Virus record (IMG/VR): IMGVR_UViG_3300009537_000054
Coordinates: 1-41,748 of that record
Direction: 5' to 3' (one strand)
Origin: a virus
DNA: 41,748 bases
In this document: piece by piece, positions 1 to 41,748 of the stretch
Position numbering within the stretch: position 1 is the stretch's first letter
Layout of the letters: the number at the start of each line of letters is the position of its first letter
Made by a program: the position numbers and the translations under genes
The notes under the pieces: generated by a model
Told to the model about the DNA's origin: nothing
The model's input: the letters and a program-made list of their open reading frames with translations, nothing else
Databases searched by the model: none

Positions 1-70
1 CACTGCCTTAACCCGGAATAGCTCCGCATCGCCCCTCAGAAGCCACACAGGGCCGTTTGTGTCCGTACCC
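1..70. repeat. Direct terminal repeat, copy 1 (circular assembly overlap or terminal redundancy)
   Basis: nt 1..70 are identical (70/70) to nt 41679..41748, read directly. Confidence 0.97.
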
Positions 71-456
71 GCTCCATAGTAAGCACCAAGGCTGTAGCGC
101 GTCACCACGGTCAACCAGTCGAGTTTGTCCCTTCGGACGTACAAATCGGTCATGCCAGTGCCGGTGTCATAAACACTGGTAACTGTATTAGGATAATCTG
201 ATGGATGTACTTTGGTTGAGGCGGTTACTTTTTTGTCCGGGTCTTTCTTGACTGTTTCAGGGAGGCCCAAGTCTCGCTTAACGCGATCTTTATAGACCAC
301 CACAGGTCTACAATCCAAAGTTTCAGATTTCGCATTTATAAGTTCCTTCGATGGCGGCGCGAGGACGGAAGGTAGCGAAGGCTTGATGGCGTTATAGGCA
401 CAGACGCCACCGGCAACGAGCAGTCCGAGGACAAAGCCTATAGCCATGTTTTTCAT
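1..456 (-). CDS. Exported/membrane-anchored protein, 5' part (152 codons) of a 176-codon gene that spans the genome junction
   Basis: ATG at 456..454 overlaps the upstream stop (ATGA). The frame stays open to the window edge and continues in frame at 41678 once the 70-nt overlap is collapsed. N-terminal hydrophobic helix MKNMAIGFVLGLLVAGGV. Confidence 0.7.
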   Translation of the reverse strand, partial: MKNMAIGFVLGLLVAGGVCAYNAIKPSLPSVLAPPSKELINAKSETLDCRPVVVYKDRVKRDLGLPETVKKDPDKKVTASTKVHPSDYPNTVTSVYDTGTGMTDLYVRRDKLDWLTVVTRYSLGAYYGAGTDTNGPVWLLRGDAELFRVKAV

Positions 457-695
457 TGCACCGGCACCAGCTCACCCTTCTCAACCTTAAACGCCTTCAC
501 AACGGGCTTGCGGCCTTCGTTCTGAATCTGGAACGTGTAGGCTCCGCCCTCGACCACCGCAGGCTTGATATTGCCTGCCGCCACGTACAGGCCAGCGGCA
601 ACAATGCCAGCGGCCAGCACGGTAGTCGGCTCAATGTTGTACACAACACGTTTCACGTTGTAGTACATGGTTCTGACTTTGCCGGTTGGTTTCAT
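453..695 (-). CDS. Small membrane protein (one TM segment)
   Basis: 80-aa ORF with an ATG start and a TAATG/ATGA-coupled junction. Hydrophobic core TTVLAAGIVAAGLYVAAG. Confidence 0.6.
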   Translation of the reverse strand: MKPTGKVRTMYYNVKRVVYNIEPTTVLAAGIVAAGLYVAAGNIKPAVVEGGAYTFQIQNEGRKPVVKAFKVEKGELVPVQ

Positions 696-1108
696 TATCT
701 GGCCTCGATCAAGTAACGGTTCTGGATGCTGTCCGGTGTCACGTCATTGGTCTTCACCACCGGGCCGGGATCTGGCAACGGTTCCGGCACGATGTCTGGC
801 AGGCAGGCAGACTTAAAACTTTTCAGCTTCGGCTTCGATAACGTGAACAGCCCTTTAATGGCTGGCCACACATAGGCGTCGATGGCCGGAATGCCGAAAC
901 AGATGGTGCCAGCCGTTGCCAGCGCGTGTTTCAGCGTGTCGTCACTGTCTTTTTCGAGCAGTAGCAGATATTTGTTGTTGATGGTCGTCCCACCGCAACC
1001 GTGATGGCAGTCGCCGTGGCCGCCGCTGGCGCTAGTTGGAAGCGGGAAGACCAGCATAATACCGAGGATGATAATCAGATAGGCGAACGCTTTCGAGACT
1101 GATGTCAT
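695..1108 (-). CDS. Secreted Cys/His- and Pro-rich protein (signal peptide)
   Basis: Start reset to ATG 1108 (GAGGAG RBS, ATGA overlap with the upstream stop). N-terminus MTSVSKAFAYLIIILGIMLVFPLPTSA looks like a signal peptide. Confidence 0.6.
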   Translation of the reverse strand: MTSVSKAFAYLIIILGIMLVFPLPTSASGGHGDCHHGCGGTTINNKYLLLLEKDSDDTLKHALATAGTICFGIPAIDAYVWPAIKGLFTLSKPKLKSFKSACLPDIVPEPLPDPGPVVKTNDVTPDSIQNRYLIEAR

Positions 1109-1404
1109 TTTACACTCCTCATTTTCTGGTTTGTTTTCAGATCTTCGCTCCATATCCTCAAAGTCTCATAATCAGATTGAGTCTTGTTGGGCTTGGCCTC
1201 CAAGGCACCGATCTTCTTGCTTAGGTCCGTGATCTGTGTGTCATACAGGAAGTCGTTCTTGATGGCTTGCGCCTCTACCTTTAATTCCACGACCTTGATG
1301 TCTTCCTTGGTCGGTACTTCCTTGGCGAACCAGTAACCGCCACCTGCGACGCCACCGATGACGGTGATCGTGCTGATTGTTGACAAGATAGTGGCAAGGC
1401 TCAT
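1105..1404 (-). CDS. Type II membrane protein with coiled coil (i-spanin-like or holin-associated)
   Basis: 99 aa. N-terminal TM segment (ILSTISTITVIGGVAGGGYWF) followed by a charged helical region. ATGA coupling on both sides. Confidence 0.5.
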   Translation of the reverse strand: MSLATILSTISTITVIGGVAGGGYWFAKEVPTKEDIKVVELKVEAQAIKNDFLYDTQITDLSKKIGALEAKPNKTQSDYETLRIWSEDLKTNQKMRSVK

Positions 1405-1619
1405 GGCAGTTTGTCCTCGGCAGGTTTATCGCGGTATGCCTCGGCGATTTTGGCGGCGGCATCGCGGACGACGTATCCTGTCAGAAGCCCGAGCACACCT
1501 GTCACCCAATTCTCACCGGTAATGTGTCCTGATAGCAATAGCGCTGTGCCTGTTGCAAACCCCAACAAGACCAGCTTGTAAGTGACCGACTTAGTGCCAC
1601 GGTAATCCAGGTTGCTCAT
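1401..1619 (-). CDS. Holin-like small membrane protein (two TM segments)
   Basis: 72 aa with two hydrophobic helices and a charged C-terminus. It sits in a cluster of membrane proteins next to a putative wall-active enzyme. Confidence 0.45.
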   Translation of the reverse strand: MSNLDYRGTKSVTYKLVLLGFATGTALLLSGHITGENWVTGVLGLLTGYVVRDAAAKIAEAYRDKPAEDKLP

Positions 1620-2080
1620 GGAACCTTCTTCATTAAATCTTTCATGGCGTCGCGCGCAGCAGGATATCCATACTTCTCAAGTCCGATGTGGCCTCTCTGC
1701 CACGGCTCGACGAGGTTCGTTGCGATCCATACCGCCAATGGTGTCCGGTATCCGTAATTCGCTACACCCTTTTTATCTGGTGTGCGCTTCGAGATATACC
1801 GGGTGAGTCTCATCGAGAGCGTGGTCTCGTGTGGTAACTCCCAGAACATTACCGTGGCGACGGTGACGTTGAAGAGGATGTCAATGATTAACCCTGGTAT
1901 GGCGAACGTCACAAGCAGGATCTGATAGGCGAGGCGCTTTTTGCGGTTGTAGGCGACGTTGAGTGTCACCCAGAGTGCCCAGAGCACTACCCCGAGACCG
2001 ATGGTGTATGCGGTGTAAAGCATAAACGGACGGCTGGTGATTATTGCGCTGGCGATACTTGTCAGTATGGCTTCGAGCAT
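1616..2080 (-). CDS. Polytopic membrane protein
   Basis: Start reset to ATG 2080 (AGGAGG RBS 6 nt upstream). 154 aa with 3-4 hydrophobic helices. Confidence 0.55.
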   Translation of the reverse strand: MLEAILTSIASAIITSRPFMLYTAYTIGLGVVLWALWVTLNVAYNRKKRLAYQILLVTFAIPGLIIDILFNVTVATVMFWELPHETTLSMRLTRYISKRTPDKKGVANYGYRTPLAVWIATNLVEPWQRGHIGLEKYGYPAARDAMKDLMKKVP

Positions 2081-2088
2081 GCTTCCTC

Positions 2089-2508
2089 CTAAGTGATGGT
2101 GATCAGCACTTCTTCCCCTCTCGACCAAGCGTAGCTCATCTTGAGAACCAGGGCATGGAATGCGATGCGTGAATTCCTGATGTAATTATCCACCCGTTCC
2201 GTCCCGACGAGGATACATCCCTCCGTGTCGTCGGAACTATTCCCTGAATGTATCCTGATTCCCTCGAAGCCTGGCACATCGAGGAGGTGCGGCATGTCCC
2301 GTCCGTACTTCGGGGACCAGTCCATAACGACCTTGTACGTCCCCCTTGGGATTGCGGTGCGTCCGAAGACCTTCTTTTCCTTACCGTCTTCCAGATGCCG
2401 GTCGGTGTCTTCGAGGGAGAAGCATTCGCGTTCTTTCAGTCCGTCGATAAATATCTCCCCGGTGGTGCTGTAGTCGGTGAAGATGTCGCGGTGCAGCTCG
2501 AGTCTCAT
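2089..2508 (-). CDS. DUF5675-like protein, candidate peptidoglycan-acting enzyme (endolysin candidate)
   Basis: 139 aa. The pattern TGEIFIDG...CFSLED...TAIPRGTYKV...VPGFEGIRIHSGNSSDDTEGCILVG matches my memory of the DUF5675 family. The H...GC motif recalls the YkuD L,D-transpeptidase active site. The function is an inference. Confidence 0.4.
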   Translation of the reverse strand: MRLELHRDIFTDYSTTGEIFIDGLKERECFSLEDTDRHLEDGKEKKVFGRTAIPRGTYKVVMDWSPKYGRDMPHLLDVPGFEGIRIHSGNSSDDTEGCILVGTERVDNYIRNSRIAFHALVLKMSYAWSRGEEVLITIT

Positions 2509-2858
2509 TTTGTTTTCCTTTTCGGTGAATATCCGCCATATACATAGTTCTCAATCATCCTGTTGGTGTTTTCTACCTTCGCCTCAAGTCCCGCTAATCT
2601 CTCCGACAGCTTTGCCTGCTCGCGCTCTCGGGTCTCGAAGGCATCAAGTCGAATGTCTTGCTTGTCGTTGACTTCCAGGATGCTGTTAACCGTCGAGTCG
2701 AGTTTGGAAGCGTACCATGTGAATGATATTGCATTGCCGACAAGCCCAAAAAACACAATGACCAGTCCGATGATGACCGATACCGTGATGCGACGTTCAA
2801 GATGCCAGTTCCTGCGCTCTGGGCTCCCTTGGGTCTTTTGACTTTTTGTTACTTTCAT
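2505..2858 (-). CDS. Type II membrane protein with periplasmic coiled coil (i-spanin-like)
   Basis: 117 aa with a basic N-terminus, a TM segment (VSVIIGLVIVFFGLVGNAISF), then a helical E/K/R-rich region. Confidence 0.45.
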   Translation of the reverse strand: MKVTKSQKTQGSPERRNWHLERRITVSVIIGLVIVFFGLVGNAISFTWYASKLDSTVNSILEVNDKQDIRLDAFETREREQAKLSERLAGLEAKVENTNRMIENYVYGGYSPKRKTK

Positions 2859-3487
2859 ACTGCATCTCCACCGTATTGATAGCCTTCAATTACAGTAGGA
2901 TGGAAAGCCGTTGCTCCGTCACTACCGACAAGAAAAGCCCAGCTGACCGTACCTGATTCGCGGTTCCCGTACTGGACCCACAATTCCAGTGTGTCACCGG
3001 CCTCGAAGCTCACATCGTCGTCAAATGGATCCCCCGCCCCGCATTCATACTCCGTTTCGTATATTGTTCCTGATGAGTAGTGCCATAGCCCAGTATCAGC
3101 GCCGTTCTTGTATATCAATCCATAGACGTAGGGTGTAGTTGGGCTGTCACCGAAGTATATGTGCATGTGGACCCTTAGTGTCCCGCCACGCTGCAGCGTG
3201 ACTTCGGCGACCTTCACACGGTCTGTGACCGCTGTGCATCCAGATTGTGCGTGCAGAAAATAATCTCCCGCTGCGTAGTTGACGAACTTGCCAAGCGTGA
3301 AGCAGCCGGCGCGCATGGTGGCGGTCGTCACGGCCTCGGCGCCGCTGACTTGGTTAAGTGCTGCTGTCTGGAACTTGGGTGCTCCGCTTAATCCTTGAGC
3401 GAGCGCTGTATGGTTGTCCTGCATCAGGCCCATCTTGGATGCTGTGAGAATGGATCCGAATGCGAACTCGTTATTAGACCAGCTCAT
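2855..3487 (-). CDS. Tail fibre / receptor-binding protein paralogue 3
   Basis: 210 aa. The N-terminal ~70 aa (…LMQDNHTALAQGLSGAPKFQTAALNQVSGAEAVTTATMRAG) are shared with the two upstream ORFs and the C-terminal domain is divergent. It is the last gene of the tail module. Confidence 0.55.
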   Translation of the reverse strand: MSWSNNEFAFGSILTASKMGLMQDNHTALAQGLSGAPKFQTAALNQVSGAEAVTTATMRAGCFTLGKFVNYAAGDYFLHAQSGCTAVTDRVKVAEVTLQRGGTLRVHMHIYFGDSPTTPYVYGLIYKNGADTGLWHYSSGTIYETEYECGAGDPFDDDVSFEAGDTLELWVQYGNRESGTVSWAFLVGSDGATAFHPTVIEGYQYGGDAV

Positions 3488-4077
3488 GGTGATGCTCCAT
3501 GTGACTTGAGCGATGTATTTGCATCACATAGGAGCTGCAGGCGCCAAGGGGCCAACCCTTCTGCTACTGCGCTGCTACCCTTGATATAAAGTTGTATCAG
3601 ATCCCCAGCTACGAAGCTCACATTCTCGTCCCATGATGTCTGGCCCTGGGCGAAAGTCCGTGTGCGCTCTGTTCCTACGGGAGAACCGTTTTTGTATAGC
3701 TTGGCAAAAAATGTTTCCAGCACCCCAGATCCTGTGAGCCAGATTCTACTTGTTACTGTGCCTCCCCTTGGCATGTAGTATTCCGCGACCTTGGAATATG
3801 TGTTCGATGGATCCGTTGCTTGGTCCAGCGTGTCGGCCTCGACGTATCCAGTGCCGGCCGCGTAATCCAGCACCTTCGCCTGTGTTATTGAATTGGCGCG
3901 GATGGCCGCCGTGATGACGGCCTCCGATGAAGAGACTTGGTTGAGGGCTGCCGTCAATATCTTAGGCGCCCCTGAGGCGCCTTGTGCGAGGGCGAGGAAA
4001 TTGTCCTGTTGCAAGGCCAGCTTCACGCTTGTCAGCAGCGAATTCAGTGGGTAAACGAGGGATGTCCAGGTTGCCAT
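3484..4077 (-). CDS. Tail fibre / receptor-binding protein paralogue 2
   Basis: 197 aa. N-terminus MATWTSL...LQQDNFLALAQGASGAPKILTAALNQVSSSEAVITAAIRAN matches the neighbouring ORFs. The C-terminus is unique. Confidence 0.55.
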   Translation of the reverse strand: MATWTSLVYPLNSLLTSVKLALQQDNFLALAQGASGAPKILTAALNQVSSSEAVITAAIRANSITQAKVLDYAAGTGYVEADTLDQATDPSNTYSKVAEYYMPRGGTVTSRIWLTGSGVLETFFAKLYKNGSPVGTERTRTFAQGQTSWDENVSFVAGDLIQLYIKGSSAVAEGLAPWRLQLLCDANTSLKSHGASP

Positions 4078-4292
4078 CAGACGGTGATCTTTGCCAGGGT
4101 GATGTTCTTCGCGCGCACGGTGGCGTTCGTTACTGCCTCTATACCGGGTGTCTGCTCAAGTGCGGCTGAGAGAATTTTAGGCGCGCCCGATGCACCCTCC
4201 GCGATGGCGAGGTGATTGTCCTGCAGCTGTTCCATTACTGTGCTTGCCAGGATAGCGCCAGCCGAGAAGGATAGGCTAGTCCAGGTTGCCAT
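4077..4292 (-). CDS. Stand-alone copy of the fibre N-terminal domain (71 aa)
   Basis: MATWTSLSFSAGAILASTVMEQLQDNHLAIAEGASGAPKILSAALEQTPGIEAVTNATVRAKNITLAKITV. It stops 1 nt into the start of paralogue 2 (TGATG). Confidence 0.5.
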   Translation of the reverse strand: MATWTSLSFSAGAILASTVMEQLQDNHLAIAEGASGAPKILSAALEQTPGIEAVTNATVRAKNITLAKITV

Positions 4293-4479
4293 TGTGTTCC
4301 TGCGCGCAGATAAAATCGGCCACTTTCGCCATATGCTTCGGGCAGATCCAAGGGTTCGGCCTGTCGATTACCTTTATACCATGCAGTTGTCCCCAGCCTG
4401 GCCAGCCTGCTCCCTCAGTCTCCTCTTGGGTTGATTCCTTGCAGTTTGGTACGTCGCATGTCGCTGTTCTTAGCATCAT
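4276..4479 (-). CDS. Small Cys-containing protein in the tail module
   Basis: 67 aa with ATGA coupling to the upstream gene. Cys/His pattern C-x4-C...C-x2-H. Confidence 0.45.
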   Translation of the reverse strand: MMLRTATCDVPNCKESTQEETEGAGWPGWGQLHGIKVIDRPNPWICPKHMAKVADFICAQEHNGNLD

Positions 4480-5651
4480 AGCAATAAGTCCGGCCCGTCT
4501 AGTGTGGAAACATCCAGGTAGAAACCTCCGACGAGTTGTGAGGCGTCCACTTCCAAATCCATGCGCCCTGATTCCATGTCGAGCTTATGTTTCATGATTC
4601 TCCATGATTGTGCAATGCCGGTCTGCGGTTCGTCGATGGCGATGGTCTCGCCAATGACATGATGTAGTGGCATCAACGGGACTTGGATATTCACGCGGTC
4701 GTATGGCAGGCCAGCCGTGGAAATCACGCGCTGCGCGAGATTCAGGGCATTGGCGCTGTTGACATACCAGATAGACTCGTCTTTTTCTACGGATTCCCGG
4801 ACTGCGAAACTGTTGATTGATGCTGTGCTCTGGTCGAATACATTGATGGCCCAGTACCCTGATTCTGCGCGATAATCACCATAGACCCATTGGCGGTTGG
4901 TCATGTCGGTATCATCGACCGATACGGAAAGGCCCAGAAGCTGGTCGTTCGAGAGAGCGGTGACGGCGGTGCTTGCCAGCGTGAATCGATAGAAGGCGAG
5001 CTTGTCGTTCTGCTGTGTGATGGCGCTGCGCGTGTATCGGCTGATTTTTCTGAGGCATTCTGCGACCTTCTGACCCTCGAATCTGGCTTGTACATAAACG
5101 CTGTCGTTACTGAATGTCGCTGCCCAAGATTGGAAGGTCTGCCAGTCTAAGTCAGTATTAGCCGAGCTCTGCGTGGCGTCCATGCCTCCGTAGCAGGTGA
5201 CAAGCGTCCAAGCGATGTCCGATGGCAACTGACTGGCTATGCTGAAGACGGCAGGGGCATCCGATTTCCCTACCACCCTTTGCGCGAACAGACGGAACTT
5301 GTCAGTCATGCTGATGGTGCAGTCCCCACCGTTGTAGGTAGCCTTATCGACGGTCCCGAGATGCACGTTGATGAGTTCATCACCGCTGGTCGGATGGGTA
5401 AACCCCAATTTCAGGGCGGTAGCCTTCCGCATGTTCACTTTGTCGGTGCGGAAAAAATTGAAGGTCTGCTCGTCGTTTTCCAATGAGATTGTGGCGCTGA
5501 TTGATCTCAGGTCATCCCACTTCACGGACACGCTCGGCCAGCGCTTCACATAGCGCGAATAATCGCTGCCACCGATGGTGAAGACGCGCTTGATCGGCGG
5601 GTGCTGGGTTTGTGCTTGGGCGATAAACCAGCTTGTCACGGCGTAGGTCAT
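4476..5651 (-). CDS. Tail tip / baseplate hub-like structural protein
   Basis: 391-aa ORF following the tape measure and distal tail genes. No enzymatic motif recognised, so the call is positional. Confidence 0.45.
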   Translation of the reverse strand: MTYAVTSWFIAQAQTQHPPIKRVFTIGGSDYSRYVKRWPSVSVKWDDLRSISATISLENDEQTFNFFRTDKVNMRKATALKLGFTHPTSGDELINVHLGTVDKATYNGGDCTISMTDKFRLFAQRVVGKSDAPAVFSIASQLPSDIAWTLVTCYGGMDATQSSANTDLDWQTFQSWAATFSNDSVYVQARFEGQKVAECLRKISRYTRSAITQQNDKLAFYRFTLASTAVTALSNDQLLGLSVSVDDTDMTNRQWVYGDYRAESGYWAINVFDQSTASINSFAVRESVEKDESIWYVNSANALNLAQRVISTAGLPYDRVNIQVPLMPLHHVIGETIAIDEPQTGIAQSWRIMKHKLDMESGRMDLEVDASQLVGGFYLDVSTLDGPDLLL

Positions 5652-6613
5652 CAGTAGCCTTCCAGATCAATGCTGCCTTTCCACCTGTCGAGGAGAGGCT
5701 TTTGGTGTACGGAGAGTGGCAGAGTTCTATTCGTGATGGTCCCGGATACCACGATAGTGTTCTCGTCGTCGAAATAGACCAGCTTCTCTTCGGCCTTCCA
5801 GAAGCTATTGATGAGCGTCGCATCCCGGCAGTTCACGAAGGCTAGTGGGATGGTCGCACTATCCCTATGCCCCCAAGTGTAGCGGTACTGCTTCCCGCTT
5901 TGGCTTTCGTGCTTCGACTCGTGGCGTTGGCCTTTGAGAGTGGCGCCTGGGGTTGGGAGCATGACCGCTTCGAGGCTTCCTACCAGTGCCGCTGCGCCTG
6001 ATGTGACAACCCACGGCCCGAGGCCGTAGATCGGATCGGTGGTGAAGTCGAGACCGCCGTCGCGGACCTGGACGTGGCCAACATGAATACCCGCCCACGG
6101 TGCGTCGCTTGTGGTCTGCCCATATTGGGGGTAGATATACGTCTGCCGTTGTGTGCCTTCAGCTATCTGCGTATTGACCGTCATCCATGCAATATATATC
6201 TGCTGGTCATTCGCAGACCTGTACGGCGTCTCGAATACTCCATAGCTGCTCACATTCGCAAGAGCAGTATATGAATTGACCTTCTTGGTCGTCGGGTTTG
6301 CATATAAATAAAGTTCGTGTGAAATGTTAGATGCAGGGTTGTACAGATTCATTGCGAAGGTCGATGAATTATCGACTGCAAATTCCATGAAGAAGGTCTG
6401 TTCTCCCGTAAGCCACACCCCACAACTGTTGGCGATGTGGTAGGTAAAATAGTCTGCATAACTCGACGTATCGGTAGTCTGGCGTATCCCTGCTAACCGG
6501 CGACCGTTCTGCAACAACAGAGAATTACCCAACGACGCACGTCCGGTCCAGTACCCGAAGTCATCGACTCGCGACCAGATGTGATTCTGGTACTGCTTTG
6601 CCAGCCACCGCAT
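5651..6613 (-). CDS. Distal tail protein paralogue B (ends ...RWKGSIDLEGY)
   Basis: 320 aa. The C-terminal ~90 aa are alignable with the upstream ORF. The stop/start junction GGCTACTGATG is the same type as at 6613. Confidence 0.45.
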   Translation of the reverse strand: MRWLAKQYQNHIWSRVDDFGYWTGRASLGNSLLLQNGRRLAGIRQTTDTSSYADYFTYHIANSCGVWLTGEQTFFMEFAVDNSSTFAMNLYNPASNISHELYLYANPTTKKVNSYTALANVSSYGVFETPYRSANDQQIYIAWMTVNTQIAEGTQRQTYIYPQYGQTTSDAPWAGIHVGHVQVRDGGLDFTTDPIYGLGPWVVTSGAAALVGSLEAVMLPTPGATLKGQRHESKHESQSGKQYRYTWGHRDSATIPLAFVNCRDATLINSFWKAEEKLVYFDDENTIVVSGTITNRTLPLSVHQKPLLDRWKGSIDLEGY

Positions 6614-7527
6614 CAGTACCCCTCCAGATTTATACTGACCGTCCAGCGGTTCTCATATGGCTTAACCTGTTTCGCAACCGGCGGGCTGCTCTCATCGATG
6701 AAGACGGAGGTGATGGCGGCGAACGGATCATCGGCATCTCTCATCAGGATCGGCGTTCCGTCTCTCCACCATTTGTTGATGGTGTGAAGGTCACGCGTTG
6801 AAAGCATGTCGGCATTCAGTTTGTAGCGTTCCCGATTTCCGTAGACGTACCGCGCCCGCGCGCCTGCGGGTGTTTTCGATTCATCGAAGTATTTTTCGGA
6901 GCCGCTGGTGGAGTCCCATTCGGTGTCTATGTTTACTGTTCCGCCTATGTTCCACGAGGTAGTCGTCGCAACATAAGGCGCCAGTGGTGCAGGTCCTAAA
7001 TTCGGGTGCCAGAGATAGAAACCATACCCACTCGTACCAGTGTACTGAACGGTCGGGACAGAATTCCCTGTAAAAAAATAGGAATAAAGATTTCCGCTGC
7101 CAGATGGTCTTGGTGTCTCGCTGGAGACGATTCTCACATAGAACCAATTGTCGGTCATCAACGAGAACGCGTCGACATACCCATACTCTTGAACTGATTG
7201 ACCTGAAGATATCCGGAAAGATATTAGAGGTCTTCCAGCATCTTCCCAGACCTGATGTAATAGATAGTTTCTCTCTCCCGCTTTCCAGAAAAATTCCGAA
7301 ACAATTTGCTCACCGAAAAGATCGTTCGAGCTTGCGATGATGTTATAGAGCGCATGCTGGACACTATTTGCACTCGTTTCCATAATCTTCGTCGCCGATG
7401 CCGTGCCATCCGGTGCCAGCACAGCGGTTGACGTTTCTAATACAGTGGCGTTACTCTGCCCCCAATTAGACATCGTCTCTGTCCATTTCAATCTATTATT
7501 CGGCGTGAACAGTGAAACCTTGCTCAT
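6613..7527 (-). CDS. Distal tail protein paralogue A (ends ...RWTVSINLEGY)
   Basis: 304 aa, immediately downstream of the tape measure gene (ATGA overlap). Confidence 0.45.
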   Translation of the reverse strand: MSKVSLFTPNNRLKWTETMSNWGQSNATVLETSTAVLAPDGTASATKIMETSANSVQHALYNIIASSNDLFGEQIVSEFFWKAGERNYLLHQVWEDAGRPLISFRISSGQSVQEYGYVDAFSLMTDNWFYVRIVSSETPRPSGSGNLYSYFFTGNSVPTVQYTGTSGYGFYLWHPNLGPAPLAPYVATTTSWNIGGTVNIDTEWDSTSGSEKYFDESKTPAGARARYVYGNRERYKLNADMLSTRDLHTINKWWRDGTPILMRDADDPFAAITSVFIDESSPPVAKQVKPYENRWTVSINLEGY

Positions 7528-9842
7528 CTCGCGTACCGCTCAACAAAGTTCGGCCTAACGCCCTGCTTATCCAGCACGTTGAAAGCGGCGTACAGCTTCC
7601 CGGCCACGACTTCCCTCAGTTCCCGGTCGTCCATTTTCATCAAGGAATCGTAGCTGGTGGCGTTCTCAAGGATGTGCACTTCCATTGTCTGAACGGTGAA
7701 GCTATCCCCGCCCCCTCCTCCTCCCCCGAGGAAGTTGGTGAGGTCTCGATTCTGTTCCGGCTGGATGACGCGCTCGCCCTTGTCGAGCAGGTACGAACCT
7801 TCGCTCGGGACGTTGGTCATTCCGGCATGTGCCTGGCCCATCTGTTGGGAGCGGATTGACTGGACGTTCGCCATCCCCAAGGCGAGCGCCGCTATCGCGG
7901 CGATAGGTCCAAGTATCCATCCGACGAAGGGGATTGCTGCTGCCGAGGCGTAGGCGCCGGTTGCGGCGGTGTAAGCGTTGATAGTCGCTTGCGCGATTGC
8001 GGCAGCTTTGCCGATCCTGAATCCGGCCTTGCTCTGCGTCTGCATGAGGCCTGTCAGGCTATTCAGTGATGTTGATGTGTAGGCCAGCTGCTGATCAAGC
8101 GTCATCTTTGATACTTGCAGGCGCGCGGCTTCCGCCTGGGCGATGACGTTTCCGAGTTTCGCCTGCTTCTTGATTTCGAGCTCGATAATGGCGTTGTCAT
8201 ATTGTTCTTTCGTGATCAACTGGTTGGCGTAATTCGTCTCGAGGCGCAGGCGTTCGGCCTCGTCCCTGGCGAGGGTGATCTCGTCTTGAGTCAGGTAGTC
8301 TTCACCCAGAGCGGTGTTCTTCGCTTCCAGGTAGGATGCCTGCAACTCAAGCAGTCTGGTCTTCACGAACTGGTCGGCCTGTATTTGAGATAGCCCGGCC
8401 TCTACCATGAAGGCGGCTTCTTGCGATATCAGCTCGTGCTGTCGTCCACGGTATTGAGCATCAGAAATACCCAGCCCCGCGAGCATCCCGTCTTCGATCT
8501 GTTGCCTCTGGGCGGCGTAGGCTCTCTGTAACGCCAGCTCGGCGTCGACCTTGGCTTGACCGGCGAAGCGCAGCTCCTCGATCTGCCGCATCTGGAACTT
8601 GAACTCTTGGTCTAACAGGGCGAGCTTGTTCCCGGTGGCCGTCTGTTCCAGCTTGATGGTGCTGTTGATAAAGGCCTCTTGTGCCTTCCGGTAGGTCTCC
8701 AATTCAGCAGCGGCTGCTTTACTGATGTAGTTGAATTTGTAACTGCTGGCGGTCTTCGCCGATTCCCCGACACGCTTGATGCCGTTGTTGTAATCATCCA
8801 TGTACTGGTTGATTTTATTAATCCCTTCCGCGGTGTTCCGCATGTCCGCATCGATTCCGGAGAAGACCTCCGTGGCGGTCTTGCCCATGTCATCCCAGCC
8901 TGACCTGATGGTCTGGCCAGCGGCTTTGAAATTACCCTCGGCGGCTTCAACTGCGGCCAGCCCTGCGTCTGCGATGAACTGCCCGGCGGCTTTGAATGAG
9001 CCGACGATGGTATCTGTGAGGCCGGTGAATATTGATTTTAACGCCAGGACGGCGGTCGCCACATGCCCCACGGTATTGACGACGATCTTACCCCACGGGA
9101 CGATTGACTCCGTTCCGGTTTCCCCGAACTTGAAGATGGTCTCAATGAAGTCGTTGAAGATCGGCAGGACCATTTTGGCGACACCGCGCGCCGTCCCGAC
9201 GCCGATGTTCCCGATGTTCGTCATGTTGTCGTTGAAGCGTTCGGCGGCTTTCCCGAACTCGGCGTCGATGGTTTTGTTCATCGCGTCGGCTTGATTCATG
9301 AACTTCTCTACCCCCGCACGTCCCTCGGCGAAGGCGGGTGCTAGTTTGGTGCCGGCCTTGCCGAACTTCTCAAGGAGGAGGGTGGTTCTGGCGGATGGGT
9401 CTTCGATCTGGACGAAGGCGTCGGCGATACGGAGCAGCACTTCATCGGGTGTGGACTCCCGGATGTCCTTCATCGAGAGTCCGACGGAGTCGAACGAGAT
9501 GCGCGCGGCATCGTTGCCTTGCTTGGCCTCGTCGAGTGATTTGTTCAGGAACTTGAAACTGGACTCCAACTCGTTCGTGGTGAGTCCTGCTAATTCAAAG
9601 GCGTGATCCAGTTGCGAGAGGGTGTCGATTGCCACCCCGGTACGCTGTGACATCTTGCTGAATTCGTCGGCAACCTTGATCTGGTCGTTGACGAAACTCC
9701 CCAGCTTGACGGCGGCGTAGGCAACAGCTGCGGCCCCGAGTGCCTTGGTGACGCCTCCTATGGCGCCGTCAAGGTCACCGAATGCCTTCTTCGCGTCGGA
9801 GGAGTCTCCCTTGATTTTGTATTCAATTACATTCTCAGCCAC
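7524..9842 (-). CDS. Tail tape measure protein
   Basis: 772 aa, Ala/Gly/Gln-rich and helical, with hydrophobic stretches and a Gly7 run near the C-terminus. It lies directly after the G/GT chaperone pair. GTG start at 9842. Confidence 0.85.
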   Translation of the reverse strand: MAENVIEYKIKGDSSDAKKAFGDLDGAIGGVTKALGAAAVAYAAVKLGSFVNDQIKVADEFSKMSQRTGVAIDTLSQLDHAFELAGLTTNELESSFKFLNKSLDEAKQGNDAARISFDSVGLSMKDIRESTPDEVLLRIADAFVQIEDPSARTTLLLEKFGKAGTKLAPAFAEGRAGVEKFMNQADAMNKTIDAEFGKAAERFNDNMTNIGNIGVGTARGVAKMVLPIFNDFIETIFKFGETGTESIVPWGKIVVNTVGHVATAVLALKSIFTGLTDTIVGSFKAAGQFIADAGLAAVEAAEGNFKAAGQTIRSGWDDMGKTATEVFSGIDADMRNTAEGINKINQYMDDYNNGIKRVGESAKTASSYKFNYISKAAAAELETYRKAQEAFINSTIKLEQTATGNKLALLDQEFKFQMRQIEELRFAGQAKVDAELALQRAYAAQRQQIEDGMLAGLGISDAQYRGRQHELISQEAAFMVEAGLSQIQADQFVKTRLLELQASYLEAKNTALGEDYLTQDEITLARDEAERLRLETNYANQLITKEQYDNAIIELEIKKQAKLGNVIAQAEAARLQVSKMTLDQQLAYTSTSLNSLTGLMQTQSKAGFRIGKAAAIAQATINAYTAATGAYASAAAIPFVGWILGPIAAIAALALGMANVQSIRSQQMGQAHAGMTNVPSEGSYLLDKGERVIQPEQNRDLTNFLGGGGGGGDSFTVQTMEVHILENATSYDSLMKMDDRELREVVAGKLYAAFNVLDKQGVRPNFVERYAR

Positions 9843-10433
9843 GTTTCACCCTGTCGCGTATCTCGTCGGCCATTATTCTGAATGCCTCGGTCAGCAGAAC
9901 TTCCTGCTCCATCCAAGGCTCACCGTCCGGGTAATCTGTCCGTTTAACGTGTGCCTTACGTTGTGAGACATCTATATCAACGCAGCTGATGAATGCCTTG
10001 TACCACCAGACTGTTAGGATGCCTCCAACGTCGTCGGGCTTGCACTCTCTCCCGAAGAAACTTCTGGCTGTACCGCTGCGGATTTTTTTGCGTCCACCTC
10101 GCTCATCACGGAGACCTGAATCAGCATCCCGAGAATTTGATCGAGCAGCGGAAGAAAATAGGACTCCTCCAAGATGTCCTTGAACTCCAGAGCGTTGCCG
10201 TCCGCGTCTTTCAATCCGCTGAGTTCCGTCACACACTCGGCCAGCGGTTCCTTCGCCACATCGACGAGCTTCGACGTCCTCAACAGGAGACCGCCGGACG
10301 ACTTCTCGAACGGTTCCGATAGTGCCGGACCGATGTGGAGCATGTGTTTGTTCTTCATGCGCCTCATTTTGATCTTGAGCAAGTCTCCGTCGAAGGTGAT
10401 CTCCTGCTCTACTACCTTACTGAAATGTCCCAT
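9835..10433 (-). CDS. Tail assembly chaperone GT-like fusion made by -1 programmed frameshift (117 + 82 aa)
   Basis: The -1 frame is open from the heptamer to TGA at 9835..9837 (…KKIRSGTARSFFGRE…EIRDRVKRG) and has no start codon of its own near the overlap. Confidence 0.65.
10014..10433 (-). CDS. Tail assembly chaperone (gpG-like, zero-frame product)
   Basis: 139-aa acidic protein between the tube and tape measure genes. It contains the A AAA AAA slippery heptamer near its 3' end. Confidence 0.75.
   Translation of the reverse strand: MGHFSKVVEQEITFDGDLLKIKMRRMKNKHMLHIGPALSEPFEKSSGGLLLRTSKLVDVAKEPLAECVTELSGLKDADGNALEFKDILEESYFLPLLDQILGMLIQVSVMSEVDAKKSAAVQPEVSSGESASPTTLEAS
10083..10089 (-). 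other. Slippery heptamer A AAA AAA (-1 ribosomal frameshift site)
   Basis: The plus strand reads ttttttt at 10083..10089. In the G frame the codons are GCA AAA AAA (A115 K116 K117). Confidence 0.7.
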
Positions 10434-10450
10434 TGCGTGGTCCTCTTTGG

Positions 10451-11416
10451 TTAATAAGCGGCCTGGGTATTCGCCAGGGTAATCTGCAACATCGTGGCGC
10501 TGGTCGTTGAGTACACGCCTTTGCCACTGAAACCGACTTCAATTTTCTCCGCTCCCCCAGCGACTGGTTTGAAGTCGGTGTAACGGAAAAGAGGGACGAC
10601 CATGGTCAGCGTTTCCGGGTAGCCTGATTGAACTTCAGTCGCCCCTTTCATGTGGACGGTCAGGTTGCGCTCTGACTGTGAGAGGAATTGCTGGTACTCG
10701 GTCTGTGTGTCGAATATCAACGTCCCGCCCACGGCCAAGGTACGGCGGCCGCTACGGACAGTCCTGGATGGCGTTTTCGTGTTGTTGAGGGTGTTCTTAT
10801 TCTCAAGGGCCTCATCCAGTTCCAGGGTCATGTCGCTCATGTCCCCGTTCGCGCCACCGGCGATGGCCACGCTGGTCACATCCCAGGTGAACGGTTTGCC
10901 GGCCGGGTAACTGGCTGCGGGCGCCACGATCTGGGAGTACTTTCCCCCCATGAAGTCCATCGACGCCTTGAGCAGTTCCCCGTTGGCGATAGAGATCGAC
11001 AGCTTGCTCGCCACCATGTCGGAGTATCGGTGTGCACTTCCGGCGTCCCCCAGTATTTTGGTGAAGGTGAGCGGGTTGCTGGCGGCATAGACATCAAAGT
11101 CCGCTGTCCGTGGTTTGAAGGTGTGCGAATAAAACGCACCGGAGGTAACGGTTGTCGGTGATCCGAACATCGCCTTGAGCATCGCGCCCAAGGCTATCGG
11201 ATTGGCCTCGACCTCGAGGGTTGCCTCGTTCGCGTTCAATCCCTCGTGAGTCGCGCCCTCGTCGAATCGGCCGGTCATGTTCTCTTCGACCAGAGGTTCC
11301 TTGGTGACGGCGAACCCTTCCGACAGGAAAGGGATCCAATAAATTGAGTTTGCCAGAGCCGTCCCGTATGAATTCTGGAACGACATGCCGACGTTGGTTT
11401 TCATTCCGTAGCTCAT
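10451..11416 (-). CDS. Major tail tube protein
   Basis: 321 aa, beta-rich, just upstream of the chaperone pair. The composition and length are typical of siphovirus tube proteins. Confidence 0.65.
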   Translation of the reverse strand: MSYGMKTNVGMSFQNSYGTALANSIYWIPFLSEGFAVTKEPLVEENMTGRFDEGATHEGLNANEATLEVEANPIALGAMLKAMFGSPTTVTSGAFYSHTFKPRTADFDVYAASNPLTFTKILGDAGSAHRYSDMVASKLSISIANGELLKASMDFMGGKYSQIVAPAASYPAGKPFTWDVTSVAIAGGANGDMSDMTLELDEALENKNTLNNTKTPSRTVRSGRRTLAVGGTLIFDTQTEYQQFLSQSERNLTVHMKGATEVQSGYPETLTMVVPLFRYTDFKPVAGGAEKIEVGFSGKGVYSTTSATMLQITLANTQAAY

Positions 11417-11610
11417 AGCGTCTCCTCTGTCTTCGACTTCTTGGTTGGTGTTGGATTGTGGGCGGTCGGAGTATTCCCGATGGCTTTCGCCTCGCCCTGG
11501 TTGATAAACTTGTCGGCGAGGTCATCCGGCATACCGATGATGTCGCCCGTGTTCGCCACCCCTACGTCAGGGATGATCCGCTCCGGTGATAGCCACTCGA
11601 CTCTCTTCAT
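11413..11610 (-). CDS. Small hypothetical protein (neck/tail module)
   Basis: Start reset to ATG 11610 (ATGA overlap with the upstream stop). 65 aa. Confidence 0.45.
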   Translation of the reverse strand: MKRVEWLSPERIIPDVGVANTGDIIGMPDDLADKFINQGEAKAIGNTPTAHNPTPTKKSKTEETL

Positions 11611-12062
11611 ATTCCTGTCCTCGTCTCGTAAATGAGTGTAATAAATGCCCACTGGAAATCCATTGTCTTGCTCTCCGTCTCATCATAGCTGTATTCGATG
11701 TGTGCGGTGTTGAGCATACCAACCTTGTTCTTGATCGTCAGGTCAGAAAGCACGGCGGTCATCACATGATTGACAGCCTCTTCGAGAGCATCCTCGGCCT
11801 GCGGTCCGTTCGCCCCGTGTGCCTGGACTACCAGCTTCACGGTGATCTTGGCCTTCCATGAGTTCGCGTGATGGCCTAGCGCCCAAGGTTCGTAATCGAC
11901 GTCAGTCCGATATACCCCAACCCACGGGGTCCTCGCGGGGTCGCGGTTCACGTATTCACCCCGCTCAACGTCCTTGAAATTACCCTCGATGATCTCCGGG
12001 TGCTCCTTGAGCATCTTAACGAAGCTGTCGGTGATCTCGTTGGTTTTGATAAGGGCGCTCAT
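11607..12062 (-). CDS. Neck / tail-terminator-like protein
   Basis: 151 aa. The call is positional (between the Mu G-like gene and the tube gene). Confidence 0.4.
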   Translation of the reverse strand: MSALIKTNEITDSFVKMLKEHPEIIEGNFKDVERGEYVNRDPARTPWVGVYRTDVDYEPWALGHHANSWKAKITVKLVVQAHGANGPQAEDALEEAVNHVMTAVLSDLTIKNKVGMLNTAHIEYSYDETESKTMDFQWAFITLIYETRTGI

Positions 12063-12535
12063 GAGTTCAATGCCTTCTTATTCCACGCCGCCATGACCTC
12101 GCGCGCGGCACGCGTGACCTCTGCTTTCGCAGGGTTCTTGTCGGGGAGCATGGGCCTTGCTGGGAGTCCTTCTTCGCCCTTGTGGTGCGGTTTCGCATAC
12201 GGCAGGTCTGATCCGATGCCGGCCTGTTTCTTGTCTGCGAATGGTGTGAAGCTGGCCCTGAGCCTCCCGGTGTCCTGCAGGAGCTTCGCGGAGGCGTCGA
12301 ATGTCCGGCCCTTCGAGTTGGTTTTCCACCTCCCGCCGACTTTGAACGGCGCCCACCCGCCCACCTTACCGCCTTCGCTCTTGAAGTTCTTCTGTACCCA
12401 TTGATCAAGCAGAACCGCAGCTTGTGCGAGCGGTGTCCTCAGGTTCATCACAGCGTCACGCTTCACTCTCAGGCGCTTCCTCAGCTCCTGGGCGGTTGGT
12501 TTGATCGTTACCTCTAACTCATTTTTAGAGGCCAC
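12059..12535 (-). CDS. Virion morphogenesis / tail completion protein (Mu gpG-like)
   Basis: 158 aa with a GTG start. The motif LLQDTGRLRASF...IGSDLPYAKPHHKGEEGLPARPML resembles the Mu G / Phage_tail_S family. Confidence 0.55.
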   Translation of the reverse strand: MASKNELEVTIKPTAQELRKRLRVKRDAVMNLRTPLAQAAVLLDQWVQKNFKSEGGKVGGWAPFKVGGRWKTNSKGRTFDASAKLLQDTGRLRASFTPFADKKQAGIGSDLPYAKPHHKGEEGLPARPMLPDKNPAKAEVTRAAREVMAAWNKKALNS

Positions 12536-12971
12536 GGTCGTCTTGCTCCGCTTCGATCTGTGCCGAGGATGGCAGGGAATACTCGATAGGCCCGATCCCG
12601 TGTACCGGGTGATAGGCGTCGGTGGTGCTGTATACCGTCCCGCCCACGGTTTGCAGGGTCTCGCCGCTGGTCGTCATCATTTTCATACTGCCGTTCAGGA
12701 GCATGTCGATTTGTCCTGACACGTAACTGGTAACTGCTGCTGCTTTTTCGTTGTCCTTGTACCGGTACAGGCGCGCGAAGGTAAGGTCAATTGCCAGGTC
12801 TTTCGCCGTCATATTGTTGGTACTGAATGGCACGGTGAAGCCTCTCGATAGCCGCCCCTCTAATTCCGCGATAGCGAACGGTACCCACGAGGAATCGGCT
12901 TGAGTCGCGTCGGCGTGTTTCAGCGTCTCGGGATAGCGGCGGTTGATGTCTGCCCAATCAATCAATGGCAT
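12525..12971 (-). CDS. Head-tail connector protein (DUF1320/Mu gp36-like)
   Basis: 148 aa. The pattern ...AIAELEGRLSRGFTVPF...AKDLAIDLTFARLY and the position upstream of the gpG-like gene support the call. Confidence 0.4.
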   Translation of the reverse strand: MPLIDWADINRRYPETLKHADATQADSSWVPFAIAELEGRLSRGFTVPFSTNNMTAKDLAIDLTFARLYRYKDNEKAAAVTSYVSGQIDMLLNGSMKMMTTSGETLQTVGGTVYSTTDAYHPVHGIGPIEYSLPSSAQIEAEQDDRGL

Positions 12972-12972
12972 A

Positions 12973-13248
12973 TTAGTTCACGTCCTTAATGACGGCGCGG
13001 TATGGTGTCCTGTTCTTGTACGGCTTTCCGGCGATGGTCGCAAGGGTCTGCGCTACATAATAGCCCGGTGTATTCGGGATGGTATGGAGGTGATAGTAAT
13101 GCCCATCACCGGAGCTGATCATTGTCCCGGAATCGACCAGTGCTTCCGCTCCGTCGAATGCCGTGGCGATGATCGCGCTCGGCGTGACGCCTGAATTAAC
13201 CCATCTGATCTTGACGGTATCCCCACAAAGGAAGTCTTGCGTGCTCAT
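12973..13248 (-). CDS. Small structural-module protein
   Basis: 91 aa with ATGA coupling to the upstream 612-aa gene. Confidence 0.45.
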   Translation of the reverse strand: MSTQDFLCGDTVKIRWVNSGVTPSAIIATAFDGAEALVDSGTMISSGDGHYYHLHTIPNTPGYYVAQTLATIAGKPYKNRTPYRAVIKDVN

Positions 13249-15083
13249 AGGTTTCGCATCTCCATCACTACTGGCTCGGCTCTCTCGATGTTTAGTCTAG
13301 CATCTGACTTGTCCAATGCCATCACTACTGGCTCGGCTCTCAGGCTTTGTAATACGAATCCCAGCAGGAGTTGATAATACGTGATCTGAGTGGAAAGTGA
13401 ATCCTGTGCGTCTGCGTCGTCTCTCAGTATCCGATCCAGAAGCGCGAACCGGAAGGCGTTGTCGGCGGCTTCTACCGGATCGCTGATCGTTCTGCCAAGC
13501 ATCAGCACGCGCGCGGTGTTGTCGGCGGTGGTGAGTGTATCGATCACTGCCCGGACTACTGAGGCGCTGTACCAAGTGCCGTCCCGTGCATCCACGGACT
13601 CAGATTCCCTGCGGTACATCTTAACCGCCCTCCTCACCGCGTCCTCGGCACTGATCCCGTCATTCAATAGCCTGGTAACGATCAGGACGCCTGCCAAGGT
13701 GATAGTCGAGGCGAAGATGTCATCTGCCGATGTGAAGTCGATGATTCTCCGGTAGGCCACAATAAACCGGCGCATCTCGTCGGTTGCCCCGGCGGTATCG
13801 GCGACCAGCGTCATCATCCTACGTGAGCGCGCGAGGGCGTCTTCTGTGGAGGCTGTGTCTTCCGTCCTCCGGTATGCCTTGGTCCCTCGGGTGGTGTTGT
13901 CCTGTGCGGTTGTGGTGTCCGTGGTCCTGTGGTTCAGGAGTGCGGCCCTTTGTACCAGCTCCGAGATGTCCACCCCGTCATTCAGGAGGCGAGACACAAT
14001 CAGGTATCCGCCTTCGGTGATCGTCCTGATCAGGGCGTCCGTGACAGGCGTCGTGTCAACCAGAATACGGATGAGCTGCAATAATCTCTGGGCGGAATCG
14101 ATAACCTCTGTGCCGTCGTTCGTCTTCCTGAAGGCTTCTATCGCCCGCTGCATCCGGTCGGTAAGACTGGCTTGGTCGTTCGTCGTCCTGCCCATCTGAG
14201 CTGATCTCATCACGGCGTCTGTTGGGTTAATTCGTGTCTCTCTGGCGATACGGTTCAACTTACGCGCTCTGGTCAGGGCGTCGGCCAGTGTCAAGATATC
14301 CGTCGGCATTTGCCGGTATGCCTTCGTTCCTCGGATCGGGCTGTCGGTGGTGCTTACAGACTCACTGATAGTCCTCGTGTAGTTGGTGCCGCCTAGAGCA
14401 TTCGGCCTGATCTCGAAACCAATGACCGAGTTTTCGTCTGCTGGAGTAGTGGCCGAGCCGCCCGTGATGGTCCCGGGGTCGGCGGTCGGGGTGGCCGTTT
14501 GCAGCTGGCACATGCAGCCCTGTGCGCCGATGGTCGAGGTGAAAAATTCCGCCAGCGCTTCCGTCCAGTCACCACCAGACTCGCCGGTAAAGCTGTCGAG
14601 CGTGTTGTTGTCGTCTTGAGATACAAGCGCGACCGCCAGCGCCCCGGCGACCGTTGTCGTTACAGTTGGTGCCTGCGGTGATGTATCGCTGGGGATGTCG
14701 CTGAAACTCGCGGCAGGAATGACATCGGTGATGCTGCCGGAAACGTATCCGCTGAAGCTGTAGATGCGACCGAAGCGGCCGGCCGTGCCGCCCGCCGTTC
14801 CGAAATTGATGGTAGCGCCGTCCTCGGTGCCGGCGGCGAGCTTTCCGTAAACGTAGGCGCGCCCGGTCGGGGTGCCGGTGCCAAGGCCCGCGCCGAGTCC
14901 TGAAACGGTGTAGAGCCTTGTCCAGCCCGAGGGGTCGGTTGGCTCGGTTGCGTTGTCGAGCCAGATGACATGCCCGACAAGGATGTCGTTTGCATCGACT
15001 GTCGCGGGGCAGGCCAGTGCAAGCTGCGCGCCGGTGGTTTCGGTGCCGCCACCGGCGCCTGCGGATTTATAGGCGATAGGCAT
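13245..15083 (-). CDS. Large repeat-containing virion protein (beta-rich N-domain plus duplicated helical repeats)
   Basis: 612 aa with an internal duplication (…RGTKAYRQMP…ITEGGYLIVSRLLNDGVDISE… / …RGTKAYRRTE…ITLAGVLIVTRLLNDGISAED…). The C-terminus carries a 19-aa duplication. Confidence 0.5.
   Translation of the reverse strand: MPIAYKSAGAGGGTETTGAQLALACPATVDANDILVGHVIWLDNATEPTDPSGWTRLYTVSGLGAGLGTGTPTGRAYVYGKLAAGTEDGATINFGTAGGTAGRFGRIYSFSGYVSGSITDVIPAASFSDIPSDTSPQAPTVTTTVAGALAVALVSQDDNNTLDSFTGESGGDWTEALAEFFTSTIGAQGCMCQLQTATPTADPGTITGGSATTPADENSVIGFEIRPNALGGTNYTRTISESVSTTDSPIRGTKAYRQMPTDILTLADALTRARKLNRIARETRINPTDAVMRSAQMGRTTNDQASLTDRMQRAIEAFRKTNDGTEVIDSAQRLLQLIRILVDTTPVTDALIRTITEGGYLIVSRLLNDGVDISELVQRAALLNHRTTDTTTAQDNTTRGTKAYRRTEDTASTEDALARSRRMMTLVADTAGATDEMRRFIVAYRRIIDFTSADDIFASTITLAGVLIVTRLLNDGISAEDAVRRAVKMYRRESESVDARDGTWYSASVVRAVIDTLTTADNTARVLMLGRTISDPVEAADNAFRFALLDRILRDDADAQDSLSTQITYYQLLLGFVLQSLRAEPVVMALDKSDARLNIERAEPVVMEMRNL
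13262..13284. repeat. 23-bp exact direct repeat, copy 1 (ccatcactactggctcggctctc)
   Basis: Identical to 13319..13341. The offset is 57 bp, in frame, and duplicates AEPVVM at the C-terminus of the 612-aa protein. Confidence 0.9.
13319..13341. repeat. 23-bp exact direct repeat, copy 2
   Basis: See copy 1. Confidence 0.9.
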
Positions 15084-15195
15084 TTATGTTGCCATTATTT
15101 GTGTACGCTTTTGGTGGTTATCGTGAACACCCCGCCGGAAACAACCAGCAGCCGAAGCGCATGGTAGTAGTGGCCGACGAGTCTCACGGGCATGG

Positions 15196-15462
15196 CTAAC
15201 TTCCCACCGCCTCAAGCGCGCCCATGGTCGCCTGCGGTTTGGCGCGACACGGTGGTGCCAGCGGGGCGGCGGCGAGGCCAGGGCCGCAATCGGGCCAGCT
15301 ACCGGGGATCGGCAGCGGGTCAGGCGTTGGTGCTGGGGCCGTTTGATCGGCAGCGGGCGCGCCATTCTTTCCGCAGGCCACTATTCCAAAACCAACCGGA
15401 AGCACGGCAGTGGTCAGCAGCGTGACGGCCCACAGCCAGCGCCAGTCTCTCCTTATCCTCAC
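15196..15462 (-). CDS. Proline-rich lipoprotein (88 aa, GTG start)
   Basis: GTG at 15462..15460 overlaps the upstream TGA (GTGA). N-terminus RIRRDWRWLWAVTLLTTAVLPVGFGIVAC has a basic n-region, a hydrophobic core and an I-V-A-C lipobox. The mature part is Pro-rich with 3 more Cys. Confidence 0.55.
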   Translation of the reverse strand: MRIRRDWRWLWAVTLLTTAVLPVGFGIVACGKNGAPAADQTAPAPTPDPLPIPGSWPDCGPGLAAAPLAPPCRAKPQATMGALEAVGS

Positions 15463-15980
15463 AAATTGTGAGACCCGATGCTGATCTCTGCCTGTAACAG
15501 CAGGAAGTCGCTCGCCGCCAATGTGGCGTTGACCGAATTGGTCAGGTTGTAGGCGATACCCTGTCCGCTGCTCGCATGATTCACACAGGCCGCTGAAGCC
15601 AATGCCACGCCGGTCAGGCCGTCGGTATTCCCTGCCCACGTCATGGCCAGAATCACCGTCATTTTCGACGTGGCGAGTGTTGCCGGTGCCTTGCGACTGA
15701 CTTCTCCGAATTGCAGGCCGGTGTTCCCCAAGGAGAAGGCGGTCGATACCGTGCCGATGGCCAGATACGCTATCCCGCTGGTGGTGACCCCGATGGCCCT
15801 TGATGCGAGCGCGTTCAGGCCGGTGGCGGTGACAATGTTCTTCGGGATGATGGTCTCGTCGATGGACCCATCCGCGCGCGTGATGCGCTTGCGCCACTTC
15901 ACGTTGAGCGGGATGCGGTCGTGTAGCGCGTCCTGGAATTCTGCCAGGAGGCGCGCTTCCTCAGTAATATTTGGATTCAT
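15459..15980 (-). CDS. Structural-module protein, possibly fibre/collar related
   Basis: 173 aa. The pattern IVTATGLNALASRAIG...IAYLAIGT...GNTGLQFGEVSRK is reminiscent of tail-collar fibre N-domains. This is a weak call. Confidence 0.35.
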   Translation of the reverse strand: MNPNITEEARLLAEFQDALHDRIPLNVKWRKRITRADGSIDETIIPKNIVTATGLNALASRAIGVTTSGIAYLAIGTVSTAFSLGNTGLQFGEVSRKAPATLATSKMTVILAMTWAGNTDGLTGVALASAACVNHASSGQGIAYNLTNSVNATLAASDFLLLQAEISIGSHNL

Positions 15981-18900
15981 AGTTTTGGGTCCTCTCTGTC
16001 ATGAGTTTCAGGAACAACTTTTCTGCGTGTTCGCGTGAGTAAAATCTGGCTGTGATGGGCGGCTGTCTCTCCGGGTGCGCCCCACCATTCAGCTTGCTGG
16101 CGTCCATCGTGAAACCGAAGTCGAAGCCCTCCCCGAGTATCTCCACGAGGGTTGAGTAGAAGCTCATATTGTCGGAATCGGTGATCATCCGCAGCTGGCC
16201 GGCGTCGAGCAGTTCACCCCAGATTGCTATCCCTGCCTTGGCGCGCTCGACCATGGCCTCGGTGACGTGCCCCCCGTTGGCCTCGGCTTCCCATCGGCAC
16301 ATCTGGGACAGGTCTCTTAACCACAGGAACTTCCCGAGGACGCGATCCGGGTACTTCTCCCGGTCCCTAACAAGCAGGCCGATGTTCCGCTCGAACCGTT
16401 TCCGGCGGACCTCTTCGGTGCTGTATCCGTAATGAGCGATGGTCACATCCCCCATGATGGTCGCGTGTCCGACGCCTTTGTTGATCTCGAGCTCAGGGTG
16501 TTCATGGACTACCCCGAAGAATTTGATGCCCTTACCATTACGGTAGAACCTTGATGGCAGGTCGGTTTTCATGATGCCAGCCGGCTCAACGCTGTAGTGA
16601 AGCTGCTTGATGGCATAAGCGTTGAACATATTCTCGCGGAGGTACTTCCTGACGTTCTCCGGGTGGAATAGCACCTCGTCGGCGTCGATCCAGAGTATCC
16701 AGTCGGCTTTAGCCTTGGCGGTACACTGATTCCTGGCCTCGTCGAATCCGATCTCCAAGGGTGATTTGATGTCGAACAGGAGGTCTTCCTTTGGAGAGAA
16801 CCCTTTGACGTACTTCGCCGCAATGGCCCGGGTCTCGTCCTTGGTGGTCTCGTCGACCGCGACAATGATCTCGCTGGCGATGTTCTTCACGGATTCCAGG
16901 CATCTGCCCAAGCTGTGCTCGGCGTCCTTGGCGATGATACAGACCGCGAGGGTTTGGCTCGGTGCCAGATATTTGAACTTTCGTGAATAGTCGATGCGCC
17001 CGCTTGGCTGGGTCGGCTTACCGAAAACCGCGATATAACTGCCGAGGGCGTCACCGTTCCGGTCTGTGCCTCCGGTGGCCAGGTTCACGTTAAACCCTGT
17101 GTGCATACCGAACAGGTCATGCAGGTCTTGTCTTTCAAGGTGATGGACGTGCGCCCTCCACGGCCAGTGTTCCCGGTAGCCTATCGCCTCCCAAGGGCCA
17201 AGTGGTGTGGTGGTGATAAACTTCCCGCCTTCCTTGAGGTACTTCCCGAGAGCATCGATCATCTCCCACGGTGCTTCGACGTGCTCAAGAACCTCGGCGA
17301 CGATGATGGCATCGAAGCTTTCTAGTGCAGGCGCTTCGTCGTCCCCGGCCACTTTAATAATGCCGACCTCAACGCTTCCGGTGATAAAAGTAGCGTTCCG
17401 TGTTCCGTCACTGTCAGCCCACTTTCGGGCTGTGGCGATATTGCTGGCGGCGATGTCGATTCCGATGAACTTGAGGTCTGGAAAGGCTTTCGCCAGATTG
17501 TTCGTATAGTGACCATGAGCGCACCCATAATCACAAACGACGCTACCAGCAGGGAGACTGCCAAGGTGACCGGCCACAGTAGCAAAACGGTTATTGTGCG
17601 TGCAATCTTCCGGCCCGTACTCAACTCCGCGCTGTTTCTCATAGTCGTAGTACCTCTCATAGTGTTCCTTCCAGGCGCGGTCGCGCGCGAAGGCGTAGCA
17701 CTCCTGCATCTCTTTCGCCGCGGTATTGTCCCCCGTGTGGTCGGTTGGGTGTTCTGCAGCGTACTTCTCGGCGGCGTAGTAGTCGCTCGTATGAATGAGG
17801 CTCTTTAAGACGGTCTCCGGGTTCTTCGTGCGTTCGGCGAACAGTTCTTCAATGTGCTTCTCGAAGCCCTCGGCGGCGATTGACCAGGCGAGCTTTACAC
17901 CAGCCCCGCGCTGTGCTGCGCGCATAACGTCAGGGCTAAGTAGCATGGGCCGCTCATCGCTATACTCCTCCGAAAATAAATCTACTACGGTTCCAACAAA
18001 AGACGCTTCATCGGCAACGCCGTTCTTTAGATTAATCAAATGCGAGCCGCTAAATTGGCACGTCTCAGGCAACGCACCAACGTGCGATGCGATGAACGGC
18101 AGGCCGGCTGCCATCGCTTCCATCGCCGTGATGCAGTTGTGGATAACGACTCCGCCAGCGATGAAATTATGCGTGCGTTCGACCTCCATATCGTACACAT
18201 CCTCATGTCCGCATGGCTCAACACTGACGACCTTGTGATTGAAGGCCGCACCCTTGGCCGCGAGGTTCGAGCGCTTCTTGGCAGCACGACTGTCGATCCA
18301 AGCCTGCCGCTCCTCTGGAGGCATGGCGTTGACCTTTTCCCACAGCTTGTCGCCGGCTTTACTTAGTGTCTGAATCCGCTCGGCACGGAAATCCGCATCG
18401 CCTTCCCATTTCTTGCGCCAGCCATTCACGTGTGCGCGCGCGGCATGCGGCGTCTTCACTAATCCACGGAACGTCTTCTTCGCGTGATCCGAAGGCGACA
18501 GCACTTGCAGGTTGTCCGGCATGTTGTTCAGCGGGTTCCCGTCGATATGATCGACGTGGTGGCCCTTCGGAATATCGCCATGGACGTATTCGGCGATGAC
18601 CCGATGCTCATGTGGCCAGCGGCCCGAACCGGTAGACACGGTAATCTGGGCATGCTTCTTCAGAGCCACCGCAGATTCGCCAGGCTGTAAGTCTTTCAAC
18701 TCGACCCAGCCGCGCTTGTACGTCAGCACCTTGTGGTCCGGAGTGGCACGCAGGCATGTCCCATCGTCCCAAAGGACCTTCCAGATTTCGCGATTCTTGC
18801 CTGTTTTTGCTACCCATTTCACCTGTGACAATATGAACTTCCCGTTTTCCTCGTCGTATGACCAGACAGGGAAACCGCTCTTGCCGACCAGTTCACTGAT

Positions 18901-19791
18901 CGGCACGCCGCGCGGGTACTTCGTATAATCACGCGGCATGTCGATGAGCGTATCGCCGACGCAACAGGAAACTTCTTCGAATTCAGAGGGGTACACAAGG
19001 GCATCACACTGCCTCATGGTGTCCGCCAACTGTTGCTTGGTCAGGCTACCCATGTTGGTGCAGTTCGGTAACTCCTCGATGCGCGAGTACAGATAGGCGT
19101 ACATATCCGCGAGGTGCGGCGGGTTGTTGTCGTAGTTACAGACATAGAGCCGGAAGCGCTTATCGATCTCCCAGAGCCTTTCCATGATCCCACCCGGGCG
19201 AACGTGGTGCGCCAATCCGCGCTCCGGTCGTGAGGTGTAGAGCAGGGCGATCTCGTCCTTAACTTTCGGCAGCTTGAATCGCGGTTTGCCTTGGAATAGG
19301 TTCAGGTCCACGCCGTTTGTCACGGTCTTAACGATCTCCGGAGCCAGTCCGTAGACCTCGCAGAGCTGTTTCTTGTGCCATTCACTGACACAGAATACCG
19401 CGTCGATATTCCAGAGGCCGGCGGCGATGGAGGGCTTCTGTCGGTGAAGGGCGAGGTCGTGCATCCAGGCGATATTCAGCTTGGCCTGGAACCTGTGGAC
19501 AAATGCGCCCGGCTGGCGCTGCATGATCAAGACGTCAGTCGGTGTGTTGCTGGCGTAGAAGTGAAACCGTTCCCCGAGGGGTGCCCGCTCGTTCAGGGGT
19601 CCTGCCCAGATGTATTTCACCCCGTCGAAGTTCCCCTCGTTCGGATCGTTGGTGAATATCGTTACCTTGTGTCCCCTGGCCGCGAGCTCCTTGGCGATGT
19701 AATAGGCCGCTGACTCGGATCCTCCGAGGGATTTGGTCTTGAGGGTGTCGCCGTTGAACGGCATGCCGCCACAATGAATGGTGATCAGCAT
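15961..19791 (-). CDS. GT4 glycosyltransferase (split by intein) / class I SAM methyltransferase / GT2 glycosyltransferase fusion protein
   Basis: 1276 aa. GT4 spans aa 1-275 plus 553-~650 (E-x7-E restored after intein removal, EAMAAGLPFIAS). MTase spans aa ~735-925 (VVCDYGCAHG, FDAIIVAEVLEHV; nt ~17017..17589). GT2 spans aa ~946-1135 (LAVCIIAKDAEHSL..., WILWIDADEV; nt ~16387..16956). Confidence 0.8.
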   Translation of the reverse strand: MLITIHCGGMPFNGDTLKTKSLGGSESAAYYIAKELAARGHKVTIFTNDPNEGNFDGVKYIWAGPLNERAPLGERFHFYASNTPTDVLIMQRQPGAFVHRFQAKLNIAWMHDLALHRQKPSIAAGLWNIDAVFCVSEWHKKQLCEVYGLAPEIVKTVTNGVDLNLFQGKPRFKLPKVKDEIALLYTSRPERGLAHHVRPGGIMERLWEIDKRFRLYVCNYDNNPPHLADMYAYLYSRIEELPNCTNMGSLTKQQLADTMRQCDALVYPSEFEEVSCCVGDTLIDMPRDYTKYPRGVPISELVGKSGFPVWSYDEENGKFILSQVKWVAKTGKNREIWKVLWDDGTCLRATPDHKVLTYKRGWVELKDLQPGESAVALKKHAQITVSTGSGRWPHEHRVIAEYVHGDIPKGHHVDHIDGNPLNNMPDNLQVLSPSDHAKKTFRGLVKTPHAARAHVNGWRKKWEGDADFRAERIQTLSKAGDKLWEKVNAMPPEERQAWIDSRAAKKRSNLAAKGAAFNHKVVSVEPCGHEDVYDMEVERTHNFIAGGVVIHNCITAMEAMAAGLPFIASHVGALPETCQFSGSHLINLKNGVADEASFVGTVVDLFSEEYSDERPMLLSPDVMRAAQRGAGVKLAWSIAAEGFEKHIEELFAERTKNPETVLKSLIHTSDYYAAEKYAAEHPTDHTGDNTAAKEMQECYAFARDRAWKEHYERYYDYEKQRGVEYGPEDCTHNNRFATVAGHLGSLPAGSVVCDYGCAHGHYTNNLAKAFPDLKFIGIDIAASNIATARKWADSDGTRNATFITGSVEVGIIKVAGDDEAPALESFDAIIVAEVLEHVEAPWEMIDALGKYLKEGGKFITTTPLGPWEAIGYREHWPWRAHVHHLERQDLHDLFGMHTGFNVNLATGGTDRNGDALGSYIAVFGKPTQPSGRIDYSRKFKYLAPSQTLAVCIIAKDAEHSLGRCLESVKNIASEIIVAVDETTKDETRAIAAKYVKGFSPKEDLLFDIKSPLEIGFDEARNQCTAKAKADWILWIDADEVLFHPENVRKYLRENMFNAYAIKQLHYSVEPAGIMKTDLPSRFYRNGKGIKFFGVVHEHPELEINKGVGHATIMGDVTIAHYGYSTEEVRRKRFERNIGLLVRDREKYPDRVLGKFLWLRDLSQMCRWEAEANGGHVTEAMVERAKAGIAIWGELLDAGQLRMITDSDNMSFYSTLVEILGEGFDFGFTMDASKLNGGAHPERQPPITARFYSREHAEKLFLKLMTERTQNYESKYY
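18136..18966 (-). mobile_element. Intein with HNH homing-endonuclease domain (277 aa, residues 276-552 of the host ORF)
   Basis: Begins CCVGDTLI, has the central motif HHVDHIDGNPLNNMPDNLQVLSPSDH, and ends GGVVIHN followed by Cys+1 (CITAMEAM). The codon positions were verified on the sequence. Confidence 0.8.
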
Positions 19792-19937
19792 GGTTGGCCC
19801 TTTGTCGTTTGCGTGGTCATTTGCGTGGTTCCTCTGTGAAGGTGGTGCGTGGCGGTCAGAATCAGGAGGATGCCGCCTTGGTCTCCTCTAATCCGCCACG
19901 CAGTCGTCCTCGATTCAACGTCCGGCGGCATCCAATC

Positions 19938-20099
19938 TTAGCCCTTCGGCTTGTCGGTTGTCTTCTGGCCTTGCTGCGGTGCGTCTTTCACCGGCATGCC
20001 CTTGTTCATGTCGTTCCCTCCCCATCGGGAGTTGTCCTGCTTGTATTCCTTCATCTGCTGCTCATAGTTCAAATCCGCTTTGTGTGGGATTAAAGCCAT
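19938..20099 (-). CDS. Small hypothetical protein (53 aa)
   Basis: Start reset to ATG 20099 (GAGGAGG RBS). Lys/Gln/Asp-rich. Confidence 0.45.
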   Translation of the reverse strand: MALIPHKADLNYEQQMKEYKQDNSRWGGNDMNKGMPVKDAPQQGQKTTDKPKG

Positions 20100-20100
20100 A

Positions 20101-20289
20101 TCAGACCTCCTCTTTTTTGCGTTCAAAAACGACCGCGACGCGTTCATCATACACATACTTTTCTGTGGACTCGCCATCTTGCAGAATGGTGAAGTCGGTG
20201 GTGTCTTCGTCGTCCGGTAACATCTTGATACCGAAAAACACGTCTTTGTTCGGCCCGCAGTGTGCTGTTACTTTAACGCTAGTAGTCAT
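20101..20289 (-). CDS. Small hypothetical protein (62 aa)
   Basis: Start reset to ATG 20289 (GAGAGGAAA RBS). It follows the terminator after the capsid gene. Confidence 0.5.
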   Translation of the reverse strand: MTTSVKVTAHCGPNKDVFFGIKMLPDDEDTTDFTILQDGESTEKYVYDERVAVVFERKKEEV

Positions 20290-20311
20290 GTTCGTTTCCT
20301 CTCGCACTTGG

Positions 20312-20354
20312 AAAAAACCCATCGGACCCGGTGTGCGTGACAGGTCCGTTGGGG
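20312..20354 (-). terminator. Rho-independent terminator downstream of the major capsid gene
   Basis: Minus-strand RNA: CCCAACGGACC - 14-nt loop - GGUCCGAUGGG followed by UUUUUU (10 bp plus 1 mismatch). It starts 19 nt after the capsid stop codon. Confidence 0.7.
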
Positions 20355-20372
20355 AAGTTCACCATTACTTTC

Positions 20373-21341
20373 TTACGCGGCACAACTCTGGACGAGGAAG
20401 CCGAAGCGCGCTCCGGTGATTTTCTCGGCCTGGTAGTAACCGACCTCGATGTCGTCGGTCTTGGTCTTGCTGTTGTACGGGTGACGTTCCACCTGCATGT
20501 TCGGGATGCCCGGTGCGCTGAGGCGATACGAGTACATGAAGGACGGGCGGTCGATACTCGGGGTCGGCGGCGCGTAGTACACCAGTACCGATGGTCCCCA
20601 GATGGCCCCGATGGTATTGCCGATGTTCTCTTCCCCGGTGTTCTTGAACATGCCGGCCACGTTGACACTCTCCATCTCGAACAGGTCCTTGGCTTGGCTG
20701 GTGTTCAAATAACCTCCACCGTTGTTCGTACCGAAGATGATATTTCGGACGTTCTTGTGGCGGCGGAAACCATCCCAAGCCTTGGCGCCGAAGATCATGC
20801 GGTTTGGACGGTAACCCGTCGCATAGCGCACGTTGTCGATGGCGGTATTCAGGTCCACCAGAGGATTACCGTCACCTTCGACGGTGCTCCAGATGGAGCT
20901 GACGGCGGCACTCGACCCCACGTTGGTGGTCGATGTCACCTGCAGGCTTACCCGGTTCTCCCAGTTCAGTTGCAACTTCTCGGTCAGGCGCAGTGCCTTT
21001 CCTTCAATCTCGCGGGTGGCATATACGGGGTCCGCATTGCTGCGGTCCTCTATGGTGACACCGTCTTGGAGAGCGTAGTTGTTGCAGTAGTACAGCTGTG
21101 AGCTGACGTCCGAGGTGTAGCGTTTGGCCTCGGTGCCCGGTGCACGGCGGTCATCCACTACTCTCCATCGGTCGCCCTGGCTGAACTCGATGATGGAGCC
21201 GGATTGTTTCATGACCGGCACGACTGGCGCGATCACGTCCGCGATCATCCCTTCCTGGCGATAATCGATGATGGTATTGGACAGCGGGAGGTCGAGATAG
21301 AGATCCCGGCCCACGGCTGCAAATCTGATCTTCTTGTTCAT
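20373..21341 (-). CDS. Major capsid protein (HK97-fold, gpE-like family)
   Basis: 322 aa. Start reset to ATG 21341 (AAGGAG RBS 7 nt upstream). It follows the protease/scaffold and decoration-like genes, and the sequence pattern resembles the gpE family. Confidence 0.8.
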   Translation of the reverse strand: MNKKIRFAAVGRDLYLDLPLSNTIIDYRQEGMIADVIAPVVPVMKQSGSIIEFSQGDRWRVVDDRRAPGTEAKRYTSDVSSQLYYCNNYALQDGVTIEDRSNADPVYATREIEGKALRLTEKLQLNWENRVSLQVTSTTNVGSSAAVSSIWSTVEGDGNPLVDLNTAIDNVRYATGYRPNRMIFGAKAWDGFRRHKNVRNIIFGTNNGGGYLNTSQAKDLFEMESVNVAGMFKNTGEENIGNTIGAIWGPSVLVYYAPPTPSIDRPSFMYSYRLSAPGIPNMQVERHPYNSKTKTDDIEVGYYQAEKITGARFGFLVQSCAA

Positions 21342-21351
21342 TGAGTTCTCC

Positions 21352-21732
21352 TTAGGGTCCGCTGGATACGCCAGTGGCGGCGAAATTGAAGAGGCCCTCG
21401 ACGGTGGCGCCGGAAGCCGCTGTGGCCAGTGCGCGCCCGCATGGAGCAACTGCCCCAACGGCCGTGATGAGGTAGCCAGAGGTAGTCACGATCAGACGTG
21501 CGCCGGCCGTAACGGCTGCTCCGGCAACGCCCTTCATGTGGCCTTCCCAACCGACCTGAGCGTCTTCACCGCTTTTCGGCTTGTTCTGCAACAGACCGAT
21601 AGCTACGGTTCCGGTAGCGGCGATGGTGCCACCGACGGCGACGGCCTTGTACTGGGCGCCCGTACCGCCGCCAGTATTGAGGTCGGCACCAGCGGCGAGC
21701 TGGATGCTTCTGAAATTACCTGTTCCGCTCAT
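21352..21732 (-). CDS. Head decoration-like protein (DUF2190-like)
   Basis: 126 aa, Gly/Ala-rich, immediately upstream of the capsid gene as is usual for DUF2190 proteins. Confidence 0.5.
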   Translation of the reverse strand: MSGTGNFRSIQLAAGADLNTGGGTGAQYKAVAVGGTIAATGTVAIGLLQNKPKSGEDAQVGWEGHMKGVAGAAVTAGARLIVTTSGYLITAVGAVAPCGRALATAASGATVEGLFNFAATGVSSGP

Positions 21733-21733
21733 G

Positions 21734-22807
21734 TTATTTCTCCTCGTCGTTGCCGATGTAGGCTTTCGCCAGCTCCGGGTTGCCTTCCATCACGCGGTCC
21801 CGTGCTACCGTGAAGGACATCTTGCTATCCTTCGCCTGTAGCCCTTTGGCGAGTGCGGTAATGGCGGCGCCTGGGTCTTCCAGCTGCTTGGCCAGATCGC
21901 CTTCGTCGGTGTCGTTACCGCTGCCACCTCCCTTGCCCTGTTCGGTGCTCATCTTGGCCTTGCCTCCGTTGATCTTGATGAACTCGTCGATGCTTTCGGC
22001 GGTCACGTCCATGACGGCCTTATCATCGTTGAGTCGCATGAACTTGACCGTGCTTTCGCGCTGGGCTGGTGTCAGGCGCTTGTCTTTCACTGCGGCCTCA
22101 AGGCGTCCGGTCAGGTCTTCCCGGTGCATCTTGATCTTGCCCTTTGCGGCCTCATCGTCCGTCTTGGCCTTGTCGGCCTTGAGCTGCTCGTTCTCGGCTT
22201 TCAGGGTCGCGTTCTCGGTGGAGAATTTGGCCAGGTCGGCCTTCACCGGAGCGAGGGCTGCTTCGGTGGCTTTCGTCACCGCCTTCTCGATCTCTTCTGG
22301 TGTCATGTTGTTGTCCTCGTTGGTTAGGTTGCCCTGTACTGTGCTGAACACTTCCCGACGACTGGCAGCGAGACGCTCGCCTCCGTCAAGGTATGTGGCC
22401 AGGTCGGCCAGGGTATTCACTGCCGGGATATCTGCTCCCAACAATGCGACTGCGGAAAGAACATATTTATATTTCTTTCCACGGTGTTCGACGTCTACAT
22501 CCAATTCCACTGATACATGTCTGTACATCTTAGCGTCGAATGCCTTTTTGACAATGCCCGGCACGTTATCGAAGCGCGCCATGAGCTTGTCTGATTCGTT
22601 CACCCATACTTTCGTCACCCATCCCAGGGCCGGGTATCCGTCCGTCATGGGCTGGCTGTCGTTGTGTCCGAACTTCAGCGGCACCTTGTGATTCTCGGCC
22701 AAGGCTTCGAAGTTGGCGACGATGTCATGCAGGTCCTGGGTGGTGAATTTCCAGGTCTTGTTCCACGTCCCCGGTGCGAATATTTCTGCGTCTATCGAGT
22801 AGAACAT
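21734..22807 (-). CDS. Prohead protease / scaffold (Mu gpI-like)
   Basis: 357 aa. The N-domain motif ...VPLKFGHNDSQ...GYPALGWVTKVWVNESDKLMARFDNVP...MYRHVSVEL resembles the Mu-like gpI family. The C-terminal half is a Lys/Glu/Ala coiled coil. Confidence 0.55.
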   Translation of the reverse strand: MFYSIDAEIFAPGTWNKTWKFTTQDLHDIVANFEALAENHKVPLKFGHNDSQPMTDGYPALGWVTKVWVNESDKLMARFDNVPGIVKKAFDAKMYRHVSVELDVDVEHRGKKYKYVLSAVALLGADIPAVNTLADLATYLDGGERLAASRREVFSTVQGNLTNEDNNMTPEEIEKAVTKATEAALAPVKADLAKFSTENATLKAENEQLKADKAKTDDEAAKGKIKMHREDLTGRLEAAVKDKRLTPAQRESTVKFMRLNDDKAVMDVTAESIDEFIKINGGKAKMSTEQGKGGGSGNDTDEGDLAKQLEDPGAAITALAKGLQAKDSKMSFTVARDRVMEGNPELAKAYIGNDEEK

Positions 22808-25273
22808 TTATCCTCCGAATCCATCCATCGGCTCAATACTCGGGTCTGGTGATCGCTCCCAGGTATCGCGCACGGTGACGGCGATTAACAATGACCGGCA
22901 GTTATAGTGTAGCGGTGGCGTGTAGGTTTCCCAAATTGGATCATTCAGTTCGTAGATTTTCTGATCCATGTGCTCGCAGACTTCCGTTGTCCTGCTGTCG
23001 AGGATGGCGCTGTATTCAAGCGCCTCAACGAAGCCGTCCATCTCGGGTGACGCGAAGAACTCATACCGCGCCTCGTTGATGGCTTCAAAAACGGATGTCC
23101 TGATGGCTGTCGCGGCATGAGGTAGTACCGTGACGCCGAGTTCCTCTTCAACGCGGTTGAGTATTTCGTCGATGGTCCATCCGCCCTTGATGCCGTTGTA
23201 TAAGACGGTCGTGACCTTCTTCCGTGCGGCGTCGGCCAGATCTCCGGCGATGGTATAAGAACGTGACTCAAGGAACTTCTGAGCGGCCAGATCTGCCAGG
23301 CGCATCTCGTCGGCGGCGAATCTCCCGCCTTGTGCCTTCTCAAGTTCCCTGCGTGCATGATCTCCCCCTAAATCCCATCCTTCCTTGAGCCCAGCCTCAG
23401 CGGCTTTCCGCACACGAGTCAGTATTTTGGCCGGCATGCCGATGTCGGCGATCTTGTCGGGATTTTTGAACAGGTCCTCGGTACGGATGAATTCCTTCAT
23501 CGCGTCCACCCCGGCCCGTAGTGCTTCGGAGACTTTCGAGCTGGTCCGCCCGGTGATCTGCGTACCCCTATTGTCGATCACGGCGAAGTCCACGCGCTTG
23601 ACCGCGCGCGCGAGGAACTCTGCCTTGCGGTCTGACTTGATGCGCTTGGCCCCGATGACTGTTTCGCCCATGTCCGGCTTCTTGCCAGGCGGTTTGGTCG
23701 GCTGTTGTCCGGGTAGTGCCGGCGGTATCTGGGCTATGGGTGGAATGGGCTTCCCCGTGGCTGGGTCGATTGCGGCGCCCGGCAGCTCCCTGGGGAGTGC
23801 CTTTTCTGGTTTGTCGAGCGGTTCGCCTGCCTCGGGGAAGTCCAAAAGTTCGCGGATATGTTTCTCATCCGCATCGGTGGATGTGACGGCGTTGCCCTTT
23901 ACGAGCTCCAGCCACGTCTTGATGATCTGCATCTTGAGCGCTTCGCTTAACGGTTTGAACCGGAAGCGCGGGTATGGACCTGCCCCGAAGTTCAATTCAC
24001 CCAGGGGCTTGAATAGACCTTCGTTGAGAATTTCCTCAAGGCGCTTCGTTTCCGCTTCGAGGGTCCACAGGAATGCTTCGAGCTGGGTCTGTGATTGAGC
24101 GAAACTTCCCGTACTCCCTTGTTCGCTAATCCCCAACAGGTTCGGCACCAAAAGGGCTTTGGCGATTGATTTATCATGGACGGTGATGGCTTTTTCATAG
24201 GCGTCCGTAGTCGCTGGGTATATGAGTTCCGCGTCTATTCCCGATGGAAGTATTACCCCGGTCTTCGGGCTGAGGTTCTTAATGAAGTTGACCAGGGCGG
24301 TGTATTCAGCGCTGGATGCGTTGAGGGTCGTGCCTTCCTTCGGTTGGATCTTGAGGAAGCCCGATGCGTAGCGTTCAAGGAAGACGTTCCAGAAACGGAT
24401 TGCCATGTCCTTGCTGAACCAGGCTCGATAGGCTTCTCTCAGTTCACTCTGACCGTAATGCGGATCCACGTCCGAGTTCTGGACGTAGTGGATGAATCGG
24501 GACATGTCGATCTTTTGCTCACGTCCCTCGAATCGCTGGATGCAGTCCTTGATGTTGCCGTACTCATCCGGGACAAAGCGGAAGGTATCGAACGGCTTTA
24601 GGGCGAGGCGCTTTAATCCGACCCACGTCTTACCGCTGACCTCAATGTCCATCTGGACCTTCTCGGTCATCGAGAAACCGTACTGCATGGCGGTGGCTAT
24701 ACCGTTCAGGGAGTCGAAGAATGAGCCGTCCATCTGCTCAATGATCTGCTCGAAGACTCTGATACGCAGCTCCTGTTCATCGGTCAGCGCGCCCTTGTCC
24801 TCTTCCTCCAGGTCCTCGGGATTGGTGATATCCTCGTCATCTACTTCGTCTTTTTCCTCGTATTCCCCATCATTGTTCGGGTCTTCAATAGGCAGTCCCG
24901 TGATCGGGTCCATACCGTTTGCGTCGAACCTCGCCATCTTTGGCTTGACGATAGGGTTCTTGGTGCCGCCTTTAGCGGTGGGATCTTCGGTCTCGGTCTT
25001 GTTCGCTTCGAGGACGTCTTTGGCGTCGTACTCGAAGAACCAACGCCTACCGGTAATGGCGTCGCGTTTGAATCGGACGACGGCCTTCACCTGCTCGTCG
25101 GTCATCATGCGCCTATAGACGGCGGCGCCCTTGGTGTTGATGAGTTCGTCTGGGTTGTACTTCTGCCACGCACTGCGTGAGTAAATGAGCGACTCACTCC
25201 AGCCAGTCTCGCCTGATACTGCTTTGTTAAGCGCGCCTGTTTCTTCTGGCTTGCCTGCGAACCAACCTTTCAT
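22808..25273 (-). CDS. Portal protein (Mu gp29/DUF935-like) fused to a MuF/SPP1 gp7-like head morphogenesis domain
   Basis: 821 aa from ATG 25273 (ATGA overlap; the ORF track used TTG 25285). N-terminal motif YRRMMTDEQVKAVVRFKRDAITGRRW. C-terminal motif TYTPPLHYNCRSLLIAV is typical of MuF domains. Confidence 0.8.
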   Translation of the reverse strand: MKGWFAGKPEETGALNKAVSGETGWSESLIYSRSAWQKYNPDELINTKGAAVYRRMMTDEQVKAVVRFKRDAITGRRWFFEYDAKDVLEANKTETEDPTAKGGTKNPIVKPKMARFDANGMDPITGLPIEDPNNDGEYEEKDEVDDEDITNPEDLEEEDKGALTDEQELRIRVFEQIIEQMDGSFFDSLNGIATAMQYGFSMTEKVQMDIEVSGKTWVGLKRLALKPFDTFRFVPDEYGNIKDCIQRFEGREQKIDMSRFIHYVQNSDVDPHYGQSELREAYRAWFSKDMAIRFWNVFLERYASGFLKIQPKEGTTLNASSAEYTALVNFIKNLSPKTGVILPSGIDAELIYPATTDAYEKAITVHDKSIAKALLVPNLLGISEQGSTGSFAQSQTQLEAFLWTLEAETKRLEEILNEGLFKPLGELNFGAGPYPRFRFKPLSEALKMQIIKTWLELVKGNAVTSTDADEKHIRELLDFPEAGEPLDKPEKALPRELPGAAIDPATGKPIPPIAQIPPALPGQQPTKPPGKKPDMGETVIGAKRIKSDRKAEFLARAVKRVDFAVIDNRGTQITGRTSSKVSEALRAGVDAMKEFIRTEDLFKNPDKIADIGMPAKILTRVRKAAEAGLKEGWDLGGDHARRELEKAQGGRFAADEMRLADLAAQKFLESRSYTIAGDLADAARKKVTTVLYNGIKGGWTIDEILNRVEEELGVTVLPHAATAIRTSVFEAINEARYEFFASPEMDGFVEALEYSAILDSRTTEVCEHMDQKIYELNDPIWETYTPPLHYNCRSLLIAVTVRDTWERSPDPSIEPMDGFGG

Positions 25274-25497
25274 TTTTTCGAGCAAGTGTTTTCTCCCCAG
25301 CGCACTTGGATATCGAGCCCACGCACTGATTTAACCACGCTTCCGGTCGCCGCGCATAATTGAATATAGCAGCTTCGGCTCATGGTGATTGAGGTTGGTC
25401 GTTCATCGTGTTCGGCAATGTATGCCGCCTTGGCCTTATCGACTTGGTTGAGCCAGTCGATCATGTACTCGGATAAATCATGCTCACCAGTTTTCAC
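25270..25497 (-). CDS. Small protein between terminase and portal
   Basis: 75 aa with a GTG start (an alternative ATG lies at 25464). ATGA-coupled to the portal gene. Confidence 0.45.
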   Translation of the reverse strand: MKTGEHDLSEYMIDWLNQVDKAKAAYIAEHDERPTSITMSRSCYIQLCAATGSVVKSVRGLDIQVRWGENTCSKK

Positions 25498-26716
25498 CGG
25501 CCGACTCCATTTCGCCTATTGCGACCATATCGCCGCTCAATATTTTTGACCTGATGATTGGTTCAAGAGCGTAGCGTATCGCATCCCAGCAGTGCTCATT
25601 TCCGTCTTTCACCACCGGCAGTACATCTCCGCTGAGTCTGTCTGTCTTGTATGACCACAGTCGGGCTTCTTCGGCAGTGTGTTTGCATCTCGGATGGATG
25701 ATGATTTCTTCATAACTGCGGATATGGGCGATGCCGTCCTCGACGCTGCCCTTCCATTTGTCTACGCCTATGATTCTAGGGTAGCCGTGATTCCTGAGGT
25801 AGCTAATGGTCTCCGGGCGGGCGTTGTCGCCTCGGATGGTGTGATCTCTCGATCCTGGTATTACTGAAAATCTGTCGGGCAGATCGTTCATTTCAATTCC
25901 CACACCGAAGACCTCTGCTTCAATCAGTAGCCTCTTCTGGTATATCCAGCATTTAATCAGTGTAGTCGGGTCAACGCTAAATCCCCAATCTGCCCCGAAG
26001 TATGGACCATCCCACACATCTACGATAGGCTCGAATGGCTCGATCTTGTATTTGCCGTGAAGTATTTGCGCGTCGCTGAATCGTCGCGGTGCGCCCTCCC
26101 ATATCCATTCATACGCATCTGGATTGACGCGCGCCATATAATCCTTCTCTCTACGCAGTTCCGTGGATAGCCAAGGGTTATCACGCCAGCTTACCTTCCG
26201 CACGATTGACCCAGGCGGTGGATTCACCACCATGCGTTTGTATGTCGGATCGGATTCGTCACGCGTGTTGAAGCTGACCCATATCTCAGATCCCTCATTA
26301 CGGATCGTCGGTATGAGAATATCCCAAGACGACGCGCTAACCAGTTCCGCCTCTTCCACCCAGCAGATGTCTATGCCCTCGGTGGATTTGATCTCCTGGA
26401 TATTATGATGCAGGCCCTTGAACAGGACTTGGGCGCCGATGCGGCTGGTGATGCTGTCCCTGGTAATCATGAAGGCGTCTGACAGCCCAAGCCTGGAGAT
26501 GGTATCCGACAGGAGTCTATGAACTGAATCCGCGATGCTGTTCTGGTATTCGCGAGTACACAAGACGCGAGCTGGGCGCTTGAGCATCTCCATCACAAGA
26601 GCGATAGCCATGCTCCACGACTTCGCGGAACCACGGCCTCCGTAGTAGACCTTGTAACGTGCTGGCTTGAACAGTTCCTGAAAGGCTTCCGGGAGGTGAA
26701 CCGTGACTGCGTTCAC
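25484..26716 (-). CDS. terL: Terminase large subunit (PBSX/terminase_3-like)
   Basis: 410 aa. Walker A-like motif YYGGRGSAKSWS, Walker B-like motif ICWVEEAE, and a C-terminal nuclease region. GTG start overlaps the terS stop (GTGA). Confidence 0.85.
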   Translation of the reverse strand: MNAVTVHLPEAFQELFKPARYKVYYGGRGSAKSWSMAIALVMEMLKRPARVLCTREYQNSIADSVHRLLSDTISRLGLSDAFMITRDSITSRIGAQVLFKGLHHNIQEIKSTEGIDICWVEEAELVSASSWDILIPTIRNEGSEIWVSFNTRDESDPTYKRMVVNPPPGSIVRKVSWRDNPWLSTELRREKDYMARVNPDAYEWIWEGAPRRFSDAQILHGKYKIEPFEPIVDVWDGPYFGADWGFSVDPTTLIKCWIYQKRLLIEAEVFGVGIEMNDLPDRFSVIPGSRDHTIRGDNARPETISYLRNHGYPRIIGVDKWKGSVEDGIAHIRSYEEIIIHPRCKHTAEEARLWSYKTDRLSGDVLPVVKDGNEHCWDAIRYALEPIIRSKILSGDMVAIGEMESAGENW

Positions 26717-27024
26717 TTCTTGACCTTATTGAATACGATGTTGATCGTTGGCGGAATGAGGGGCGCGCCGTCTGCTCCGGTCAACGCAGTAGGCTTCTTG
26801 GTATGGACGTAGGGCGCCGCTTCGGATGCGGCGATACGGCGAATGTCAATCGGGAGGGATTGATCACCGGATATGCCTTGAAGGACTTCGAGAGGCGTGA
26901 TGCCTTTGGCGGCGGCGATTAACTGGGCGTTGGTGCGTATAAGCACCTTGCGCGATTTCCAGCCTGGCTTACTTCCAGACCTTGGCGCAGTCTCTTTCGT
27001 GAATGTTGTCTTGCTTCTGGCCAC
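26713..27024 (-). CDS. Putative terminase small subunit
   Basis: 103 aa, basic, directly upstream of and coupled to terL. GTG start without a clear SD. The call is positional. Confidence 0.45.
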   Translation of the reverse strand: MARSKTTFTKETAPRSGSKPGWKSRKVLIRTNAQLIAAAKGITPLEVLQGISGDQSLPIDIRRIAASEAAPYVHTKKPTALTGADGAPLIPPTINIVFNKVKK

Positions 27025-27066
27025 CCGTAAAATAACCCGCCATTACAGTAGGGATTCACAGTAGAG

Positions 27067-27094
27067 AATATACGACGTTTCAGGGGTAACGCAA
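27067..27094 (-). promoter_or_regulatory. Candidate sigma70-type promoter upstream of the packaging/structural operon
   Basis: Minus strand: TTGCGT - 16 nt - TATATT. It is followed by a direct repeat CTACTGT(G)AAT ... CTACTGTAAT. Confidence 0.3.
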
Positions 27095-27124
27095 GGATGT
27101 TGCCGTGCTACGGTGTCGCGGTTG

Positions 27125-27796
27125 TTACGCCGGAACCTCATGGTGGCAACTCGGACAAAGCGAGTAAGGCACGCTATCCATCTGACTGATGTTCTCATCC
27201 ACGGTCCCGAGCTTTCCGGTTCCGCCTCCGTCGAAGCAACAGGTCAGAACGTCTCCATTGCTCCCGATCATCGCCCATCCGTTCTGCAGCCACGGGCAGA
27301 CTTCTCTGACGGGTGTGCTCACTTCCCATTTAACCTGGCCTGCCCAGTCTACCGCTGAGATACTCGGGTCTGCCGAGATGCCGGCGAGGACTCCATATTT
27401 CTTGAGCAGGTTAACGGTTGGCCCGGCTTTCTCGGGTCGATGCAGTGATACCCAGACTCGCATCTGTGCGTAACGCATCGCCAAGGCGTGATCCTCTGTT
27501 ACGCCGACGCCGTTTGTTGCGAGGATCAGGTGACGCTTGTTTCCTATGGCTTCCCTCGCCTCAAGGCACCACTCCCCGAATTCAGGATGCATGGTGCTTT
27601 CACCGATCCCGCAGAGGTTGAGTTCCTGGCCTTGGGTGTTGTCTTCACAGAAGCGACTTACCCATCCGATTGCTTTTTCCCAAGTGCCCCGGCTCATGTG
27701 TTCCTTGGTTCTGGCCATTGTCGGGTGGACGCAATATCGGCATCGCAAGTTGCATCGACTGGTCATCTCGATCTGGTGGATGCTCTGGATTTTCAT
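27125..27796 (-). CDS. Radical SAM enzyme with C-terminal Cys-rich (twitch/SPASM-like) region, paralogue 1
   Basis: 223 aa from ATG 27796 (ATGA overlap). CNLRCRYC matches C-x3-C-x2-C. The C-terminus reads C...GWAMIGSNGDVLTCC...LGTV...LCPSCH. Confidence 0.75.
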   Translation of the reverse strand: MKIQSIHQIEMTSRCNLRCRYCVHPTMARTKEHMSRGTWEKAIGWVSRFCEDNTQGQELNLCGIGESTMHPEFGEWCLEAREAIGNKRHLILATNGVGVTEDHALAMRYAQMRVWVSLHRPEKAGPTVNLLKKYGVLAGISADPSISAVDWAGQVKWEVSTPVREVCPWLQNGWAMIGSNGDVLTCCFDGGGTGKLGTVDENISQMDSVPYSLCPSCHHEVPA

Positions 27797-28188
27797 GCAG
27801 TTACATTTACCGTAGCCGAAAAAGGTATTGGATGGCGTTCTGATGCTTTTGCTAGCAGAATCATCCACGCCTCACACCGTGCATCTTCCATCATGTCGTT
27901 CAATAGTTCCCGTCTATATTTTCTATACGGAGGCCATGTGTGCGGGAGGTACCCATCTTTAATTGACTTCGTTATTGCTGCAAGTTTGCCCAAAGGGTGA
28001 TCTTCGTAGAACTTATCTACTCCGAGCATATTCCATTTGAAATACGGTTTACGTTCTTTTCGTAATGATCTCCAGAACAGTTTACGCCTCAAGGCAGGCA
28101 ATGTGTGTAGTAACTTAGCAAGGTCTGCTGCGATAGCTTTGTACACAACCAACGCCTCTGGACTCTGTACGGAGGCCCATTCGCTCAT
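27793..28188 (-). CDS. Hypothetical protein inside the radical-SAM cassette
   Basis: 131 aa from ATG 28188, with ATGA overlaps on both sides. Basic and aromatic-rich, with no motif recognised. Confidence 0.55.
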   Translation of the reverse strand: MSEWASVQSPEALVVYKAIAADLAKLLHTLPALRRKLFWRSLRKERKPYFKWNMLGVDKFYEDHPLGKLAAITKSIKDGYLPHTWPPYRKYRRELLNDMMEDARCEAWMILLAKASERHPIPFSATVNVTA

Positions 28189-28361
28189 GGCGTCACCTTC
28201 ACGCACGATAGAGACGTCTGTGGCGCGCGATCATCGTAGTAGCAAATCACCCCGTACTGATCTTGTGGGTAGTGGTTCAGGTACGGATAACCGTAGTCTG
28301 ATGCTTCTGTTCCGCATCCTAGCAGGGCTATGGTTGCGATTAATGCGAGCGTGGTTTTCAT
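28185..28361 (-). CDS. Small lipoprotein / exported Tyr- and Cys-rich peptide (58 aa)
   Basis: ATG 28361 overlaps the rSAM-2 stop (ATGA). MKTTLALIATIALLGC has a classic L-L-G-C lipobox. The mature 42 aa contain 7 Tyr and 2 further Cys. Confidence 0.6.
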   Translation of the reverse strand: MKTTLALIATIALLGCGTEASDYGYPYLNHYPQDQYGVICYYDDRAPQTSLSCVKVTP

Positions 28362-29008
28362 GTTGGGACCCTCAAGTGGCACTTCGCACAAAGCGGGATC
28401 GGGTTCATCTCTGTCGGTTTGTTCGTATCATTCACGTTTCCTATGGGATAGAGGCCGTGGGCATCCATGCAACAATTAACGATGTCACCGTTCTGCAGGA
28501 CGGTTGCCCAACCCTGTGCTAAATATTGGCAGTCGTGTTCTGGCGCCAAGTTCGCCCATGTGACTTGCCCTGCCCAATCGAAGCCGCTGCTGACGAACTG
28601 GTGATTGACTTGAACCTTAATGCCGAGCTTCAAGCATCTGTCTACCGCCGGCCCCGCGACCTCTGGCCGGTGTGCGCTGACGTAGACTGTCGCGTCTACT
28701 TCCTTGATGGCTTTCAGGGCCTCATCTTTCAAAGCGATGCCGTTGGTAGCCAAGAGTATCCACGTCTCCGGCAGATAGGCCCTGGCGGTTCTGATCATCT
28801 CCGGGAATTCCGGGTGAAGTACCGCTTCGCCCATGCCGGTAAGAGATAGCTCTGGGCCTCCCAGCTGGCGCGTCCATCTGAGTGCGTTCTCGAAGGTCTC
28901 CTGATCCATGTCTTCCTTTGGCCTTTGGAGCTTCGGGTGTGGGCAATAACGGCAGGAAAGATTGCACCGTGATGATATTTCTATCTGATGGACGGTTGTT
29001 ATTCTCAT
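28358..29008 (-). CDS. Radical SAM enzyme with C-terminal Cys-rich (twitch/SPASM-like) region, paralogue 2
   Basis: 216 aa. It has CNLSCRYC and is colinear with paralogue 1 throughout (HQIE(M/I)(T/S)SRCNL..., HPEF, LATNG, HRPE.AGP, DWAGQV.W, NGD(V/I)..CC, LC..CH). Confidence 0.75.
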   Translation of the reverse strand: MRITTVHQIEISSRCNLSCRYCPHPKLQRPKEDMDQETFENALRWTRQLGGPELSLTGMGEAVLHPEFPEMIRTARAYLPETWILLATNGIALKDEALKAIKEVDATVYVSAHRPEVAGPAVDRCLKLGIKVQVNHQFVSSGFDWAGQVTWANLAPEHDCQYLAQGWATVLQNGDIVNCCMDAHGLYPIGNVNDTNKPTEMNPIPLCAKCHLRVPT

Positions 29009-29022
29009 GGTTTTGACTTTAG

Positions 29023-29424
29023 TCAGAATTTTATACTAAGCCCCACCCTGTCATTGTGGATGACCACACCAGCCTCAACGGCGATGCCTCCCAACTGAAA
29101 ATATGGACGCCAGTCGGCTGGCATTAGATGCACGGCAAGCACATGGGCGGCACGGGTGGTGATTATGAATGTTTTAATGCGCTTATCCGAAGGATGCCTT
29201 CCAAGGATTGGATTCGCCTCGTGTACGTCCTTTTTGTTCTTCATGTCCAGGGTTTGCCCGAGATCGACAACGCTCAACCCGATGTATAGGGCCTCCCTGA
29301 TGACATCAGGCTTTGACCAGGGATCGTGCGCACAGCCTGTGCATGTCACTAATATCAGCATGAGGCTCAGGAGTAAGCCTGGGAATATCCACCAACCGCT
29401 AGGCCAGTTCTCGTTGTTTTTCAT
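29023..29424 (-). CDS. Exported protein, possible lipoprotein, with a beta-signal-like C-terminus (…RVGLSIKF)
   Basis: Start reset to ATG 29424 (GAGGAG RBS). The N-terminus WWIFPGLLLSLMLILVTCTGC is hydrophobic with Cys. The protein ends in Phe. Confidence 0.5.
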   Translation of the reverse strand: MKNNENWPSGWWIFPGLLLSLMLILVTCTGCAHDPWSKPDVIREALYIGLSVVDLGQTLDMKNKKDVHEANPILGRHPSDKRIKTFIITTRAAHVLAVHLMPADWRPYFQLGGIAVEAGVVIHNDRVGLSIKF

Positions 29425-29506
29425 GGTGTGCTCCTCAATATCCATTAGTTGTACTGCTGATTATTGTTCTCTTATCGTTACATAATGTCCAGTCTTTTCT
29501 TACTTA

Positions 29507-29722
29507 TTATGTGGTTTTCCGTTTGTGGCTGTCCTTATATCGTTTCCGTGATTCTTTCCGGCAGGCCCTACACTGACGCTCCCCCTTGCTCCCCAGTACG
29601 GTGTTTTCAGGCGTGTACTCGTGACCGTGTGGGCAGTGGGTTTTTGCCCGTTGGCGCTCGCCGTTTTTCAGACCACCGAGTCGGCCTGTTGCTTTTGGGT
29701 CTGTGGTGACTGGGTTCACCAT
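29507..29722 (-). CDS. Small basic Zn-ribbon-like protein
   Basis: 71 aa with HCPHGH...CRAC and a Lys/Arg-rich tail. Confidence 0.45.
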   Translation of the reverse strand: MVNPVTTDPKATGRLGGLKNGERQRAKTHCPHGHEYTPENTVLGSKGERQCRACRKESRKRYKDSHKRKTT

Positions 29723-29994
29723 GCTGACCTGAGTAATGTATCTATGGCTGTTACCTCTGGCTTCGATTTCTGTTTCCTTTTTGTGCCTACATATCGTCCG
29801 TGTTTCAGTGCTCGTTGATTTCCCATTAATGCAGTCCTATATCCGCCGTTCTTCCCGTTCGGATATTTGCGCCGCCACTCTTCCCGGCGTTGTTTGGCGA
29901 TGCAGGTCTTGCAGTAGAAGCACAGGCCGTCTTTTGTGCTTTTATTGCGGTAGAAGTTTTCTTCGCCGGTGGTGCCGCAGGAACAGGTTTTCAT
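29716..29994 (-). CDS. Small basic Cys4 protein (putative DNA-binding)
   Basis: Start reset to ATG 29994 (ATGA overlap). CSC...CFYCKTC, then a GNQRALKHG motif. Confidence 0.45.
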   Translation of the reverse strand: MKTCSCGTTGEENFYRNKSTKDGLCFYCKTCIAKQRREEWRRKYPNGKNGGYRTALMGNQRALKHGRYVGTKRKQKSKPEVTAIDTLLRSAW

Positions 29995-30416
29995 TTCTTC
30001 TTCCTGATCGGTCGCCAGTACCAAGTGCCGTACAGTTTCATCTCCCCGAGGAAGGCACCGCAGAGTTTATCGTCCGGCACAAGCAGCCATTCCGCTTTCC
30101 CTTTGGCGATCTGTTCGCTGACCCCCAGCTTGTTTGTGTAGGGCATGACTTTCCAGCCGCGCTCGTTCTTGACTCGGGCCTGGTTCTCGTTGGTCGAGTA
30201 GTCGGTGGCCTTGTAACAATCACCGCCGCTTGGCGGTCCCTGTTCTTGCGGGTCGATCCCGCCGGCATACGCTGGACTCAGATACCAGACCAGAAGGGCG
30301 AGTACGATGATGTCGAAAATTATCCAGCCTATCCAGAATCTCAGGCTGTCCTTTTCCTCAAAAGGGTTCCTTGTCGATAACGACGTTCTCGGGTAGAAAC
30401 TTTTGCGTGGTTTCAT
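29991..30416 (-). CDS. Signal-anchored membrane protein
   Basis: 141 aa with one TM segment (FWIGWIIFDIIVLALLVWYL). Confidence 0.5.
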   Translation of the reverse strand: MKPRKSFYPRTSLSTRNPFEEKDSLRFWIGWIIFDIIVLALLVWYLSPAYAGGIDPQEQGPPSGGDCYKATDYSTNENQARVKNERGWKVMPYTNKLGVSEQIAKGKAEWLLVPDDKLCGAFLGEMKLYGTWYWRPIRKKK

Positions 30417-30840
30417 GTCGATCCTTTGGCTTTCCTGCTCTGTTGATGTAGTCGGCCTTGAACTTCTGCATCTGACGTTTCAGGTCTTGGTGTAATAATT
30501 CCTTTTCAGCCCGCGTTGTCTTGAATGGTTTACGTGCCCGGTATTCCAGAATGGTGACGGCTCTCTCACCGATCCGTTTTACTTTCCATGCCCGGTACTC
30601 CGCTGCCTCGCTCCCGAGGTAGGTATGGCAACCGGCACACAATGCGTCGCAATTATCAGGGTCATGCCTTATCGCCAAGTGTTTACGGCTCTTGTAGTGT
30701 GAGCATTGGAGGCTGGCGGTTGGTGGTGTGTACCGCTTGAAACACCGCTGACACGTCCAGTCATCTCGATACCTCACCAGGTCGGAAACCGTCTTGTCTA
30801 TTGGCGTGCGTTTAATGCCCCATGCCATGTTAGTAGTCAC
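30358..30840 (-). CDS. NinG/Rap-like recombination endonuclease
   Basis: The pattern RYRDDWTCQRC...CSHYKSRKHLAIRHDPDNCDALCAGCH...RIGERAVTILE parallels the lambda NinG C-terminal half. The start is ambiguous (TTG 30843, GTG 30840 with GTGA overlap, or ATG 30828). Confidence 0.55.
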   Translation of the reverse strand: MTTNMAWGIKRTPIDKTVSDLVRYRDDWTCQRCFKRYTPPTASLQCSHYKSRKHLAIRHDPDNCDALCAGCHTYLGSEAAEYRAWKVKRIGERAVTILEYRARKPFKTTRAEKELLHQDLKRQMQKFKADYINRAGKPKDRHETTQKFLPENVVIDKEPF

Positions 30841-31163
30841 CAATCATCGGAAGTACGCATATCACTTGTTGGCAACATGAACGGACGCATATTGTCTATG
30901 ATCTCGTCAAACGGTTTGCCAGTACTGGTGTTAATCTCCCAAGCTGCGGCCCACTGGCGCGGACTCATCAATCGCGCCGTATCGTACCTTTCAGCGGCCA
31001 GTCGCAATTCGGCCAGTTGCTCCTTTGCCAATGGGTGCTCTGCCGCCACATCATCCAAGTCTAAGTGCGTGCCCATAGTCACTCCTGTTGCCCAACAATT
31101 CACTCCAGCAGTTCCATCGTTATCAAATCGTTTCACATTCCCGCCCGCTTGTCTATCCCTCAT
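30837..31163 (-). CDS. Hypothetical early protein
   Basis: The start is ambiguous: ATG 31163 (overlaps the upstream stop) or ATG 31076 (strong AGGAG RBS). Confidence 0.4.
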   Translation of the reverse strand: MRDRQAGGNVKRFDNDGTAGVNCWATGVTMGTHLDLDDVAAEHPLAKEQLAELRLAAERYDTARLMSPRQWAAAWEINTSTGKPFDEIIDNMRPFMLPTSDMRTSDDW

Positions 31164-31509
31164 GCAACCTGTTGTGTATCTGTTCACGCCTGAATATTGG
31201 CCCATGCCAAGACAAGATATTCAGGCCACAATGAGCAAAAAACATCTTGCCGCATTTGGCGCACGGCCATTGAACACGCTTCTCGTTCCAGTCGCCGTGC
31301 CAGTATTGGTGCCCGTATCTATCCCACGCTATCCTGTCAAATTGGTTCGCCGGTTTCTCTGGCTCCGGGATACCAGTAAACGACAAATCCTCAATGGCGA
31401 ATGTGTGTCGGCAAAATCGCTGCCGCAGCAACCCAACAAGTCGCTCTAGCCGACTCCCCAGAGCGTGGCATGTTTTCTGTAGCTTGGTCATGGCGCGGCT
31501 CAGCTCCAT
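31153..31509 (-). CDS. Hypothetical Cys/His/Trp-rich early protein
   Basis: 118-aa ORF with codon usage consistent with its neighbours. CAKCGKMFFAHC motif. Confidence 0.45.
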   Translation of the reverse strand: MELSRAMTKLQKTCHALGSRLERLVGLLRQRFCRHTFAIEDLSFTGIPEPEKPANQFDRIAWDRYGHQYWHGDWNEKRVQWPCAKCGKMFFAHCGLNILSWHGPIFRREQIHNRLHEG

Positions 31510-31913
31510 CGTTCTGGTGGCATCCCCGGGTCTTCGTCATCCCACACCGGACCACCTGTAAGCTCCTCAGATGCCCTGTGGGGCGCTGTCTCGGTTTGGG
31601 CTTGGTTGGTATCGGGTCCGCGCTTCACGGCTGACGTAGCCTGTGCTCGTCTCGCCTGATCGGCCTTTTGCGCTATCTCCATTGCCTCAAGGGCGGCGAG
31701 TAGCCTGTTTCCCTCTGGGACTGGCTTGCCGAGTTCGGCGGCGGTTTCCTGATAGGAGCGTTCCAGCGAGTAGGTCCAGCCGTTATTCAGGAGGCGTTGG
31801 GCCTCAAATACCGCGAGGTCTTCGGCCTTCTCTCTGGCCCTGGTGAACTCATCCAGGGTTTCGGTCGGGTAGGTGGATATGCGCCTTGGGTTCTCGGCGA
31901 CAATATGTTTCAT
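31500..31913 (-). CDS. Hypothetical early protein
   Basis: Start reset to ATG 31913 (ATGA overlap, GGAGAG RBS). 137 aa. Confidence 0.5.
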   Translation of the reverse strand: MKHIVAENPRRISTYPTETLDEFTRAREKAEDLAVFEAQRLLNNGWTYSLERSYQETAAELGKPVPEGNRLLAALEAMEIAQKADQARRAQATSAVKRGPDTNQAQTETAPHRASEELTGGPVWDDEDPGMPPERWS

Positions 31914-32488
31914 GTGCTCTCCAGTTGTTTCTGGTCTTCGTCTTTCCCGATCTGCGGCGTCCGTTCCACAAAATTTCCCCAAGGCAAGTAGTGTCGTGCG
32001 CGTTCTATCGACATCCTGCCCTGCTCGACCGCTTCCCTGATGGCGGTTTCAGTCTGGTGCTGATCTGTTCCCAGACTGGCAACCCAGCGGATCGGTTTGC
32101 GCTCGCCTCTGGCCTTGGCGACTTCCTTGTTGTAAACCTCGATAAAGGCCATGCGGGCGGCGATCTCATCACCGTGGATTTGATCGGCGGCGGCGTGTGC
32201 GGTTCGCATTTCCTCAGTCCAGACAACCGTCGTCTCTTCGTCCCGTGGAACCATTGCCCATGCCTGTTGTGCGCCGGGCCGGCCGTCGTCGATTCGGCTG
32301 ATGACTTCGGCGGGAGTCAGTCTGAATCCCTTCACCTCCTGCGCGCATTTTATCAGGGCGGCATGAATGACTGGCTCCGGGTAGCCGTCAAGTACGGTGG
32401 TGAAGACATTCACGGCACCGTCGCTCAGGTTGTGTCCTAGGGCTTCGGCGGTCTGGATGATGGCTTGGGCTATGTCGGCTTTGCTCAT
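31910..32488 (-). CDS. Possible helicase-loader / replication accessory protein
   Basis: Start reset to ATG 32488 (ATGA overlap). 192 aa. The call rests on its position downstream of the initiator and a weak resemblance to G39P-like loaders. Confidence 0.3.
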   Translation of the reverse strand: MSKADIAQAIIQTAEALGHNLSDGAVNVFTTVLDGYPEPVIHAALIKCAQEVKGFRLTPAEVISRIDDGRPGAQQAWAMVPRDEETTVVWTEEMRTAHAAADQIHGDEIAARMAFIEVYNKEVAKARGERKPIRWVASLGTDQHQTETAIREAVEQGRMSIERARHYLPWGNFVERTPQIGKDEDQKQLEST

Positions 32489-32811
32489 GGTTCCTCCCCG
32501 GTTAAGGCGGCGTTGGGTGCGACAACCCTCAAGAAATCTATTAGCCGAACGTAGGCGAATGGCGATGGCGGCGCGTTGCTCGTCATATACACTGGCCCGT
32601 ATTGCACTGCTAGAACCATCCCCGATGGCGAGTGATAAAACACATCCATACCTAACAATTGCAGCGTTGCCTTGGCATGAACTGTTTCCCATGCAATCTT
32701 TGCAATGCGGTGCCCATGTTCTTCGTGGTCGTGTCCCTTTTCCGGAGTGATGCCGCTGCCGATGTTGTACCACCATGCATCAAATCCTTCTCTGGTTTTT
32801 GGCTCTGTCAT
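32485..32811 (-). CDS. Hypothetical early protein
   Basis: 108 aa with ATGA coupling. Confidence 0.45.
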   Translation of the reverse strand: MTEPKTREGFDAWWYNIGSGITPEKGHDHEEHGHRIAKIAWETVHAKATLQLLGMDVFYHSPSGMVLAVQYGPVYMTSNAPPSPFAYVRLIDFLRVVAPNAALTGEEP

Positions 32812-33062
32812 GGCTTGCTCCTCAGCTTTTCGTTAGCCCTCAATGCTTCAATCTCATTTTCAAGTTTGGTCAGTTCGTCCCGATAGCACACACAATCCCC
32901 GATACCGCGAGACTTCGGGCACCGGCAATCGTGCGCCTCGCAGCAGGAGTAACATCCTCGTGTGCTCTCTGCCATTGTCCAGCAGTAGTAAAATTGCCGA
33001 AGCAGAGCAAGTTCATGGCTAACAACCCCTTCAACGGGACGCGGTTCGTCAGTGTTGCTCAT
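32808..33062 (-). CDS. Cys-rich small protein
   Basis: 84 aa with 9 Cys (…CYSCCEAHDCRCPKSRGIGDCVCY…) and a C-terminal coiled-coil segment. Confidence 0.5.
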   Translation of the reverse strand: MSNTDEPRPVEGVVSHELALLRQFYYCWTMAESTRGCYSCCEAHDCRCPKSRGIGDCVCYRDELTKLENEIEALRANEKLRSKP

Positions 33063-33214
33063 GGCTTTTCCTCCGCAAACTCAATCAACGCCCGATAGGC
33101 GTCAGCCAGTTCCGGGTTCTGTTCATCAAGCATTTCGGTTTCTTCGCCCTCGTCCATATTGATTTCGTGGGCTTCGATGATTGCTTGTGCGTGCTCTCTC
33201 GTAAATTCACTCAT
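33059..33214 (-). CDS. Small acidic protein (51 aa, absent from the ORF track)
   Basis: MSEFTREHAQAIIEAHEINMDEGEETEMLDEQNPELADAYRALIEFAEEKP. ATGA overlaps at both ends. Confidence 0.5.
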   Translation of the reverse strand: MSEFTREHAQAIIEAHEINMDEGEETEMLDEQNPELADAYRALIEFAEEKP

Positions 33215-34128
33215 GGCTTTGCCTCGTATTGTGCGCGCATCCTGGCGATCTGGTCCTGATTGGTTTGGCTCTTATCCAGTTGGCGTGCGTGGGTGGTGGT
33301 GATTTTTGTCCCTGTTGCCCATTCCGTCCTGAGTTTCTCGGCGTCTGCCAGTAGTATTCCGATGGCGTGGCATTTGGTGATGTAGTAGCTATTCCCGTGT
33401 GTCAGGAAAAAGGCGGCGACTTCCGGCGATTCTTTCCCAAGCCTTTTCACAAGCTGCTTAATCTGGCCGTTCACCTTAGCGTTGCGGATCGGGTCCACCT
33501 TGTAGCGCTTGGCGTAGGCGTCTCGGTAGGCGGCCCAGGTGAGCTGTTCGGTTGTGGCAACTTCTGGTTCCAGCTTGAAGCCTTCCTTGTCTACGTGGTG
33601 GCCGTTCTTGCCCGTCGCAGCTTGCTGCGCGGAAGATGTAGTAGTCTCTGTAGTAGTCTCTGATGTAGTCTCTGTAATAGAAATCAGGCTTTCCCTGATT
33701 TGCAAATCCGTCTTACCCTGATTTGCTAATCCGGCTTTCCCTGATTTGCTTTCAGGCTTTCCCTGATTTGGTCGATCAGGCTTTCCCTGATTTGCTTTGG
33801 CATGGTCCAGCATCATTTCTTCTAATCTTTTCTCCAATACGTTCAACTGTACTTTGAAGAAAACAGTTTTATCTCCTCTGCGCTCATCCCATAGTCCTGA
33901 TTCTCGCAACTTCTTTCTGGCGGTGGCCTGTTGCTCCCACGTCAACCCGATCTCCTGCTCCCAGTCCTCTGCGCTCTTGTAAAACCAGCCATCCGGGTCT
34001 TTCGCTTTGGGTGTCCAGTAAACGGCCTGAGATAGCATCAGGGCGGCGTTTATTGATCCAGTTATTGTGACGTAGCTGCGCTGGAACGCGATGGTTCTGG
34101 ATAGGTCGATCAGTGGGGTCTTGCTCAT
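33211..34128 (-). CDS. Replication initiator (lambda O-like / replisome organiser) carrying the origin
   Basis: 305 aa. The N-terminal region looks like a winged helix. The central low-complexity linker (NQGKP repeats, TETT repeats) is encoded by the iteron array, as in lambda O. Confidence 0.6.
   Translation of the reverse strand: MSKTPLIDLSRTIAFQRSYVTITGSINAALMLSQAVYWTPKAKDPDGWFYKSAEDWEQEIGLTWEQQATARKKLRESGLWDERRGDKTVFFKVQLNVLEKRLEEMMLDHAKANQGKPDRPNQGKPESKSGKAGLANQGKTDLQIRESLISITETTSETTTETTTSSAQQAATGKNGHHVDKEGFKLEPEVATTEQLTWAAYRDAYAKRYKVDPIRNAKVNGQIKQLVKRLGKESPEVAAFFLTHGNSYYITKCHAIGILLADAEKLRTEWATGTKITTTHARQLDKSQTNQDQIARMRAQYEAKP
33639..33674. repeat. Tandem 12-bp repeat x3 (tagtagtctctg) adjacent to the iterons
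   Basis: 33639..33650 and 33651..33662 are identical, and 33663..33674 differs by 1 nt. The repeat encodes the TETT/SETT repeats. Confidence 0.85.
33685..33795. repeat. Iteron array, putative origin of replication (5 x 19 bp, consensus CMGGCTTTCCCTGATTTGC)
   Basis: Copies start at 33685, 33708, 33731, 33753 and 33777 (spacing 22-24 bp). An AT-richer stretch follows at 33800..33880. Confidence 0.75.
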
Positions 34129-34152
34129 GCTTTGCTCCTGTTGTGCCAGGGC

Positions 34153-34181
34153 TTGCGGAGCGGGAGGGAATCACGGATACT
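34153..34181 (+). promoter_or_regulatory. Weak candidate promoter for an antisense RNA (TTGCGG - 17 nt - GATACT)
   Basis: Read on the plus strand in the intergenic region upstream of the initiator gene. It lies ~75 nt upstream of the plus-strand terminator. Confidence 0.2.
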
Positions 34182-34228
34182 TCGTTCCGTAAGTCCCCGC
34201 CCTGCTCCTCAAGCTTCAGGCGGTTCTG

Positions 34229-34257
34229 GCCCCAGGCTTCACGGCTTGGGGCTTTTT
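34229..34257 (+). terminator. Plus-strand rho-independent terminator in a minus-strand-only region
   Basis: GCCCCAGGC - uucacg - GCUUGGGGC (9 bp including one G.U) followed by UUUUU. On the minus strand the hairpin is not followed by a U-run. Confidence 0.6.
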
Positions 34258-34270
34258 ACTTCGGGGTCTT

Positions 34271-34531
34271 TCATCTTAGGCTTCCCTTGCCCCGGCGTCT
34301 AGCGTTTGCGTCGCTTCGGCTTTTAATGGCTCTTTTCCTGACCTCGGCCTGGTAGATGTGGAACCTTCGCAATGAGTCAAGCCATTGCTGCGCTGCTTTT
34401 ATGTCCGCCACTTCGCGTTTGTTGGCGTTCTTTTCGCCAATCGATTCTGTGATGATGCCCTGAACGGTTGTCAATCCTAGCTGTAGGCCACGCTCTATCC
34501 GCAGGTTGTACCTTGGTTTGCGGTGGCTCAT
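34271..34531 (-). CDS. Small basic protein upstream of the initiator gene
   Basis: 86 aa with ATGA coupling upstream and a Lys/Arg-rich C-terminus. Confidence 0.5.
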   Translation of the reverse strand: MSHRKPRYNLRIERGLQLGLTTVQGIITESIGEKNANKREVADIKAAQQWLDSLRRFHIYQAEVRKRAIKSRSDANARRRGKGSLR

Positions 34532-34824
34532 GGCTTCTTTCCTGCTTCGTAGTCTCTCAAGGCTACCTTTAGTTCGGTGGTTATGTCGCCACCAAGAGGT
34601 TCGTTTTTTGCCGCCTCCACCACTGGCCGCATACGCTCGATCTCTGCTTCCGCTGCTGCAAGCCTCCGGGTGAGTTCATTGTAGGAGGCGGATTGCTCTT
34701 GGGCTTTGGTGAGTTCGTTTTTCAAATAATCAATTTCGTTTCGATGCCACGAAAGAACAGCGTCAGGGTCATCGAATGATGGACAATCCTTGTGGCTGTA
34801 TCTATTTCTACTTGTATCACTCAT
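34528..34824 (-). CDS. Hypothetical coiled-coil protein
   Basis: Start reset to ATG 34824 (ATGA overlap, GGAGGAAAAGCC leader). 98 aa. Confidence 0.5.
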   Translation of the reverse strand: MSDTSRNRYSHKDCPSFDDPDAVLSWHRNEIDYLKNELTKAQEQSASYNELTRRLAAAEAEIERMRPVVEAAKNEPLGGDITTELKVALRDYEAGKKP

Positions 34825-35126
34825 GGCTTTTCCTCCTTCTTCGCCGGGTCTGCTTTGGCCTTGGCAAGCTGGAATATCACCGCAGCGGCGTCTACCGGGA
34901 ACGGTGCTCCCCATTCCGCGATCAGGTTGATGTCCGAGGCTTCGTCTTCGTTCTCACCGAAGTTCACGCCGCCGATGTACGCCTCGATCTCCCCGGTGGT
35001 TTTGTCGCGACCGTAGATGATGCCGATCATGAGTGGCGGTCCGAATGGCGGGTACTGCGTAAACCACGCGGTACGCAGCACGTCTATCCCGTTGTTGGTG
35101 GTCATGGTTCCATTGGTGGTGATCAT
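34821..35126 (-). CDS. Hypothetical early protein
   Basis: Start reset to ATG 35126 (ATGA overlap). 101 aa. Confidence 0.5.
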   Translation of the reverse strand: MITTNGTMTTNNGIDVLRTAWFTQYPPFGPPLMIGIIYGRDKTTGEIEAYIGGVNFGENEDEASDINLIAEWGAPFPVDAAAVIFQLAKAKADPAKKEEKP

Positions 35127-35353
35127 GGCTTTCCCCTCCATCCTATTTTCAAGTCTCTCAGGTTCGTGAGCGCACTGGTGTAGTCTTGGTATTCGTCCCA
35201 GTTCCCGGCGCAGTTGTAAACGACCCAGACCCCGTCTGTTTTGCCCTCACGGATTTCCTTGATGATCCCGTTCTCCCATTCCTCTTCGGTGTAATGCGCT
35301 GGCTGGTAGCGCACCGGCATCCCTACTTGCAAGGATTTGATGTCGATGATCAT
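35123..35353 (-). CDS. Hypothetical early protein
   Basis: 76 aa with ATGA coupling. Confidence 0.5.
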   Translation of the reverse strand: MIIDIKSLQVGMPVRYQPAHYTEEEWENGIIKEIREGKTDGVWVVYNCAGNWDEYQDYTSALTNLRDLKIGWRGKP

Positions 35354-35754
35354 TTCTTGGCCTCGTTCGCTCTAATCGTTTTTCCACAGAAAACTGAACT
35401 GTTGAAAAACCGCATGTTGATGCCGCTCTTCGGAATAATGAAACACAGTGCGCCAGTTGGAACGGCTGACGTCAACTCAAAGTGTTCGTCCGACCCAAAG
35501 AATACGTGACTTGTTTGTCCTCCACATTCTTTGCATGGCGGCCCGCCAAACGGTGATGCAATATACAAACCTTCTGCGCGCAGATCATCCGGGCCTTCAA
35601 CACCTGTGCCAAGGTAGATTGGCTCTATCTCTTTGCACTTATTGCATGCGTATAAATATTTCGCATGCACCATGTAGTTCCGCCCGGCAACCGCATCCTC
35701 GATGGCGCGAGCATGTTTTTTGCTGCTGACTTCATGACCTTGTTTTGTTTTCAT
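35350..35754 (-). CDS. Hypothetical Cys4 protein
   Basis: 134 aa with CNKC ... CKEC. Confidence 0.5.
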
Positions 35755-35927
35755 GGATTCCTCCCATCGTTTGGTGGTGTGCCTACAATCTCCTCGCGGA
35801 TTATCTTGACGTTATCGGGTGCGGCAATGCCGATGCCTACCTGCCCACGATCAAGCCGGAGTATGGTGATCTTGATATCGTCACCGATCAAAATACTCTG
35901 ATTCATTTTCCTTGTTAGGACCAACAT
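35751..35927 (-). CDS. csrA: CsrA/RsmA-family RNA-binding translational regulator homologue (58 aa, absent from the ORF track)
   Basis: [58 protein letters not shown]. This is colinear with E. coli CsrA [47 protein letters not shown], including the MLxLTR and REEI motifs. GAGAGGAAA RBS; ATGA overlap with the next gene. Confidence 0.8.
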
Positions 35928-35929
35928 AA

Positions 35930-36127
35930 TTATTTCCTCTCTGTGCGTTTCCGCAGATTCAGGAGCTTGGCGATCAGGTCATCAAGCTCATTCGCTTTAA
36001 CCTTGATCCCGACACGGGAGACATCATGCCAATCAGTTGGCTCCCATCCGGTTATAATGAAACCGTTCCTAACACGGATCGCGGTCTGGCCGTAGTCATC
36101 GCCCCACTTTGTGAAGTTGCTTGCCAT
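35930..36127 (-). CDS. Hypothetical early protein
   Basis: 65 aa with an AAGGAG RBS. Confidence 0.5.
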
Positions 36128-36141
36128 GTTGTGCTCCTTGT

Positions 36142-36357
36142 TTATTGTGTGTGAACGGTTACAAGTTTAGTGCCGTCCGGTCGGTCCTCTACATGCCCGC
36201 CGAAGTAAGCCGCGAACTCTCCGCCCCCGTCTGCCAGCTCGATGAGTTCATCTCTCCCCGGCCAGTACCCAGTGAGAAGGGTGGCGTTGTAGGTTGTCCG
36301 GCCACTGAGGATGCGGTCGAGCATGAAGGTGATCTCTGCATCATTGCTGGCTTTCAT
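36142..36357 (-). CDS. Hypothetical early protein
   Basis: Start reset to ATG 36357 (GGAGGG RBS, ATGA overlap). 71 aa. Confidence 0.5.
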   Translation of the reverse strand: MKASNDAEITFMLDRILSGRTTYNATLLTGYWPGRDELIELADGGGEFAAYFGGHVEDRPDGTKLVTVHTQ

Positions 36358-36614
36358 TTCGTTCCCTCCGGTTTGGTTTCTGCAAGCACGATCATTATCT
36401 CCTCCGCAGCCCTGCCCCATGTCTTCGACCCGCCGGCGGTCGCCTCGATCTCTGCCAAGCAAAGAACTCCGTTCAGCGTTGCACGGAGCAGGTCAATCTC
36501 TGCCTTGAGGATTTCTTCTGTTTTCATGGTGCCCTCCGTTGGTGTGTACGCATTGAAGTCGCCAGGCTCAAGGTGAGTCTGGGCGTATTTGGTGCTGTGC
36601 TGGGATTGGGTCAT
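36354..36614 (-). CDS. First gene of the minus-strand early operon
   Basis: 86 aa from ATG 36614 (GGAGAG RBS). An alternative start at ATG 36527 also has a GGAGGG RBS. Confidence 0.45.
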   Translation of the reverse strand: MTQSQHSTKYAQTHLEPGDFNAYTPTEGTMKTEEILKAEIDLLRATLNGVLCLAEIEATAGGSKTWGRAAEEIMIVLAETKPEGTK

Positions 36615-36646
36615 GGTGGCTCTCCGTGTCGGTTGGTACTGTAACG

Positions 36647-36675
36647 ATTGAACGACAATTCACGGCAAAGGTCAA
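36647..36675 (-). promoter_or_regulatory. Candidate leftward early promoter (TTGACC - 17 nt - TTCAAT)
   Basis: Read on the minus strand in the 161-nt divergent intergenic region. It is bracketed by an 8-bp inverted repeat TGTAACGA (36640..36647) / TCGTTACA (36677..36684). Confidence 0.35.
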
Positions 36676-36712
36676 GTCGTTACAAATATTTATTTTTACC
36701 CCTATTTTTCCC

Positions 36713-36742
36713 TTGCTTTTATGCCTTTTCTCGGTTTACTAT
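36713..36742 (+). promoter_or_regulatory. Candidate rightward early promoter (TTGCTT - 18 nt - TACTAT)
   Basis: Plus strand, ~34 nt upstream of the erf start codon. The match is weak. Confidence 0.25.
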
Positions 36743-36775
36743 CGTTTCTCTACACACGCACATGAGGAGCATTTA

Positions 36776-37519
36776 ATGTCTAATTCTGCTAATTTGTTGC
36801 CCACTACCGCCGCTGAGGTTGATCTGGTAGCAACTCCTACACCGATGACCATGATCCAGATAGCCATACAGCACGGCGCTTCTGTAGACGTGCTAAAGAA
36901 TCTATGGGATCTGCAAGTCCAATGGGAAGCACACGAGGCGCGTAAGGCTTACGTCGTGGCAATGAATGCGTTCAAAGCCAACCCGCCGATTGTCATCAAG
37001 GACATGCTCAATAAACAATATGATTCTCGGTATTCTTCTCTGGCCAATTTCGTCAACACGGTAAACCCGGAGCTGAGTAAGTTCGGCCTCTCTGCATGCT
37101 GGCGTCCTGATCAGACAAATGGGATTAGTGTCACCTGCGTGGTAACACACGCTCAGGGACACAGCGAGTCGGCGACTTTGTCCGGCCCTCCAGACGACTC
37201 TGGGAAAAAGAATCCACTACAGCAGATAAAATCAACAATCACTTATCTCGAAGGTGCGACGTTCCAAGCCATCACCGGGATGGTTGCCTCTGATGGATCG
37301 GATGATGACGGGAATGGTGCAGGAACAACGGAAGTAATCACCACAGATCAGTGCATCGTCATAAACGATCTGCTCACCGAAACAAAAAAGCCCAAGGAAA
37401 AGTTTCTCGAACAGTTCAAGTTTGAGAGTCTTGAATCAATCCCGGCGTCTGAGTACGAACGGGTTCTTCTGGCACTGAATGAGCGAAAGGCCAAGATGGC
37501 GAAGAGGGCGCAGTCATGA
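36776..37519 (+). CDS. erf: ERF-family single-strand annealing protein
   Basis: Start reset to ATG 36776 (GAGGAG RBS). The pattern ...NKQYDSRYSSLANFVNTVNPELSKFGLS...VTCVVTHAQGHSES...PLQQIKSTITYLEGATFQAITGM...DDDG parallels P22 Erf. Confidence 0.65.
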   Translation: MSNSANLLPTTAAEVDLVATPTPMTMIQIAIQHGASVDVLKNLWDLQVQWEAHEARKAYVVAMNAFKANPPIVIKDMLNKQYDSRYSSLANFVNTVNPELSKFGLSACWRPDQTNGISVTCVVTHAQGHSESATLSGPPDDSGKKNPLQQIKSTITYLEGATFQAITGMVASDGSDDDGNGAGTTEVITTDQCIVINDLLTETKKPKEKFLEQFKFESLESIPASEYERVLLALNERKAKMAKRAQS

Positions 37520-38142
37520 TTATCCATGACGTTATACAGGGGAATCCCGAGTGGTTCGCTCTACGGGCAGGGAAGCCGACGGCCTCTGAGTTTTCCAAAC
37601 TTGTCACCAGCACTGGAGAGGTGTCGAAGTCGTTATCCGGTTATGCCATTACGTTGGCCGGCGAACTGTACTCAGGTAAACCATTGGATGCGTGGGAGGG
37701 GAATTCTCACACTGACCGAGGGAAGCTTCTGGAAGGCGATGCGCGGACAATGTATGCATTCCTGAATGACACCGAACTTACGCAGGTCGGGTTTGTAACC
37801 GACGACGAAGGGCTTTATGGATGTTCTCCTGATAGCCTCATCGGAGATGATGGCGGCTTGGAAATAAAAGCACTCAAGGCAGAGAATCATATCAAGGCAA
37901 TCCTGTACTACAGGAAACATAGCCGATGCCCGCCCGACTACATCCAACAGGCGCAGGGAAACATCATGGTGTGTGAGCGGGAATGGTGGGATGTGTTCTT
38001 CTACCACCCTGACCTCCCACGTCTGACGGTCCGTATCAATCGCTCTGATTCACTGATCACCGCCATGCGGGAACAGATTAAAAACGTGATTGCGGAACGT
38101 GATGAAATTCTGGAAGAGTTAGGACAGATCATCAAGGGGTAA
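37516..38142 (+). CDS. YqaJ-like / lambda-exonuclease-like recombination exonuclease
   Basis: 208 aa. N-terminus QGNPEWFALRAGKPTASEFSKL and a PD-(D/E)XK-like core GCSPDSLIGDDGGLEIKALK. ATGA overlap with erf. Confidence 0.65.
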   Translation: MIIHDVIQGNPEWFALRAGKPTASEFSKLVTSTGEVSKSLSGYAITLAGELYSGKPLDAWEGNSHTDRGKLLEGDARTMYAFLNDTELTQVGFVTDDEGLYGCSPDSLIGDDGGLEIKALKAENHIKAILYYRKHSRCPPDYIQQAQGNIMVCEREWWDVFFYHPDLPRLTVRINRSDSLITAMREQIKNVIAERDEILEELGQIIKG

Positions 38143-38204
38143 ATCATGATCGGGTTACGAATTGGAGGATGTATGAGAGGGTACTTTGAGATTGGAATTT
38201 ACCA

Positions 38205-38528
38205 ATGAGCTTAAACGTGGCATTGCTGGTAACTAAACCGACAGAAGTATATAGCGCGAACATTACGCACAACCTTGGCGCGATGGCGGAAGAAGCCGGG
38301 ATTTATAAGCACTTGTGGAGGCCAGAAGAGTTGGGGTTGACGGTGGCAGGAGAATTGATTGAGCCATTACGCGCCGGACTCGCTTTGATGAAGCAAGACC
38401 CGGAGCGATTCAGAAAGCACAACGCGCCAAACGGATGGGGTATGTACGAACACTTCGTTCCGTTCGTTGAAGGATACCTCACGGCTTGCGAAGAAACTCC
38501 GGGCGCGACAATCTGGATTTCACGGTGA
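38205..38528 (+). CDS. Hypothetical early protein
   Basis: 107-aa ORF with a compact junction. Confidence 0.5.
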   Translation: MSLNVALLVTKPTEVYSANITHNLGAMAEEAGIYKHLWRPEELGLTVAGELIEPLRAGLALMKQDPERFRKHNAPNGWGMYEHFVPFVEGYLTACEETPGATIWISR

Positions 38529-38556
38529 TGCCTAACAAGTGATAAAGGAGTAAACC

Positions 38557-38883
38557 ATGATCGAATGGACTGCAGAACGACTGGCGGCGGAACTCTCGAA
38601 ACGCGGGGAGGAATGGGCAGATACGGATGCTGCTGCTTCGCTGCTAGAGGAAACCAAACACACAGTCCTGTCTGAGGTCATGGCCGATTGGCCGACAGAC
38701 AGCAATGCTGGCGCCGAGACAAAGGCAAGACGTGACCCACGCTACAGGGCACATCTGGAAAGCATGACCGAGGCTAGACGGCTGGCAAACAGGGCAAGGA
38801 TCAAGCTGGACAGTATCCGGGCGTTTATCGACCTTTACCGGACGGAACAGGCCACCAAGAGGGCGGAGGCGAATATCAGATGA
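38557..38883 (+). CDS. Hypothetical helical protein
   Basis: 108 aa with an AAGGAG RBS. Confidence 0.5.
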   Translation: MIEWTAERLAAELSKRGEEWADTDAAASLLEETKHTVLSEVMADWPTDSNAGAETKARRDPRYRAHLESMTEARRLANRARIKLDSIRAFIDLYRTEQATKRAEANIR

Positions 38884-38889
38884 ACTCAC

Positions 38890-38917
38890 CGAGCGAATTG
38901 TTGGGCGTAAACGGAGG
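38890..38917 (+). repeat. 28-nt conserved leader, copy 1 (cgagcgaattgttgggcgtaaacggagg)
   Basis: Exact 28/28 match to 40996..41023. It ends in a GGAGG SD 4 nt before ATG 38922. Confidence 0.9.
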
Positions 38918-38921
38918 AACA

Positions 38922-39122
38922 ATGGGAGCAAGCGATATGACGAAACCACAGACATGCTATGCGTGCGCTAACAGTTATTTGGAACCAGACGCACCATATT
39001 TGATCTGCGGCTCTTTCAATAGCCCATGGGGACTACATCTCCACTCCGAGCCACTTCCGGAGTGCGGGTGGAGGCTATTTGAGCAACACCCAGGCCGCAA
39101 TCCCGATGGGAGCCTGAAATGA
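38922..39122 (+). CDS. Small Cys-rich protein (66 aa)
   Basis: The start is set at ATG 38922 because of the conserved SD-containing leader. The ORF track begins at 38880. MGASDMTKPQTCYAC... Confidence 0.5.
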   Translation: MGASDMTKPQTCYACANSYLEPDAPYLICGSFNSPWGLHLHSEPLPECGWRLFEQHPGRNPDGSLK

Positions 39123-39448
39123 CGTTCATTGACGCCTACAACGAAAAAGCGAAAGCGATCAACCAGACCGCCCGCGAAAAGGGCTGGTGGGACGCAGAAC
39201 GAAACGACGGCGAGATTATTGCGCTCATGCACTCGGAGCTTTCCGAAGCCCTCGAGGCGCTGCGCCACGGCAACCCACCGGACGACCACATACCGGAGTT
39301 CACCGGAATTGAGGCCGAAATGGCAGATGTGATTATTCGGATCATGGACTTCGGTCTGGCACGAGGGCACCGCATAGCGGAGGCGTTGGAGGCGAAGATT
39401 GCCTACAACAAAACGAGAGCGCACAAACATGGCGGCAAGGCGTTCTAA
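39119..39448 (+). CDS. mazG: MazG-like nucleotide pyrophosphohydrolase
   Basis: 109 aa. The motifs IALMHSELSEALEALR and EAEMADVIIRIMD (EExxE/D helices) are typical of small phage MazG proteins. Confidence 0.65.
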   Translation: MTFIDAYNEKAKAINQTAREKGWWDAERNDGEIIALMHSELSEALEALRHGNPPDDHIPEFTGIEAEMADVIIRIMDFGLARGHRIAEALEAKIAYNKTRAHKHGGKAF

Positions 39449-39464
39449 CAGGTAATTGAGCCTA

Positions 39465-39494
39465 TTGAAACGTCCCACATGCCCGCCTTATAAT
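39465..39494 (+). promoter_or_regulatory. Sigma70-type promoter (TTGAAA - 18 nt - TATAAT)
   Basis: Perfect -10 and 5/6 -35 in the 82-nt gap after mazG. It is followed by an AGAGGA RBS and ATG 39531. Confidence 0.55.
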
Positions 39495-39530
39495 CGTTCT
39501 CAGACGTTCATAATTAGAGGATAGGAACCT

Positions 39531-39713
39531 ATGCCCACTAAACCAGTCTGCCCTGCCTGCGGCCAGCTCGTTCCTGTCAAGTGCCTGTATTGCGGGAAGG
39601 TGATCCCTAACCCCCGTATCTCAGCCAATCCCAAGCGTTCCCAGAACCACTGCAATCCTGCTCATCGCCTGGCTGCCTTCCGGCGTCGGCTGATGGAGTC
39701 GGAGAAGCGATAG
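39531..39713 (+). CDS. Zn-ribbon protein (60 aa)
   Basis: CPACG...CLYCG, with a basic C-terminus. Confidence 0.5.
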   Translation: MPTKPVCPACGQLVPVKCLYCGKVIPNPRISANPKRSQNHCNPAHRLAAFRRRLMESEKR

Positions 39714-39742
39714 TTAGGTTTAACGATTGAGGGTTATACGAC

Positions 39743-39880
39743 ATGGCTGTTTACTTCTTCAATGCTTGGGACGACTACCGGGACATTCTAAAGCCTGTGT
39801 TCGGGAATAGGCGCAACTGGCAGCGGTTCTGTTTTGTGCATGACAGGATGCGGTTGAGACTGTTGTGTGGTGCCGTATAA
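39743..39880 (+). CDS. Possible 45-aa ORF (absent from the ORF track)
   Basis: MAVYFFNAWDDYRDILKPVFGNRRNWQRFCFVHDRMRLRLLCGAV. GAGGG lies 9 nt upstream. It fills an otherwise 190-nt gap. Confidence 0.3.
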   Translation: MAVYFFNAWDDYRDILKPVFGNRRNWQRFCFVHDRMRLRLLCGAV

Positions 39881-39904
39881 CGGCAACCATGAGAGGCGCG
39901 AGCC

Positions 39905-40165
39905 ATGACTGATGAAAAGAATCCCGCTGTAACAGAGCGTCCTCTCGATGGGCTTGTTAGGTTACAAGACGCCATACAGGAACTCACTACTCAGGCTACC
40001 ACTATAGAGAATAGAGCCTCAAGATTAGCACTTAGCGGCGACCCGGATGATTGGTGGAAGGCTGACGCGCTGAGGATTCGGGCGCACGGTGTCCGAACTG
40101 CCATTAAAGTGCTGATGAATATGGAACCTAACGATCAGGTTCAAGGGCGCGGTCATGACGGATAA
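39905..40165 (+). CDS. Hypothetical protein
   Basis: 86-aa ORF. Confidence 0.45.
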   Translation: MTDEKNPAVTERPLDGLVRLQDAIQELTTQATTIENRASRLALSGDPDDWWKADALRIRAHGVRTAIKVLMNMEPNDQVQGRGHDG

Positions 40166-40382
40166 AAAAGAAACCAGTGACACCCCGCGTCCCGTGGAAC
40201 CTGGGGTTAGGCTGCGTTTTTGCATTAGATGTAACACGCCTATTTTCGAGTGCATGGGTTTTGTTCTAGCCCGCGATCTTCTCGGAGATTTACAGAACAT
40301 CAGAGAACAATGTAGTCATTGTGCAAACCGAAAAGACCGATATATTTTTATGGAAATGTTGATGCCTAACGATAGAGTTTAG
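40155..40382 (+). CDS. Hypothetical Cys-containing protein
   Basis: 75 aa with CIRC ... CSHC. Confidence 0.45.
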   Translation: MTDKKETSDTPRPVEPGVRLRFCIRCNTPIFECMGFVLARDLLGDLQNIREQCSHCANRKDRYIFMEMLMPNDRV

Positions 40383-40408
40383 CGGCGCGCTGCTTTTGCG
40401 CGTCCGCT
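40381..40408 (+). other. GC-rich hairpin upstream of the methyltransferase gene
   Basis: AGCGGCGCGC - tgctttt - GCGCG(T)CCGCT, a 10-bp stem with one bulge. No U-run follows. Confidence 0.5.
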
Positions 40409-40429
40409 AGAACGACTGGTTATAACGCA

Positions 40430-40960
40430 ATGTGCAAGTTTTCAAGAACATGGGCTATGCCAAACGCCAACACCTTCTCGGTGAAACCGATTGGGGAGAT
40501 GGTTGCGCGGTATTTGCACGGGGTTTCGGTTGATCCGTTCGCCCGGAATAGCGGACTTGCAACCTACACCAATGACCTGAACCCAGAGACTACCGCACAG
40601 CATCACATGGACGCGGTGGAGTTTCTTGAGAAGCTGACACAGGAGGGAATAAAGGCCGACGTTGTTATTTTTGACCCTCCTTACAGCCCGAGGCAGATCA
40701 GTGAGTGCTACGCCGCCGCAGGCAAGAAGGCCGGAATGGTGGACACACAAAACGCAGCCCTCTATGCAAAGTGCAGGACGGCGATTAGGAAGATTTGCGG
40801 ACAAGGTTCTTTGGTTATGAGCTTCGGATGGAACAGTTGCGGAATGGGGCCAGGATGGGAAACGGAGGAAATTATGCTTGTCGCTCACGGAGGGGCACAC
40901 AACGACACTATTTGTATGGTTGAGAGACTTCAAGTTGTTCAGGAGTCTCTTGCGTTATAA
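40430..40960 (+). CDS. N6-adenine DNA methyltransferase (small, DPPY type)
   Basis: 176 aa with a motif I-like VDPFARNSG followed by VVIFDPPYSP (motif IV). Confidence 0.6.
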   Translation: MCKFSRTWAMPNANTFSVKPIGEMVARYLHGVSVDPFARNSGLATYTNDLNPETTAQHHMDAVEFLEKLTQEGIKADVVIFDPPYSPRQISECYAAAGKKAGMVDTQNAALYAKCRTAIRKICGQGSLVMSFGWNSCGMGPGWETEEIMLVAHGGAHNDTICMVERLQVVQESLAL

Positions 40961-40970
40961 CGACTGAGGT

Positions 40971-40996
40971 GTGCGGCTGGCGCAGCCAGTCCGCAC
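40971..40996 (+). other. GC-rich hairpin downstream of the methyltransferase gene
   Basis: GTGCGGCTGGC - gca - GCCAG(T)CCGCAC, an 11-bp stem with one bulge. It abuts copy 2 of the 28-nt leader. Confidence 0.55.
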
Positions 40997-41023
40997 GAGC
41001 GAATTGTTGGGCGTAAACGGAGG
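40996..41023 (+). repeat. 28-nt conserved leader, copy 2
   Basis: Exact match to 38890..38917. The SD lies 5 nt before ATG 41029. Confidence 0.9.
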
Positions 41024-41028
41024 CACAG

Positions 41029-41226
41029 ATGAAACGGAAAGACGAATGCCTTTGCTGTACTAGCCGCCGTTGCTACGAACGGGTGGTAGATGTAAGCGGT
41101 AAGACATACGACGAGGTTGCATGCCTGAACCACGTTAAGGATTTGCACATGCATTCCGACGTGACCGCCCCCGGTGTTGAGAAGCACTTTATTAGCAGCA
41201 CAGGAAAACAGAAAAGAGGTGTGTAA
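41029..41226 (+). CDS. Small Cys-rich protein (65 aa)
   Basis: MKRKDECLCCTSRRCY... It is preceded by the conserved leader. Confidence 0.5.
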   Translation: MKRKDECLCCTSRRCYERVVDVSGKTYDEVACLNHVKDLHMHSDVTAPGVEKHFISSTGKQKRGV

Positions 41227-41242
41227 TTTATGACGCCCAACG

Positions 41243-41506
41243 ATGCCAATGAGCCGCGCCGCCATGAAATCTAAGAAGAATCGCGCCGTCCCCGGCGTCG
41301 GCTCGATTGGCCTTGTTATGTTGCTCTGCGACAACACTAAATGCCCGCGCAAAAAGAAAGTACCGTGGGACGACACGATGCCAGAAGGCACGGCGACGAT
41401 TGTTACACAATGCCCGTGGCATGCCGGAGATACCACAATCGAGGACTACTACGACGCCTCCGGTAGGTGGTGGGGTCCGGATGGATGGAAAGAGAAACAT
41501 AACTAG
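41243..41506 (+). CDS. Small Cys-containing protein (87 aa)
   Basis: LLCDNTKCP ... QCPWH. It is the last plus-strand gene. Confidence 0.45.
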   Translation: MPMSRAAMKSKKNRAVPGVGSIGLVMLLCDNTKCPRKKKVPWDDTMPEGTATIVTQCPWHAGDTTIEDYYDASGRWWGPDGWKEKHN

Positions 41507-41509
41507 TAA

Positions 41510-41531
41510 TTAGGCGACAAACTGCGCCTAA
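41510..41531. terminator. Hairpin in the convergent gap (possible weak bidirectional terminator)
   Basis: TTAGGCG - acaaactg - CGCCTAA, a 7-bp stem between the ends of the plus and minus blocks. There is no good U-run on either side. Confidence 0.3.
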
Positions 41532-41603
41532 ATAGTTGACTGGTTTATAGGGTTATAATAAAACTTATGACACACACACAACTGGATGAAGCGCGTACTC
41601 GAG

Positions 41604-41748
41604 TCAAAACCTGATACTGCCACCGATACCGACAAATCCGGCTCCTGATGTGTCGTATGTCCCAGTCAGCCCAAAGGCCACTGCCTTAACCCGGAATAGC
41701 TCCGCATCGCCCCTCAGAAGCCACACAGGGCCGTTTGTGTCCGTACCC
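41604..41748 (-). CDS. 3' part of the junction-spanning gene (ends ...GAGFVGIGGSIRF, stop TGA at 41604..41606)
   Basis: The minus-strand frame is contiguous with 1..456 through the repeat. The C-terminus resembles an outer-membrane beta-signal (G-x-x-I-x-F). Confidence 0.65.
   Translation of the reverse strand, partial: GTDTNGPVWLLRGDAELFRVKAVAFGLTGTYDTSGAGFVGIGGSIRF
41679..41748. repeat. Direct terminal repeat, copy 2
   Basis: Identical to nt 1..70. The unique genome length is therefore 41,678 bp. Confidence 0.97.

Follow-up and report, generated by a model that had tools for sequence, protein, structure and literature searches.

To our knowledge, glycosylated phage particles have been documented for some actinobacteriophages only, and Freeman et al. 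in 2023 reportedly considered them rare outside that group. As described in PMC12619734, mycobacteriophage glycans sit on the C-termini of the capsid and tube subunits, and phages of cluster O (Corndog) are credited with one O-methyltransferase and three glycosyltransferases (PMC11600133, PMC11256854, PMC12619734). Single chains that combine two glycosyltransferase (GT) domains with a methyltransferase and build glycans are also already known. The 638-aa A064R protein of PBCV-1 extends the capsid-protein glycan by two sugars, the terminal one being O-2-methylated (PMC7826918), and in WsaE two GT domains build the glycan before the 2-O-methyl cap added by the methyltransferase ends the chain (PMC2943079). 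GmaR, a GT that acts directly on a protein, transfers GlcNAc to flagellin (PMC9638930).

In this study, we examine a phage gene in which two GT modules and a methyltransferase are encoded as one polypeptide directly after the major capsid gene. It lies in the window, that is, the whole 41,748-nt stretch of viral DNA analysed (IMG/VR record IMGVR_UViG_3300009537_000054). The parts of the open reading frame are as follows.

15961-19791, minus strand: whole enzyme ORF, 1276 aa: an intein-split GT4, then class I methyltransferase, GT2 and a helical tail
18967-19791, minus strand: N-extein, residues 1-275, GT4 with its N-terminal Rossmann domain and the greater part of its C-terminal Rossmann domain
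18136-18966, minus strand: intein with HNH endonuclease, residues 276-552, 277 aa, inside the GT4 EX7E motif
18481-18606, minus strand: HNH homing-endonuclease domain in the intein, residues 396-437 (HNH_3, 55.7 bits against 24.8)
17821-18135, minus strand: start of the C-extein, which completes GT4 (CITAMEAMAAGLPF...; Pfam Glyco_trans_1_4 / Glycos_transf_1)
17596-17820, minus strand: helical linker between GT4 and methyltransferase, extein 381-455, from AF2 secondary structure
17011-17595, minus strand: class I SAM-dependent methyltransferase by sequence, extein 456-650 (Pfam Methyltransf_23/31/12/25/11)
16417-16968, minus strand: GT2 (GT-A fold), assigned to the GmaR/SunS/ThuS clade, extein 665-848 (Pfam Glycos_transf_2)
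15964-16416, minus strand: C-terminal helical tail, extein 849-999, with AF2 helices at 849-942

The stop codon occupies 15961-15963, and excision of the 277-aa intein leaves an enzyme of exactly 999 aa. The original prediction, made from the letters of the window, had proposed a GT4, a SAM-methyltransferase and a GT2 in a chain of about 999 aa after intein removal. Translation and Pfam both bear this out: the strings VVCDYGCAHG, FDAIIVAEVLEHV, LAVCIIAKDAEHSLGRCLESV and WILWIDADEV are all found in the ORF translation, and the matches for each of the three modules exceed curated cut-offs. The AF2 model of the enzyme (pLDDT 87.8, pTM 0.85) has a GT-B part that matches MshA, PimA and ManT in Foldseek, and a GT-A plus helical part that matches SunS/ThuS. 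With no transmembrane segments and a net charge of about -24, the spliced enzyme is a soluble, acidic protein. In an alignment of 120 full-length homologs (46-79% identity), the catalytic and cofactor residues of all three modules are invariant in 120/120, and the least conserved segment is the helical linker, with a mean column identity of 0.54.

The GT4 module belongs to a retaining GT-B family and is modelled as two Rossmann-like domains in the GT-B fold. Pfam Glyco_transf_4 (PF13439) matches residues 23-164 with 51.3 bits against a cut-off of 28.5. Because the intein splits the module, its C-terminal half is matched as fragments only (Glyco_trans_1_4 / Glycos_transf_1, residues 553-584, right behind the intein); homologs without an intein carry PF00534 and PF13692. 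Of the EX7E motif, the N-extein (...PSEFEEVS) includes the first Glu; after splicing the motif reads E273-VSCITAM-E281, with E281 present in 120/120 homologs and position 273 being Glu or Asp in 120/120. In Foldseek, the modelled GT4 matches PimA (2gej) with a TM of 0.72 and MshA (3c4q) with E=7.8e-16 and a TM to target of 0.70.

The intein itself begins with CCVGDTLI and ends with VVIHN, followed by Cys+1 in the extein, and its blocks are recognisable as Cys1 (C276), block B TPDH, the terminal HN and the +1 nucleophile C553. It is matched by Pfam Intein_splicing (residues 296-552, 79.5 bits against 35.8) and by the NCBIfam models intein_Nterm and intein_Cterm, while its HNH domain also matches PHROG HNH endonuclease families. 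The insert is missing from more than 119 homologs, which are about 1000 aa long and can be aligned through the intein junction, and no intein was found in the 91 related loci tested. Two catalytic sites of the fusion family have been entered by inteins independently; both are new as intein insertion sites and lie in the active sites of glycosyltransferases. Intein invasion is usual for conserved, important genes.

The central module is assigned, on sequence grounds, to the class I SAM-dependent methyltransferases. Methyltransf_23 matches residues 745-902 with 65.5 bits against 27, and four related Pfam families also pass. Motif I reads DYGCAHG, the acidic residue behind strand 2 is D502, and D477, G479, G483, D502, E556 and H560 are invariant in 120/120 homologs. 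Its matches to PDB profiles include 3mgg (6.6e-13) and WbdD (7e-6), and generic matches below threshold were obtained to UbiG (43 bits against a cut-off of 103), TrmB, Hen1 and OvoA. The relatives of this module, and those of GT4, are generic only.

The GT2 module, from an inverting GT-A family, has more specific kin. Glycos_transf_2 (PF00535) matches residues 950-1085 with 57.3 bits against 23.3, and the GT2 motifs, namely the DxD (WIDADE; D759-A-D761), VHEHPE and HxGY, are invariant in 120/120 homologs. Its top PDB profile matches are GmaR (5.8e-25), SunS (2.1e-21) and ThuS (4.8e-19), the next GT2 match being about 13 orders of magnitude weaker (2.3e-6), and alignments to the three show RN, WIxxIDADE, VHExP, HxGY and RN motifs in common. 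These profile matches place the module in the GmaR/SunS/ThuS clade, in which the structurally solved enzymes are protein or peptide glycosyltransferases, and by analogy we infer a protein or peptide side chain as its acceptor. The SunS-family NCBIfam model TIGR04195 scores 51.6 bits, far below its cut-off of 350, and the module is therefore taken as a relative within the clade and not as a SunS orthologue. Foldseek alignments to SunS/ThuS run over 290-307 columns and so exceed the GT-A core; the helical tail, in which R852, R855, R858, N859, D866, R867 and others are invariant, probably corresponds in the model to the helical domain behind GT-A in SunS/ThuS.

The fusion is no isolated case: the family that it defines comprises hundreds of uncultured phages. 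IMG/VR contains 277 relatives, and there are 473 clusters (50% identity) at E<=1e-30. Within a large siphophage lineage that has no cultured member at all, the fusion is a core gene. In 72/75 loci a capsid gene of the same type precedes it on the same strand (median gap 345 nt), and of the capsid-anchored IMG/VR loci that extend far enough downstream, 41/41 have the fusion behind the capsid gene, no lineage member without the enzyme being found among these 41. Placement in the late structural operon was seen in 113/116 loci tested, and the only universally linked neighbours of the enzyme gene are the capsid and neck genes. Homologous fusions do not, however, always lie beside capsid genes: in a small sister clade (L085, L086 and L091) the fusion is away from capsid genes and, in two of the three, divergent from a CI/LexA-type repressor, a vicinity typical of lysogenic-conversion genes.

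A near-identity DNA search of GenBank phages gave no match, the exact 1276-aa protein has no entry in the assembly index, the 173-aa protein encoded next to it is recorded on a JGI contig, and GTDB genomes gave only 9 matches, all of them metagenome-assembled genomes (MAGs), whose bin labels alone hint at a possible Pseudomonadota host. A tblastn search of 50,697 phage records returned 52 matches; the best 40 of these are mostly intein-only, and no mycobacteriophage is among them, so that no close homology to mycobacteriophages is indicated. In this protein search the GenBank phages yielded intein or single-domain matches only and no relative of the fusion. Where cultured phages have a distantly related capsid, the position of the enzyme gene is taken by a hypothetical gene of 160-220 aa. 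The fusion had been described as nonstandard for Mu-like/lambda-like siphovirus structural modules, and for cultured phages this description is accurate.

The surroundings of the gene in the window are as follows.

25484-26716, minus strand: TerL
22808-25285, minus strand: portal+MuF
21734-22807, minus strand: protease
20373-21341, minus strand: major capsid protein, 322 aa (PHROG_1005 major head protein, E=9e-52)
19938-20322, minus strand: two small ORFs between the capsid and enzyme genes, with good Shine-Dalgarno sites
15459-15980, minus strand: 173-aa ORF, overlapping the enzyme gene by 20 nt (15961-15980); present in 39/72 related loci
13245-15083, minus strand: fibre-like 612-aa protein, variable, no family matches
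12973-13248, minus strand: 91-aa ORF, no family matches
12059-12535, minus strand: Neck1
11607-12062, minus strand: tail terminator
10451-11416, minus strand: tube
7524-9842, minus strand: tape measure

The enzyme gene accordingly stands where it had been said to stand, between the capsid and the neck/tail genes on the same strand, in a late structural operon position. The claimed overlap with the next structural gene holds as to the 20 nt, but the 173-aa ORF is only weakly 'structural': it has a PHROG tail-fibre match (E=2e-4) and one Foldseek match to a tail chain (E=1.8e-4), looks like a fibre or tail-protein domain, and is found within the enzyme-bearing lineage only. Its translation is coupled to that of the enzyme gene. 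Together with the 612-aa and 91-aa ORFs (12973-15083), it makes up an optional block, absent from 18/72 loci of the lineage; the block is replaced by an 878-aa Laminin_G_3 protein in one locus (L001) and by 151-, 429- and 233-aa ORFs in another (L002), and between about a quarter and nearly half of the related loci lack the 173-aa and following fibre-like genes. The 173-aa and 612-aa proteins were considered as a universal substrate and rejected, since 18/72 loci run from the enzyme gene directly to the 148-aa and Neck1 genes.

Of the small ORFs upstream, the first probably starts with the ATG at 20289 and encodes 62 aa, the second with the ATG at 20098 and encodes 53 aa. Neither is conserved across the family, the second being matched in the closest loci only and the first unmatched. 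A regulatory or structured-RNA element in the capsid-enzyme gap was also considered and dropped: terminator-like and promoter-like sites are not over-represented between the two genes, the GGATGCCGCC/GGCGGCATCC hairpin region shows no better folding when compared with shuffled sequence (z = -1.35), and an Rfam search of the intergenic region gave no match. Elsewhere in the window lie genes for a small DNA methyltransferase (40430-40960) and for two radical-SAM proteins, and neither an integrase nor a repressor was recognised among the window ORFs scanned.

The capsid proteins of the lineage usually share a feature at their C-terminal tip, which we scored as at least 2 Ser/Thr/Cys within the last 6 residues. 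Such a tip, typically AVNSST, is found in 50/61 family capsids, as compared to 18% of internal windows and 2/11 outgroup capsids, the latter being from cultured, distantly related phages without the enzyme; these are raw counts that ignore phylogeny. About 18% of family capsids are without the tip, and the window's own capsid ends ...GFLVQSCAA, as against ...VNSST or similar in most relatives. Because it is usually Ser/Thr-rich at this tip in the lineage, the major capsid protein is the leading candidate acceptor.

These observations suggest an enzyme that would work as a one-chain assembly line, priming, extending and methylating a short glycan on a virion protein, a reading that we believe and doubt in equal measure. 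The spliced 999-aa enzyme would be a soluble, cytoplasmic and trifunctional protein made late, alongside the virion proteins. The GT2 module and its helical tail would recognise a phage protein and place a first sugar on Ser/Thr (or Cys); GT4 would add a second, alpha-linked sugar; and the methyltransferase would then methylate the glycan, probably as a cap. The order of these reactions, the sugar identities, O-methylation of a sugar and the acceptor are what we infer, and the most likely acceptors would be virion surface proteins, the major capsid protein first. The original prediction that a methylated oligosaccharide may be built on the particle is strengthened in this form by the GT2 kinship, the capsid-adjacent core gene, solubility and the capsid tip. 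The strict synteny could be plain inheritance and is therefore no proof of a functional link with the capsid. A bolder version, which we advance only tentatively and think somewhat doubtful, is that a methyl-capped glycan on the virion may be an ancestral and obligatory trait of the lineage, primed, extended and capped by one polypeptide at the capsid Ser/Thr tip, with a role in shielding, adhesion or stability.

The best-surviving alternative, though an unlikely one, is that the enzyme leaves the virion untouched and remodels a host-envelope glycan of the O-antigen, capsule or S-layer type, lipid-linked or cell-wall, for superinfection exclusion, receptor masking or progeny release. The fold neighbours of GT4 do include PimA, WaaG, PglA and a methylmannose-polysaccharide mannosyltransferase, the methyltransferase has a weak match to WbdD, which terminates O-antigen chains, the sister clade adjoins a CI/LexA-type repressor, and WsaE is a soluble MT-GT-GT protein that works on a lipid-linked glycan (PMC2943079). 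However, the gene is no sporadic moron but a core gene of the late structural operon (113/116 loci), the enzyme is strongly acidic and without a membrane segment, and its closest GT2 relatives work on proteins or peptides. Nor were a flippase, Wzx/Wzy, an ABC exporter, GtrA/B or a priming phosphoglycosyl transferase seen among the window ORFs scanned.

It is improbable that the protein target is something other than the virion, such as a small neighbouring peptide of the glycocin kind or a host surface or defence protein. SunS and ThuS do glycosylate small peptides encoded nearby, and the 53- and 62-aa ORFs lie directly upstream of the enzyme gene, but these ORFs are unconserved in the family (one matched in the closest loci, the other unmatched), only one of the two likely products has a Cys, in single copy, and bacteriocin export or immunity genes were not found among the window ORFs scanned. 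The limitation of universal linkage to the capsid and neck genes also argues against such a target.

Slightly less probable again is that the enzyme makes a small molecule to the benefit of phage replication, namely a methylated oligosaccharide or glycoside in free form. This would leave the strict capsid-gene linkage without rationale, the GT2 module and helical tail are akin to protein-recognising enzymes, and other metabolic genes are absent among the window ORFs scanned; consistent with it are the GT4 relatives that use small molecules (MshA, GlgM, sucrose-phosphate synthase and tetrahydrobiopterin glucosyltransferases) and the methyltransferase matches to small-molecule types (UbiG, OvsM and N-methyltransferases). 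Very improbable, finally, is glycosylation and methylation of modified phage-DNA bases against restriction, for although phage GT-A/GT-B enzymes can make di-sugar chains on 5hmC (bioRxiv 10.1101/2023.12.21.572611) and the window holds the small DNA methyltransferase and radical-SAM proteins noted above, such pathways come clustered (same source) and no thymidylate-synthase-type hydroxymethylase, 5mYOX/TET or C5-cytosine methyltransferase lies beside the gene, the methyltransferase matches small-molecule-type Pfam families and not DNA_methylase, the net charge is about -24, and the gene is in the late structural operon.

Whatever its product, a conserved single-chain GT/MT/GT gene lies directly after the capsid gene in hundreds of uncultured phage genomes from many environments. 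If virion glycosylation is the correct reading, phage-particle glycosylation would be far commoner in nature than one would judge from the few cases in mycobacteriophages, and would extend to a major uncultured phage group outside the Actinobacteria-infecting phages. Its purpose would then be environmental, for example shielding, adhesion or stability, rather than antibody evasion. The fusion together with the capsid Ser/Thr tip would serve as a sequence marker for glycosylated phages in metagenomes, and the enzyme as a compact one-gene tool for putting a defined methylated glycan on a protein.

Among known systems, the closest analogues are the mycobacteriophage glycosylation genes, WsaE and A064R. 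Also comparable are three large, uncharacterised multi-domain GT/MT proteins of uncultured Caudovirales in BFVD, A0A6J5T3W3 (1119 aa), A0A6J5M7M7 (787 aa) and A0A6J5SUQ0 (936 aa), which have GT-A/GT-B and methyltransferase folds and align with the model over 750-980 columns; at 12-14% identity and an rmsd above 20 A, they are different fusions. The closest solved relatives of the GT2 module, the Listeria flagellin O-GlcNAc transferase GmaR and the glycocin S-glycosyltransferases SunS and ThuS, are like it in having a helical domain behind the GT-A core, and they act directly on protein or peptide side chains. They differ in being single-activity enzymes with long TPR-type tails, GmaR with an antirepressor domain as well; none is fused to a GT4 or a methyltransferase, and they belong to cellular or prophage bacteriocin and flagellar systems.

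The mycobacteriophages (Che8 of cluster F1, Corndog of cluster O) likewise encode their own GTs and, in cluster O, an O-methyltransferase, and the glycans reported on their capsid and tube C-termini find a likeness here in the Ser/Thr-rich C-terminal tip of the capsid. Their enzymes are described as separate genes, as opposed to one 999-aa chain, and PMC11256854 locates the cluster F1 GT genes near the 3' genome end, whereas the present gene lies between the capsid and neck genes. The GT/MT repertoire is the same in kind, but because the cluster F1 genes lie outside the structural operon, the analogy drawn in the original prediction holds less well for position than was implied. The hosts of those phages are Actinobacteria, and their glycosylation has been demonstrated; here the lineage is uncultured, with Pseudomonadota hinted at by MAG bin labels only, and glycosylation is predicted.

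WsaE of Geobacillus stearothermophilus, an MT-GT-GT protein of S-layer glycan synthesis, is a soluble trifunctional chain as well (PMC2943079). Its domain order and families differ, its gene belongs to a glycan cluster of the cell that includes an ABC transporter, and its lipid-linked rhamnan is exported and then moved to protein by an oligosaccharyltransferase, unlike the direct protein route proposed here. A064R of PBCV-1 is not among the top BFVD fold matches of the enzyme model. It comes from a eukaryotic giant virus (a chlorovirus), has the order GT-GT-MT as compared to GT4-MT-GT2, and extends an existing N-glycan without protein priming; like the enzyme described here, it is a virus-encoded single chain with two GT domains and a methyltransferase.

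The fusion gene encodes a soluble, intein-interrupted transferase of three modules, its motifs intact, which is core to its phage lineage and co-oriented with the late genes. The ORF put forward in the original prediction (15961..19791, minus strand) is real and encodes 1276 aa, and every sequence string quoted from it occurs in the translation. The domains assigned to it, a GT4 module, a class I SAM-methyltransferase and a GT2 module, are borne out by Pfam, and these calls would survive in any profile search.

Domain layout of the fusion ORF in residues of the unspliced protein; each Pfam domain is over its curated cut-off.
Residues 23-164: Glyco_transf_4
C276 (CCVGDTLI...) to N552 (...VVIHN), window 18136..18966: intein, followed by Cys+1, with TPDH block B inside
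Residues 296-552: intein splicing domain (Pfam)
Residues 396-437: HNH_3 endonuclease, within the splicing domain
Residues 553-584: tail end of Glycos_transf_1 / Glyco_trans_1_4
Residues ~745-902: class I methyltransferase, five overlapping families
Residues 950-1085: Glycos_transf_2

A product of about 999 aa had been expected after intein removal, and exactly 999 aa remain once 18136..18966 is excised. The masses expected are 141 kDa for the precursor, 110 kDa after splicing and 31 kDa for the intein. Excision also restores the GT4 signature, PSEFE-E273-VSCITAM-E281-AMAAGLPF, which is a proper EX7E motif (residues here and below are numbered in the spliced protein).

Inteins are absent from all 91 related loci. 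Among the long family members recovered by exhaustive search, P0259 shares the window's GT4 insertion site (EX7E), with an intein of HNH type, P0267 and P0353 carry a LAGLIDADG-type intein within the GT2 domain, and P0335 carries two inteins, one at each site. That inteins entered two catalytic sites repeatedly is in keeping with a conserved gene of importance. A literature search found no report of inteins in glycosyltransferases. Other family members vary in architecture, with a second GT2 domain in P0341, an additional N-terminal methyltransferase in P0352 and an N-terminal extension of ~350 aa in P0278.

In an alignment of 120 family members, the following residues were invariant or conservatively substituted in 120/120: G23, G24, R188, K252, E273 (E or D) and E281 of the GT4 module; D477, G479, G483, D502, E556 and H560 of the methyltransferase; and D703, R743, N744, D759, D761, E762, H819, E820, H821, H843 and Y846 of the GT2 module. 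All three predicted activities are, on this alignment, under purifying selection, because the catalytic and cofactor-binding residues are kept throughout. AlphaFold2 models the spliced protein with confidence (mean pLDDT 87.8, pTM 0.85), and the sequence contains no transmembrane segment (hydropathy over 19 residues peaks at 1.44). In Foldseek, the GT-B part of the model matches retaining GT4 enzymes, including MshA, PimA, methylmannose-polysaccharide mannosyltransferase and GlgM, while SunS and ThuS align with its C-terminal part across 290-307 columns, beyond the GT-A core. The methyltransferase has generic relatives only. In a profile search against all PDB sequences, the four best matches by a wide margin were GmaR (5.8e-25), two SunS constructs (~2e-21 and 3e-21) and ThuS (4.8e-19); the next GT2 matches reached only ~2e-6. 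The motifs RN, WIxxIDADE, VHExP, HxGY and RN are common to the fusion's GT2 module and the alignments of these enzymes. The N-terminal domain of GmaR transfers GlcNAc to flagellin, which its TPR domain is proposed to recognise (PMC9638930), and the SunS and ThuS deposits are labelled glycocin S-glycosyltransferases. The GT2 module thus belongs to a protein/peptide-glycosylating clade, though not as a SunS equivalog, for which it scores 51.6 bits against a cut-off of 350.

The genomic context, with the fusion gene between the capsid and the neck and tail genes, is as originally described, and the predicted 20-nt overlap with the next gene is present, that gene being a 173-aa ORF.

Gene order on the minus strand of the window.
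25484-27024: large terminase
Portal+MuF
Protease
21352-21732: 126-aa protein
Major capsid protein (PHROG_1005, E=9e-52)
Two small ORFs
15961-19791: fusion gene
173-aa ORF
13245-15083: 612-aa ORF
91-aa ORF
148-aa ORF
Neck1
Tail terminator
Tube (Phage_tube_2)
Tape measure

The terminase apparently lies in two ORFs overlapping by 4 nt (26713-27024, 103 aa; 25484-26716, 410 aa) and is a single 511-aa ORF in the closest relative, L001; the split could stem from a frameshift, an error in sequencing or a programmed event. Directly upstream of it are two radical-SAM-domain ORFs (27125-27868 and 28358-29008, both minus), a pair also found in L001 (1041-1712 and 1717-2385). The 126-aa protein is Gly/Ala/Thr-rich and kept in nearly all loci, its counterpart being 234-440 aa long in some; the gene at this position in Chromohalobacter phage YPCBV-1 is annotated DUF2190. 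The 126-aa protein may decorate the head and may be a further candidate acceptor of glycan. A small DNA methyltransferase-like ORF in the early region (40430-40960, plus strand, 176 aa; PHROG_11619, E=5e-40) bears no relation to the fusion's methyltransferase module.

The fusion is widespread in uncultured phages. DNA and protein searches revealed no relative in GenBank phages among the matches listed, and no cultured phage has a capsid protein with more than 27% identity to this one. A search of 5.8 billion metagenome proteins gave 1304 matches; of the 120 best, 119 were full-length tri-domain proteins (957-1048 aa, 46-79% identity), all without an intein and on contigs of up to 53 kb. IMG/VR contributed 277 relatives, and for the capsid protein 441. 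Searching with the GT2 module and its helical tail returned 473 clusters (50% identity) at E<=1e-30, the top 150 being nearly all ~1000-aa fusions with this module at the C-terminus. Among GTDB species genomes the matches numbered just nine, all of them in MAGs and mostly on phage-sized contigs.

Linkage to the capsid gene was assessed in both directions. Where at least 2.5 kb of upstream sequence was available, the same capsid type lay upstream on the same strand in 72/75 loci, separated by a median of 345 nt. The reverse test started from the capsid gene: of the new IMG/VR loci extending 2.5 kb or more downstream, all 41 contained the fusion. On these counts the fusion is a core gene of the capsid-linked lineage and not a sporadic moron. 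In three cultured phages whose capsids are distantly related (Bhz63, RcapMu and RDJL Phi 1) the module order is shared, with a 160-220 aa hypothetical gene in place of the fusion. The strict synteny of the main clade may be in part inherited and not functional.

Downstream, the arrangement is looser. The 173-aa gene adjoins the fusion gene in 39/72 loci, often overlapping it (by 20 nt in L001 and in the related locus L002, as in the window), the fusion gene runs straight to the 148-aa and Neck1 genes in 18, and the remaining loci have other inserts. The 173-aa protein is limited to this phage lineage; structure comparison of its model (pLDDT 75) gave a single significant match, to a tail chain of Haloferax virus HFTV1 (E=1.8e-4), and its sequence has a weak PHROG tail-fibre match. 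The protein that follows it is exchanged in L001 for an 878-aa Laminin_G_3 protein. The 612-aa protein has a Gly/Thr/Ala-rich N-terminal part and then an internally duplicated helical region, in which the string RGTKAYR occurs twice with a similar Thr/Asp/Arg-rich segment behind each copy. Unrelated proteins hold its position in relatives, a pattern typical of a swappable fibre or adhesin. The block thus looks like an optional fibre module, and since it varies or is missing among the 72 loci, it is ruled out as a universal substrate of the enzyme.

Two papers, both citing Freeman et al. 2023, state that in mycobacteriophages capsid and tail-tube subunits carry glycans at their C-termini (PMC12619734, PMC11600133), and C-termini were for that reason inspected in this lineage. 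At least two Ser/Thr/Cys residues are present in the last six positions of 50/61 distinct family capsids (loci L001-L151), common endings being AVNSST, NVTSST, THVTSV and GVGSSQ; in the interior of these capsids, just 18% of six-residue stretches reach this threshold. Outgroup capsids, from cultured phages without the enzyme, reach it in 2/11 cases, with endings such as QGAGL, GGIVA and NAGAAA (Fisher p 8e-5, overstated because the sequences lack phylogenetic independence). The window's own capsid ends VQSCAA (20376-20393, minus strand). The Ser/Thr tip is a lead to a possible glycan acceptor, not proof of one.

The reading with the best support is that the enzyme glycosylates virions with a methylated glycan, and we give it about an even chance. 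As families, GT2 glycosyltransferases act with inversion and GT4 glycosyltransferases with retention of anomeric configuration, and SAM is the methyl donor of class I methyltransferases. In the mechanism that we infer, the GT2 module and helical tail would prime Ser/Thr (or Cys) of a virion protein, the GT4 module would add a second sugar in alpha linkage, and the methyltransferase would cap the glycan. Contrary evidence comes from a sister clade of three fusions, 60-63% identical among themselves and ~38-46% to the capsid-linked clade.

Sister-clade fusions.
L085: 8289-13036
L086: 3790-8377
L091: 2018-5380

No recognisable structural genes were found near these three fusions. The L085 and L086 fusions are oriented divergently to a CI/LexA-type S24 repressor (PHROG_4, E ~1e-46); a cellular FAD-linked oxidase is also present in L085. 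L085 and L084 belong to the same MAG, L084 bearing a capsid-linked copy on a 117-kb contig. In a further locus, L090, a GH15 hydrolase and a signalling protein lie upstream of the fusion. Given these contexts, the architecture also occurs away from capsid genes, and the sister clade could have a conversion-type or cellular role. DNA modification by the fusion is a weak proposal, since such pathways cluster with hydroxymethylase, 5mYOX or C5-methyltransferase genes (bioRxiv 10.1101/2023.12.21.572611), none of which was found among the window ORFs scanned, and the fusion's methyltransferase is not of DNA type and the protein as a whole is acidic (net charge ~ -24).

There is precedent both for capsid glycosylation encoded by phages or viruses and for multi-domain GT/MT enzymes. 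No earlier description was found in the literature of the GT4/MT/GT2 architecture with a GT2 of the protein-priming clade, a fixed place behind the capsid gene and a broad spread in uncultured phages. Functional precedents for one chain with two GT domains and a methyltransferase are PBCV-1 A064R, which extends the capsid glycan by two rhamnoses and methylates the final one at O-2 (PMC7826918), and WsaE, which builds and methyl-caps an S-layer glycan (PMC2943079).

What the first reader, a model, noticed from the sequence alone, without database searches (positions are those of the whole stretch)
18136..18966. HNH-type intein inserted in the E-x7-E catalytic motif of a phage glycosyltransferase
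On the minus strand, residues 276-552 of the 15961..19791 ORF have the hallmarks of an intein. They begin C-C-V-G-D-T-L-I, the same spacing as the C-x-x-G-D-S-L-I block A of DnaB mini-inteins. They carry a complete HNH cassette (HHVDHIDGNPLNNMPDNLQVLSPSDH). They end ...THNFIAGGVVIHN, followed by a +1 Cys. Deleting these 277 aa fuses ...VYPSEFEEVS to CITAMEAMAAGLPFIAS. That recreates an E-x7-E signature (E-VSCITAM-E) and the EAMAxGxP helix typical of GT4 glycosyltransferases. The element therefore sits inside the catalytic motif, which is the classic intein insertion logic. Phage inteins are mostly known from terminase, polymerase, helicase, RNR and similar genes. I do not know of one described in a glycosyltransferase, so both the host gene and the insertion site look new.
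Basis: partly seen in the sequence, partly recalled or inferred. Interest (0 to 1): 0.85.

Follow-up and report, generated by a model that had tools for sequence, protein, structure and literature searches.

The report
HNH intein splitting a phage glycosyltransferase
A self-splicing, mobile protein insert (an intein carrying its own DNA-cutting enzyme) really does sit in the sugar-donor-binding motif of a phage glycosyltransferase; the intein is an ordinary type, but I found no published report of one in this kind of enzyme, although relatives turn out to be common in uncultivated phages.

Summary
Residues 276-552 of the 1276-aa minus-strand ORF (window 18136-18966) match Pfam Intein_splicing (84 bits) and HNH_3 (60 bits). 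All class 1 catalytic residues are present: Cys1, Thr75/His78, Asp259, His276-Asn277 and Cys+1. The AlphaFold model (pLDDT 87) superposes on DnaB mini-inteins.

Intein-free homologues at 61-72% identity read ...YP[ST]EFEEVS|CITAME... without interruption. The boundaries are therefore exact, and splicing would restore E273-x7-E281 of a retaining GT4 fold (MshA/BshA/PimA-like, pLDDT 95).

The host is a GT4-methyltransferase-GT2 fusion lying next to the capsid gene of a complete ~41.7-kb siphovirus-like genome.

The intein is not unique. Among 81 collected relatives, 35 (this one included) sit at this site. Another 13 sit 4 or 7 codons upstream in the same motif. Six homologous same-site inteins begin with Pro and carry Cys at block F:4, which resembles class 3 but without Trp B:12 or Thr G:5.

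I found no paper describing a glycosyltransferase intein.

Verdict: a real, probably active homing intein. It is a new member of a known kind in an undescribed host gene. The family around it is more interesting than this single copy.

The parts
15961..19791 (-). Precursor ORF, 1276 aa (143.5 kDa): GT4 (split by the intein) - SAM methyltransferase - GT2 with a SunS-like tail
   Evidence: ORF list; Pfam and NCBIfam domains; masses
18967..19791 (-). N-extein, aa 1-275: GT4 N-terminal Rossmann domain and the first part of the C-terminal domain, ending ...VYPSEFEEVS
   Evidence: PF13439 Glyco_transf_4 at aa 23-164; coordinates checked by translation
18136..18966 (-). Intein, 277 aa (31.2 kDa, pI 8.9), class 1 type
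   Evidence: PF14890 84 bits and PF13392 60 bits. AF2 pLDDT 87. Foldseek top hits are the NpuDnaB and SspDnaB mini-inteins. The segment is absent from homologues P0001-P0003.
18652..18966 (-). N-terminal splicing region (intein aa 1-105): block A Cys1 (C-C-V-G-D-T-L-I) and block B T75-P-D-H78
   Evidence: TIGR01445 match at aa 1-82; phmmer alignment to the NpuDnaB intein 4o1r; invariant columns G4, D5, T75, H78
18481..18606 (-). HNH endonuclease motif (intein aa 121-162), with H140, N148, N152 and H161
   Evidence: PF13392 HNH_3 at aa 121-162, E=2.3e-16. H140, N148 and H161 are invariant across 11 homologous inteins.
18247..18480 (-). Basic helical region after the HNH (intein aa 163-240), probably part of the DNA-binding module; the most variable part of the intein
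   Evidence: AF2 helices 173-239, pLDDT 58-89; variable and indel-rich in the alignment
18136..18246 (-). C-terminal splicing region (intein aa 241-277): block F VYD259MEVERTH266NF and block G GGVVIH276N277
   Evidence: TIGR01443 match; alignment to 4o1r residues 109-142; residues listed
18133..18135 (-). +1 Cys codon (precursor Cys553), the C-extein nucleophile. It is the native residue of this GT subfamily, at the position of the conserved Gly of the GT4 E-x-F-G motif.
   Evidence: Cys at this position in 72 of 77 regex-matched homologues that lack an intein; alignment to MshA 3c4q
17746..18135 (-). C-extein, rest of the GT4 domain (precursor aa 553-682), beginning CITAMEAMAAGLPFIAS
   Evidence: PF13692 and PF00534 matches start at aa 553-554. 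The spliced GT4 model has pLDDT 95 and matches MshA, BshA and PimA.
17086..17559 (-). SAM-dependent methyltransferase domain of the same polypeptide (aa 745-902)
   Evidence: PF13489 at 6.3e-18 and PF13847 at 2e-17
16537..16944 (-). GT2 glycosyltransferase domain (aa 950-1085); the SunS-like match extends to aa 1161
   Evidence: PF00535 at 2.3e-15; TIGR04195 SunS-family match at 6.6e-14, below its cut-off

Best explanation
Window 18136-18966 (-) encodes a full-length class 1 intein with an in-frame HNH homing endonuclease. It sits between Ser275 and Cys276 (spliced numbering) of the E-x7-E nucleotide-sugar-binding motif of a phage GT4 glycosyltransferase.

Proposed mechanism (every step is inferred from sequence and from established intein chemistry; none was shown here):
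1. The 143.5-kDa precursor is translated with the GT4 C-terminal Rossmann domain interrupted, and presumably inactive.
2. Cys1 (precursor Cys276) undergoes an N-S acyl shift, assisted by block B Thr75/His78 and block F Asp259.
3. Cys+1 (Cys553) attacks the thioester to form the branched intermediate.
4. Asn277 cyclises, helped by His276 and His266. An S-N shift then yields the 112.3-kDa GT4-methyltransferase-GT2 enzyme with E273-VSCITAM-E281 restored, plus a free 31.2-kDa basic intein.
5. In mixed infections, the HNH domain of the free intein nicks or cuts the intein-less allele of related phages near ...GAAGTTTCC|TGCATCACGGCGATGGA... Repair from the intein-bearing copy spreads the element (homing).

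The host enzyme lies directly downstream of the major capsid gene. It most likely makes or attaches a methylated glycan, perhaps on virion proteins. That part is the weakest inference.
For: Intein identity:
- Pfam and NCBIfam hits are above their cut-offs.
- All catalytic residues are present.
- The AF2 model has pLDDT 87. The Hint core matches NpuDnaB 4o1r (TM 0.85 on the target, rmsd 3.2 A), and the HNH-helical module is inserted between blocks B and F.

Exact boundaries and optional presence:
- Intein-free homologues P0001 (72% identity), P0002 (70%) and P0003 (61%; a 42-kb contig with the same portal-capsid-GT4-GT2-tail order) read EFEEVS|CITAME uninterrupted.
- Only 3 of the 120 best homologues carry an intein.
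- The 80 best of 333 IMG/VR relatives are all uninterrupted, although one of the two scan patterns spanned the junction and favoured such alleles.

Host motif:
- The spliced sequence aligns across the junction to MshA-type GT4 enzymes.
- It folds as GT-B with pLDDT 95, with the junction at the N-cap of helix 277-285.
- The structural neighbours are MshA, BshA and PimA.

A mobile-element life cycle is visible in relatives:
- Full HNH inteins: P0121-P0127, L172.
- An HNH-less derivative at the same site: L171.
- A 145-aa mini-intein: P0128.
- Empty sites also occur.

The intein's codon usage matches its host gene (CAI-like 0.70 vs 0.72 and 0.69). That fits long residence or exchange among similar phages.
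Against: - No experiment supports this. Splicing, endonuclease activity and homing are all inferred.
- No near-identical intein-free allele of this particular phage was found. The best is 72% identical at protein level, with no megablast hit in INPHARED. Recent homing therefore cannot be shown.
- The closest inteins are only 55% identical.
- An intact HNH motif does not prove an active nuclease.
- The glycosyltransferase's substrate is unknown.
Confidence: 0.8

Rival explanations
1. The intein still splices but is no longer mobile. Its HNH nuclease is inactive or has lost its target, so the element is simply inherited vertically with the gene.
For: Codon usage and GC3 cannot be told apart from the host gene. 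No close intein-free sister allele was found. Relatives show HNH decay (L171; P0128). Intein-to-intein and extein-to-extein identities between the window and P0054-type proteins are similar (about 30-37%), which is compatible with co-divergence.
Against: The HNH motif residues H140, N148 and H161 are invariant, and N152 nearly so, across 11 diverged homologues. The HNH_3 score is high. The distribution among homologues is sporadic, 3 of 120. In the NJ tree, inteins at different insertion sites interleave, which requires movement.
Confidence: 0.25
2. Splicing is conditional. The intein acts as a post-translational switch, for example a redox- or metal-sensitive one using Cys1, Cys2 and Cys+1, that delays activation of the glycosyltransferase during infection.
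For: Many class 1 inteins at this site, including the window's, begin Cys-Cys and have Cys+1. Conditional splicing through Cys chemistry is documented for DnaB inteins (abstracts of PMC6195587 and PMC7360933, listed).
Against: There is no direct evidence. Cys+1 is the native residue of the GT subfamily whether or not an intein is present. Most homologues lack the intein entirely, so no regulatory role is required. Several site-0 inteins have Val, Leu or Ala at position 2.
Confidence: 0.1
3. The insert is a dead, non-splicing remnant. The GT4 domain is inactivated, and the protein functions only through its methyltransferase and GT2 domains.
For: Nothing positive. The only support is that splicing was not tested, and that a capsid-adjacent glycosylation gene may be dispensable, which would relax selection for splicing.
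Against: All splicing residues are intact (Cys1, Thr75, His78, Asp259, His266, His276, Asn277, Cys+1). The 831-nt segment is an open in-frame reading with normal codon usage. The flanking GT4 residues are fully conserved relative to intein-free homologues.
Confidence: 0.06
4. It is not an intein but another Hint-family element (a bacterial intein-like BIL domain), or a free-standing HNH gene or intron fused by a mis-called ORF.
For: Foldseek also lists BIL and hedgehog Hint domains among the weaker matches (ranks 27, 31, 41, 50).
Against: The element has a canonical His-Asn|Cys C-terminal junction and Cys1. It sits at a conserved active-site motif, and the empty-site alleles are precise. There is one continuous reading frame with no stops. 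The best sequence and structure matches are true inteins.
Confidence: 0.02

Closest known systems
Cyanobacterial DnaB mini-inteins (NpuDnaB 4o1r, SspDnaB 1mi8/6frh)
   Same: They are the best sequence matches (phmmer 1.4e-13) and structure matches (Foldseek 2.8e-09; TM 0.85 on the target) to the splicing domain. Blocks A, B, F and G are in the same order, with Cys1 and His-Asn.
   Different: They are mini-inteins without an endonuclease and sit in the DnaB helicase. The window's intein carries an HNH plus helical module of about 135 aa between blocks B and F, and its host is a glycosyltransferase.
Phage HNH-type inteins in ribonucleotide reductase, terminase, portal and polymerase genes (for example the Dickeya LIMEstone-like NrdA inteins and the Lactobacillus phage CL2 terminase intein)
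   Same: The architecture is the same: a Hint domain with an in-frame HNH_3. The tblastn matches (4e-13 to 4e-14) are to the intein part only. Many IMG/VR relatives at 25-35% identity lie in proteins whose flanks look like portal and RNR sequences, judged by eye without a family search. In-frame HNH inteins are described as a rare, phage-associated type (bioRxiv 10.1101/2025.01.02.630785).
   Different: The host gene and insertion site differ. None of the 19 host genes listed for about 800 actinobacteriophage inteins is a glycosyltransferase. Those hosts are DNA-metabolism or virion proteins.
Class 3 inteins (mycobacteriophage Bethlehem DnaB, Msm/Mle DnaB-1, Bvi IcmO)
   Same: Six inteins homologous to the window's, at the identical GT4 site (P0054, P0057, P0082, P0230, P0247, L170), lack an N-terminal nucleophile (Pro1) and have Cys at block F:4. 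Those are the two core class 3 traits (PMC2807308 and PMC5222942).
   Different: The window's own intein is class 1 (Cys1, Asp at F:4). The Pro1 relatives lack Trp B:12 and Thr G:5, and they have Cys+1 instead of Ser or Thr. They therefore do not meet the published WCT signature.
Retaining GT4 glycosyltransferases MshA, BshA and PimA
   Same: The spliced N-terminal 405 aa fold as GT-B (pLDDT 95). Foldseek E-values are 1.7e-18 to 4e-16 against 3c4q, 6n1x and 2gej. The E-x7-E motif aligns across the splice junction.
   Different: Sequence identity is only 16-18%. The conserved Gly of E-x-F-G is Cys in this phage subfamily. The domain is fused to a methyltransferase and a GT2, and the substrate is unknown.

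Membership tests
Intein (class 1, standard) | In-frame insertion in a conserved site of a host protein, precisely absent from homologues | tested here: met
   P0001, P0002 and P0003 read EFEEVS|CITAME without the 277 aa. Only 3 of the 120 best homologues carry an insert.
Intein (class 1, standard) | Hint fold with blocks A, B, F and G | tested here: met
   PF14890 at 84.4 bits against a cut-off of 35.8. TIGR01445 and TIGR01443 are above their cut-offs. AF2 pLDDT is 87, and Foldseek hits to the DnaB, RecA and DnaE inteins have probability 1.00.
Intein (class 1, standard) | Cys or Ser at position 1; block B Thr-x-x-His; block F Asp (F:4); C-terminal His-Asn; Cys, Ser or Thr at +1 | tested here: met
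   C1, T75-P-D-H78, D259, H276-N277 and Cys553 (+1)
Intein (class 1, standard) | Autocatalytic protein splicing that yields a ligated extein and a free intein | not testable with these tools
   This needs expression followed by western blot or mass spectrometry. The predicted products are 112.3 and 31.2 kDa from a 143.5-kDa precursor.
HNH homing endonuclease (intein-borne) | HNH (beta-beta-alpha-metal) motif with its conserved His, Asn and His | tested here: met
   PF13392 at 59.6 bits against a cut-off of 24.8, at aa 121-162. H140, N148 and H161 are invariant and N152 nearly invariant. The AF2 strands and helix at 137-165 have pLDDT 93-94.
HNH homing endonuclease (intein-borne) | Site-specific cleavage of the empty allele and biased inheritance (homing) | not testable with these tools
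   The evidence is indirect only. Distribution is sporadic, HNH-less and mini derivatives exist, and related inteins occupy shifted sites.
Class 3 intein | Non-nucleophilic residue 1, with Trp B:12, Cys F:4 and Thr G:5 (the WCT triplet) | tested here: not met
   The window's intein has Cys1, Val at B:12 (H78-K-V), Asp at F:4 and Ile at G:5. The definition comes from PMC2807308 and PMC5222942.
Glycosyltransferase family GT4 (GT-B fold, retaining) - host protein | Two Rossmann-like domains (GT-B) with Glyco_transf_4 at the N-terminus and Glycos_transf_1 at the C-terminus | tested here: met
   PF13439 at 51.3 bits over aa 23-164. The PF13692 and PF00534 fragments resume immediately after the intein. 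The spliced model has pLDDT 95 and pTM 0.91, and its top structural hits are MshA, BshA and PimA.
Glycosyltransferase family GT4 (GT-B fold, retaining) - host protein | E-x7-E motif in the C-terminal domain | tested here: met
   After splicing, E273-VSCITAM-E281. E281 is invariant and E273 nearly invariant in 40 homologues. The motif aligns to PS-FNESFGLVAMEA of MshA 3c4q.
Glycosyltransferase family GT4 (GT-B fold, retaining) - host protein | Glycosyl transfer from a nucleotide sugar; identity of donor and acceptor | not testable with these tools
   There are no close characterised relatives. Identity to solved GT4 enzymes is 16-18%.
Bacterial intein-like (BIL) domain | A Hint domain in non-conserved positions of variable proteins, usually without a canonical His-Asn/+1 nucleophile pair; it cleaves rather than splices | tested here: not met
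   The element has a canonical HN|C junction, lies in an invariant active-site motif, and has precise empty alleles. BIL structures are only weak Foldseek matches. The BIL definition is from general knowledge.

The most novel reading that the evidence does not exclude
The window's intein belongs to a large, undescribed family of HNH inteins that has colonised the E-x7-E motif of phage GT-B glycosyltransferases. Within this one family there are two kinds of natural series.

(a) Insertion-point shifts. Closely related inteins sit at three points, 0, -4 and -7 codons. In one case nearly identical host proteins carry different inteins at 0 and -4. One -4 intein is nested inside a well-supported site-0 clade.

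(b) A catalytic series at a single insertion site. The states are Cys1/Asp-F4 (the window), Cys1/Asn-F4 and Pro1/Cys-F4. A Cys1/Cys-F4 state occurs at the neighbouring -4 site.

If the Pro1/Cys-F4 members splice through the block F cysteine without Trp B:12 or Thr G:5, they would be natural evidence that class 3-type splicing arose by divergence from class 1 inteins. That would argue against the separate-origin (convergence) proposal of Beyer et al. 2020 (PMC7664689). It would also provide a ready set of sequences for testing the transition.
Probability: 0.4. Interest if true: 0.75.

Novelty: new member of a known kind. Interest (0 to 1): 0.55.

Why it matters
Known inteins are concentrated in replication, repair, nucleotide-metabolism and, in phages, packaging or virion genes. 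A glycosyltransferase host extends that range to a sugar-nucleotide-binding motif in what is probably an accessory virion-modification enzyme. It also shows that the preference of inteins for active sites holds there too.

In practical terms, annotation pipelines currently call these proteins 'glycosyltransferase' or 'hypothetical' and miss the intein.

The family around this copy has three adjacent insertion points, and it has class 1 and Pro1/Cys-F4 forms at the same site. That offers a compact natural system for two open questions: how inteins change insertion site, and whether class 3 splicing evolved from class 1. The Cys+1 context and the small HNH module could also interest protein engineers.

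Tried and rejected
- Megablast of the gene against 50,697 phage records found no match. tblastn found only intein-part or single-domain hits below 35% identity.
- The exact-sequence lookup of the precursor found no record, so the source of the window stays unknown.
- The IMG/VR scan with the intein profile returned HNH inteins whose flanks look like portal, RNR and other proteins, and none in a GT motif. That scan was therefore uninformative about glycosyltransferase inteins.
- The IMG/VR scan with the GT4 profile returned 80 uninterrupted alleles. One of its two patterns spanned the junction, which biases it towards empty sites.
- The junction DNA pattern HN|C-x-x-A-M-E in 185,579 representative genomes gave 32 matches. 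All are chance matches, and none has an intein block G upstream. I found no such intein in cellular genomes with this pattern.
- The alternative boundary, with the intein starting at the second Cys, was rejected. It would leave EEVSC-CITAME, one residue longer than every intein-free homologue, and it would put block A out of register.
- The Biopython bootstrap NJ run timed out and was replaced by my own NJ with 200 bootstraps. Deep nodes are poorly supported, so the position of the Pro1 clade relative to class 1 GT inteins is unresolved.
It was rebuilt as A3.
- Tori & Perler 2011, the paper that expanded the class 3 definition, is not held in the library.
- The metagenome-contig scan was not used, because the evidence was already sufficient.

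Full report
**1. The observation**

The minus-strand ORF 15961..19791 encodes 1276 aa. Window 18136-18966 (-) translates without stops to 277 aa, CCVGDTLIDM...THNFIAGGVVIHN, and the following codon is Cys.

On these 277 aa alone the domain matches are strong.
- Pfam Intein_splicing: E=9.8e-24, 84.4 bits (cut-off 35.8).
- Pfam HNH_3: E=2.3e-16, 59.6 bits (cut-off 24.8).
- NCBIfam intein_Nterm and intein_Cterm both pass their cut-offs. The other NCBIfam hits are the intein parts of intein-containing DnaB, RtcB, radical-SAM and RecA models.

**2. Anatomy of the intein**

In intein numbering the catalytic residues are as follows.
- Block A: Cys1.
- Block B: Thr75-Pro-Asp-His78.
- HNH motif: His140, Asn148, Asn152, His161.
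- Block F: Asp259 (F:4) and His266.
- Block G: His276-Asn277, followed by Cys+1.

An AlphaFold2 model built on 11 homologous inteins has mean pLDDT 87. It shows a beta-rich Hint core formed by residues 1-105 and 241-277. An HNH unit (137-165) and three long helices (173-239) are inserted between blocks B and F.

Foldseek against the PDB puts the NpuDnaB and SspDnaB mini-inteins first (E about 2e-09; TM 0.85 on the target; rmsd 3.2 A for 4o1r). The RecA, NrdJ-1, DnaX and DnaE inteins follow. phmmer against the PDB agrees (4o1r, 1.4e-13).

The intein has Cys1 and Asp at F:4, and it has no Trp B:12 or Thr G:5. It is therefore a standard class 1 intein, not class 2 or class 3. The class definitions are from PMC2807308 and PMC5222942.

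**3. Boundaries and host motif**

I searched with the spliced N-terminal 405 aa. The search returned intein-free homologues covering 100% of the query at 72%, 70% and 61% identity (P0001, P0002, P0003). All three read ...QCDALVYP[ST]EFEEVSCITAME[AS]MAAGLPFI... without interruption, at both protein and DNA level. The splice junction is thus fixed at Ser275|Cys276 (spliced numbering).

Starting the intein at the second Cys instead would leave one extra residue and put block A out of register, so that alternative is rejected.

In a 40-sequence alignment of homologues, E281 is invariant and E273, S275 and C276 are nearly invariant. The motif is E273-VSCITAM-E281.

phmmer aligns the spliced sequence straight across the junction to MshA-type GT4 enzymes (7qsg, 3c4q/3c48). 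The +1 Cys falls where GT4 enzymes usually have the Gly of E-x-F-G.

The AlphaFold2 model of the spliced domain has pLDDT 95 and pTM 0.91. It places the junction at the N-cap of helix 277-285, just after strand 264-267. Its best structural neighbours are the retaining GT4 enzymes MshA, BshA and PimA (E from 1.7e-18 to 4e-16).

The +1 Cys is native to this subfamily. It is present in 72 of 77 regex-matched intein-free homologues.

**4. Genomic context**

The first 70 nt of the window repeat at its end, so the contig is a closed genome of about 41.68 kb. It has no tRNA genes.

Neighbouring genes are as follows.
- Large terminase, portal, prohead protease and major capsid protein lie upstream.
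- Tail genes and the tape-measure gene lie downstream.
- An Erf/exonuclease recombination module and an O-like replication initiator lie elsewhere in the genome.

The host polypeptide is a GT4-SAM methyltransferase-GT2 fusion, with a weak SunS-like match in its tail.

The same GT4/GT2/methyltransferase module lies next to the capsid gene in other phage contigs. L001 is a related intein-free 42-kb contig with the same gene order. L174 has an SU10-type capsid protein. I infer a role in making or attaching a methylated glycan, possibly on virion proteins. This is plausible but untested.

**5. How it most likely works**

The mechanism below is inferred from established intein chemistry.
1. The 143.5-kDa precursor is inactive as a GT4.
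2. Cys1 forms a thioester.
3. Cys+1 attacks it, and Asn277 cyclises.
4. The products are the 112.3-kDa enzyme with E-x7-E restored and a free 31.2-kDa basic intein (pI 8.9).
5. The HNH domain of the free intein then targets intein-less alleles in co-infecting relatives (homing).

Several observations support mobility.
- The distribution is sporadic: 3 of the 120 best homologues carry an intein, and the 80 best of 333 IMG/VR relatives are uninterrupted.
- Several stages of the homing cycle are seen in relatives. There are full HNH inteins (P0121-P0127, L172), an HNH-less derivative at the same site (L171), a 145-aa mini-intein (P0128) and empty sites.

The intein's codon usage equals that of its host gene. 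The copy is therefore not a recent import from a compositionally different donor.

**6. The wider family (outside the window)**

The closest inteins, at 55% identity over the full length, are P0121-P0123. They sit in short Glycos_transf_1-type proteins. They lie 4 codons (THF|[C/S]EI...) or 7 codons (YP|C.F.EI...) upstream of the window's site, in the same motif.

P0122 and P0124 have nearly identical host proteins but carry different inteins, at -4 and at 0.

A profile search of 1.84 billion representative proteins gave 1832 hits at E<=1e-30. I collected 81 inteins: 66 representatives whose matched stretch covered the whole profile, the 13 from earlier searches (the window included), and L170 and L171. 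Their insertion sites break down as follows.

| Site | Inteins |
|---|---|
| 0 (the window's site) | 35 |
| -4 (counting P0128) | 9 |
| -7 | 4 |
| Other host proteins | 33 |

Pfam confirms that seven of the long hosts carry GT1, GT2 and/or methyltransferase domains.

In a rough NJ tree with 200 bootstraps:
- the window groups with P0150 (87%);
- the -4 intein P0222 is nested in a 97%-supported clade of site-0 inteins that begin CCHPDT;
- the Pro1 inteins form one clade (83%);
- deep nodes are unresolved.

Six same-site inteins begin with Pro and have Cys at F:4: P0054, P0057, P0082, P0230, P0247 and L170. They have Ile, Ala or Val at B:12, Val at G:5, and Cys+1. P0057 occurs on 10 contigs from several samples, so Pro1 is not a sequencing error. 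The P0054 intein is homologous to the window's intein over its full length (BLASTP E=6e-36).

P0162 (site -4) has both Cys1 and Cys at F:4. Several site-0 inteins have Asn at F:4.

Beyer et al. 2020 argued that class 3 inteins may have a separate origin. Their reasons were that grafting WCT onto a class 1 intein failed, and that the required simultaneous changes seemed improbable (PMC7664689). This family could test that proposal directly. Whether the Pro1 forms use Cys F:4 is not known.

**7. Novelty**

My full-text searches found no paper describing an intein in a glycosyltransferase. Specifically:
- the 2025 actinobacteriophage survey lists 19 host genes for about 800 inteins, and none is a GT;
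- the main text of Novikova et al. 2016 does not mention glycosyl enzymes.

The junction DNA pattern found no such intein in 185,579 representative cellular genomes. It did find three in IMG/VR.

The element is an ordinary kind of intein (class 1, HNH) in a host gene and site that appear undescribed in the literature. It is abundant, but unannotated, in environmental phage data.

**8. Verdict**

This is a new member of a known kind.

Interest is moderate (0.55). The single copy is unsurprising to an intein specialist. The family it reveals is worth following up, because of its new host enzyme, its three adjacent insertion points, and its class 1 and Pro1/Cys-F4 forms at one site.

Noticed in passing
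window 1-70 and 41679-41748: The first 70 nt are repeated exactly at the end of the window. The contig is therefore a circularly closed, complete phage genome of about 41.68 kb. No tRNA genes were found.
   Followed up: partly
window 15961-19791 (-) with neighbours 20373-21458 (capsid) and 15459-15980; loci L001 10001-13050 and L174 6226-11314: A GT4 / methyltransferase / GT2 module lies directly downstream of the major capsid gene. The same arrangement is seen in unrelated phage contigs, including one with an SU10-type capsid. The GT2 part weakly resembles the peptide S-glycosyltransferase SunS. This suggests a virion or protein glycosylation module; the substrate is unknown.
   Followed up: partly
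proteins P0121-P0128, P0139, P0142, P0145, P0148, P0151, P0160, P0162, P0185, P0222 (metagenomic; not in the window): Closely related HNH inteins occupy three insertion points within 7 codons of the same GT motif: YP|C, YPxxF|[C/S]E and E(I/V)x|C(I/L)(T/S). P0122 and P0124 have nearly identical hosts with inteins at -4 and 0. P0222 (-4) is nested in a site-0 clade. This looks like repeated shifting of the insertion site.
   Followed up: partly
proteins P0054, P0057, P0082, P0230, P0247 and locus L170 (about 900-1770): Homologous inteins at exactly the window's site begin with Pro and have Cys at block F:4 (class 3-like). They lack Trp B:12 and Thr G:5, and they have Cys+1. P0162 and P0187 have both Cys1 and Cys at F:4. 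L172, P0150, P0184, P0186 and P0200 have Asn at F:4. These may be natural intermediates between class 1 and class 3 chemistry.
   Followed up: partly
proteins P0131 (aa 1075-1380) and P0147 (aa 1154-1307); equivalent window positions are ...AYAIKQ|LHYSVE... and ...KFFG|VVHEHPE... in the GT2 domain (about window 16500-16650): Two homologues of the same multi-domain enzyme carry a second intein inside the GT2 domain, at two different sites. The whole enzyme family therefore appears to be an intein hot-spot. The window's GT2 domain is uninterrupted.
   Followed up: no
locus L171 (IMG/VR 3300025313_000342) and protein P0128: Derivatives have lost the HNH domain. One is a 193-aa intein at the same site in a same-architecture enzyme, and the other is a 145-aa mini-intein at site -4. 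Both are consistent with the degeneration stage of a homing cycle.
   Followed up: partly
window 27125-27868 (-) and 28358-29008 (-): Two nearby ORFs both match the same part (positions ~41-160) of a phage radical-SAM family profile (phrog_1802). They may be paralogues or a disrupted gene. The related contig L001 also has a radical-SAM gene near its terminase.
   Followed up: no
locus L001 10001-13050: In the related intein-free 42-kb contig, the GT4 ORF (P0003, 562 aa) ends in a low-complexity tail and is followed by a separate 433-aa GT2 ORF. This is probably a frameshift or assembly error splitting what is a single fusion protein in the window.
   Followed up: no

Follow-up and report, generated by a model that had tools for sequence, protein, structure and literature searches.

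Two genes in the viral stretch analysed here (41,748 nucleotides, the window) encode paralogous BtrN-like twitch radical-SAM enzymes of minimal size (~220 aa), from a family that is small and uncharacterised. In our tentative reading they are optional and use radical chemistry to tailor a virion glycan or its sugar precursor, an explanation to which we give slightly less than an even chance. Most radical-SAM enzymes known in phages serve nucleotide pathways (QueE, NrdG) or are viperin-like. The family described here falls outside the QueE, NrdG and viperin-like groups, and its members are the shortest twitch-type enzymes among those compared here. We found no account of this radical-SAM family in the literature, in keeping with a preliminary description of the locus that had singled it out as undescribed.

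The two enzymes, rSAM-A and rSAM-B, flank two small genes next to the packaging genes. The features of the window that enter the argument are the following:

15961..19791, minus strand: GT4 (HNH intein inside)-methyltransferase-GT2 fusion, 1276 aa (Pfam domains)
20373..21458, minus strand: major capsid protein (PHROG 1005, E 1.4e-51; Phage_cap_E weak)
22808..25285, minus strand: portal-MuF fusion (Pfam Portal_Mu and Phage_Mu_F)
25484..26716, minus strand: terL (Pfam Terminase_3 and Terminase_3C)
26713..27024, minus strand: terS (position and 4-bp overlap with terL)
27125..27796, minus strand: rSAM-B, 223 aa, paralogue from the B clade, cluster motifs as in rSAM-A (PF04055, BLASTP, clade)
27793..28188, minus strand: 131-aa basic ORFan (self-match only)
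28185..28361, minus strand: 58-aa lipoprotein-like ORFan between the paralogues (signal sequence and lipobox)
28358..29008, minus strand: rSAM-A, 216-aa A-clade BtrN-like twitch radical-SAM enzyme (PF04055, Cys motifs, AF2, Foldseek)
29023..29445, minus strand: 140-aa ORFan membrane protein with one N-terminal hydrophobic segment (sequence)

The true start of the capsid gene is probably the ATG near 21344.

Two paralogous twitch radical-SAM enzymes

The outer genes had been described as paralogues with a C-x3-C-x2-C radical-SAM motif, and both points were borne out. BLASTP aligned rSAM-A and rSAM-B over their full length with 40% identity (E 2e-59), showing that they are paralogues, and PF04055 scored 49.2 bits for rSAM-A and 40.7 bits for rSAM-B against a cut-off of 29.5, which places both in the radical SAM superfamily. 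The cysteines conserved across 36 family members comprise C15, C19 and C22 (CX3CX2C) together with C160, C179 (C180), C207 and C210, the last four being invariant or nearly so; rSAM-B retains every one of them. The CX3CX2C motif is predicted to be the SAM-cleaving [4Fe-4S] site, and the four C-terminal cysteines would form one fully ligated auxiliary cluster. HQIE, DWAGQV and CC-D are motifs specific to the family. The public gene calls shorten both enzymes, so that the radical-SAM motif is concealed: the call of rSAM-A (P0001, 183 aa) begins at M34 and loses the cluster motif.

The Cys-rich C terminus had been likened to twitch and SPASM regions, and only the first half of this comparison stood. 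We rejected a full SPASM domain (PF13186 / TIGR04085), with its seven-Cys motif and two auxiliary clusters: the enzymes have only 4–5 conserved C-terminal Cys, and PF13186 scored 15.1 and 15.9 bits, below its cut-off of 21.5. The conserved twitch cysteines, the fold and a profile alignment instead agree on a BtrN-like twitch. The AF2 model of rSAM-A (pLDDT 94.4) had BtrN (4m7t) as its top Foldseek match (E 3.9e-11, TM 0.72 over 209 columns), with the next match five orders of magnitude worse. A family profile also matched BtrN (E 5e-12, positions 4–202), in an alignment that passes through the first two twitch Cys. C179 aligns with the Cys of BtrN 'LPCFED', which we take to be an auxiliary-cluster ligand, and C160 lies one residue from BtrN 'SCMV'. 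The BtrN ligand numbering reportedly goes back to the 2013 BtrN structure paper.

Further Foldseek matches were SkfB, ChlB, SuiB, anSME and EpeE (E ~1e-5 to 1e-6) as well as viperin-like enzymes, and a fold search of BFVD returned generic viral radical-SAM proteins only. In the AF2 model the barrel of rSAM-A begins as early as residue 5 and nothing follows the twitch, which leaves no room for a PqqD-like RRE or another leader-binding domain; Pfam likewise revealed none in the enzymes.

Identity with QueE, NrdG, MoaA, viperin or anSME was rejected. All scores were far under the model cut-offs (NCBIfam NrdG2 18.5 versus 131, MoaA 43 versus 284, viperin 30–34 versus 180, anSME 21.6 versus 349), and a QueE-like PHROG reached 15–19 bits. 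The usual partners (QueC/D, FolE, DpdA, NrdD) were not found among the ~45 window ORFs scanned. The preliminary description was thus right that the usual partner genes are missing and that no named pathway claims the enzymes. The best partial NCBIfam matches of the enzymes were metalloenzyme maturases.

The genes between the paralogues

Three ATGA stop/start overlaps connect all four genes of the cassette on the minus strand, as had been noted. They carry little weight as a mark of the cassette: at least seven further same-strand junctions of the genome have a 4-bp overlap (for example 2858/2855, 3487/3484, 7527/7524, 12062/12059, 13248/13245, 26716/26713 and 37519/37516). Such overlaps are therefore a general style of this genome, and the cassette is not singled out by its ATGA junctions. 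The operon also extends past the cassette at both ends. Only 14 bp separate rSAM-A from the end of the 140-aa membrane-protein gene upstream of it, and on the downstream side terS begins 100 bp after the cassette, with terL directly behind it. Scanning the cassette and its surroundings for promoters and terminators gave chance-level results, and nothing inside the cassette was convincing. The 140-aa protein had no Pfam, PHROG or NCBIfam match and no homologue in related loci.

The 58-aa ORF does carry the lipoprotein signal ascribed to it. Its N terminus reads MK-TTLALIATIA-LLGC, in which a positively charged n-region and a hydrophobic h-region precede a lipobox (LLGC) of the form [LVI][ASTVIL][GAS]C, and lipidation is predicted. 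Cys and Tyr abound in the peptide, and codon usage favours the annotated frame over the other five (score 0.10, like the neighbouring genes). A weak PHROG match to an Rz-like spanin (E 0.082) is the sole pointer to a family. An o-spanin (Rz1-like) would be a small outer-membrane lipoprotein encoded together with an i-spanin, next to endolysin and holin genes; neither an endolysin nor a holin was recognisable among the window ORFs scanned for this purpose. The 131-aa gene is compositionally foreign cargo: its GC3 is 0.43 versus 0.62–0.66 in the flanking genes, and its codon score is 0.008, still that of the best frame. A single-sequence AF2 model of its product was all-helical and unusable (pLDDT 46). 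Both proteins gave self-matches only among 5.8 billion protein clusters, and neither had a homologue in any of about 100–159 related loci.

We wondered whether the four genes form a functional cassette, as had been proposed, in which one or both enzymes crosslink or otherwise modify the Tyr/Cys-rich peptide before its export and lipidation, with the 131-aa protein as a helper. Translational coupling of the four genes, a Cys/Tyr-rich peptide that is plausibly coding, and the frequent modification of peptides by twitch/SPASM enzymes all fit such a RiPP-like system. However, peptide and helper are ORFans absent from all related loci, where the paralogues are adjacent, single, or split by methyltransferases or unrelated small ORFs; the RRE domain is absent, 4-bp overlaps occur genome-wide, and the 131-aa gene is foreign by GC3. 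Of the four genes whose co-occurrence was surveyed, the radical-SAM gene alone is conserved, single or as an A+B pair. We thus abandon the four-gene cassette and regard the RiPP-like system as very improbable indeed. The genes between the paralogues differ by locus (methyltransferases, unrelated small ORFs or none), and the 58-aa and 131-aa genes would be unrelated cargo, brought in at an insertion hot spot that separates the paralogues and merely co-transcribed with them. The lipoprotein is probably active at the host envelope, in exclusion or lysis, rather than a substrate. The record for the locus is corrected accordingly, the lipopeptide being best taken as unrelated cargo and not as a RiPP precursor.

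Distribution and genomic context of the family

At 50% identity, a set of 1.84 billion proteins holds only ~120 representatives of this small family, and ~2,900 proteins fall within E<=1e-10. The family sits mostly on phage contigs; IMG/VR contributed 109 radical-SAM stretches. Among cultured phage genomes, searched at both the nucleotide and the protein level, the only relative was a hypothetical protein of Vibrio phage KarBoss (26% identity, uninformative context). The gene is present as one copy or as a pair, the pairs either directly overlapping or split by unrelated cargo. Almost all pairs (33/35) consist of one A-clade and one B-clade member, in either order; of the single copies, 19 belong to A and 28 to B. 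Some homologues lie within long stop-to-stop ORFs that suggested domain fusions but turned out to be high-GC read-through artefacts. A Rosetta-stone search of long family members revealed no recurring partner domain; it yielded two intein-interrupted genes and one Leu/Phe-transferase-like fusion.

The phage loci belong to an uncultured siphovirus lineage with the module order portal-MuF, protease, scaffold, capsid, GT4-methyltransferase-GT2 and connectors. Portal-MuF homologues, found in 60 of the related loci, mark the lineage that carries the radical-SAM genes. Within the head module the radical-SAM gene shifts among 3–4 slots. In the window the radical-SAM genes lie upstream of terS, 7.3 kb from the GT fusion, and in four divergent loci (L086, L087, L082, L033) the gene directly follows this fusion. 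In four others (L067, L068, L072, L073) the paralogues are separated by an FkbM-family and a class I methyltransferase, cargo whose predicted role is glycan-type tailoring. Distant cellular or fused members that keep all hallmark residues are found beside a sugar NTP-transferase/aminotransferase fusion, a methyltransferase and a GT1 (L089); GT9, PMT_2 and an aldo-keto reductase (L088); a lipid-A-type acyltransferase and a second radical-SAM/SPASM gene (L093); or an FkbM methyltransferase (P0197). In P0229 a radical-SAM fusion is followed by GT1+PIG-L and Acetyltransf_6.

A few loci look different. The gene adjoins DNA pol III alpha in L022, a primase-like gene in L034 and a DNA N6/N4 methylase in L076. 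These neighbours would suit a nucleotide, DNA or small-metabolite substrate, with a function in DNA hypermodification, anti-defence or host metabolic reprogramming, the head-module site being a mere convenient late-expressed insertion point. The gene indeed acts like mobile cargo at hot spots, and viperin-like enzymes are among the fold matches. A 100%-identical short contig diverges 6 bp past the stop codon of rSAM-B; the break is suggestive of recombination and fits the same idea. Yet QueE, NrdG, MoaA and viperin scored 18–43 bits against cut-offs of 131–284, deazaguanine or other base-modification partners were not found in the window, and most contexts of the gene consist of glycan enzymes. 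We consider a substrate of this kind quite improbable.

A possible role in virion glycan tailoring

The recurrent partner of the radical-SAM genes is the glycosyltransferase fusion. Its Pfam domains are Glyco_transf_4, Intein_splicing and HNH_3, Methyltransf_23/31 and Glycos_transf_2, and the presence of GT4 and GT2 domains in this 1276-aa protein gives the phage a glycosyltransferase of its own, as expected for virion glycosylation. The ~1000-aa GT4-methyltransferase-GT2 family sits after the capsid gene throughout the lineage and was found in 53/84 radical-SAM loci, most loci without it being truncated. The best PDB sequence matches of the GT2 domain (fusion residues ~640–865) were GmaR (1.8e-19) and ThuS/SunS (~1e-10); the NCBIfam SunS-family model scored 55.6 bits, under an equivalog cut-off of 350. 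Cultured phage genomes held no full-length match to the fusion, and the scanned window ORFs included no nucleotide-sugar synthesis gene. The capsid protein is a candidate glycosylation target.

A nearby protein is a conceivable substrate, as the preliminary description had proposed for its fallback. The conserved GT4-methyltransferase-GT2 partner and a closest fold that is a sugar/cyclitol dehydrogenase argue for glycan chemistry rather than peptide crosslinking. However, all phage loci form one syntenic lineage, so that phylogenetic hitch-hiking may explain why the gene is linked to the GT fusion. The fold, for its part, leaves the substrate class unfixed, since twitch enzymes include peptide modifiers such as SkfB and identity to BtrN is only 19%. 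The GT fusion works without a radical-SAM gene, because 31/52 long GT-fusion loci have none within 10 kb. Across the 52 GT-anchored loci, the only gene families that track the presence of the radical-SAM gene are a sub-lineage FkbM methyltransferase and the terminase type.

The enzymes might instead modify a virion protein directly and independently of the glycosyltransferase, for example by anSME-like Ser/Cys oxidation, a thioether or C-C crosslink, or epimerisation of the capsid, scaffold, portal-MuF or a decoration protein. Their genes lie within the head-morphogenesis module in most loci; the protein and peptide modifiers SkfB, ChlB, SuiB, anSME and EpeE recur among the Foldseek matches, and metalloenzyme maturases lead the partial NCBIfam matches. 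Against this, the enzymes have no RRE or other substrate-docking domain, and the head modules hold the same protein families with and without the gene, so that no target tracks the enzyme. Distant cellular members reside in sugar/glycan clusters and not beside a target protein, and the best structural match by far, BtrN, is a small-molecule enzyme. Direct protein modification is thus unlikely in our judgement.

Taken together, these results lead us to prefer glycan tailoring, which could proceed as follows. The core of the module would be the GT4-methyltransferase-GT2 protein, whose GT2 domain resembles protein glycosyltransferases. Each radical-SAM enzyme would reductively cleave SAM, and the 5'-deoxyadenosyl radical would take H from a sugar carbon, either on a nucleotide-sugar precursor or on the virion-attached glycan. 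Transfer of the second electron to the auxiliary cluster would then leave the sugar oxidised (keto) or epimerised. Paralogues A and B may each catalyse a different step of this type, and the outcome would be a more diverse virion surface glycan. That the lineage actually builds a radically tailored (oxidised/epimerised, methylated) capsid glycan, using one or two minimal twitch enzymes and the GT4-methyltransferase-GT2 protein, is possible, although we hold this fuller picture to be rather doubtful.

That the family goes steadily with a protein glycosyltransferase encoded beside the capsid gene suggests a radical chemistry by which some environmental phages diversify their virion glycan coat. 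Such a coat could affect host recognition, stability or the evasion of defences. If true, this would be, as far as we could find, the first radical-SAM chemistry devoted to modifying a virus particle, and the smallest known twitch enzymes would offer a compact scaffold for sugar C-H activation.

Comparison with known systems

On the glycosylation side, the capsids of phages Che8 and Rita bear glycans (Freeman et al. 2023, cited in PMC11256854). In these mycobacteriophages, phage-encoded glycosyltransferases are likewise thought or shown to decorate capsid proteins (PMC11256854), and no radical-SAM component appeared in the text consulted. The phages studied here differ in that the GT genes are fused (GT4-methyltransferase-GT2) and directly follow the capsid gene in an uncultured lineage, where glycosylation is predicted only. 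GmaR, the Listeria flagellin O-GlcNAc transferase, and the peptide S-glycosyltransferases SunS and ThuS glycosylate proteins or peptides and resemble the GT2 domain of the fusion. Unlike them, the phage protein has extra GT4 and methyltransferase domains, and it scores far under the equivalog cut-offs.

Among the radical-SAM enzymes, the SPASM/twitch maturases SkfB, anSME, SuiB, CteB and EpeE combine a radical-SAM core with a C-terminal auxiliary-cluster domain, as the phage family does. These maturases are 320–450 aa long, most with an RRE or other N-terminal domain and two auxiliary clusters, whereas the phage enzymes have one cluster motif, no additional domain and no conserved precursor gene. 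SpeY (PDB 7wzv) and other twitch radical-SAM dehydrogenases have the twitch fold in common with the family, the substrate of SpeY being a sugar or cyclitol; however, SpeY is ~300 aa long and is a much weaker fold match (E ~1e-5, TM ~0.5).

The closest known relative in fold is BtrN, the 2-deoxy-scyllo-inosamine dehydrogenase of butirosin biosynthesis (PDB 4m7s/4m7t). It too is very short and joins an abridged barrel to a C-terminal twitch, and the spacing of its four-Cys auxiliary pattern is similar to that of the phage family. We rejected the idea that the phage enzymes are BtrN orthologues acting as DOIA dehydrogenases: identity is 18–19%, and the context is a phage head/packaging module with no butirosin-type cluster. 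BtrN has 250 aa, versus 216–223 aa in the phage family. Unlike BtrN, the enzymes described here are phage-encoded, have no aminoglycoside cluster nearby, reside in head modules and frequently come as an A/B pair.

Two minimal radical-SAM enzymes

We confirmed from the sequence that the cassette consists of four minus-strand ORFs with an ATGA overlap at each junction:

29008..28358, minus strand: first radical-SAM gene (rSAM-A), 216 aa
28361..28185, minus strand: 58-aa ORF with a lipoprotein signal
28188..27793, minus strand: 131-aa ORF
27796..27125, minus strand: second radical-SAM gene (rSAM-B), 223 aa

The outer proteins are paralogues, as proposed in the preliminary description (40% identity over their full length, E 2e-59). 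Both pass Pfam Radical_SAM, and their SPASM match lies below the Pfam threshold. No curated family claims the pair: the best NCBIfam matches are far under the cut-offs and cover the N-terminal cluster region only (tungsten-cofactor maturase, score 63 versus a cut-off of 380; MoaA, 43 versus 284; viperin, 30-34 versus 180; NrdG, 18.5 versus 131), and PHROGs returned generic radical-SAM families only. About 90 homologues (35-66% identity) were found in a metagenomic protein collection, none with an informative name, and HMMER, run exhaustively over 1.84 billion representatives, yielded only 120 members at E<=1e-30. Public gene calls begin both genes at internal methionines (183 aa and 197 aa; calls P0001 and L240) and carry no precomputed Pfam annotation because these starts remove the CX3CX2C motif. 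The longer starts are backed by the homologue alignment.

Across a 36-member alignment, C15, C19 and C22 together with C160, C179(C180), C207 and C210 are invariant or nearly so, and the family motifs include HQIE, GxGE, TNG, S-HRPE and DWAGQV. The best PDB match of the AlphaFold model (pLDDT 94.4) is BtrN (E 3.9e-11, TM 0.72, 209 columns); SkfB, ChlB, SuiB, viperins, anSME and SpeY trail it well (E about 1e-5 to 1e-6). The family profile also matches BtrN (E 5e-12) over positions 4-202, the first two twitch cysteines included. The modelled chain enters the barrel at residue 5 and stops just past the twitch; the enzymes thus lack a leader-peptide recognition domain. We therefore assign the outer proteins, with high confidence, to the BtrN-like twitch radical-SAM enzymes, as minimal members predicted to have a single, fully Cys-ligated auxiliary cluster.

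The middle genes are cargo

The 58-aa ORF does begin with a canonical lipoprotein signal and lipobox, MKTTLALIATIALLGC. Of the six frames, the annotated one scored best on codon usage for each of the two middle ORFs. With a GC3 of 0.43 versus 0.62-0.66 in its neighbours, however, the 131-aa gene is compositionally foreign. The ATGA overlaps, once read as a sign of obligate co-expression, are not special: 4-bp overlaps occur at no fewer than seven further junctions of the window. The transcription unit extends past the cassette, to a 140-aa membrane-protein gene upstream and terS/terL downstream, and no credible promoter or terminator was found within it. Genes at higher coordinates include:

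29023-29445, minus strand: 140-aa ORFan, ending 14 bp upstream of rSAM-A
29507-30843, minus strand: three nuclease-type genes in a row, just upstream of the ORFan
36626-38142, plus strand: ERF-family and YqaJ-like recombination genes

The ORFan has no family match; its single hydrophobic segment, at the N-terminus, reads WWIFPGLLLSLMLILVTCTGC and may be a second lipobox. The nuclease row encodes a 71-aa HNH fragment, a 102-aa endonuclease VII/HNH-like protein and a 161-aa NinG/Rap-like protein, an arrangement typical of the lambdoid nin region. The coding strand switches near 36 kb, and the GC and AT skews flip sign in the same region.

Profile-guided scans placed true family members in 78 IMG/VR loci and about a dozen MAG loci, roughly half with two copies and half with one. 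Tree and HMM classification resolved two old clades, A and B. Pairs were almost always A+B (33/35) in variable order (22 AB, 11 BA), while single-copy loci held 19 A and 28 B. The paralogues thus have distinct roles and do not form a heterodimer of necessity. No related locus encodes a homologue of the 58-aa, the 131-aa or the upstream 140-aa protein, and in a search of 5.8 billion protein clusters the first two match nothing but themselves. In relatives with a gap between the paralogues, it holds unrelated cargo: an FkbM-family and a class I methyltransferase in four loci (L067, L068, L072, L073) and assorted small ORFs elsewhere. Thus, the four genes are not a conserved unit, and insertions recur at the hot spot between the paralogues.

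A lipopeptide encoded between two radical-SAM genes had suggested a RiPP-like system. With no conserved four-gene unit and no leader-peptide recognition domain, that model does not hold up, and we consider it highly improbable. For the lipoprotein, the simplest reading is a cargo gene whose product acts at the envelope, in exclusion or as a spanin; the scanned window ORFs contained no recognisable endolysin, holin or spanin.

Two homologues from the representative search, P0106 (630 aa) and P0115 (394 aa), have the radical-SAM gene itself split by an insertion; in P0106 a LAGLIDADG intein-type domain separates the N-terminal motif from the rest of the enzyme. Contig L240 (2181 bp, from JGI sample 3300009514; 1-2181 against window 29104-27119) has a 100% identical cassette, then diverges fully 6 bp past the rSAM-B stop codon, where a different gene replaces terS. 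The break is a recombination junction or mosaic variant, or else an assembly chimera.

Radical-SAM genes accompany a glycosyltransferase fusion

Gene clustering revealed a conserved head module in the order terL, portal-MuF fusion, protease-like gene, small scaffold-like gene, major capsid gene, GT fusion, and connector and tail genes. The GT fusion joins GT4, methyltransferase and GT2 domains in roughly 1000 aa. In the window it is interrupted:

15961..19791, minus strand: GT4-methyltransferase-GT2 fusion
about 18136-18906, minus strand: intein with HNH endonuclease, within the GT4 domain (Intein_splicing aa 296-552, HNH_3 aa 396-437)

The intein is absent from homologues of about 975-1050 aa.

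The radical-SAM slot varies: past the portal, past the capsid gene, past the GT fusion or, in the window, before terS. Such positions would also suit direct modification of a head protein by the enzymes, which we judge unlikely; among GT-anchored loci, no other head-module gene tracks radical-SAM presence. In L086, L087, L082 and L031/L033, contigs whose backbone is no longer detectably similar, the radical-SAM gene lies directly 3' of the GT fusion. The GT fusion is the commoner gene (515 versus 109 matching IMG/VR stretches), and among 52 long loci anchored on it only 21 showed a radical-SAM gene at a distance of up to 10 kb. The true number may be higher, since other copies are located beyond contig ends or elsewhere on the contig (for example L006/L168, L034/L192). 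With the fusion so much more widespread, the enzyme is an optional accessory of GT-fusion phages.

A class I methyltransferase family of ~225 aa (L178/L179, about 8391-9740; L216-L218) is duplicated in tandem, between capsid gene and GT fusion, in phages lacking radical-SAM genes, and is found between the radical-SAM paralogues in others. Head-module slots thus seem to collect glycan-type tailoring genes generally.

The closest matches of the GT2 domain are GmaR, which is the O-GlcNAc transferase of Listeria flagellin, and the peptide S-glycosyltransferases SunS/ThuS; they suggest that the fusion glycosylates protein. Mycobacteriophages Che8 and Rita offer a precedent for phage-encoded glycosyltransferases that act on the capsid (PMC11256854).

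A tentative role in glycan tailoring

We tentatively propose that the radical-SAM pair tailors a sugar of the GT-fusion glycan. Each enzyme would cleave SAM to a 5'-deoxyadenosyl radical, which would take a hydrogen from a sugar carbon of a nucleotide-sugar or of the protein-bound glycan built by the GT fusion. BtrN passes an electron to its auxiliary cluster, and a similar transfer here would leave a keto or epimerised sugar. The A and B enzymes would take different steps, and the virion glycan would be diversified as a result.

Distant family members, which retain every hallmark residue, lie in cellular and other gene clusters of glycan type. Neighbours include a sugar nucleotidyltransferase/aminotransferase fusion, a methyltransferase and a GT1 protein in Myxococcota (L089); GT9, PMT_2 and an aldo-keto reductase in Methanosarcinales (L088); a lipid-A-type acyltransferase and a second radical-SAM/SPASM gene in Parabeggiatoa (L093); and an FkbM methyltransferase (P0197). 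Downstream of a 642-aa radical-SAM fusion (P0229) lie genes for GT1+PIG-L and Acetyltransf_6 proteins. The exceptions are three phage contigs that place the gene beside DNA pol III alpha, a primase-like gene or a DNA methylase. Such neighbours would fit a nucleotide, DNA or metabolite role, which we regard as more doubtful still than head-protein modification.

On a phage-like contig (L242/L243, 3625-8677), a distant member fused to a Leu/Phe-tRNA-protein-transferase-like domain precedes GT1+PIG-L and Acetyltransf_6 (FemAB-like) genes; these may form a different glycan or aminoacyl tailoring cassette.

Relation to known systems

Among cultured phages, the only relative is one 26%-identical hypothetical protein, and we found no description of the family in the literature searched. 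If confirmed, a link between radical-SAM enzymes and virion glycosylation would be novel; the case for it so far comes from genomic association and from similarity of fold. The family itself is not a categorically new system: it belongs to known kinds, the twitch radical-SAM enzymes and the phage glycosylation modules.

Follow-up and report, generated by a model that had tools for sequence, protein, structure and literature searches.

Does a small reading frame on the minus strand of this phage genome encode a working copy of the bacterial regulator CsrA and, if so, are the mRNAs that it acts upon those of the host or those of the phage? A sequence-only reading had proposed that the frame encodes a CsrA/RsmA homologue in an early operon, that this protein either rewires CsrA-controlled translation in the host or controls GGAGG-rich leaders of the phage itself, and that its divergent, short C-terminus could make it a dominant-negative or sRNA-insensitive variant. 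Motility, carbon flow and biofilm are under the control of CsrA, as is CRISPR-Cas expression in Serratia (PMC8450108). We analysed the whole stretch of DNA, hereafter the window, which is 41,748 bp long with a GC content of 54.8%.

A complete phage genome with csrA in its early arm

The window carries a 70-bp exact direct terminal repeat and is therefore the complete genome, of ~41.7 kb, of a tailed phage. That the gene is phage-encoded is borne out by this repeat and by the surrounding gene content, which includes a terminase, a portal fused to a head-morphogenesis domain, a protease, a tape measure and a minor tail protein, Erf and YqaJ exonuclease genes on the plus arm, an O-like replication initiator (Table 1), NinG/Rap, a MazG-like pyrophosphatase and a DNA methyltransferase. 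No tRNAs were found in the window. Among the ~45 ORFs scanned we found neither an integrase nor a CI- or Cro-type repressor, so that lysogenic conversion is unsupported; the same ~45 ORFs contain no FliW or flagellar families, and the gene does not fall in the FliW-partnered type of CsrA. A possible link between the large glycosyltransferase ORF of the phage and the glycosyltransferases found beside csrA in flagellar loci was considered and judged to be generic GT2 similarity.

The genome is organised in two divergent arms separated by an AT-rich region of 160 nt (36615-36775) in which the GC content goes down to 0.42. We identified by eye a putative promoter for the minus-strand early operon in this region, flanked by the two arms of a perfect 8-nt inverted repeat (36640-36647 / 36677-36684). 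A consensus promoter scan did not report this candidate, because its -10 hexamer has no A at position 2. Counted from the divergent control region, csrA comes fourth in the minus arm and is embedded in a tightly packed string of co-directional small ORFs, often overlapping by ATGA, with six or more neighbours. Since the O-like initiator gene lies downstream in the same direction, the operon can be assigned to the early/replication arm, and the earlier placing of csrA in an early operon agrees with this architecture, from which its position would be early and lambdoid-like. PADLOC gave no defence-system match for csrA or five neighbouring genes.

Table 1. Features of the csrA locus and of the minus-strand early operon
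Feature	Position	Strand	Details
csrA-like CDS	35751..35927	(-)	58 aa; CsrA core = residues 1-47; proline-rich tail = residues 48-58
Shine-Dalgarno (SD) GAGAGGAAA	35933..35941	(-)	read from sequence
ATGA stop/start overlap of csrA and next gene	35751..35754	(-)	csrA TGA 35751-35753, downstream ATG 35752-35754
134-aa ORF downstream of csrA	35350..35754	(-)	CxxC...CxxC motifs
65-aa ORF upstream of csrA, same operon	35930..36127	(-)	TAA stop 2 nt before csrA ATG
O-like replication initiator gene, downstream of csrA, same direction	33211..34128	(-)	PHROG 9773 'replication initiation O-like', 5.9e-33
Putative sigma-70-type promoter, minus-strand early operon	36647..36675	(-)	TTGACC, 17-nt spacer, TTCAAT; by eye

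The reading frame and its start codon

The 58-codon frame translates exactly as had been claimed, and both of the translation signals described for it are present. The GAGG core of the Shine-Dalgarno sequence GAGAGGAAA ends 8 nt before the ATG at 35927, and the stop codon of csrA overlaps the start codon of the next gene, which suggests translational coupling of the two. The csrA leader contains two GGAs, one within the Shine-Dalgarno sequence (-10) and a second 15 nt further upstream (-25). The 134-aa ORF that follows has no match in Pfam, PHROG or PADLOC, and no family can be assigned to it.

The public (JGI) call of csrA on the same contig (P0001) is 51 aa long and starts at Met8. We found that 11 of 11 other proteins returned together with P0001 start with MLVLTR and that the Pfam CsrA match begins at residue 1, while Met8 is preceded by an AGGA at a distance of just 2-3 nt and by no properly spaced Shine-Dalgarno sequence. 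For these reasons the 58-aa form is the credible csrA product, and the automated choice of Met8 wrongly strips the RNA-binding strand beta1 from it. An exact-protein look-up of the 58-aa product returned no record, since it is the 51-aa Met8 form that was called publicly.

The product belongs to the CsrA/RsmA family

A search with Pfam PF02599 matched residues 1-48 of the product to model positions 1-48 of 53 with 75.8 bits, against a gathering cut-off of 27 (E = 2.5e-21). The NCBIfam csrA models are the best matches but remain just under their cut-offs for the canonical equivalog (70.0 vs 70.1 for TIGR00202 and 66.5 vs 73 for NF002469); the narrow miss is explained by the missing helix region, as the match extends over positions 1-48 of a 69-position model. 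The product also matches the PHROG 9500 'CsrA-like regulator' profile (6.4e-16), and its location in a phage genome fits this group. With phmmer, nine distinct CsrA/Rsm sequences of several species were retrieved from the PDB at E <= 3e-7, the best being RsmE (1.2e-10), and identity to bacterial CsrA/Rsm proteins is 45-62% (21/47 for E. coli CsrA, 29/47 for RsmE). The phmmer alignments to RsmE and RsmA from the PDB, together with a sequence alignment, uphold the proposed colinearity with CsrA, including the N-terminal MLxLTR strand and the R44 of the REEI segment.

For the fold, we built an AlphaFold2 (AF2) monomer model of the product from a 12-sequence alignment. The pLDDT is 79.3 overall, 81-90 across residues 1-40 and 50 for residues 51-58. 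When this model was compared with the PDB using Foldseek, the best 15 matches were all CsrA/RsmA/RsmE chains, mostly at 1.5-1.7 A over 37-45 residues with a probability of 0.99-1.0. DSSP recognised strands 2-4 alone, which is what a model of the monomer should show, since beta1 and beta5 pair across subunits.

The residues that matter for RNA binding are also present. According to Mercante 2006 as relayed in PMC6692469, the strongest RNA-binding defects of E. coli CsrA map to R44, V42, L2, I47, V40, L4, R6 and R7; at these eight positions the phage protein has R44, I42, L2, I47, V40, L4, R6 and K7. The alignment thus indicates that the RNA-binding residues of beta1 (L2, L4, R6, K7) and beta5 (V40, I42, R44, I47) are kept or conservatively replaced. 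For C. jejuni CsrA, 19 functionally sensitive positions have been described (PMC6692469); if the numbering is taken to be the same, 15 of the 19 are identical in the phage protein and 3 are conservative, and the remaining one, position 31, has K in C. jejuni and R in most homologues but G in the phage protein. The CsrA dimer is obligate and domain-swapped (PMC5864733), and in the alignment the dimer-core residues I12, I14, I18, I20, I32 and I34 are conserved.

Judged by profile and predicted fold, the product is clearly a member of the CsrA/RsmA family, as the sequence-only reading had proposed. With bacterial CsrA/RsmA/RsmE (PF02599; PDB 2jpp, 1y00, 1vpz, 7yr6) it has in common colinear residues 1-47, the same predicted beta core and the key residues.

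A helix-less tail that defines a sub-branch

The phage protein departs from these bacterial proteins in two respects. First, the C-terminal alpha-helix (E45-Y61 in E. coli), with which the beta1-5/alpha1 topology is complete, was sought in the AF2 model and none is predicted; in its place, I47 is followed by a tail of 11 residues with three prolines. Second, R31, K38 and H43 are replaced by G, D and I, respectively.

The divergent, short C-terminus noted earlier is therefore real, with no helix and a proline tail, but it is not special to this phage, as the (V/I)GTP(P) tail, the non-His43 state and Gly31 all recur elsewhere. An exhaustive homologue search returned 16,004 cluster representatives at E <= 1e-3, and we counted these traits over the 86 single-domain proteins within the best 150 of them. 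Among these nearest representatives, a proline occurs in the six residues that follow position 47 in 32/86, His43 is found in only 13/86 and Gly31 in 3/86; P0046 and P0143 likewise have Gly31. The tail of P0026, encoded on a 92-kb phage-like contig, reads REELVGTPPND, of which the heptapeptide VGTPPND is identical to the tail of the phage protein, and close variants of it are found in P0059, P0101 and P0054. CsrAs from Planctomycetota MAGs (Schlesneria, Pirellulales) also have non-His43 residues and non-helical tails.

Members of this (V/I)GTP(P)-tail sub-branch are 57-62% identical to the phage protein (phmmer, tblastn); most of them have longer low-complexity tails than the phage protein has, and many are chromosomal. 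Our literature search found no experimental characterisation of any member. Collectively, the sequence comparisons indicate that the helix-less tail and the non-His43 state are a lineage trait which includes cellular genes and is no innovation of this phage, and that the missing helix defines a sub-branch and is compatible with CsrA family membership.

csrA is an accessory gene in a distant phage lineage

We found ten metagenomic loci with an O-like initiator at 36-62% identity, one of which (L064) also has TerL and one more gene in common with the window. CsrA was found in none of these ten loci (0/10) in the DNA fetched for them. Conversely, four phage-like contigs that bear csrA (P0004, P0005, P0006 and P0026) have no gene in common with the window other than csrA. 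The segment around csrA (~35,340-36,150) has a GC content of 46-51% vs 54.8% for the genome. A conserved pairing of csrA with the downstream 134-aa ORF was considered and rejected, as the only relative of this ORF, in L005, has a different gene upstream. Because csrA is missing from the O-like relatives, because nothing else is common to the csrA contigs, and because of the low GC and the occurrence of the partner gene elsewhere without csrA, these comparisons indicate that csrA is a mobile accessory gene which appears to have settled repeatedly in phage early regions.

Among the csrA-bearing contigs, P0005 carries a GpA terminase, and in P0006 the csrA gene lies opposite a CI/LexA-type repressor gene. 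Two other close homologues, P0007 and P0010, are encoded on chromosomes, next to fliW in flagellar gene clusters.

The phage itself is remote from its cultured counterparts. No near-identical DNA was found in cultured phages, and a search with TerL against 185,579 species genomes gave no relative; among cultured phages, identity reaches no more than 52% for TerL (Nitratiruptor phages) and 27% for the capsid protein. On these sequence comparisons the phage lineage is far from any cultured phage. A genome scan with csrA returned genes of Planctomycetota and Firmicutes at no more than 60% identity, none of them in a related prophage, and the cellular CsrAs found reach about 60-67% identity at most. 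A hint at a Planctomycetota host comes only from CsrA similarity and GC content, and no host is assigned from it.

Comparison with other mobile copies of csrA

Phage csrA genes have already been catalogued and partly characterised (PMC7366521, PMC7546807, PMC11879866), and the gene described here is a divergent further example. Sobrero and Valverde 2020 (PMC7366521) list csrA in 30 of 2517 phage genomes. Our tblastn search with the csrA product detected homologues in 79 phage records, none of them reaching 60% identity. Two of the closest parallels in gene order are small single-domain early-region CsrAs of the PHROG 9500 type, namely the 57-aa CsrA of Vibrio phage 219E41.2, which is likewise encoded by the fourth gene after a divergent region, and the 61-aa 'carbon storage regulator' of Providencia phage PSTCR8lys, whose gene adjoins cI. 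Both are 43-49% identical to the protein studied here, and their phages have no other genes in common with ours.

Bci, an RsmM-type protein from the group of Pseudomonas phages AUS531phi / phi297, is encoded ahead of nuclease and RecT genes in AUS531phi (PMC7546807, PMC7366521), and its deletion alters infection efficiency as well as motility, biofilm, pyocyanin and the expression of quorum-sensing genes (PMC7546807). Bci has 123 aa with a structured C-terminal extension of ~70 residues vs 58 aa here, at ~48% core identity, and the protein of the window is not of the Bci/RsmM type. The Bci phage is temperate with an integrase, whereas none was found among the ~45 ORFs scanned here. The 219E41.2, PSTCR8lys and Bci proteins all keep the HR(E/K/S)EIY start of the helix, which the protein of the window lacks; in the first two it reads HR(E/K)EIY..RI, the canonical form.

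Two further systems provide functional precedent. Knock-down of PTXU04_00028, the csrA homologue of coliphage PTXU04, leads to smaller plaques (PMC11879866), which shows directly that phage genes of this kind aid lytic growth; this gene belongs to another phage and host and is likened to the present one by role, not by sequence. RsmQ of plasmid pQBR103 globally rewires host translation (PMC9928087); it is likewise a CsrA homologue on a mobile element but is plasmid-borne and has the canonical Rsm architecture.

Host or phage mRNAs as possible targets

We consider it probable that this tailed phage has, in its early operon, an accessory gene for a functional minimal RNA-binding protein of the CsrA family. 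The product would be made early in infection from the tightly packed, translationally coupled string of genes and would form the usual domain-swapped homodimer, of which the AF2 prediction represents the monomer only. By binding GGA motifs within or close to Shine-Dalgarno sequences, this homodimer would alter how a group of mRNAs are translated or how stable they are. The main targets may be host mRNAs of the type found in the Csr regulon, namely those for motility/flagellin, carbon flow, biofilm and possibly defence systems, and the host cell would be shifted to a state favouring phage growth, with some action on phage mRNAs possible as well. That the host is the main target is suggested by precedent, which consists of Bci, the PTXU04 homologue, RsmQ and the control of CRISPR-Cas expression by the host Rsm pathway in Serratia (PMC8450108). 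The affinity of the protein may be lower than usual, since Gly31 is rare and the K31A substitution lowers the activity of C. jejuni CsrA (PMC6692469).

An alternative is that the product mainly regulates the mRNAs of the phage itself, as a temporal switch or autoregulator at GGA sites that overlap Shine-Dalgarno sequences in its own leader, in the hairpin around the Shine-Dalgarno sequence of the downstream gene or in late genes. E. coli CsrA autoregulates its own translation. In the window, GGA is found at the Shine-Dalgarno position in 52 of the 72 predicted leaders, and 38/72 have at least two GGAs within -45..+10; the csrA leader itself has its GGAs at -25 and -10. At the start of the downstream gene, AUGGG-AGGAA-UCCAU can fold as a weak hairpin with the GGA of the Shine-Dalgarno sequence in a 5-nt loop and the AUG in the stem.

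We compared the counts of GGA, of hairpins with GGA in the loop and of the CANGGANG consensus with those of dinucleotide shuffles, and found no enrichment of any of the three. GGA counts are 855 vs 839 +/- 20 in shuffles on the minus arm and 128 vs 116 +/- 8 on the plus arm, and GGA-in-loop hairpins number 156 vs 157 +/- 11 and 27 vs 21 +/- 4, respectively. The CANGGANG consensus occurs 36 times in the whole window vs 27.9 +/- 5.9 in shuffles, with 12/100 shuffles reaching 36. The GGA found at the Shine-Dalgarno position of the 52 leaders is the Shine-Dalgarno sequence itself. The AUGGG-AGGAA-UCCAU hairpin (-2.8 kcal/mol, z = 0.14) is not significant, and across the candidate leader hairpins of csrA and of the start of the next gene we found no extra stability relative to shuffles (z = 0.14 to -1.4).

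The claim that the protein controls GGAGG-rich leaders of the phage thus finds no backing here: self-regulation of phage leaders is possible and is unsupported by motif statistics. Furthermore, csrA is missing from the relatives of the replication module, and is therefore no integral part of the phage's own circuit. We accordingly regard a role mainly on the phage's own mRNAs as rather unlikely.

The product might instead act indirectly, either through dominant-negative heterodimers with host CsrA, as had been suggested, or by soaking up host sponge sRNAs and thereby freeing host CsrA. The obligate domain-swapped dimer of CsrA and the conserved dimer core of the phage protein speak for the former, and the binding of host sRNAs by RsmQ (PMC9928087) for the latter. 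However, no cellular CsrA found exceeds about 60-67% identity to the phage protein, and its RNA-binding residues are intact, which would be needless for a pure poison subunit, so that we find indirect action of either kind very improbable. Slimmer still are the chances that csrA is a decaying or non-functional passenger, through loss of the helix together with R31G, K38D and H43I or through a 51-aa Met8 product devoid of beta1: the absence of a predicted helix, the rarity of Gly31, the reduced activity of C. jejuni K31A, the scores just below the NCBIfam equivalog cut-offs and the public Met8 call are what such a reading can draw on, but the ORF is intact with a good Shine-Dalgarno sequence and tight coupling, all eight top RNA-binding positions are retained, the tail motif and the non-His43 state are kept in many intact homologues, P0026 with its VGTPPND included, proline-interrupted tails are a common feature of the nearest representatives and Met8 has no properly spaced Shine-Dalgarno sequence.

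Sponge sRNAs and protein antagonists

The proposal that the phage protein is an sRNA-insensitive variant is unlikely on mechanistic grounds: the beta1/beta5 surface that takes up mRNAs also takes up sponge sRNAs, and this surface is conserved here. No Csr/Rsm sponge sRNA was found in the whole window with Rfam (E <= 1), so that, in comparison with bacterial Csr/Rsm systems, the phage-borne csrA has no sponge sRNA detected nearby; three sub-threshold Rfam matches in the window belong to unrelated families.

Protein antagonists are another matter. CesT no longer binds CsrA(1-44) or the R31A/K38A/H43A/R44A mutant (PMC5864733), and binding of FliW requires N55 in the helix region (bioRxiv 10.1101/2020.07.02.184341). 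The phage protein has no predicted helix, and three of the four CesT-relevant basic residues are gone (G31, D38, I43). From its sequence and model, escape from FliW and CesT is a reasonable inference, and is a better-grounded version of the idea of sRNA insensitivity: the protein would likely be open to titration by GGA-rich RNAs while escaping protein antagonists. Such an escape is not readable as a phage-specific adaptation, because cellular relatives have the same traits.

Taken further, this would make the product a stripped-down, 'antagonist-proof' CsrA, made early by what is probably a non-integrating phage and locking host translation, for example of flagellin or defence systems, in a repressed state whatever the host checkpoint signals. 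We put this forward as speculation, and think it unlikely.

Implications

The locus opens no new question as such, since 30 of 2517 phage genomes are already listed with csrA and functional evidence exists for Bci and for the PTXU04 homologue. It does hold a lesson for annotation, as the automated choice of a start codon cost the protein its RNA-binding strand beta1. One way for viruses to reprogram the cell is to carry their own copies of its global regulators. What is new here is a CsrA that is both minimal and very divergent, in a phage lineage that is uncultured, and that draws attention to a helix-less, uncharacterised sub-branch within the family. If the 'antagonist-proof' interpretation were true, the sub-branch with the (V/I)GTP(P) tail would form a functional class of its own among CsrAs, common to phages and Planctomycetota-like hosts.

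Genome ends and control elements

The window contig is a complete genome, circular or terminally redundant, because its two ends carry an exact direct repeat (Table). In the AT-rich divergent control region, we found a perfect inverted repeat whose arms enclose the putative promoter of the early operon (TTGACC and TTCAAT, separated by 17 nt), an arrangement that looks operator-like. No repressor gene was identified among the roughly 45 window ORFs scanned.

Furthermore, the 142-nt gap (34129-34270) that separates the 86-aa gene from the O-like replication gene contains, in antisense orientation relative to the early operon, a strong hairpin with a T-run after it. Two Rfam sRNA matches, both sub-threshold, overlap this hairpin. 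The lambda oop RNA occupies the same site, and the hairpin may be an antisense regulatory RNA.

Features of the phage genome and of the P0006 locus
Feature	Position	Strand	Basis or remark
Direct terminal repeat, exact, 70 bp	window 1-70 and 41679-41748		at the two contig ends
1276-aa ORF, among structural genes	window 15961-19791	-	domain matches
Radical-SAM-domain ORF	window 27125-27868	-	domain match
Second, separate radical-SAM-domain ORF	window 28358-29008	-	domain match
Hairpin of 11 pairs (7 G-C), then T-run	window 34228-34263	+	sequence scan
Inverted repeat, 8 nt, TGTAACGA/TCGTTACA	window 36640-36684		flanks putative early promoter on both sides
P0006 csrA homologue and neighbours	L053 7188-8183		first gene of operon

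Radical-SAM and glycosyltransferase ORFs

The two radical-SAM-domain ORFs lie with the terminase on one side and the Nin-like region on the other. In the 1276-aa ORF, a GT4/GT1 glycosyltransferase is interrupted by an intein (Intein_splicing, residues 296-552) in which an HNH endonuclease is nested (396-437), and is followed by a SAM methyltransferase domain at residues 745-902 and, at 950-1085, by a GT2 glycosyltransferase. A phage glycosyltransferase fusion containing an intein is unusual. At seven Firmicute-type flagellar loci (L007, L021, L024, L026, L033, L054 and L055) a GT2 gene adjoins csrA/fliW, and these genes share 24-31% identity with the GT2 part of the ORF, which is probably generic GT2 similarity; we mention it solely because this phage carries both csrA and a GT2-bearing ORF.

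CsrA homologues and the csrA start codon

The homologue search of the protein library also returned many proteins in which the CsrA domain occurs 2-4 times in tandem, in principle single-chain "dimers", and a CsrA-like stretch within two giant proteins of 6781 and 5891 aa (together P0013-P0025, P0016 and P0086). Single-domain CsrAs score below these. In a prophage immunity region on another phage-like contig, the P0006 homologue stands in the "cro position", because it opens an operon divergent from a CI/LexA-type repressor (HTH and Peptidase_S24), with a YdaS-like gene next.

The public gene call for csrA (P0001, 51 aa) starts at Met8 (window 35906-35927, minus strand), and its product lacks the RNA-binding strand beta1. 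The Met8 start is an annotation error, one that would influence any automated functional or structural inference on csrA.
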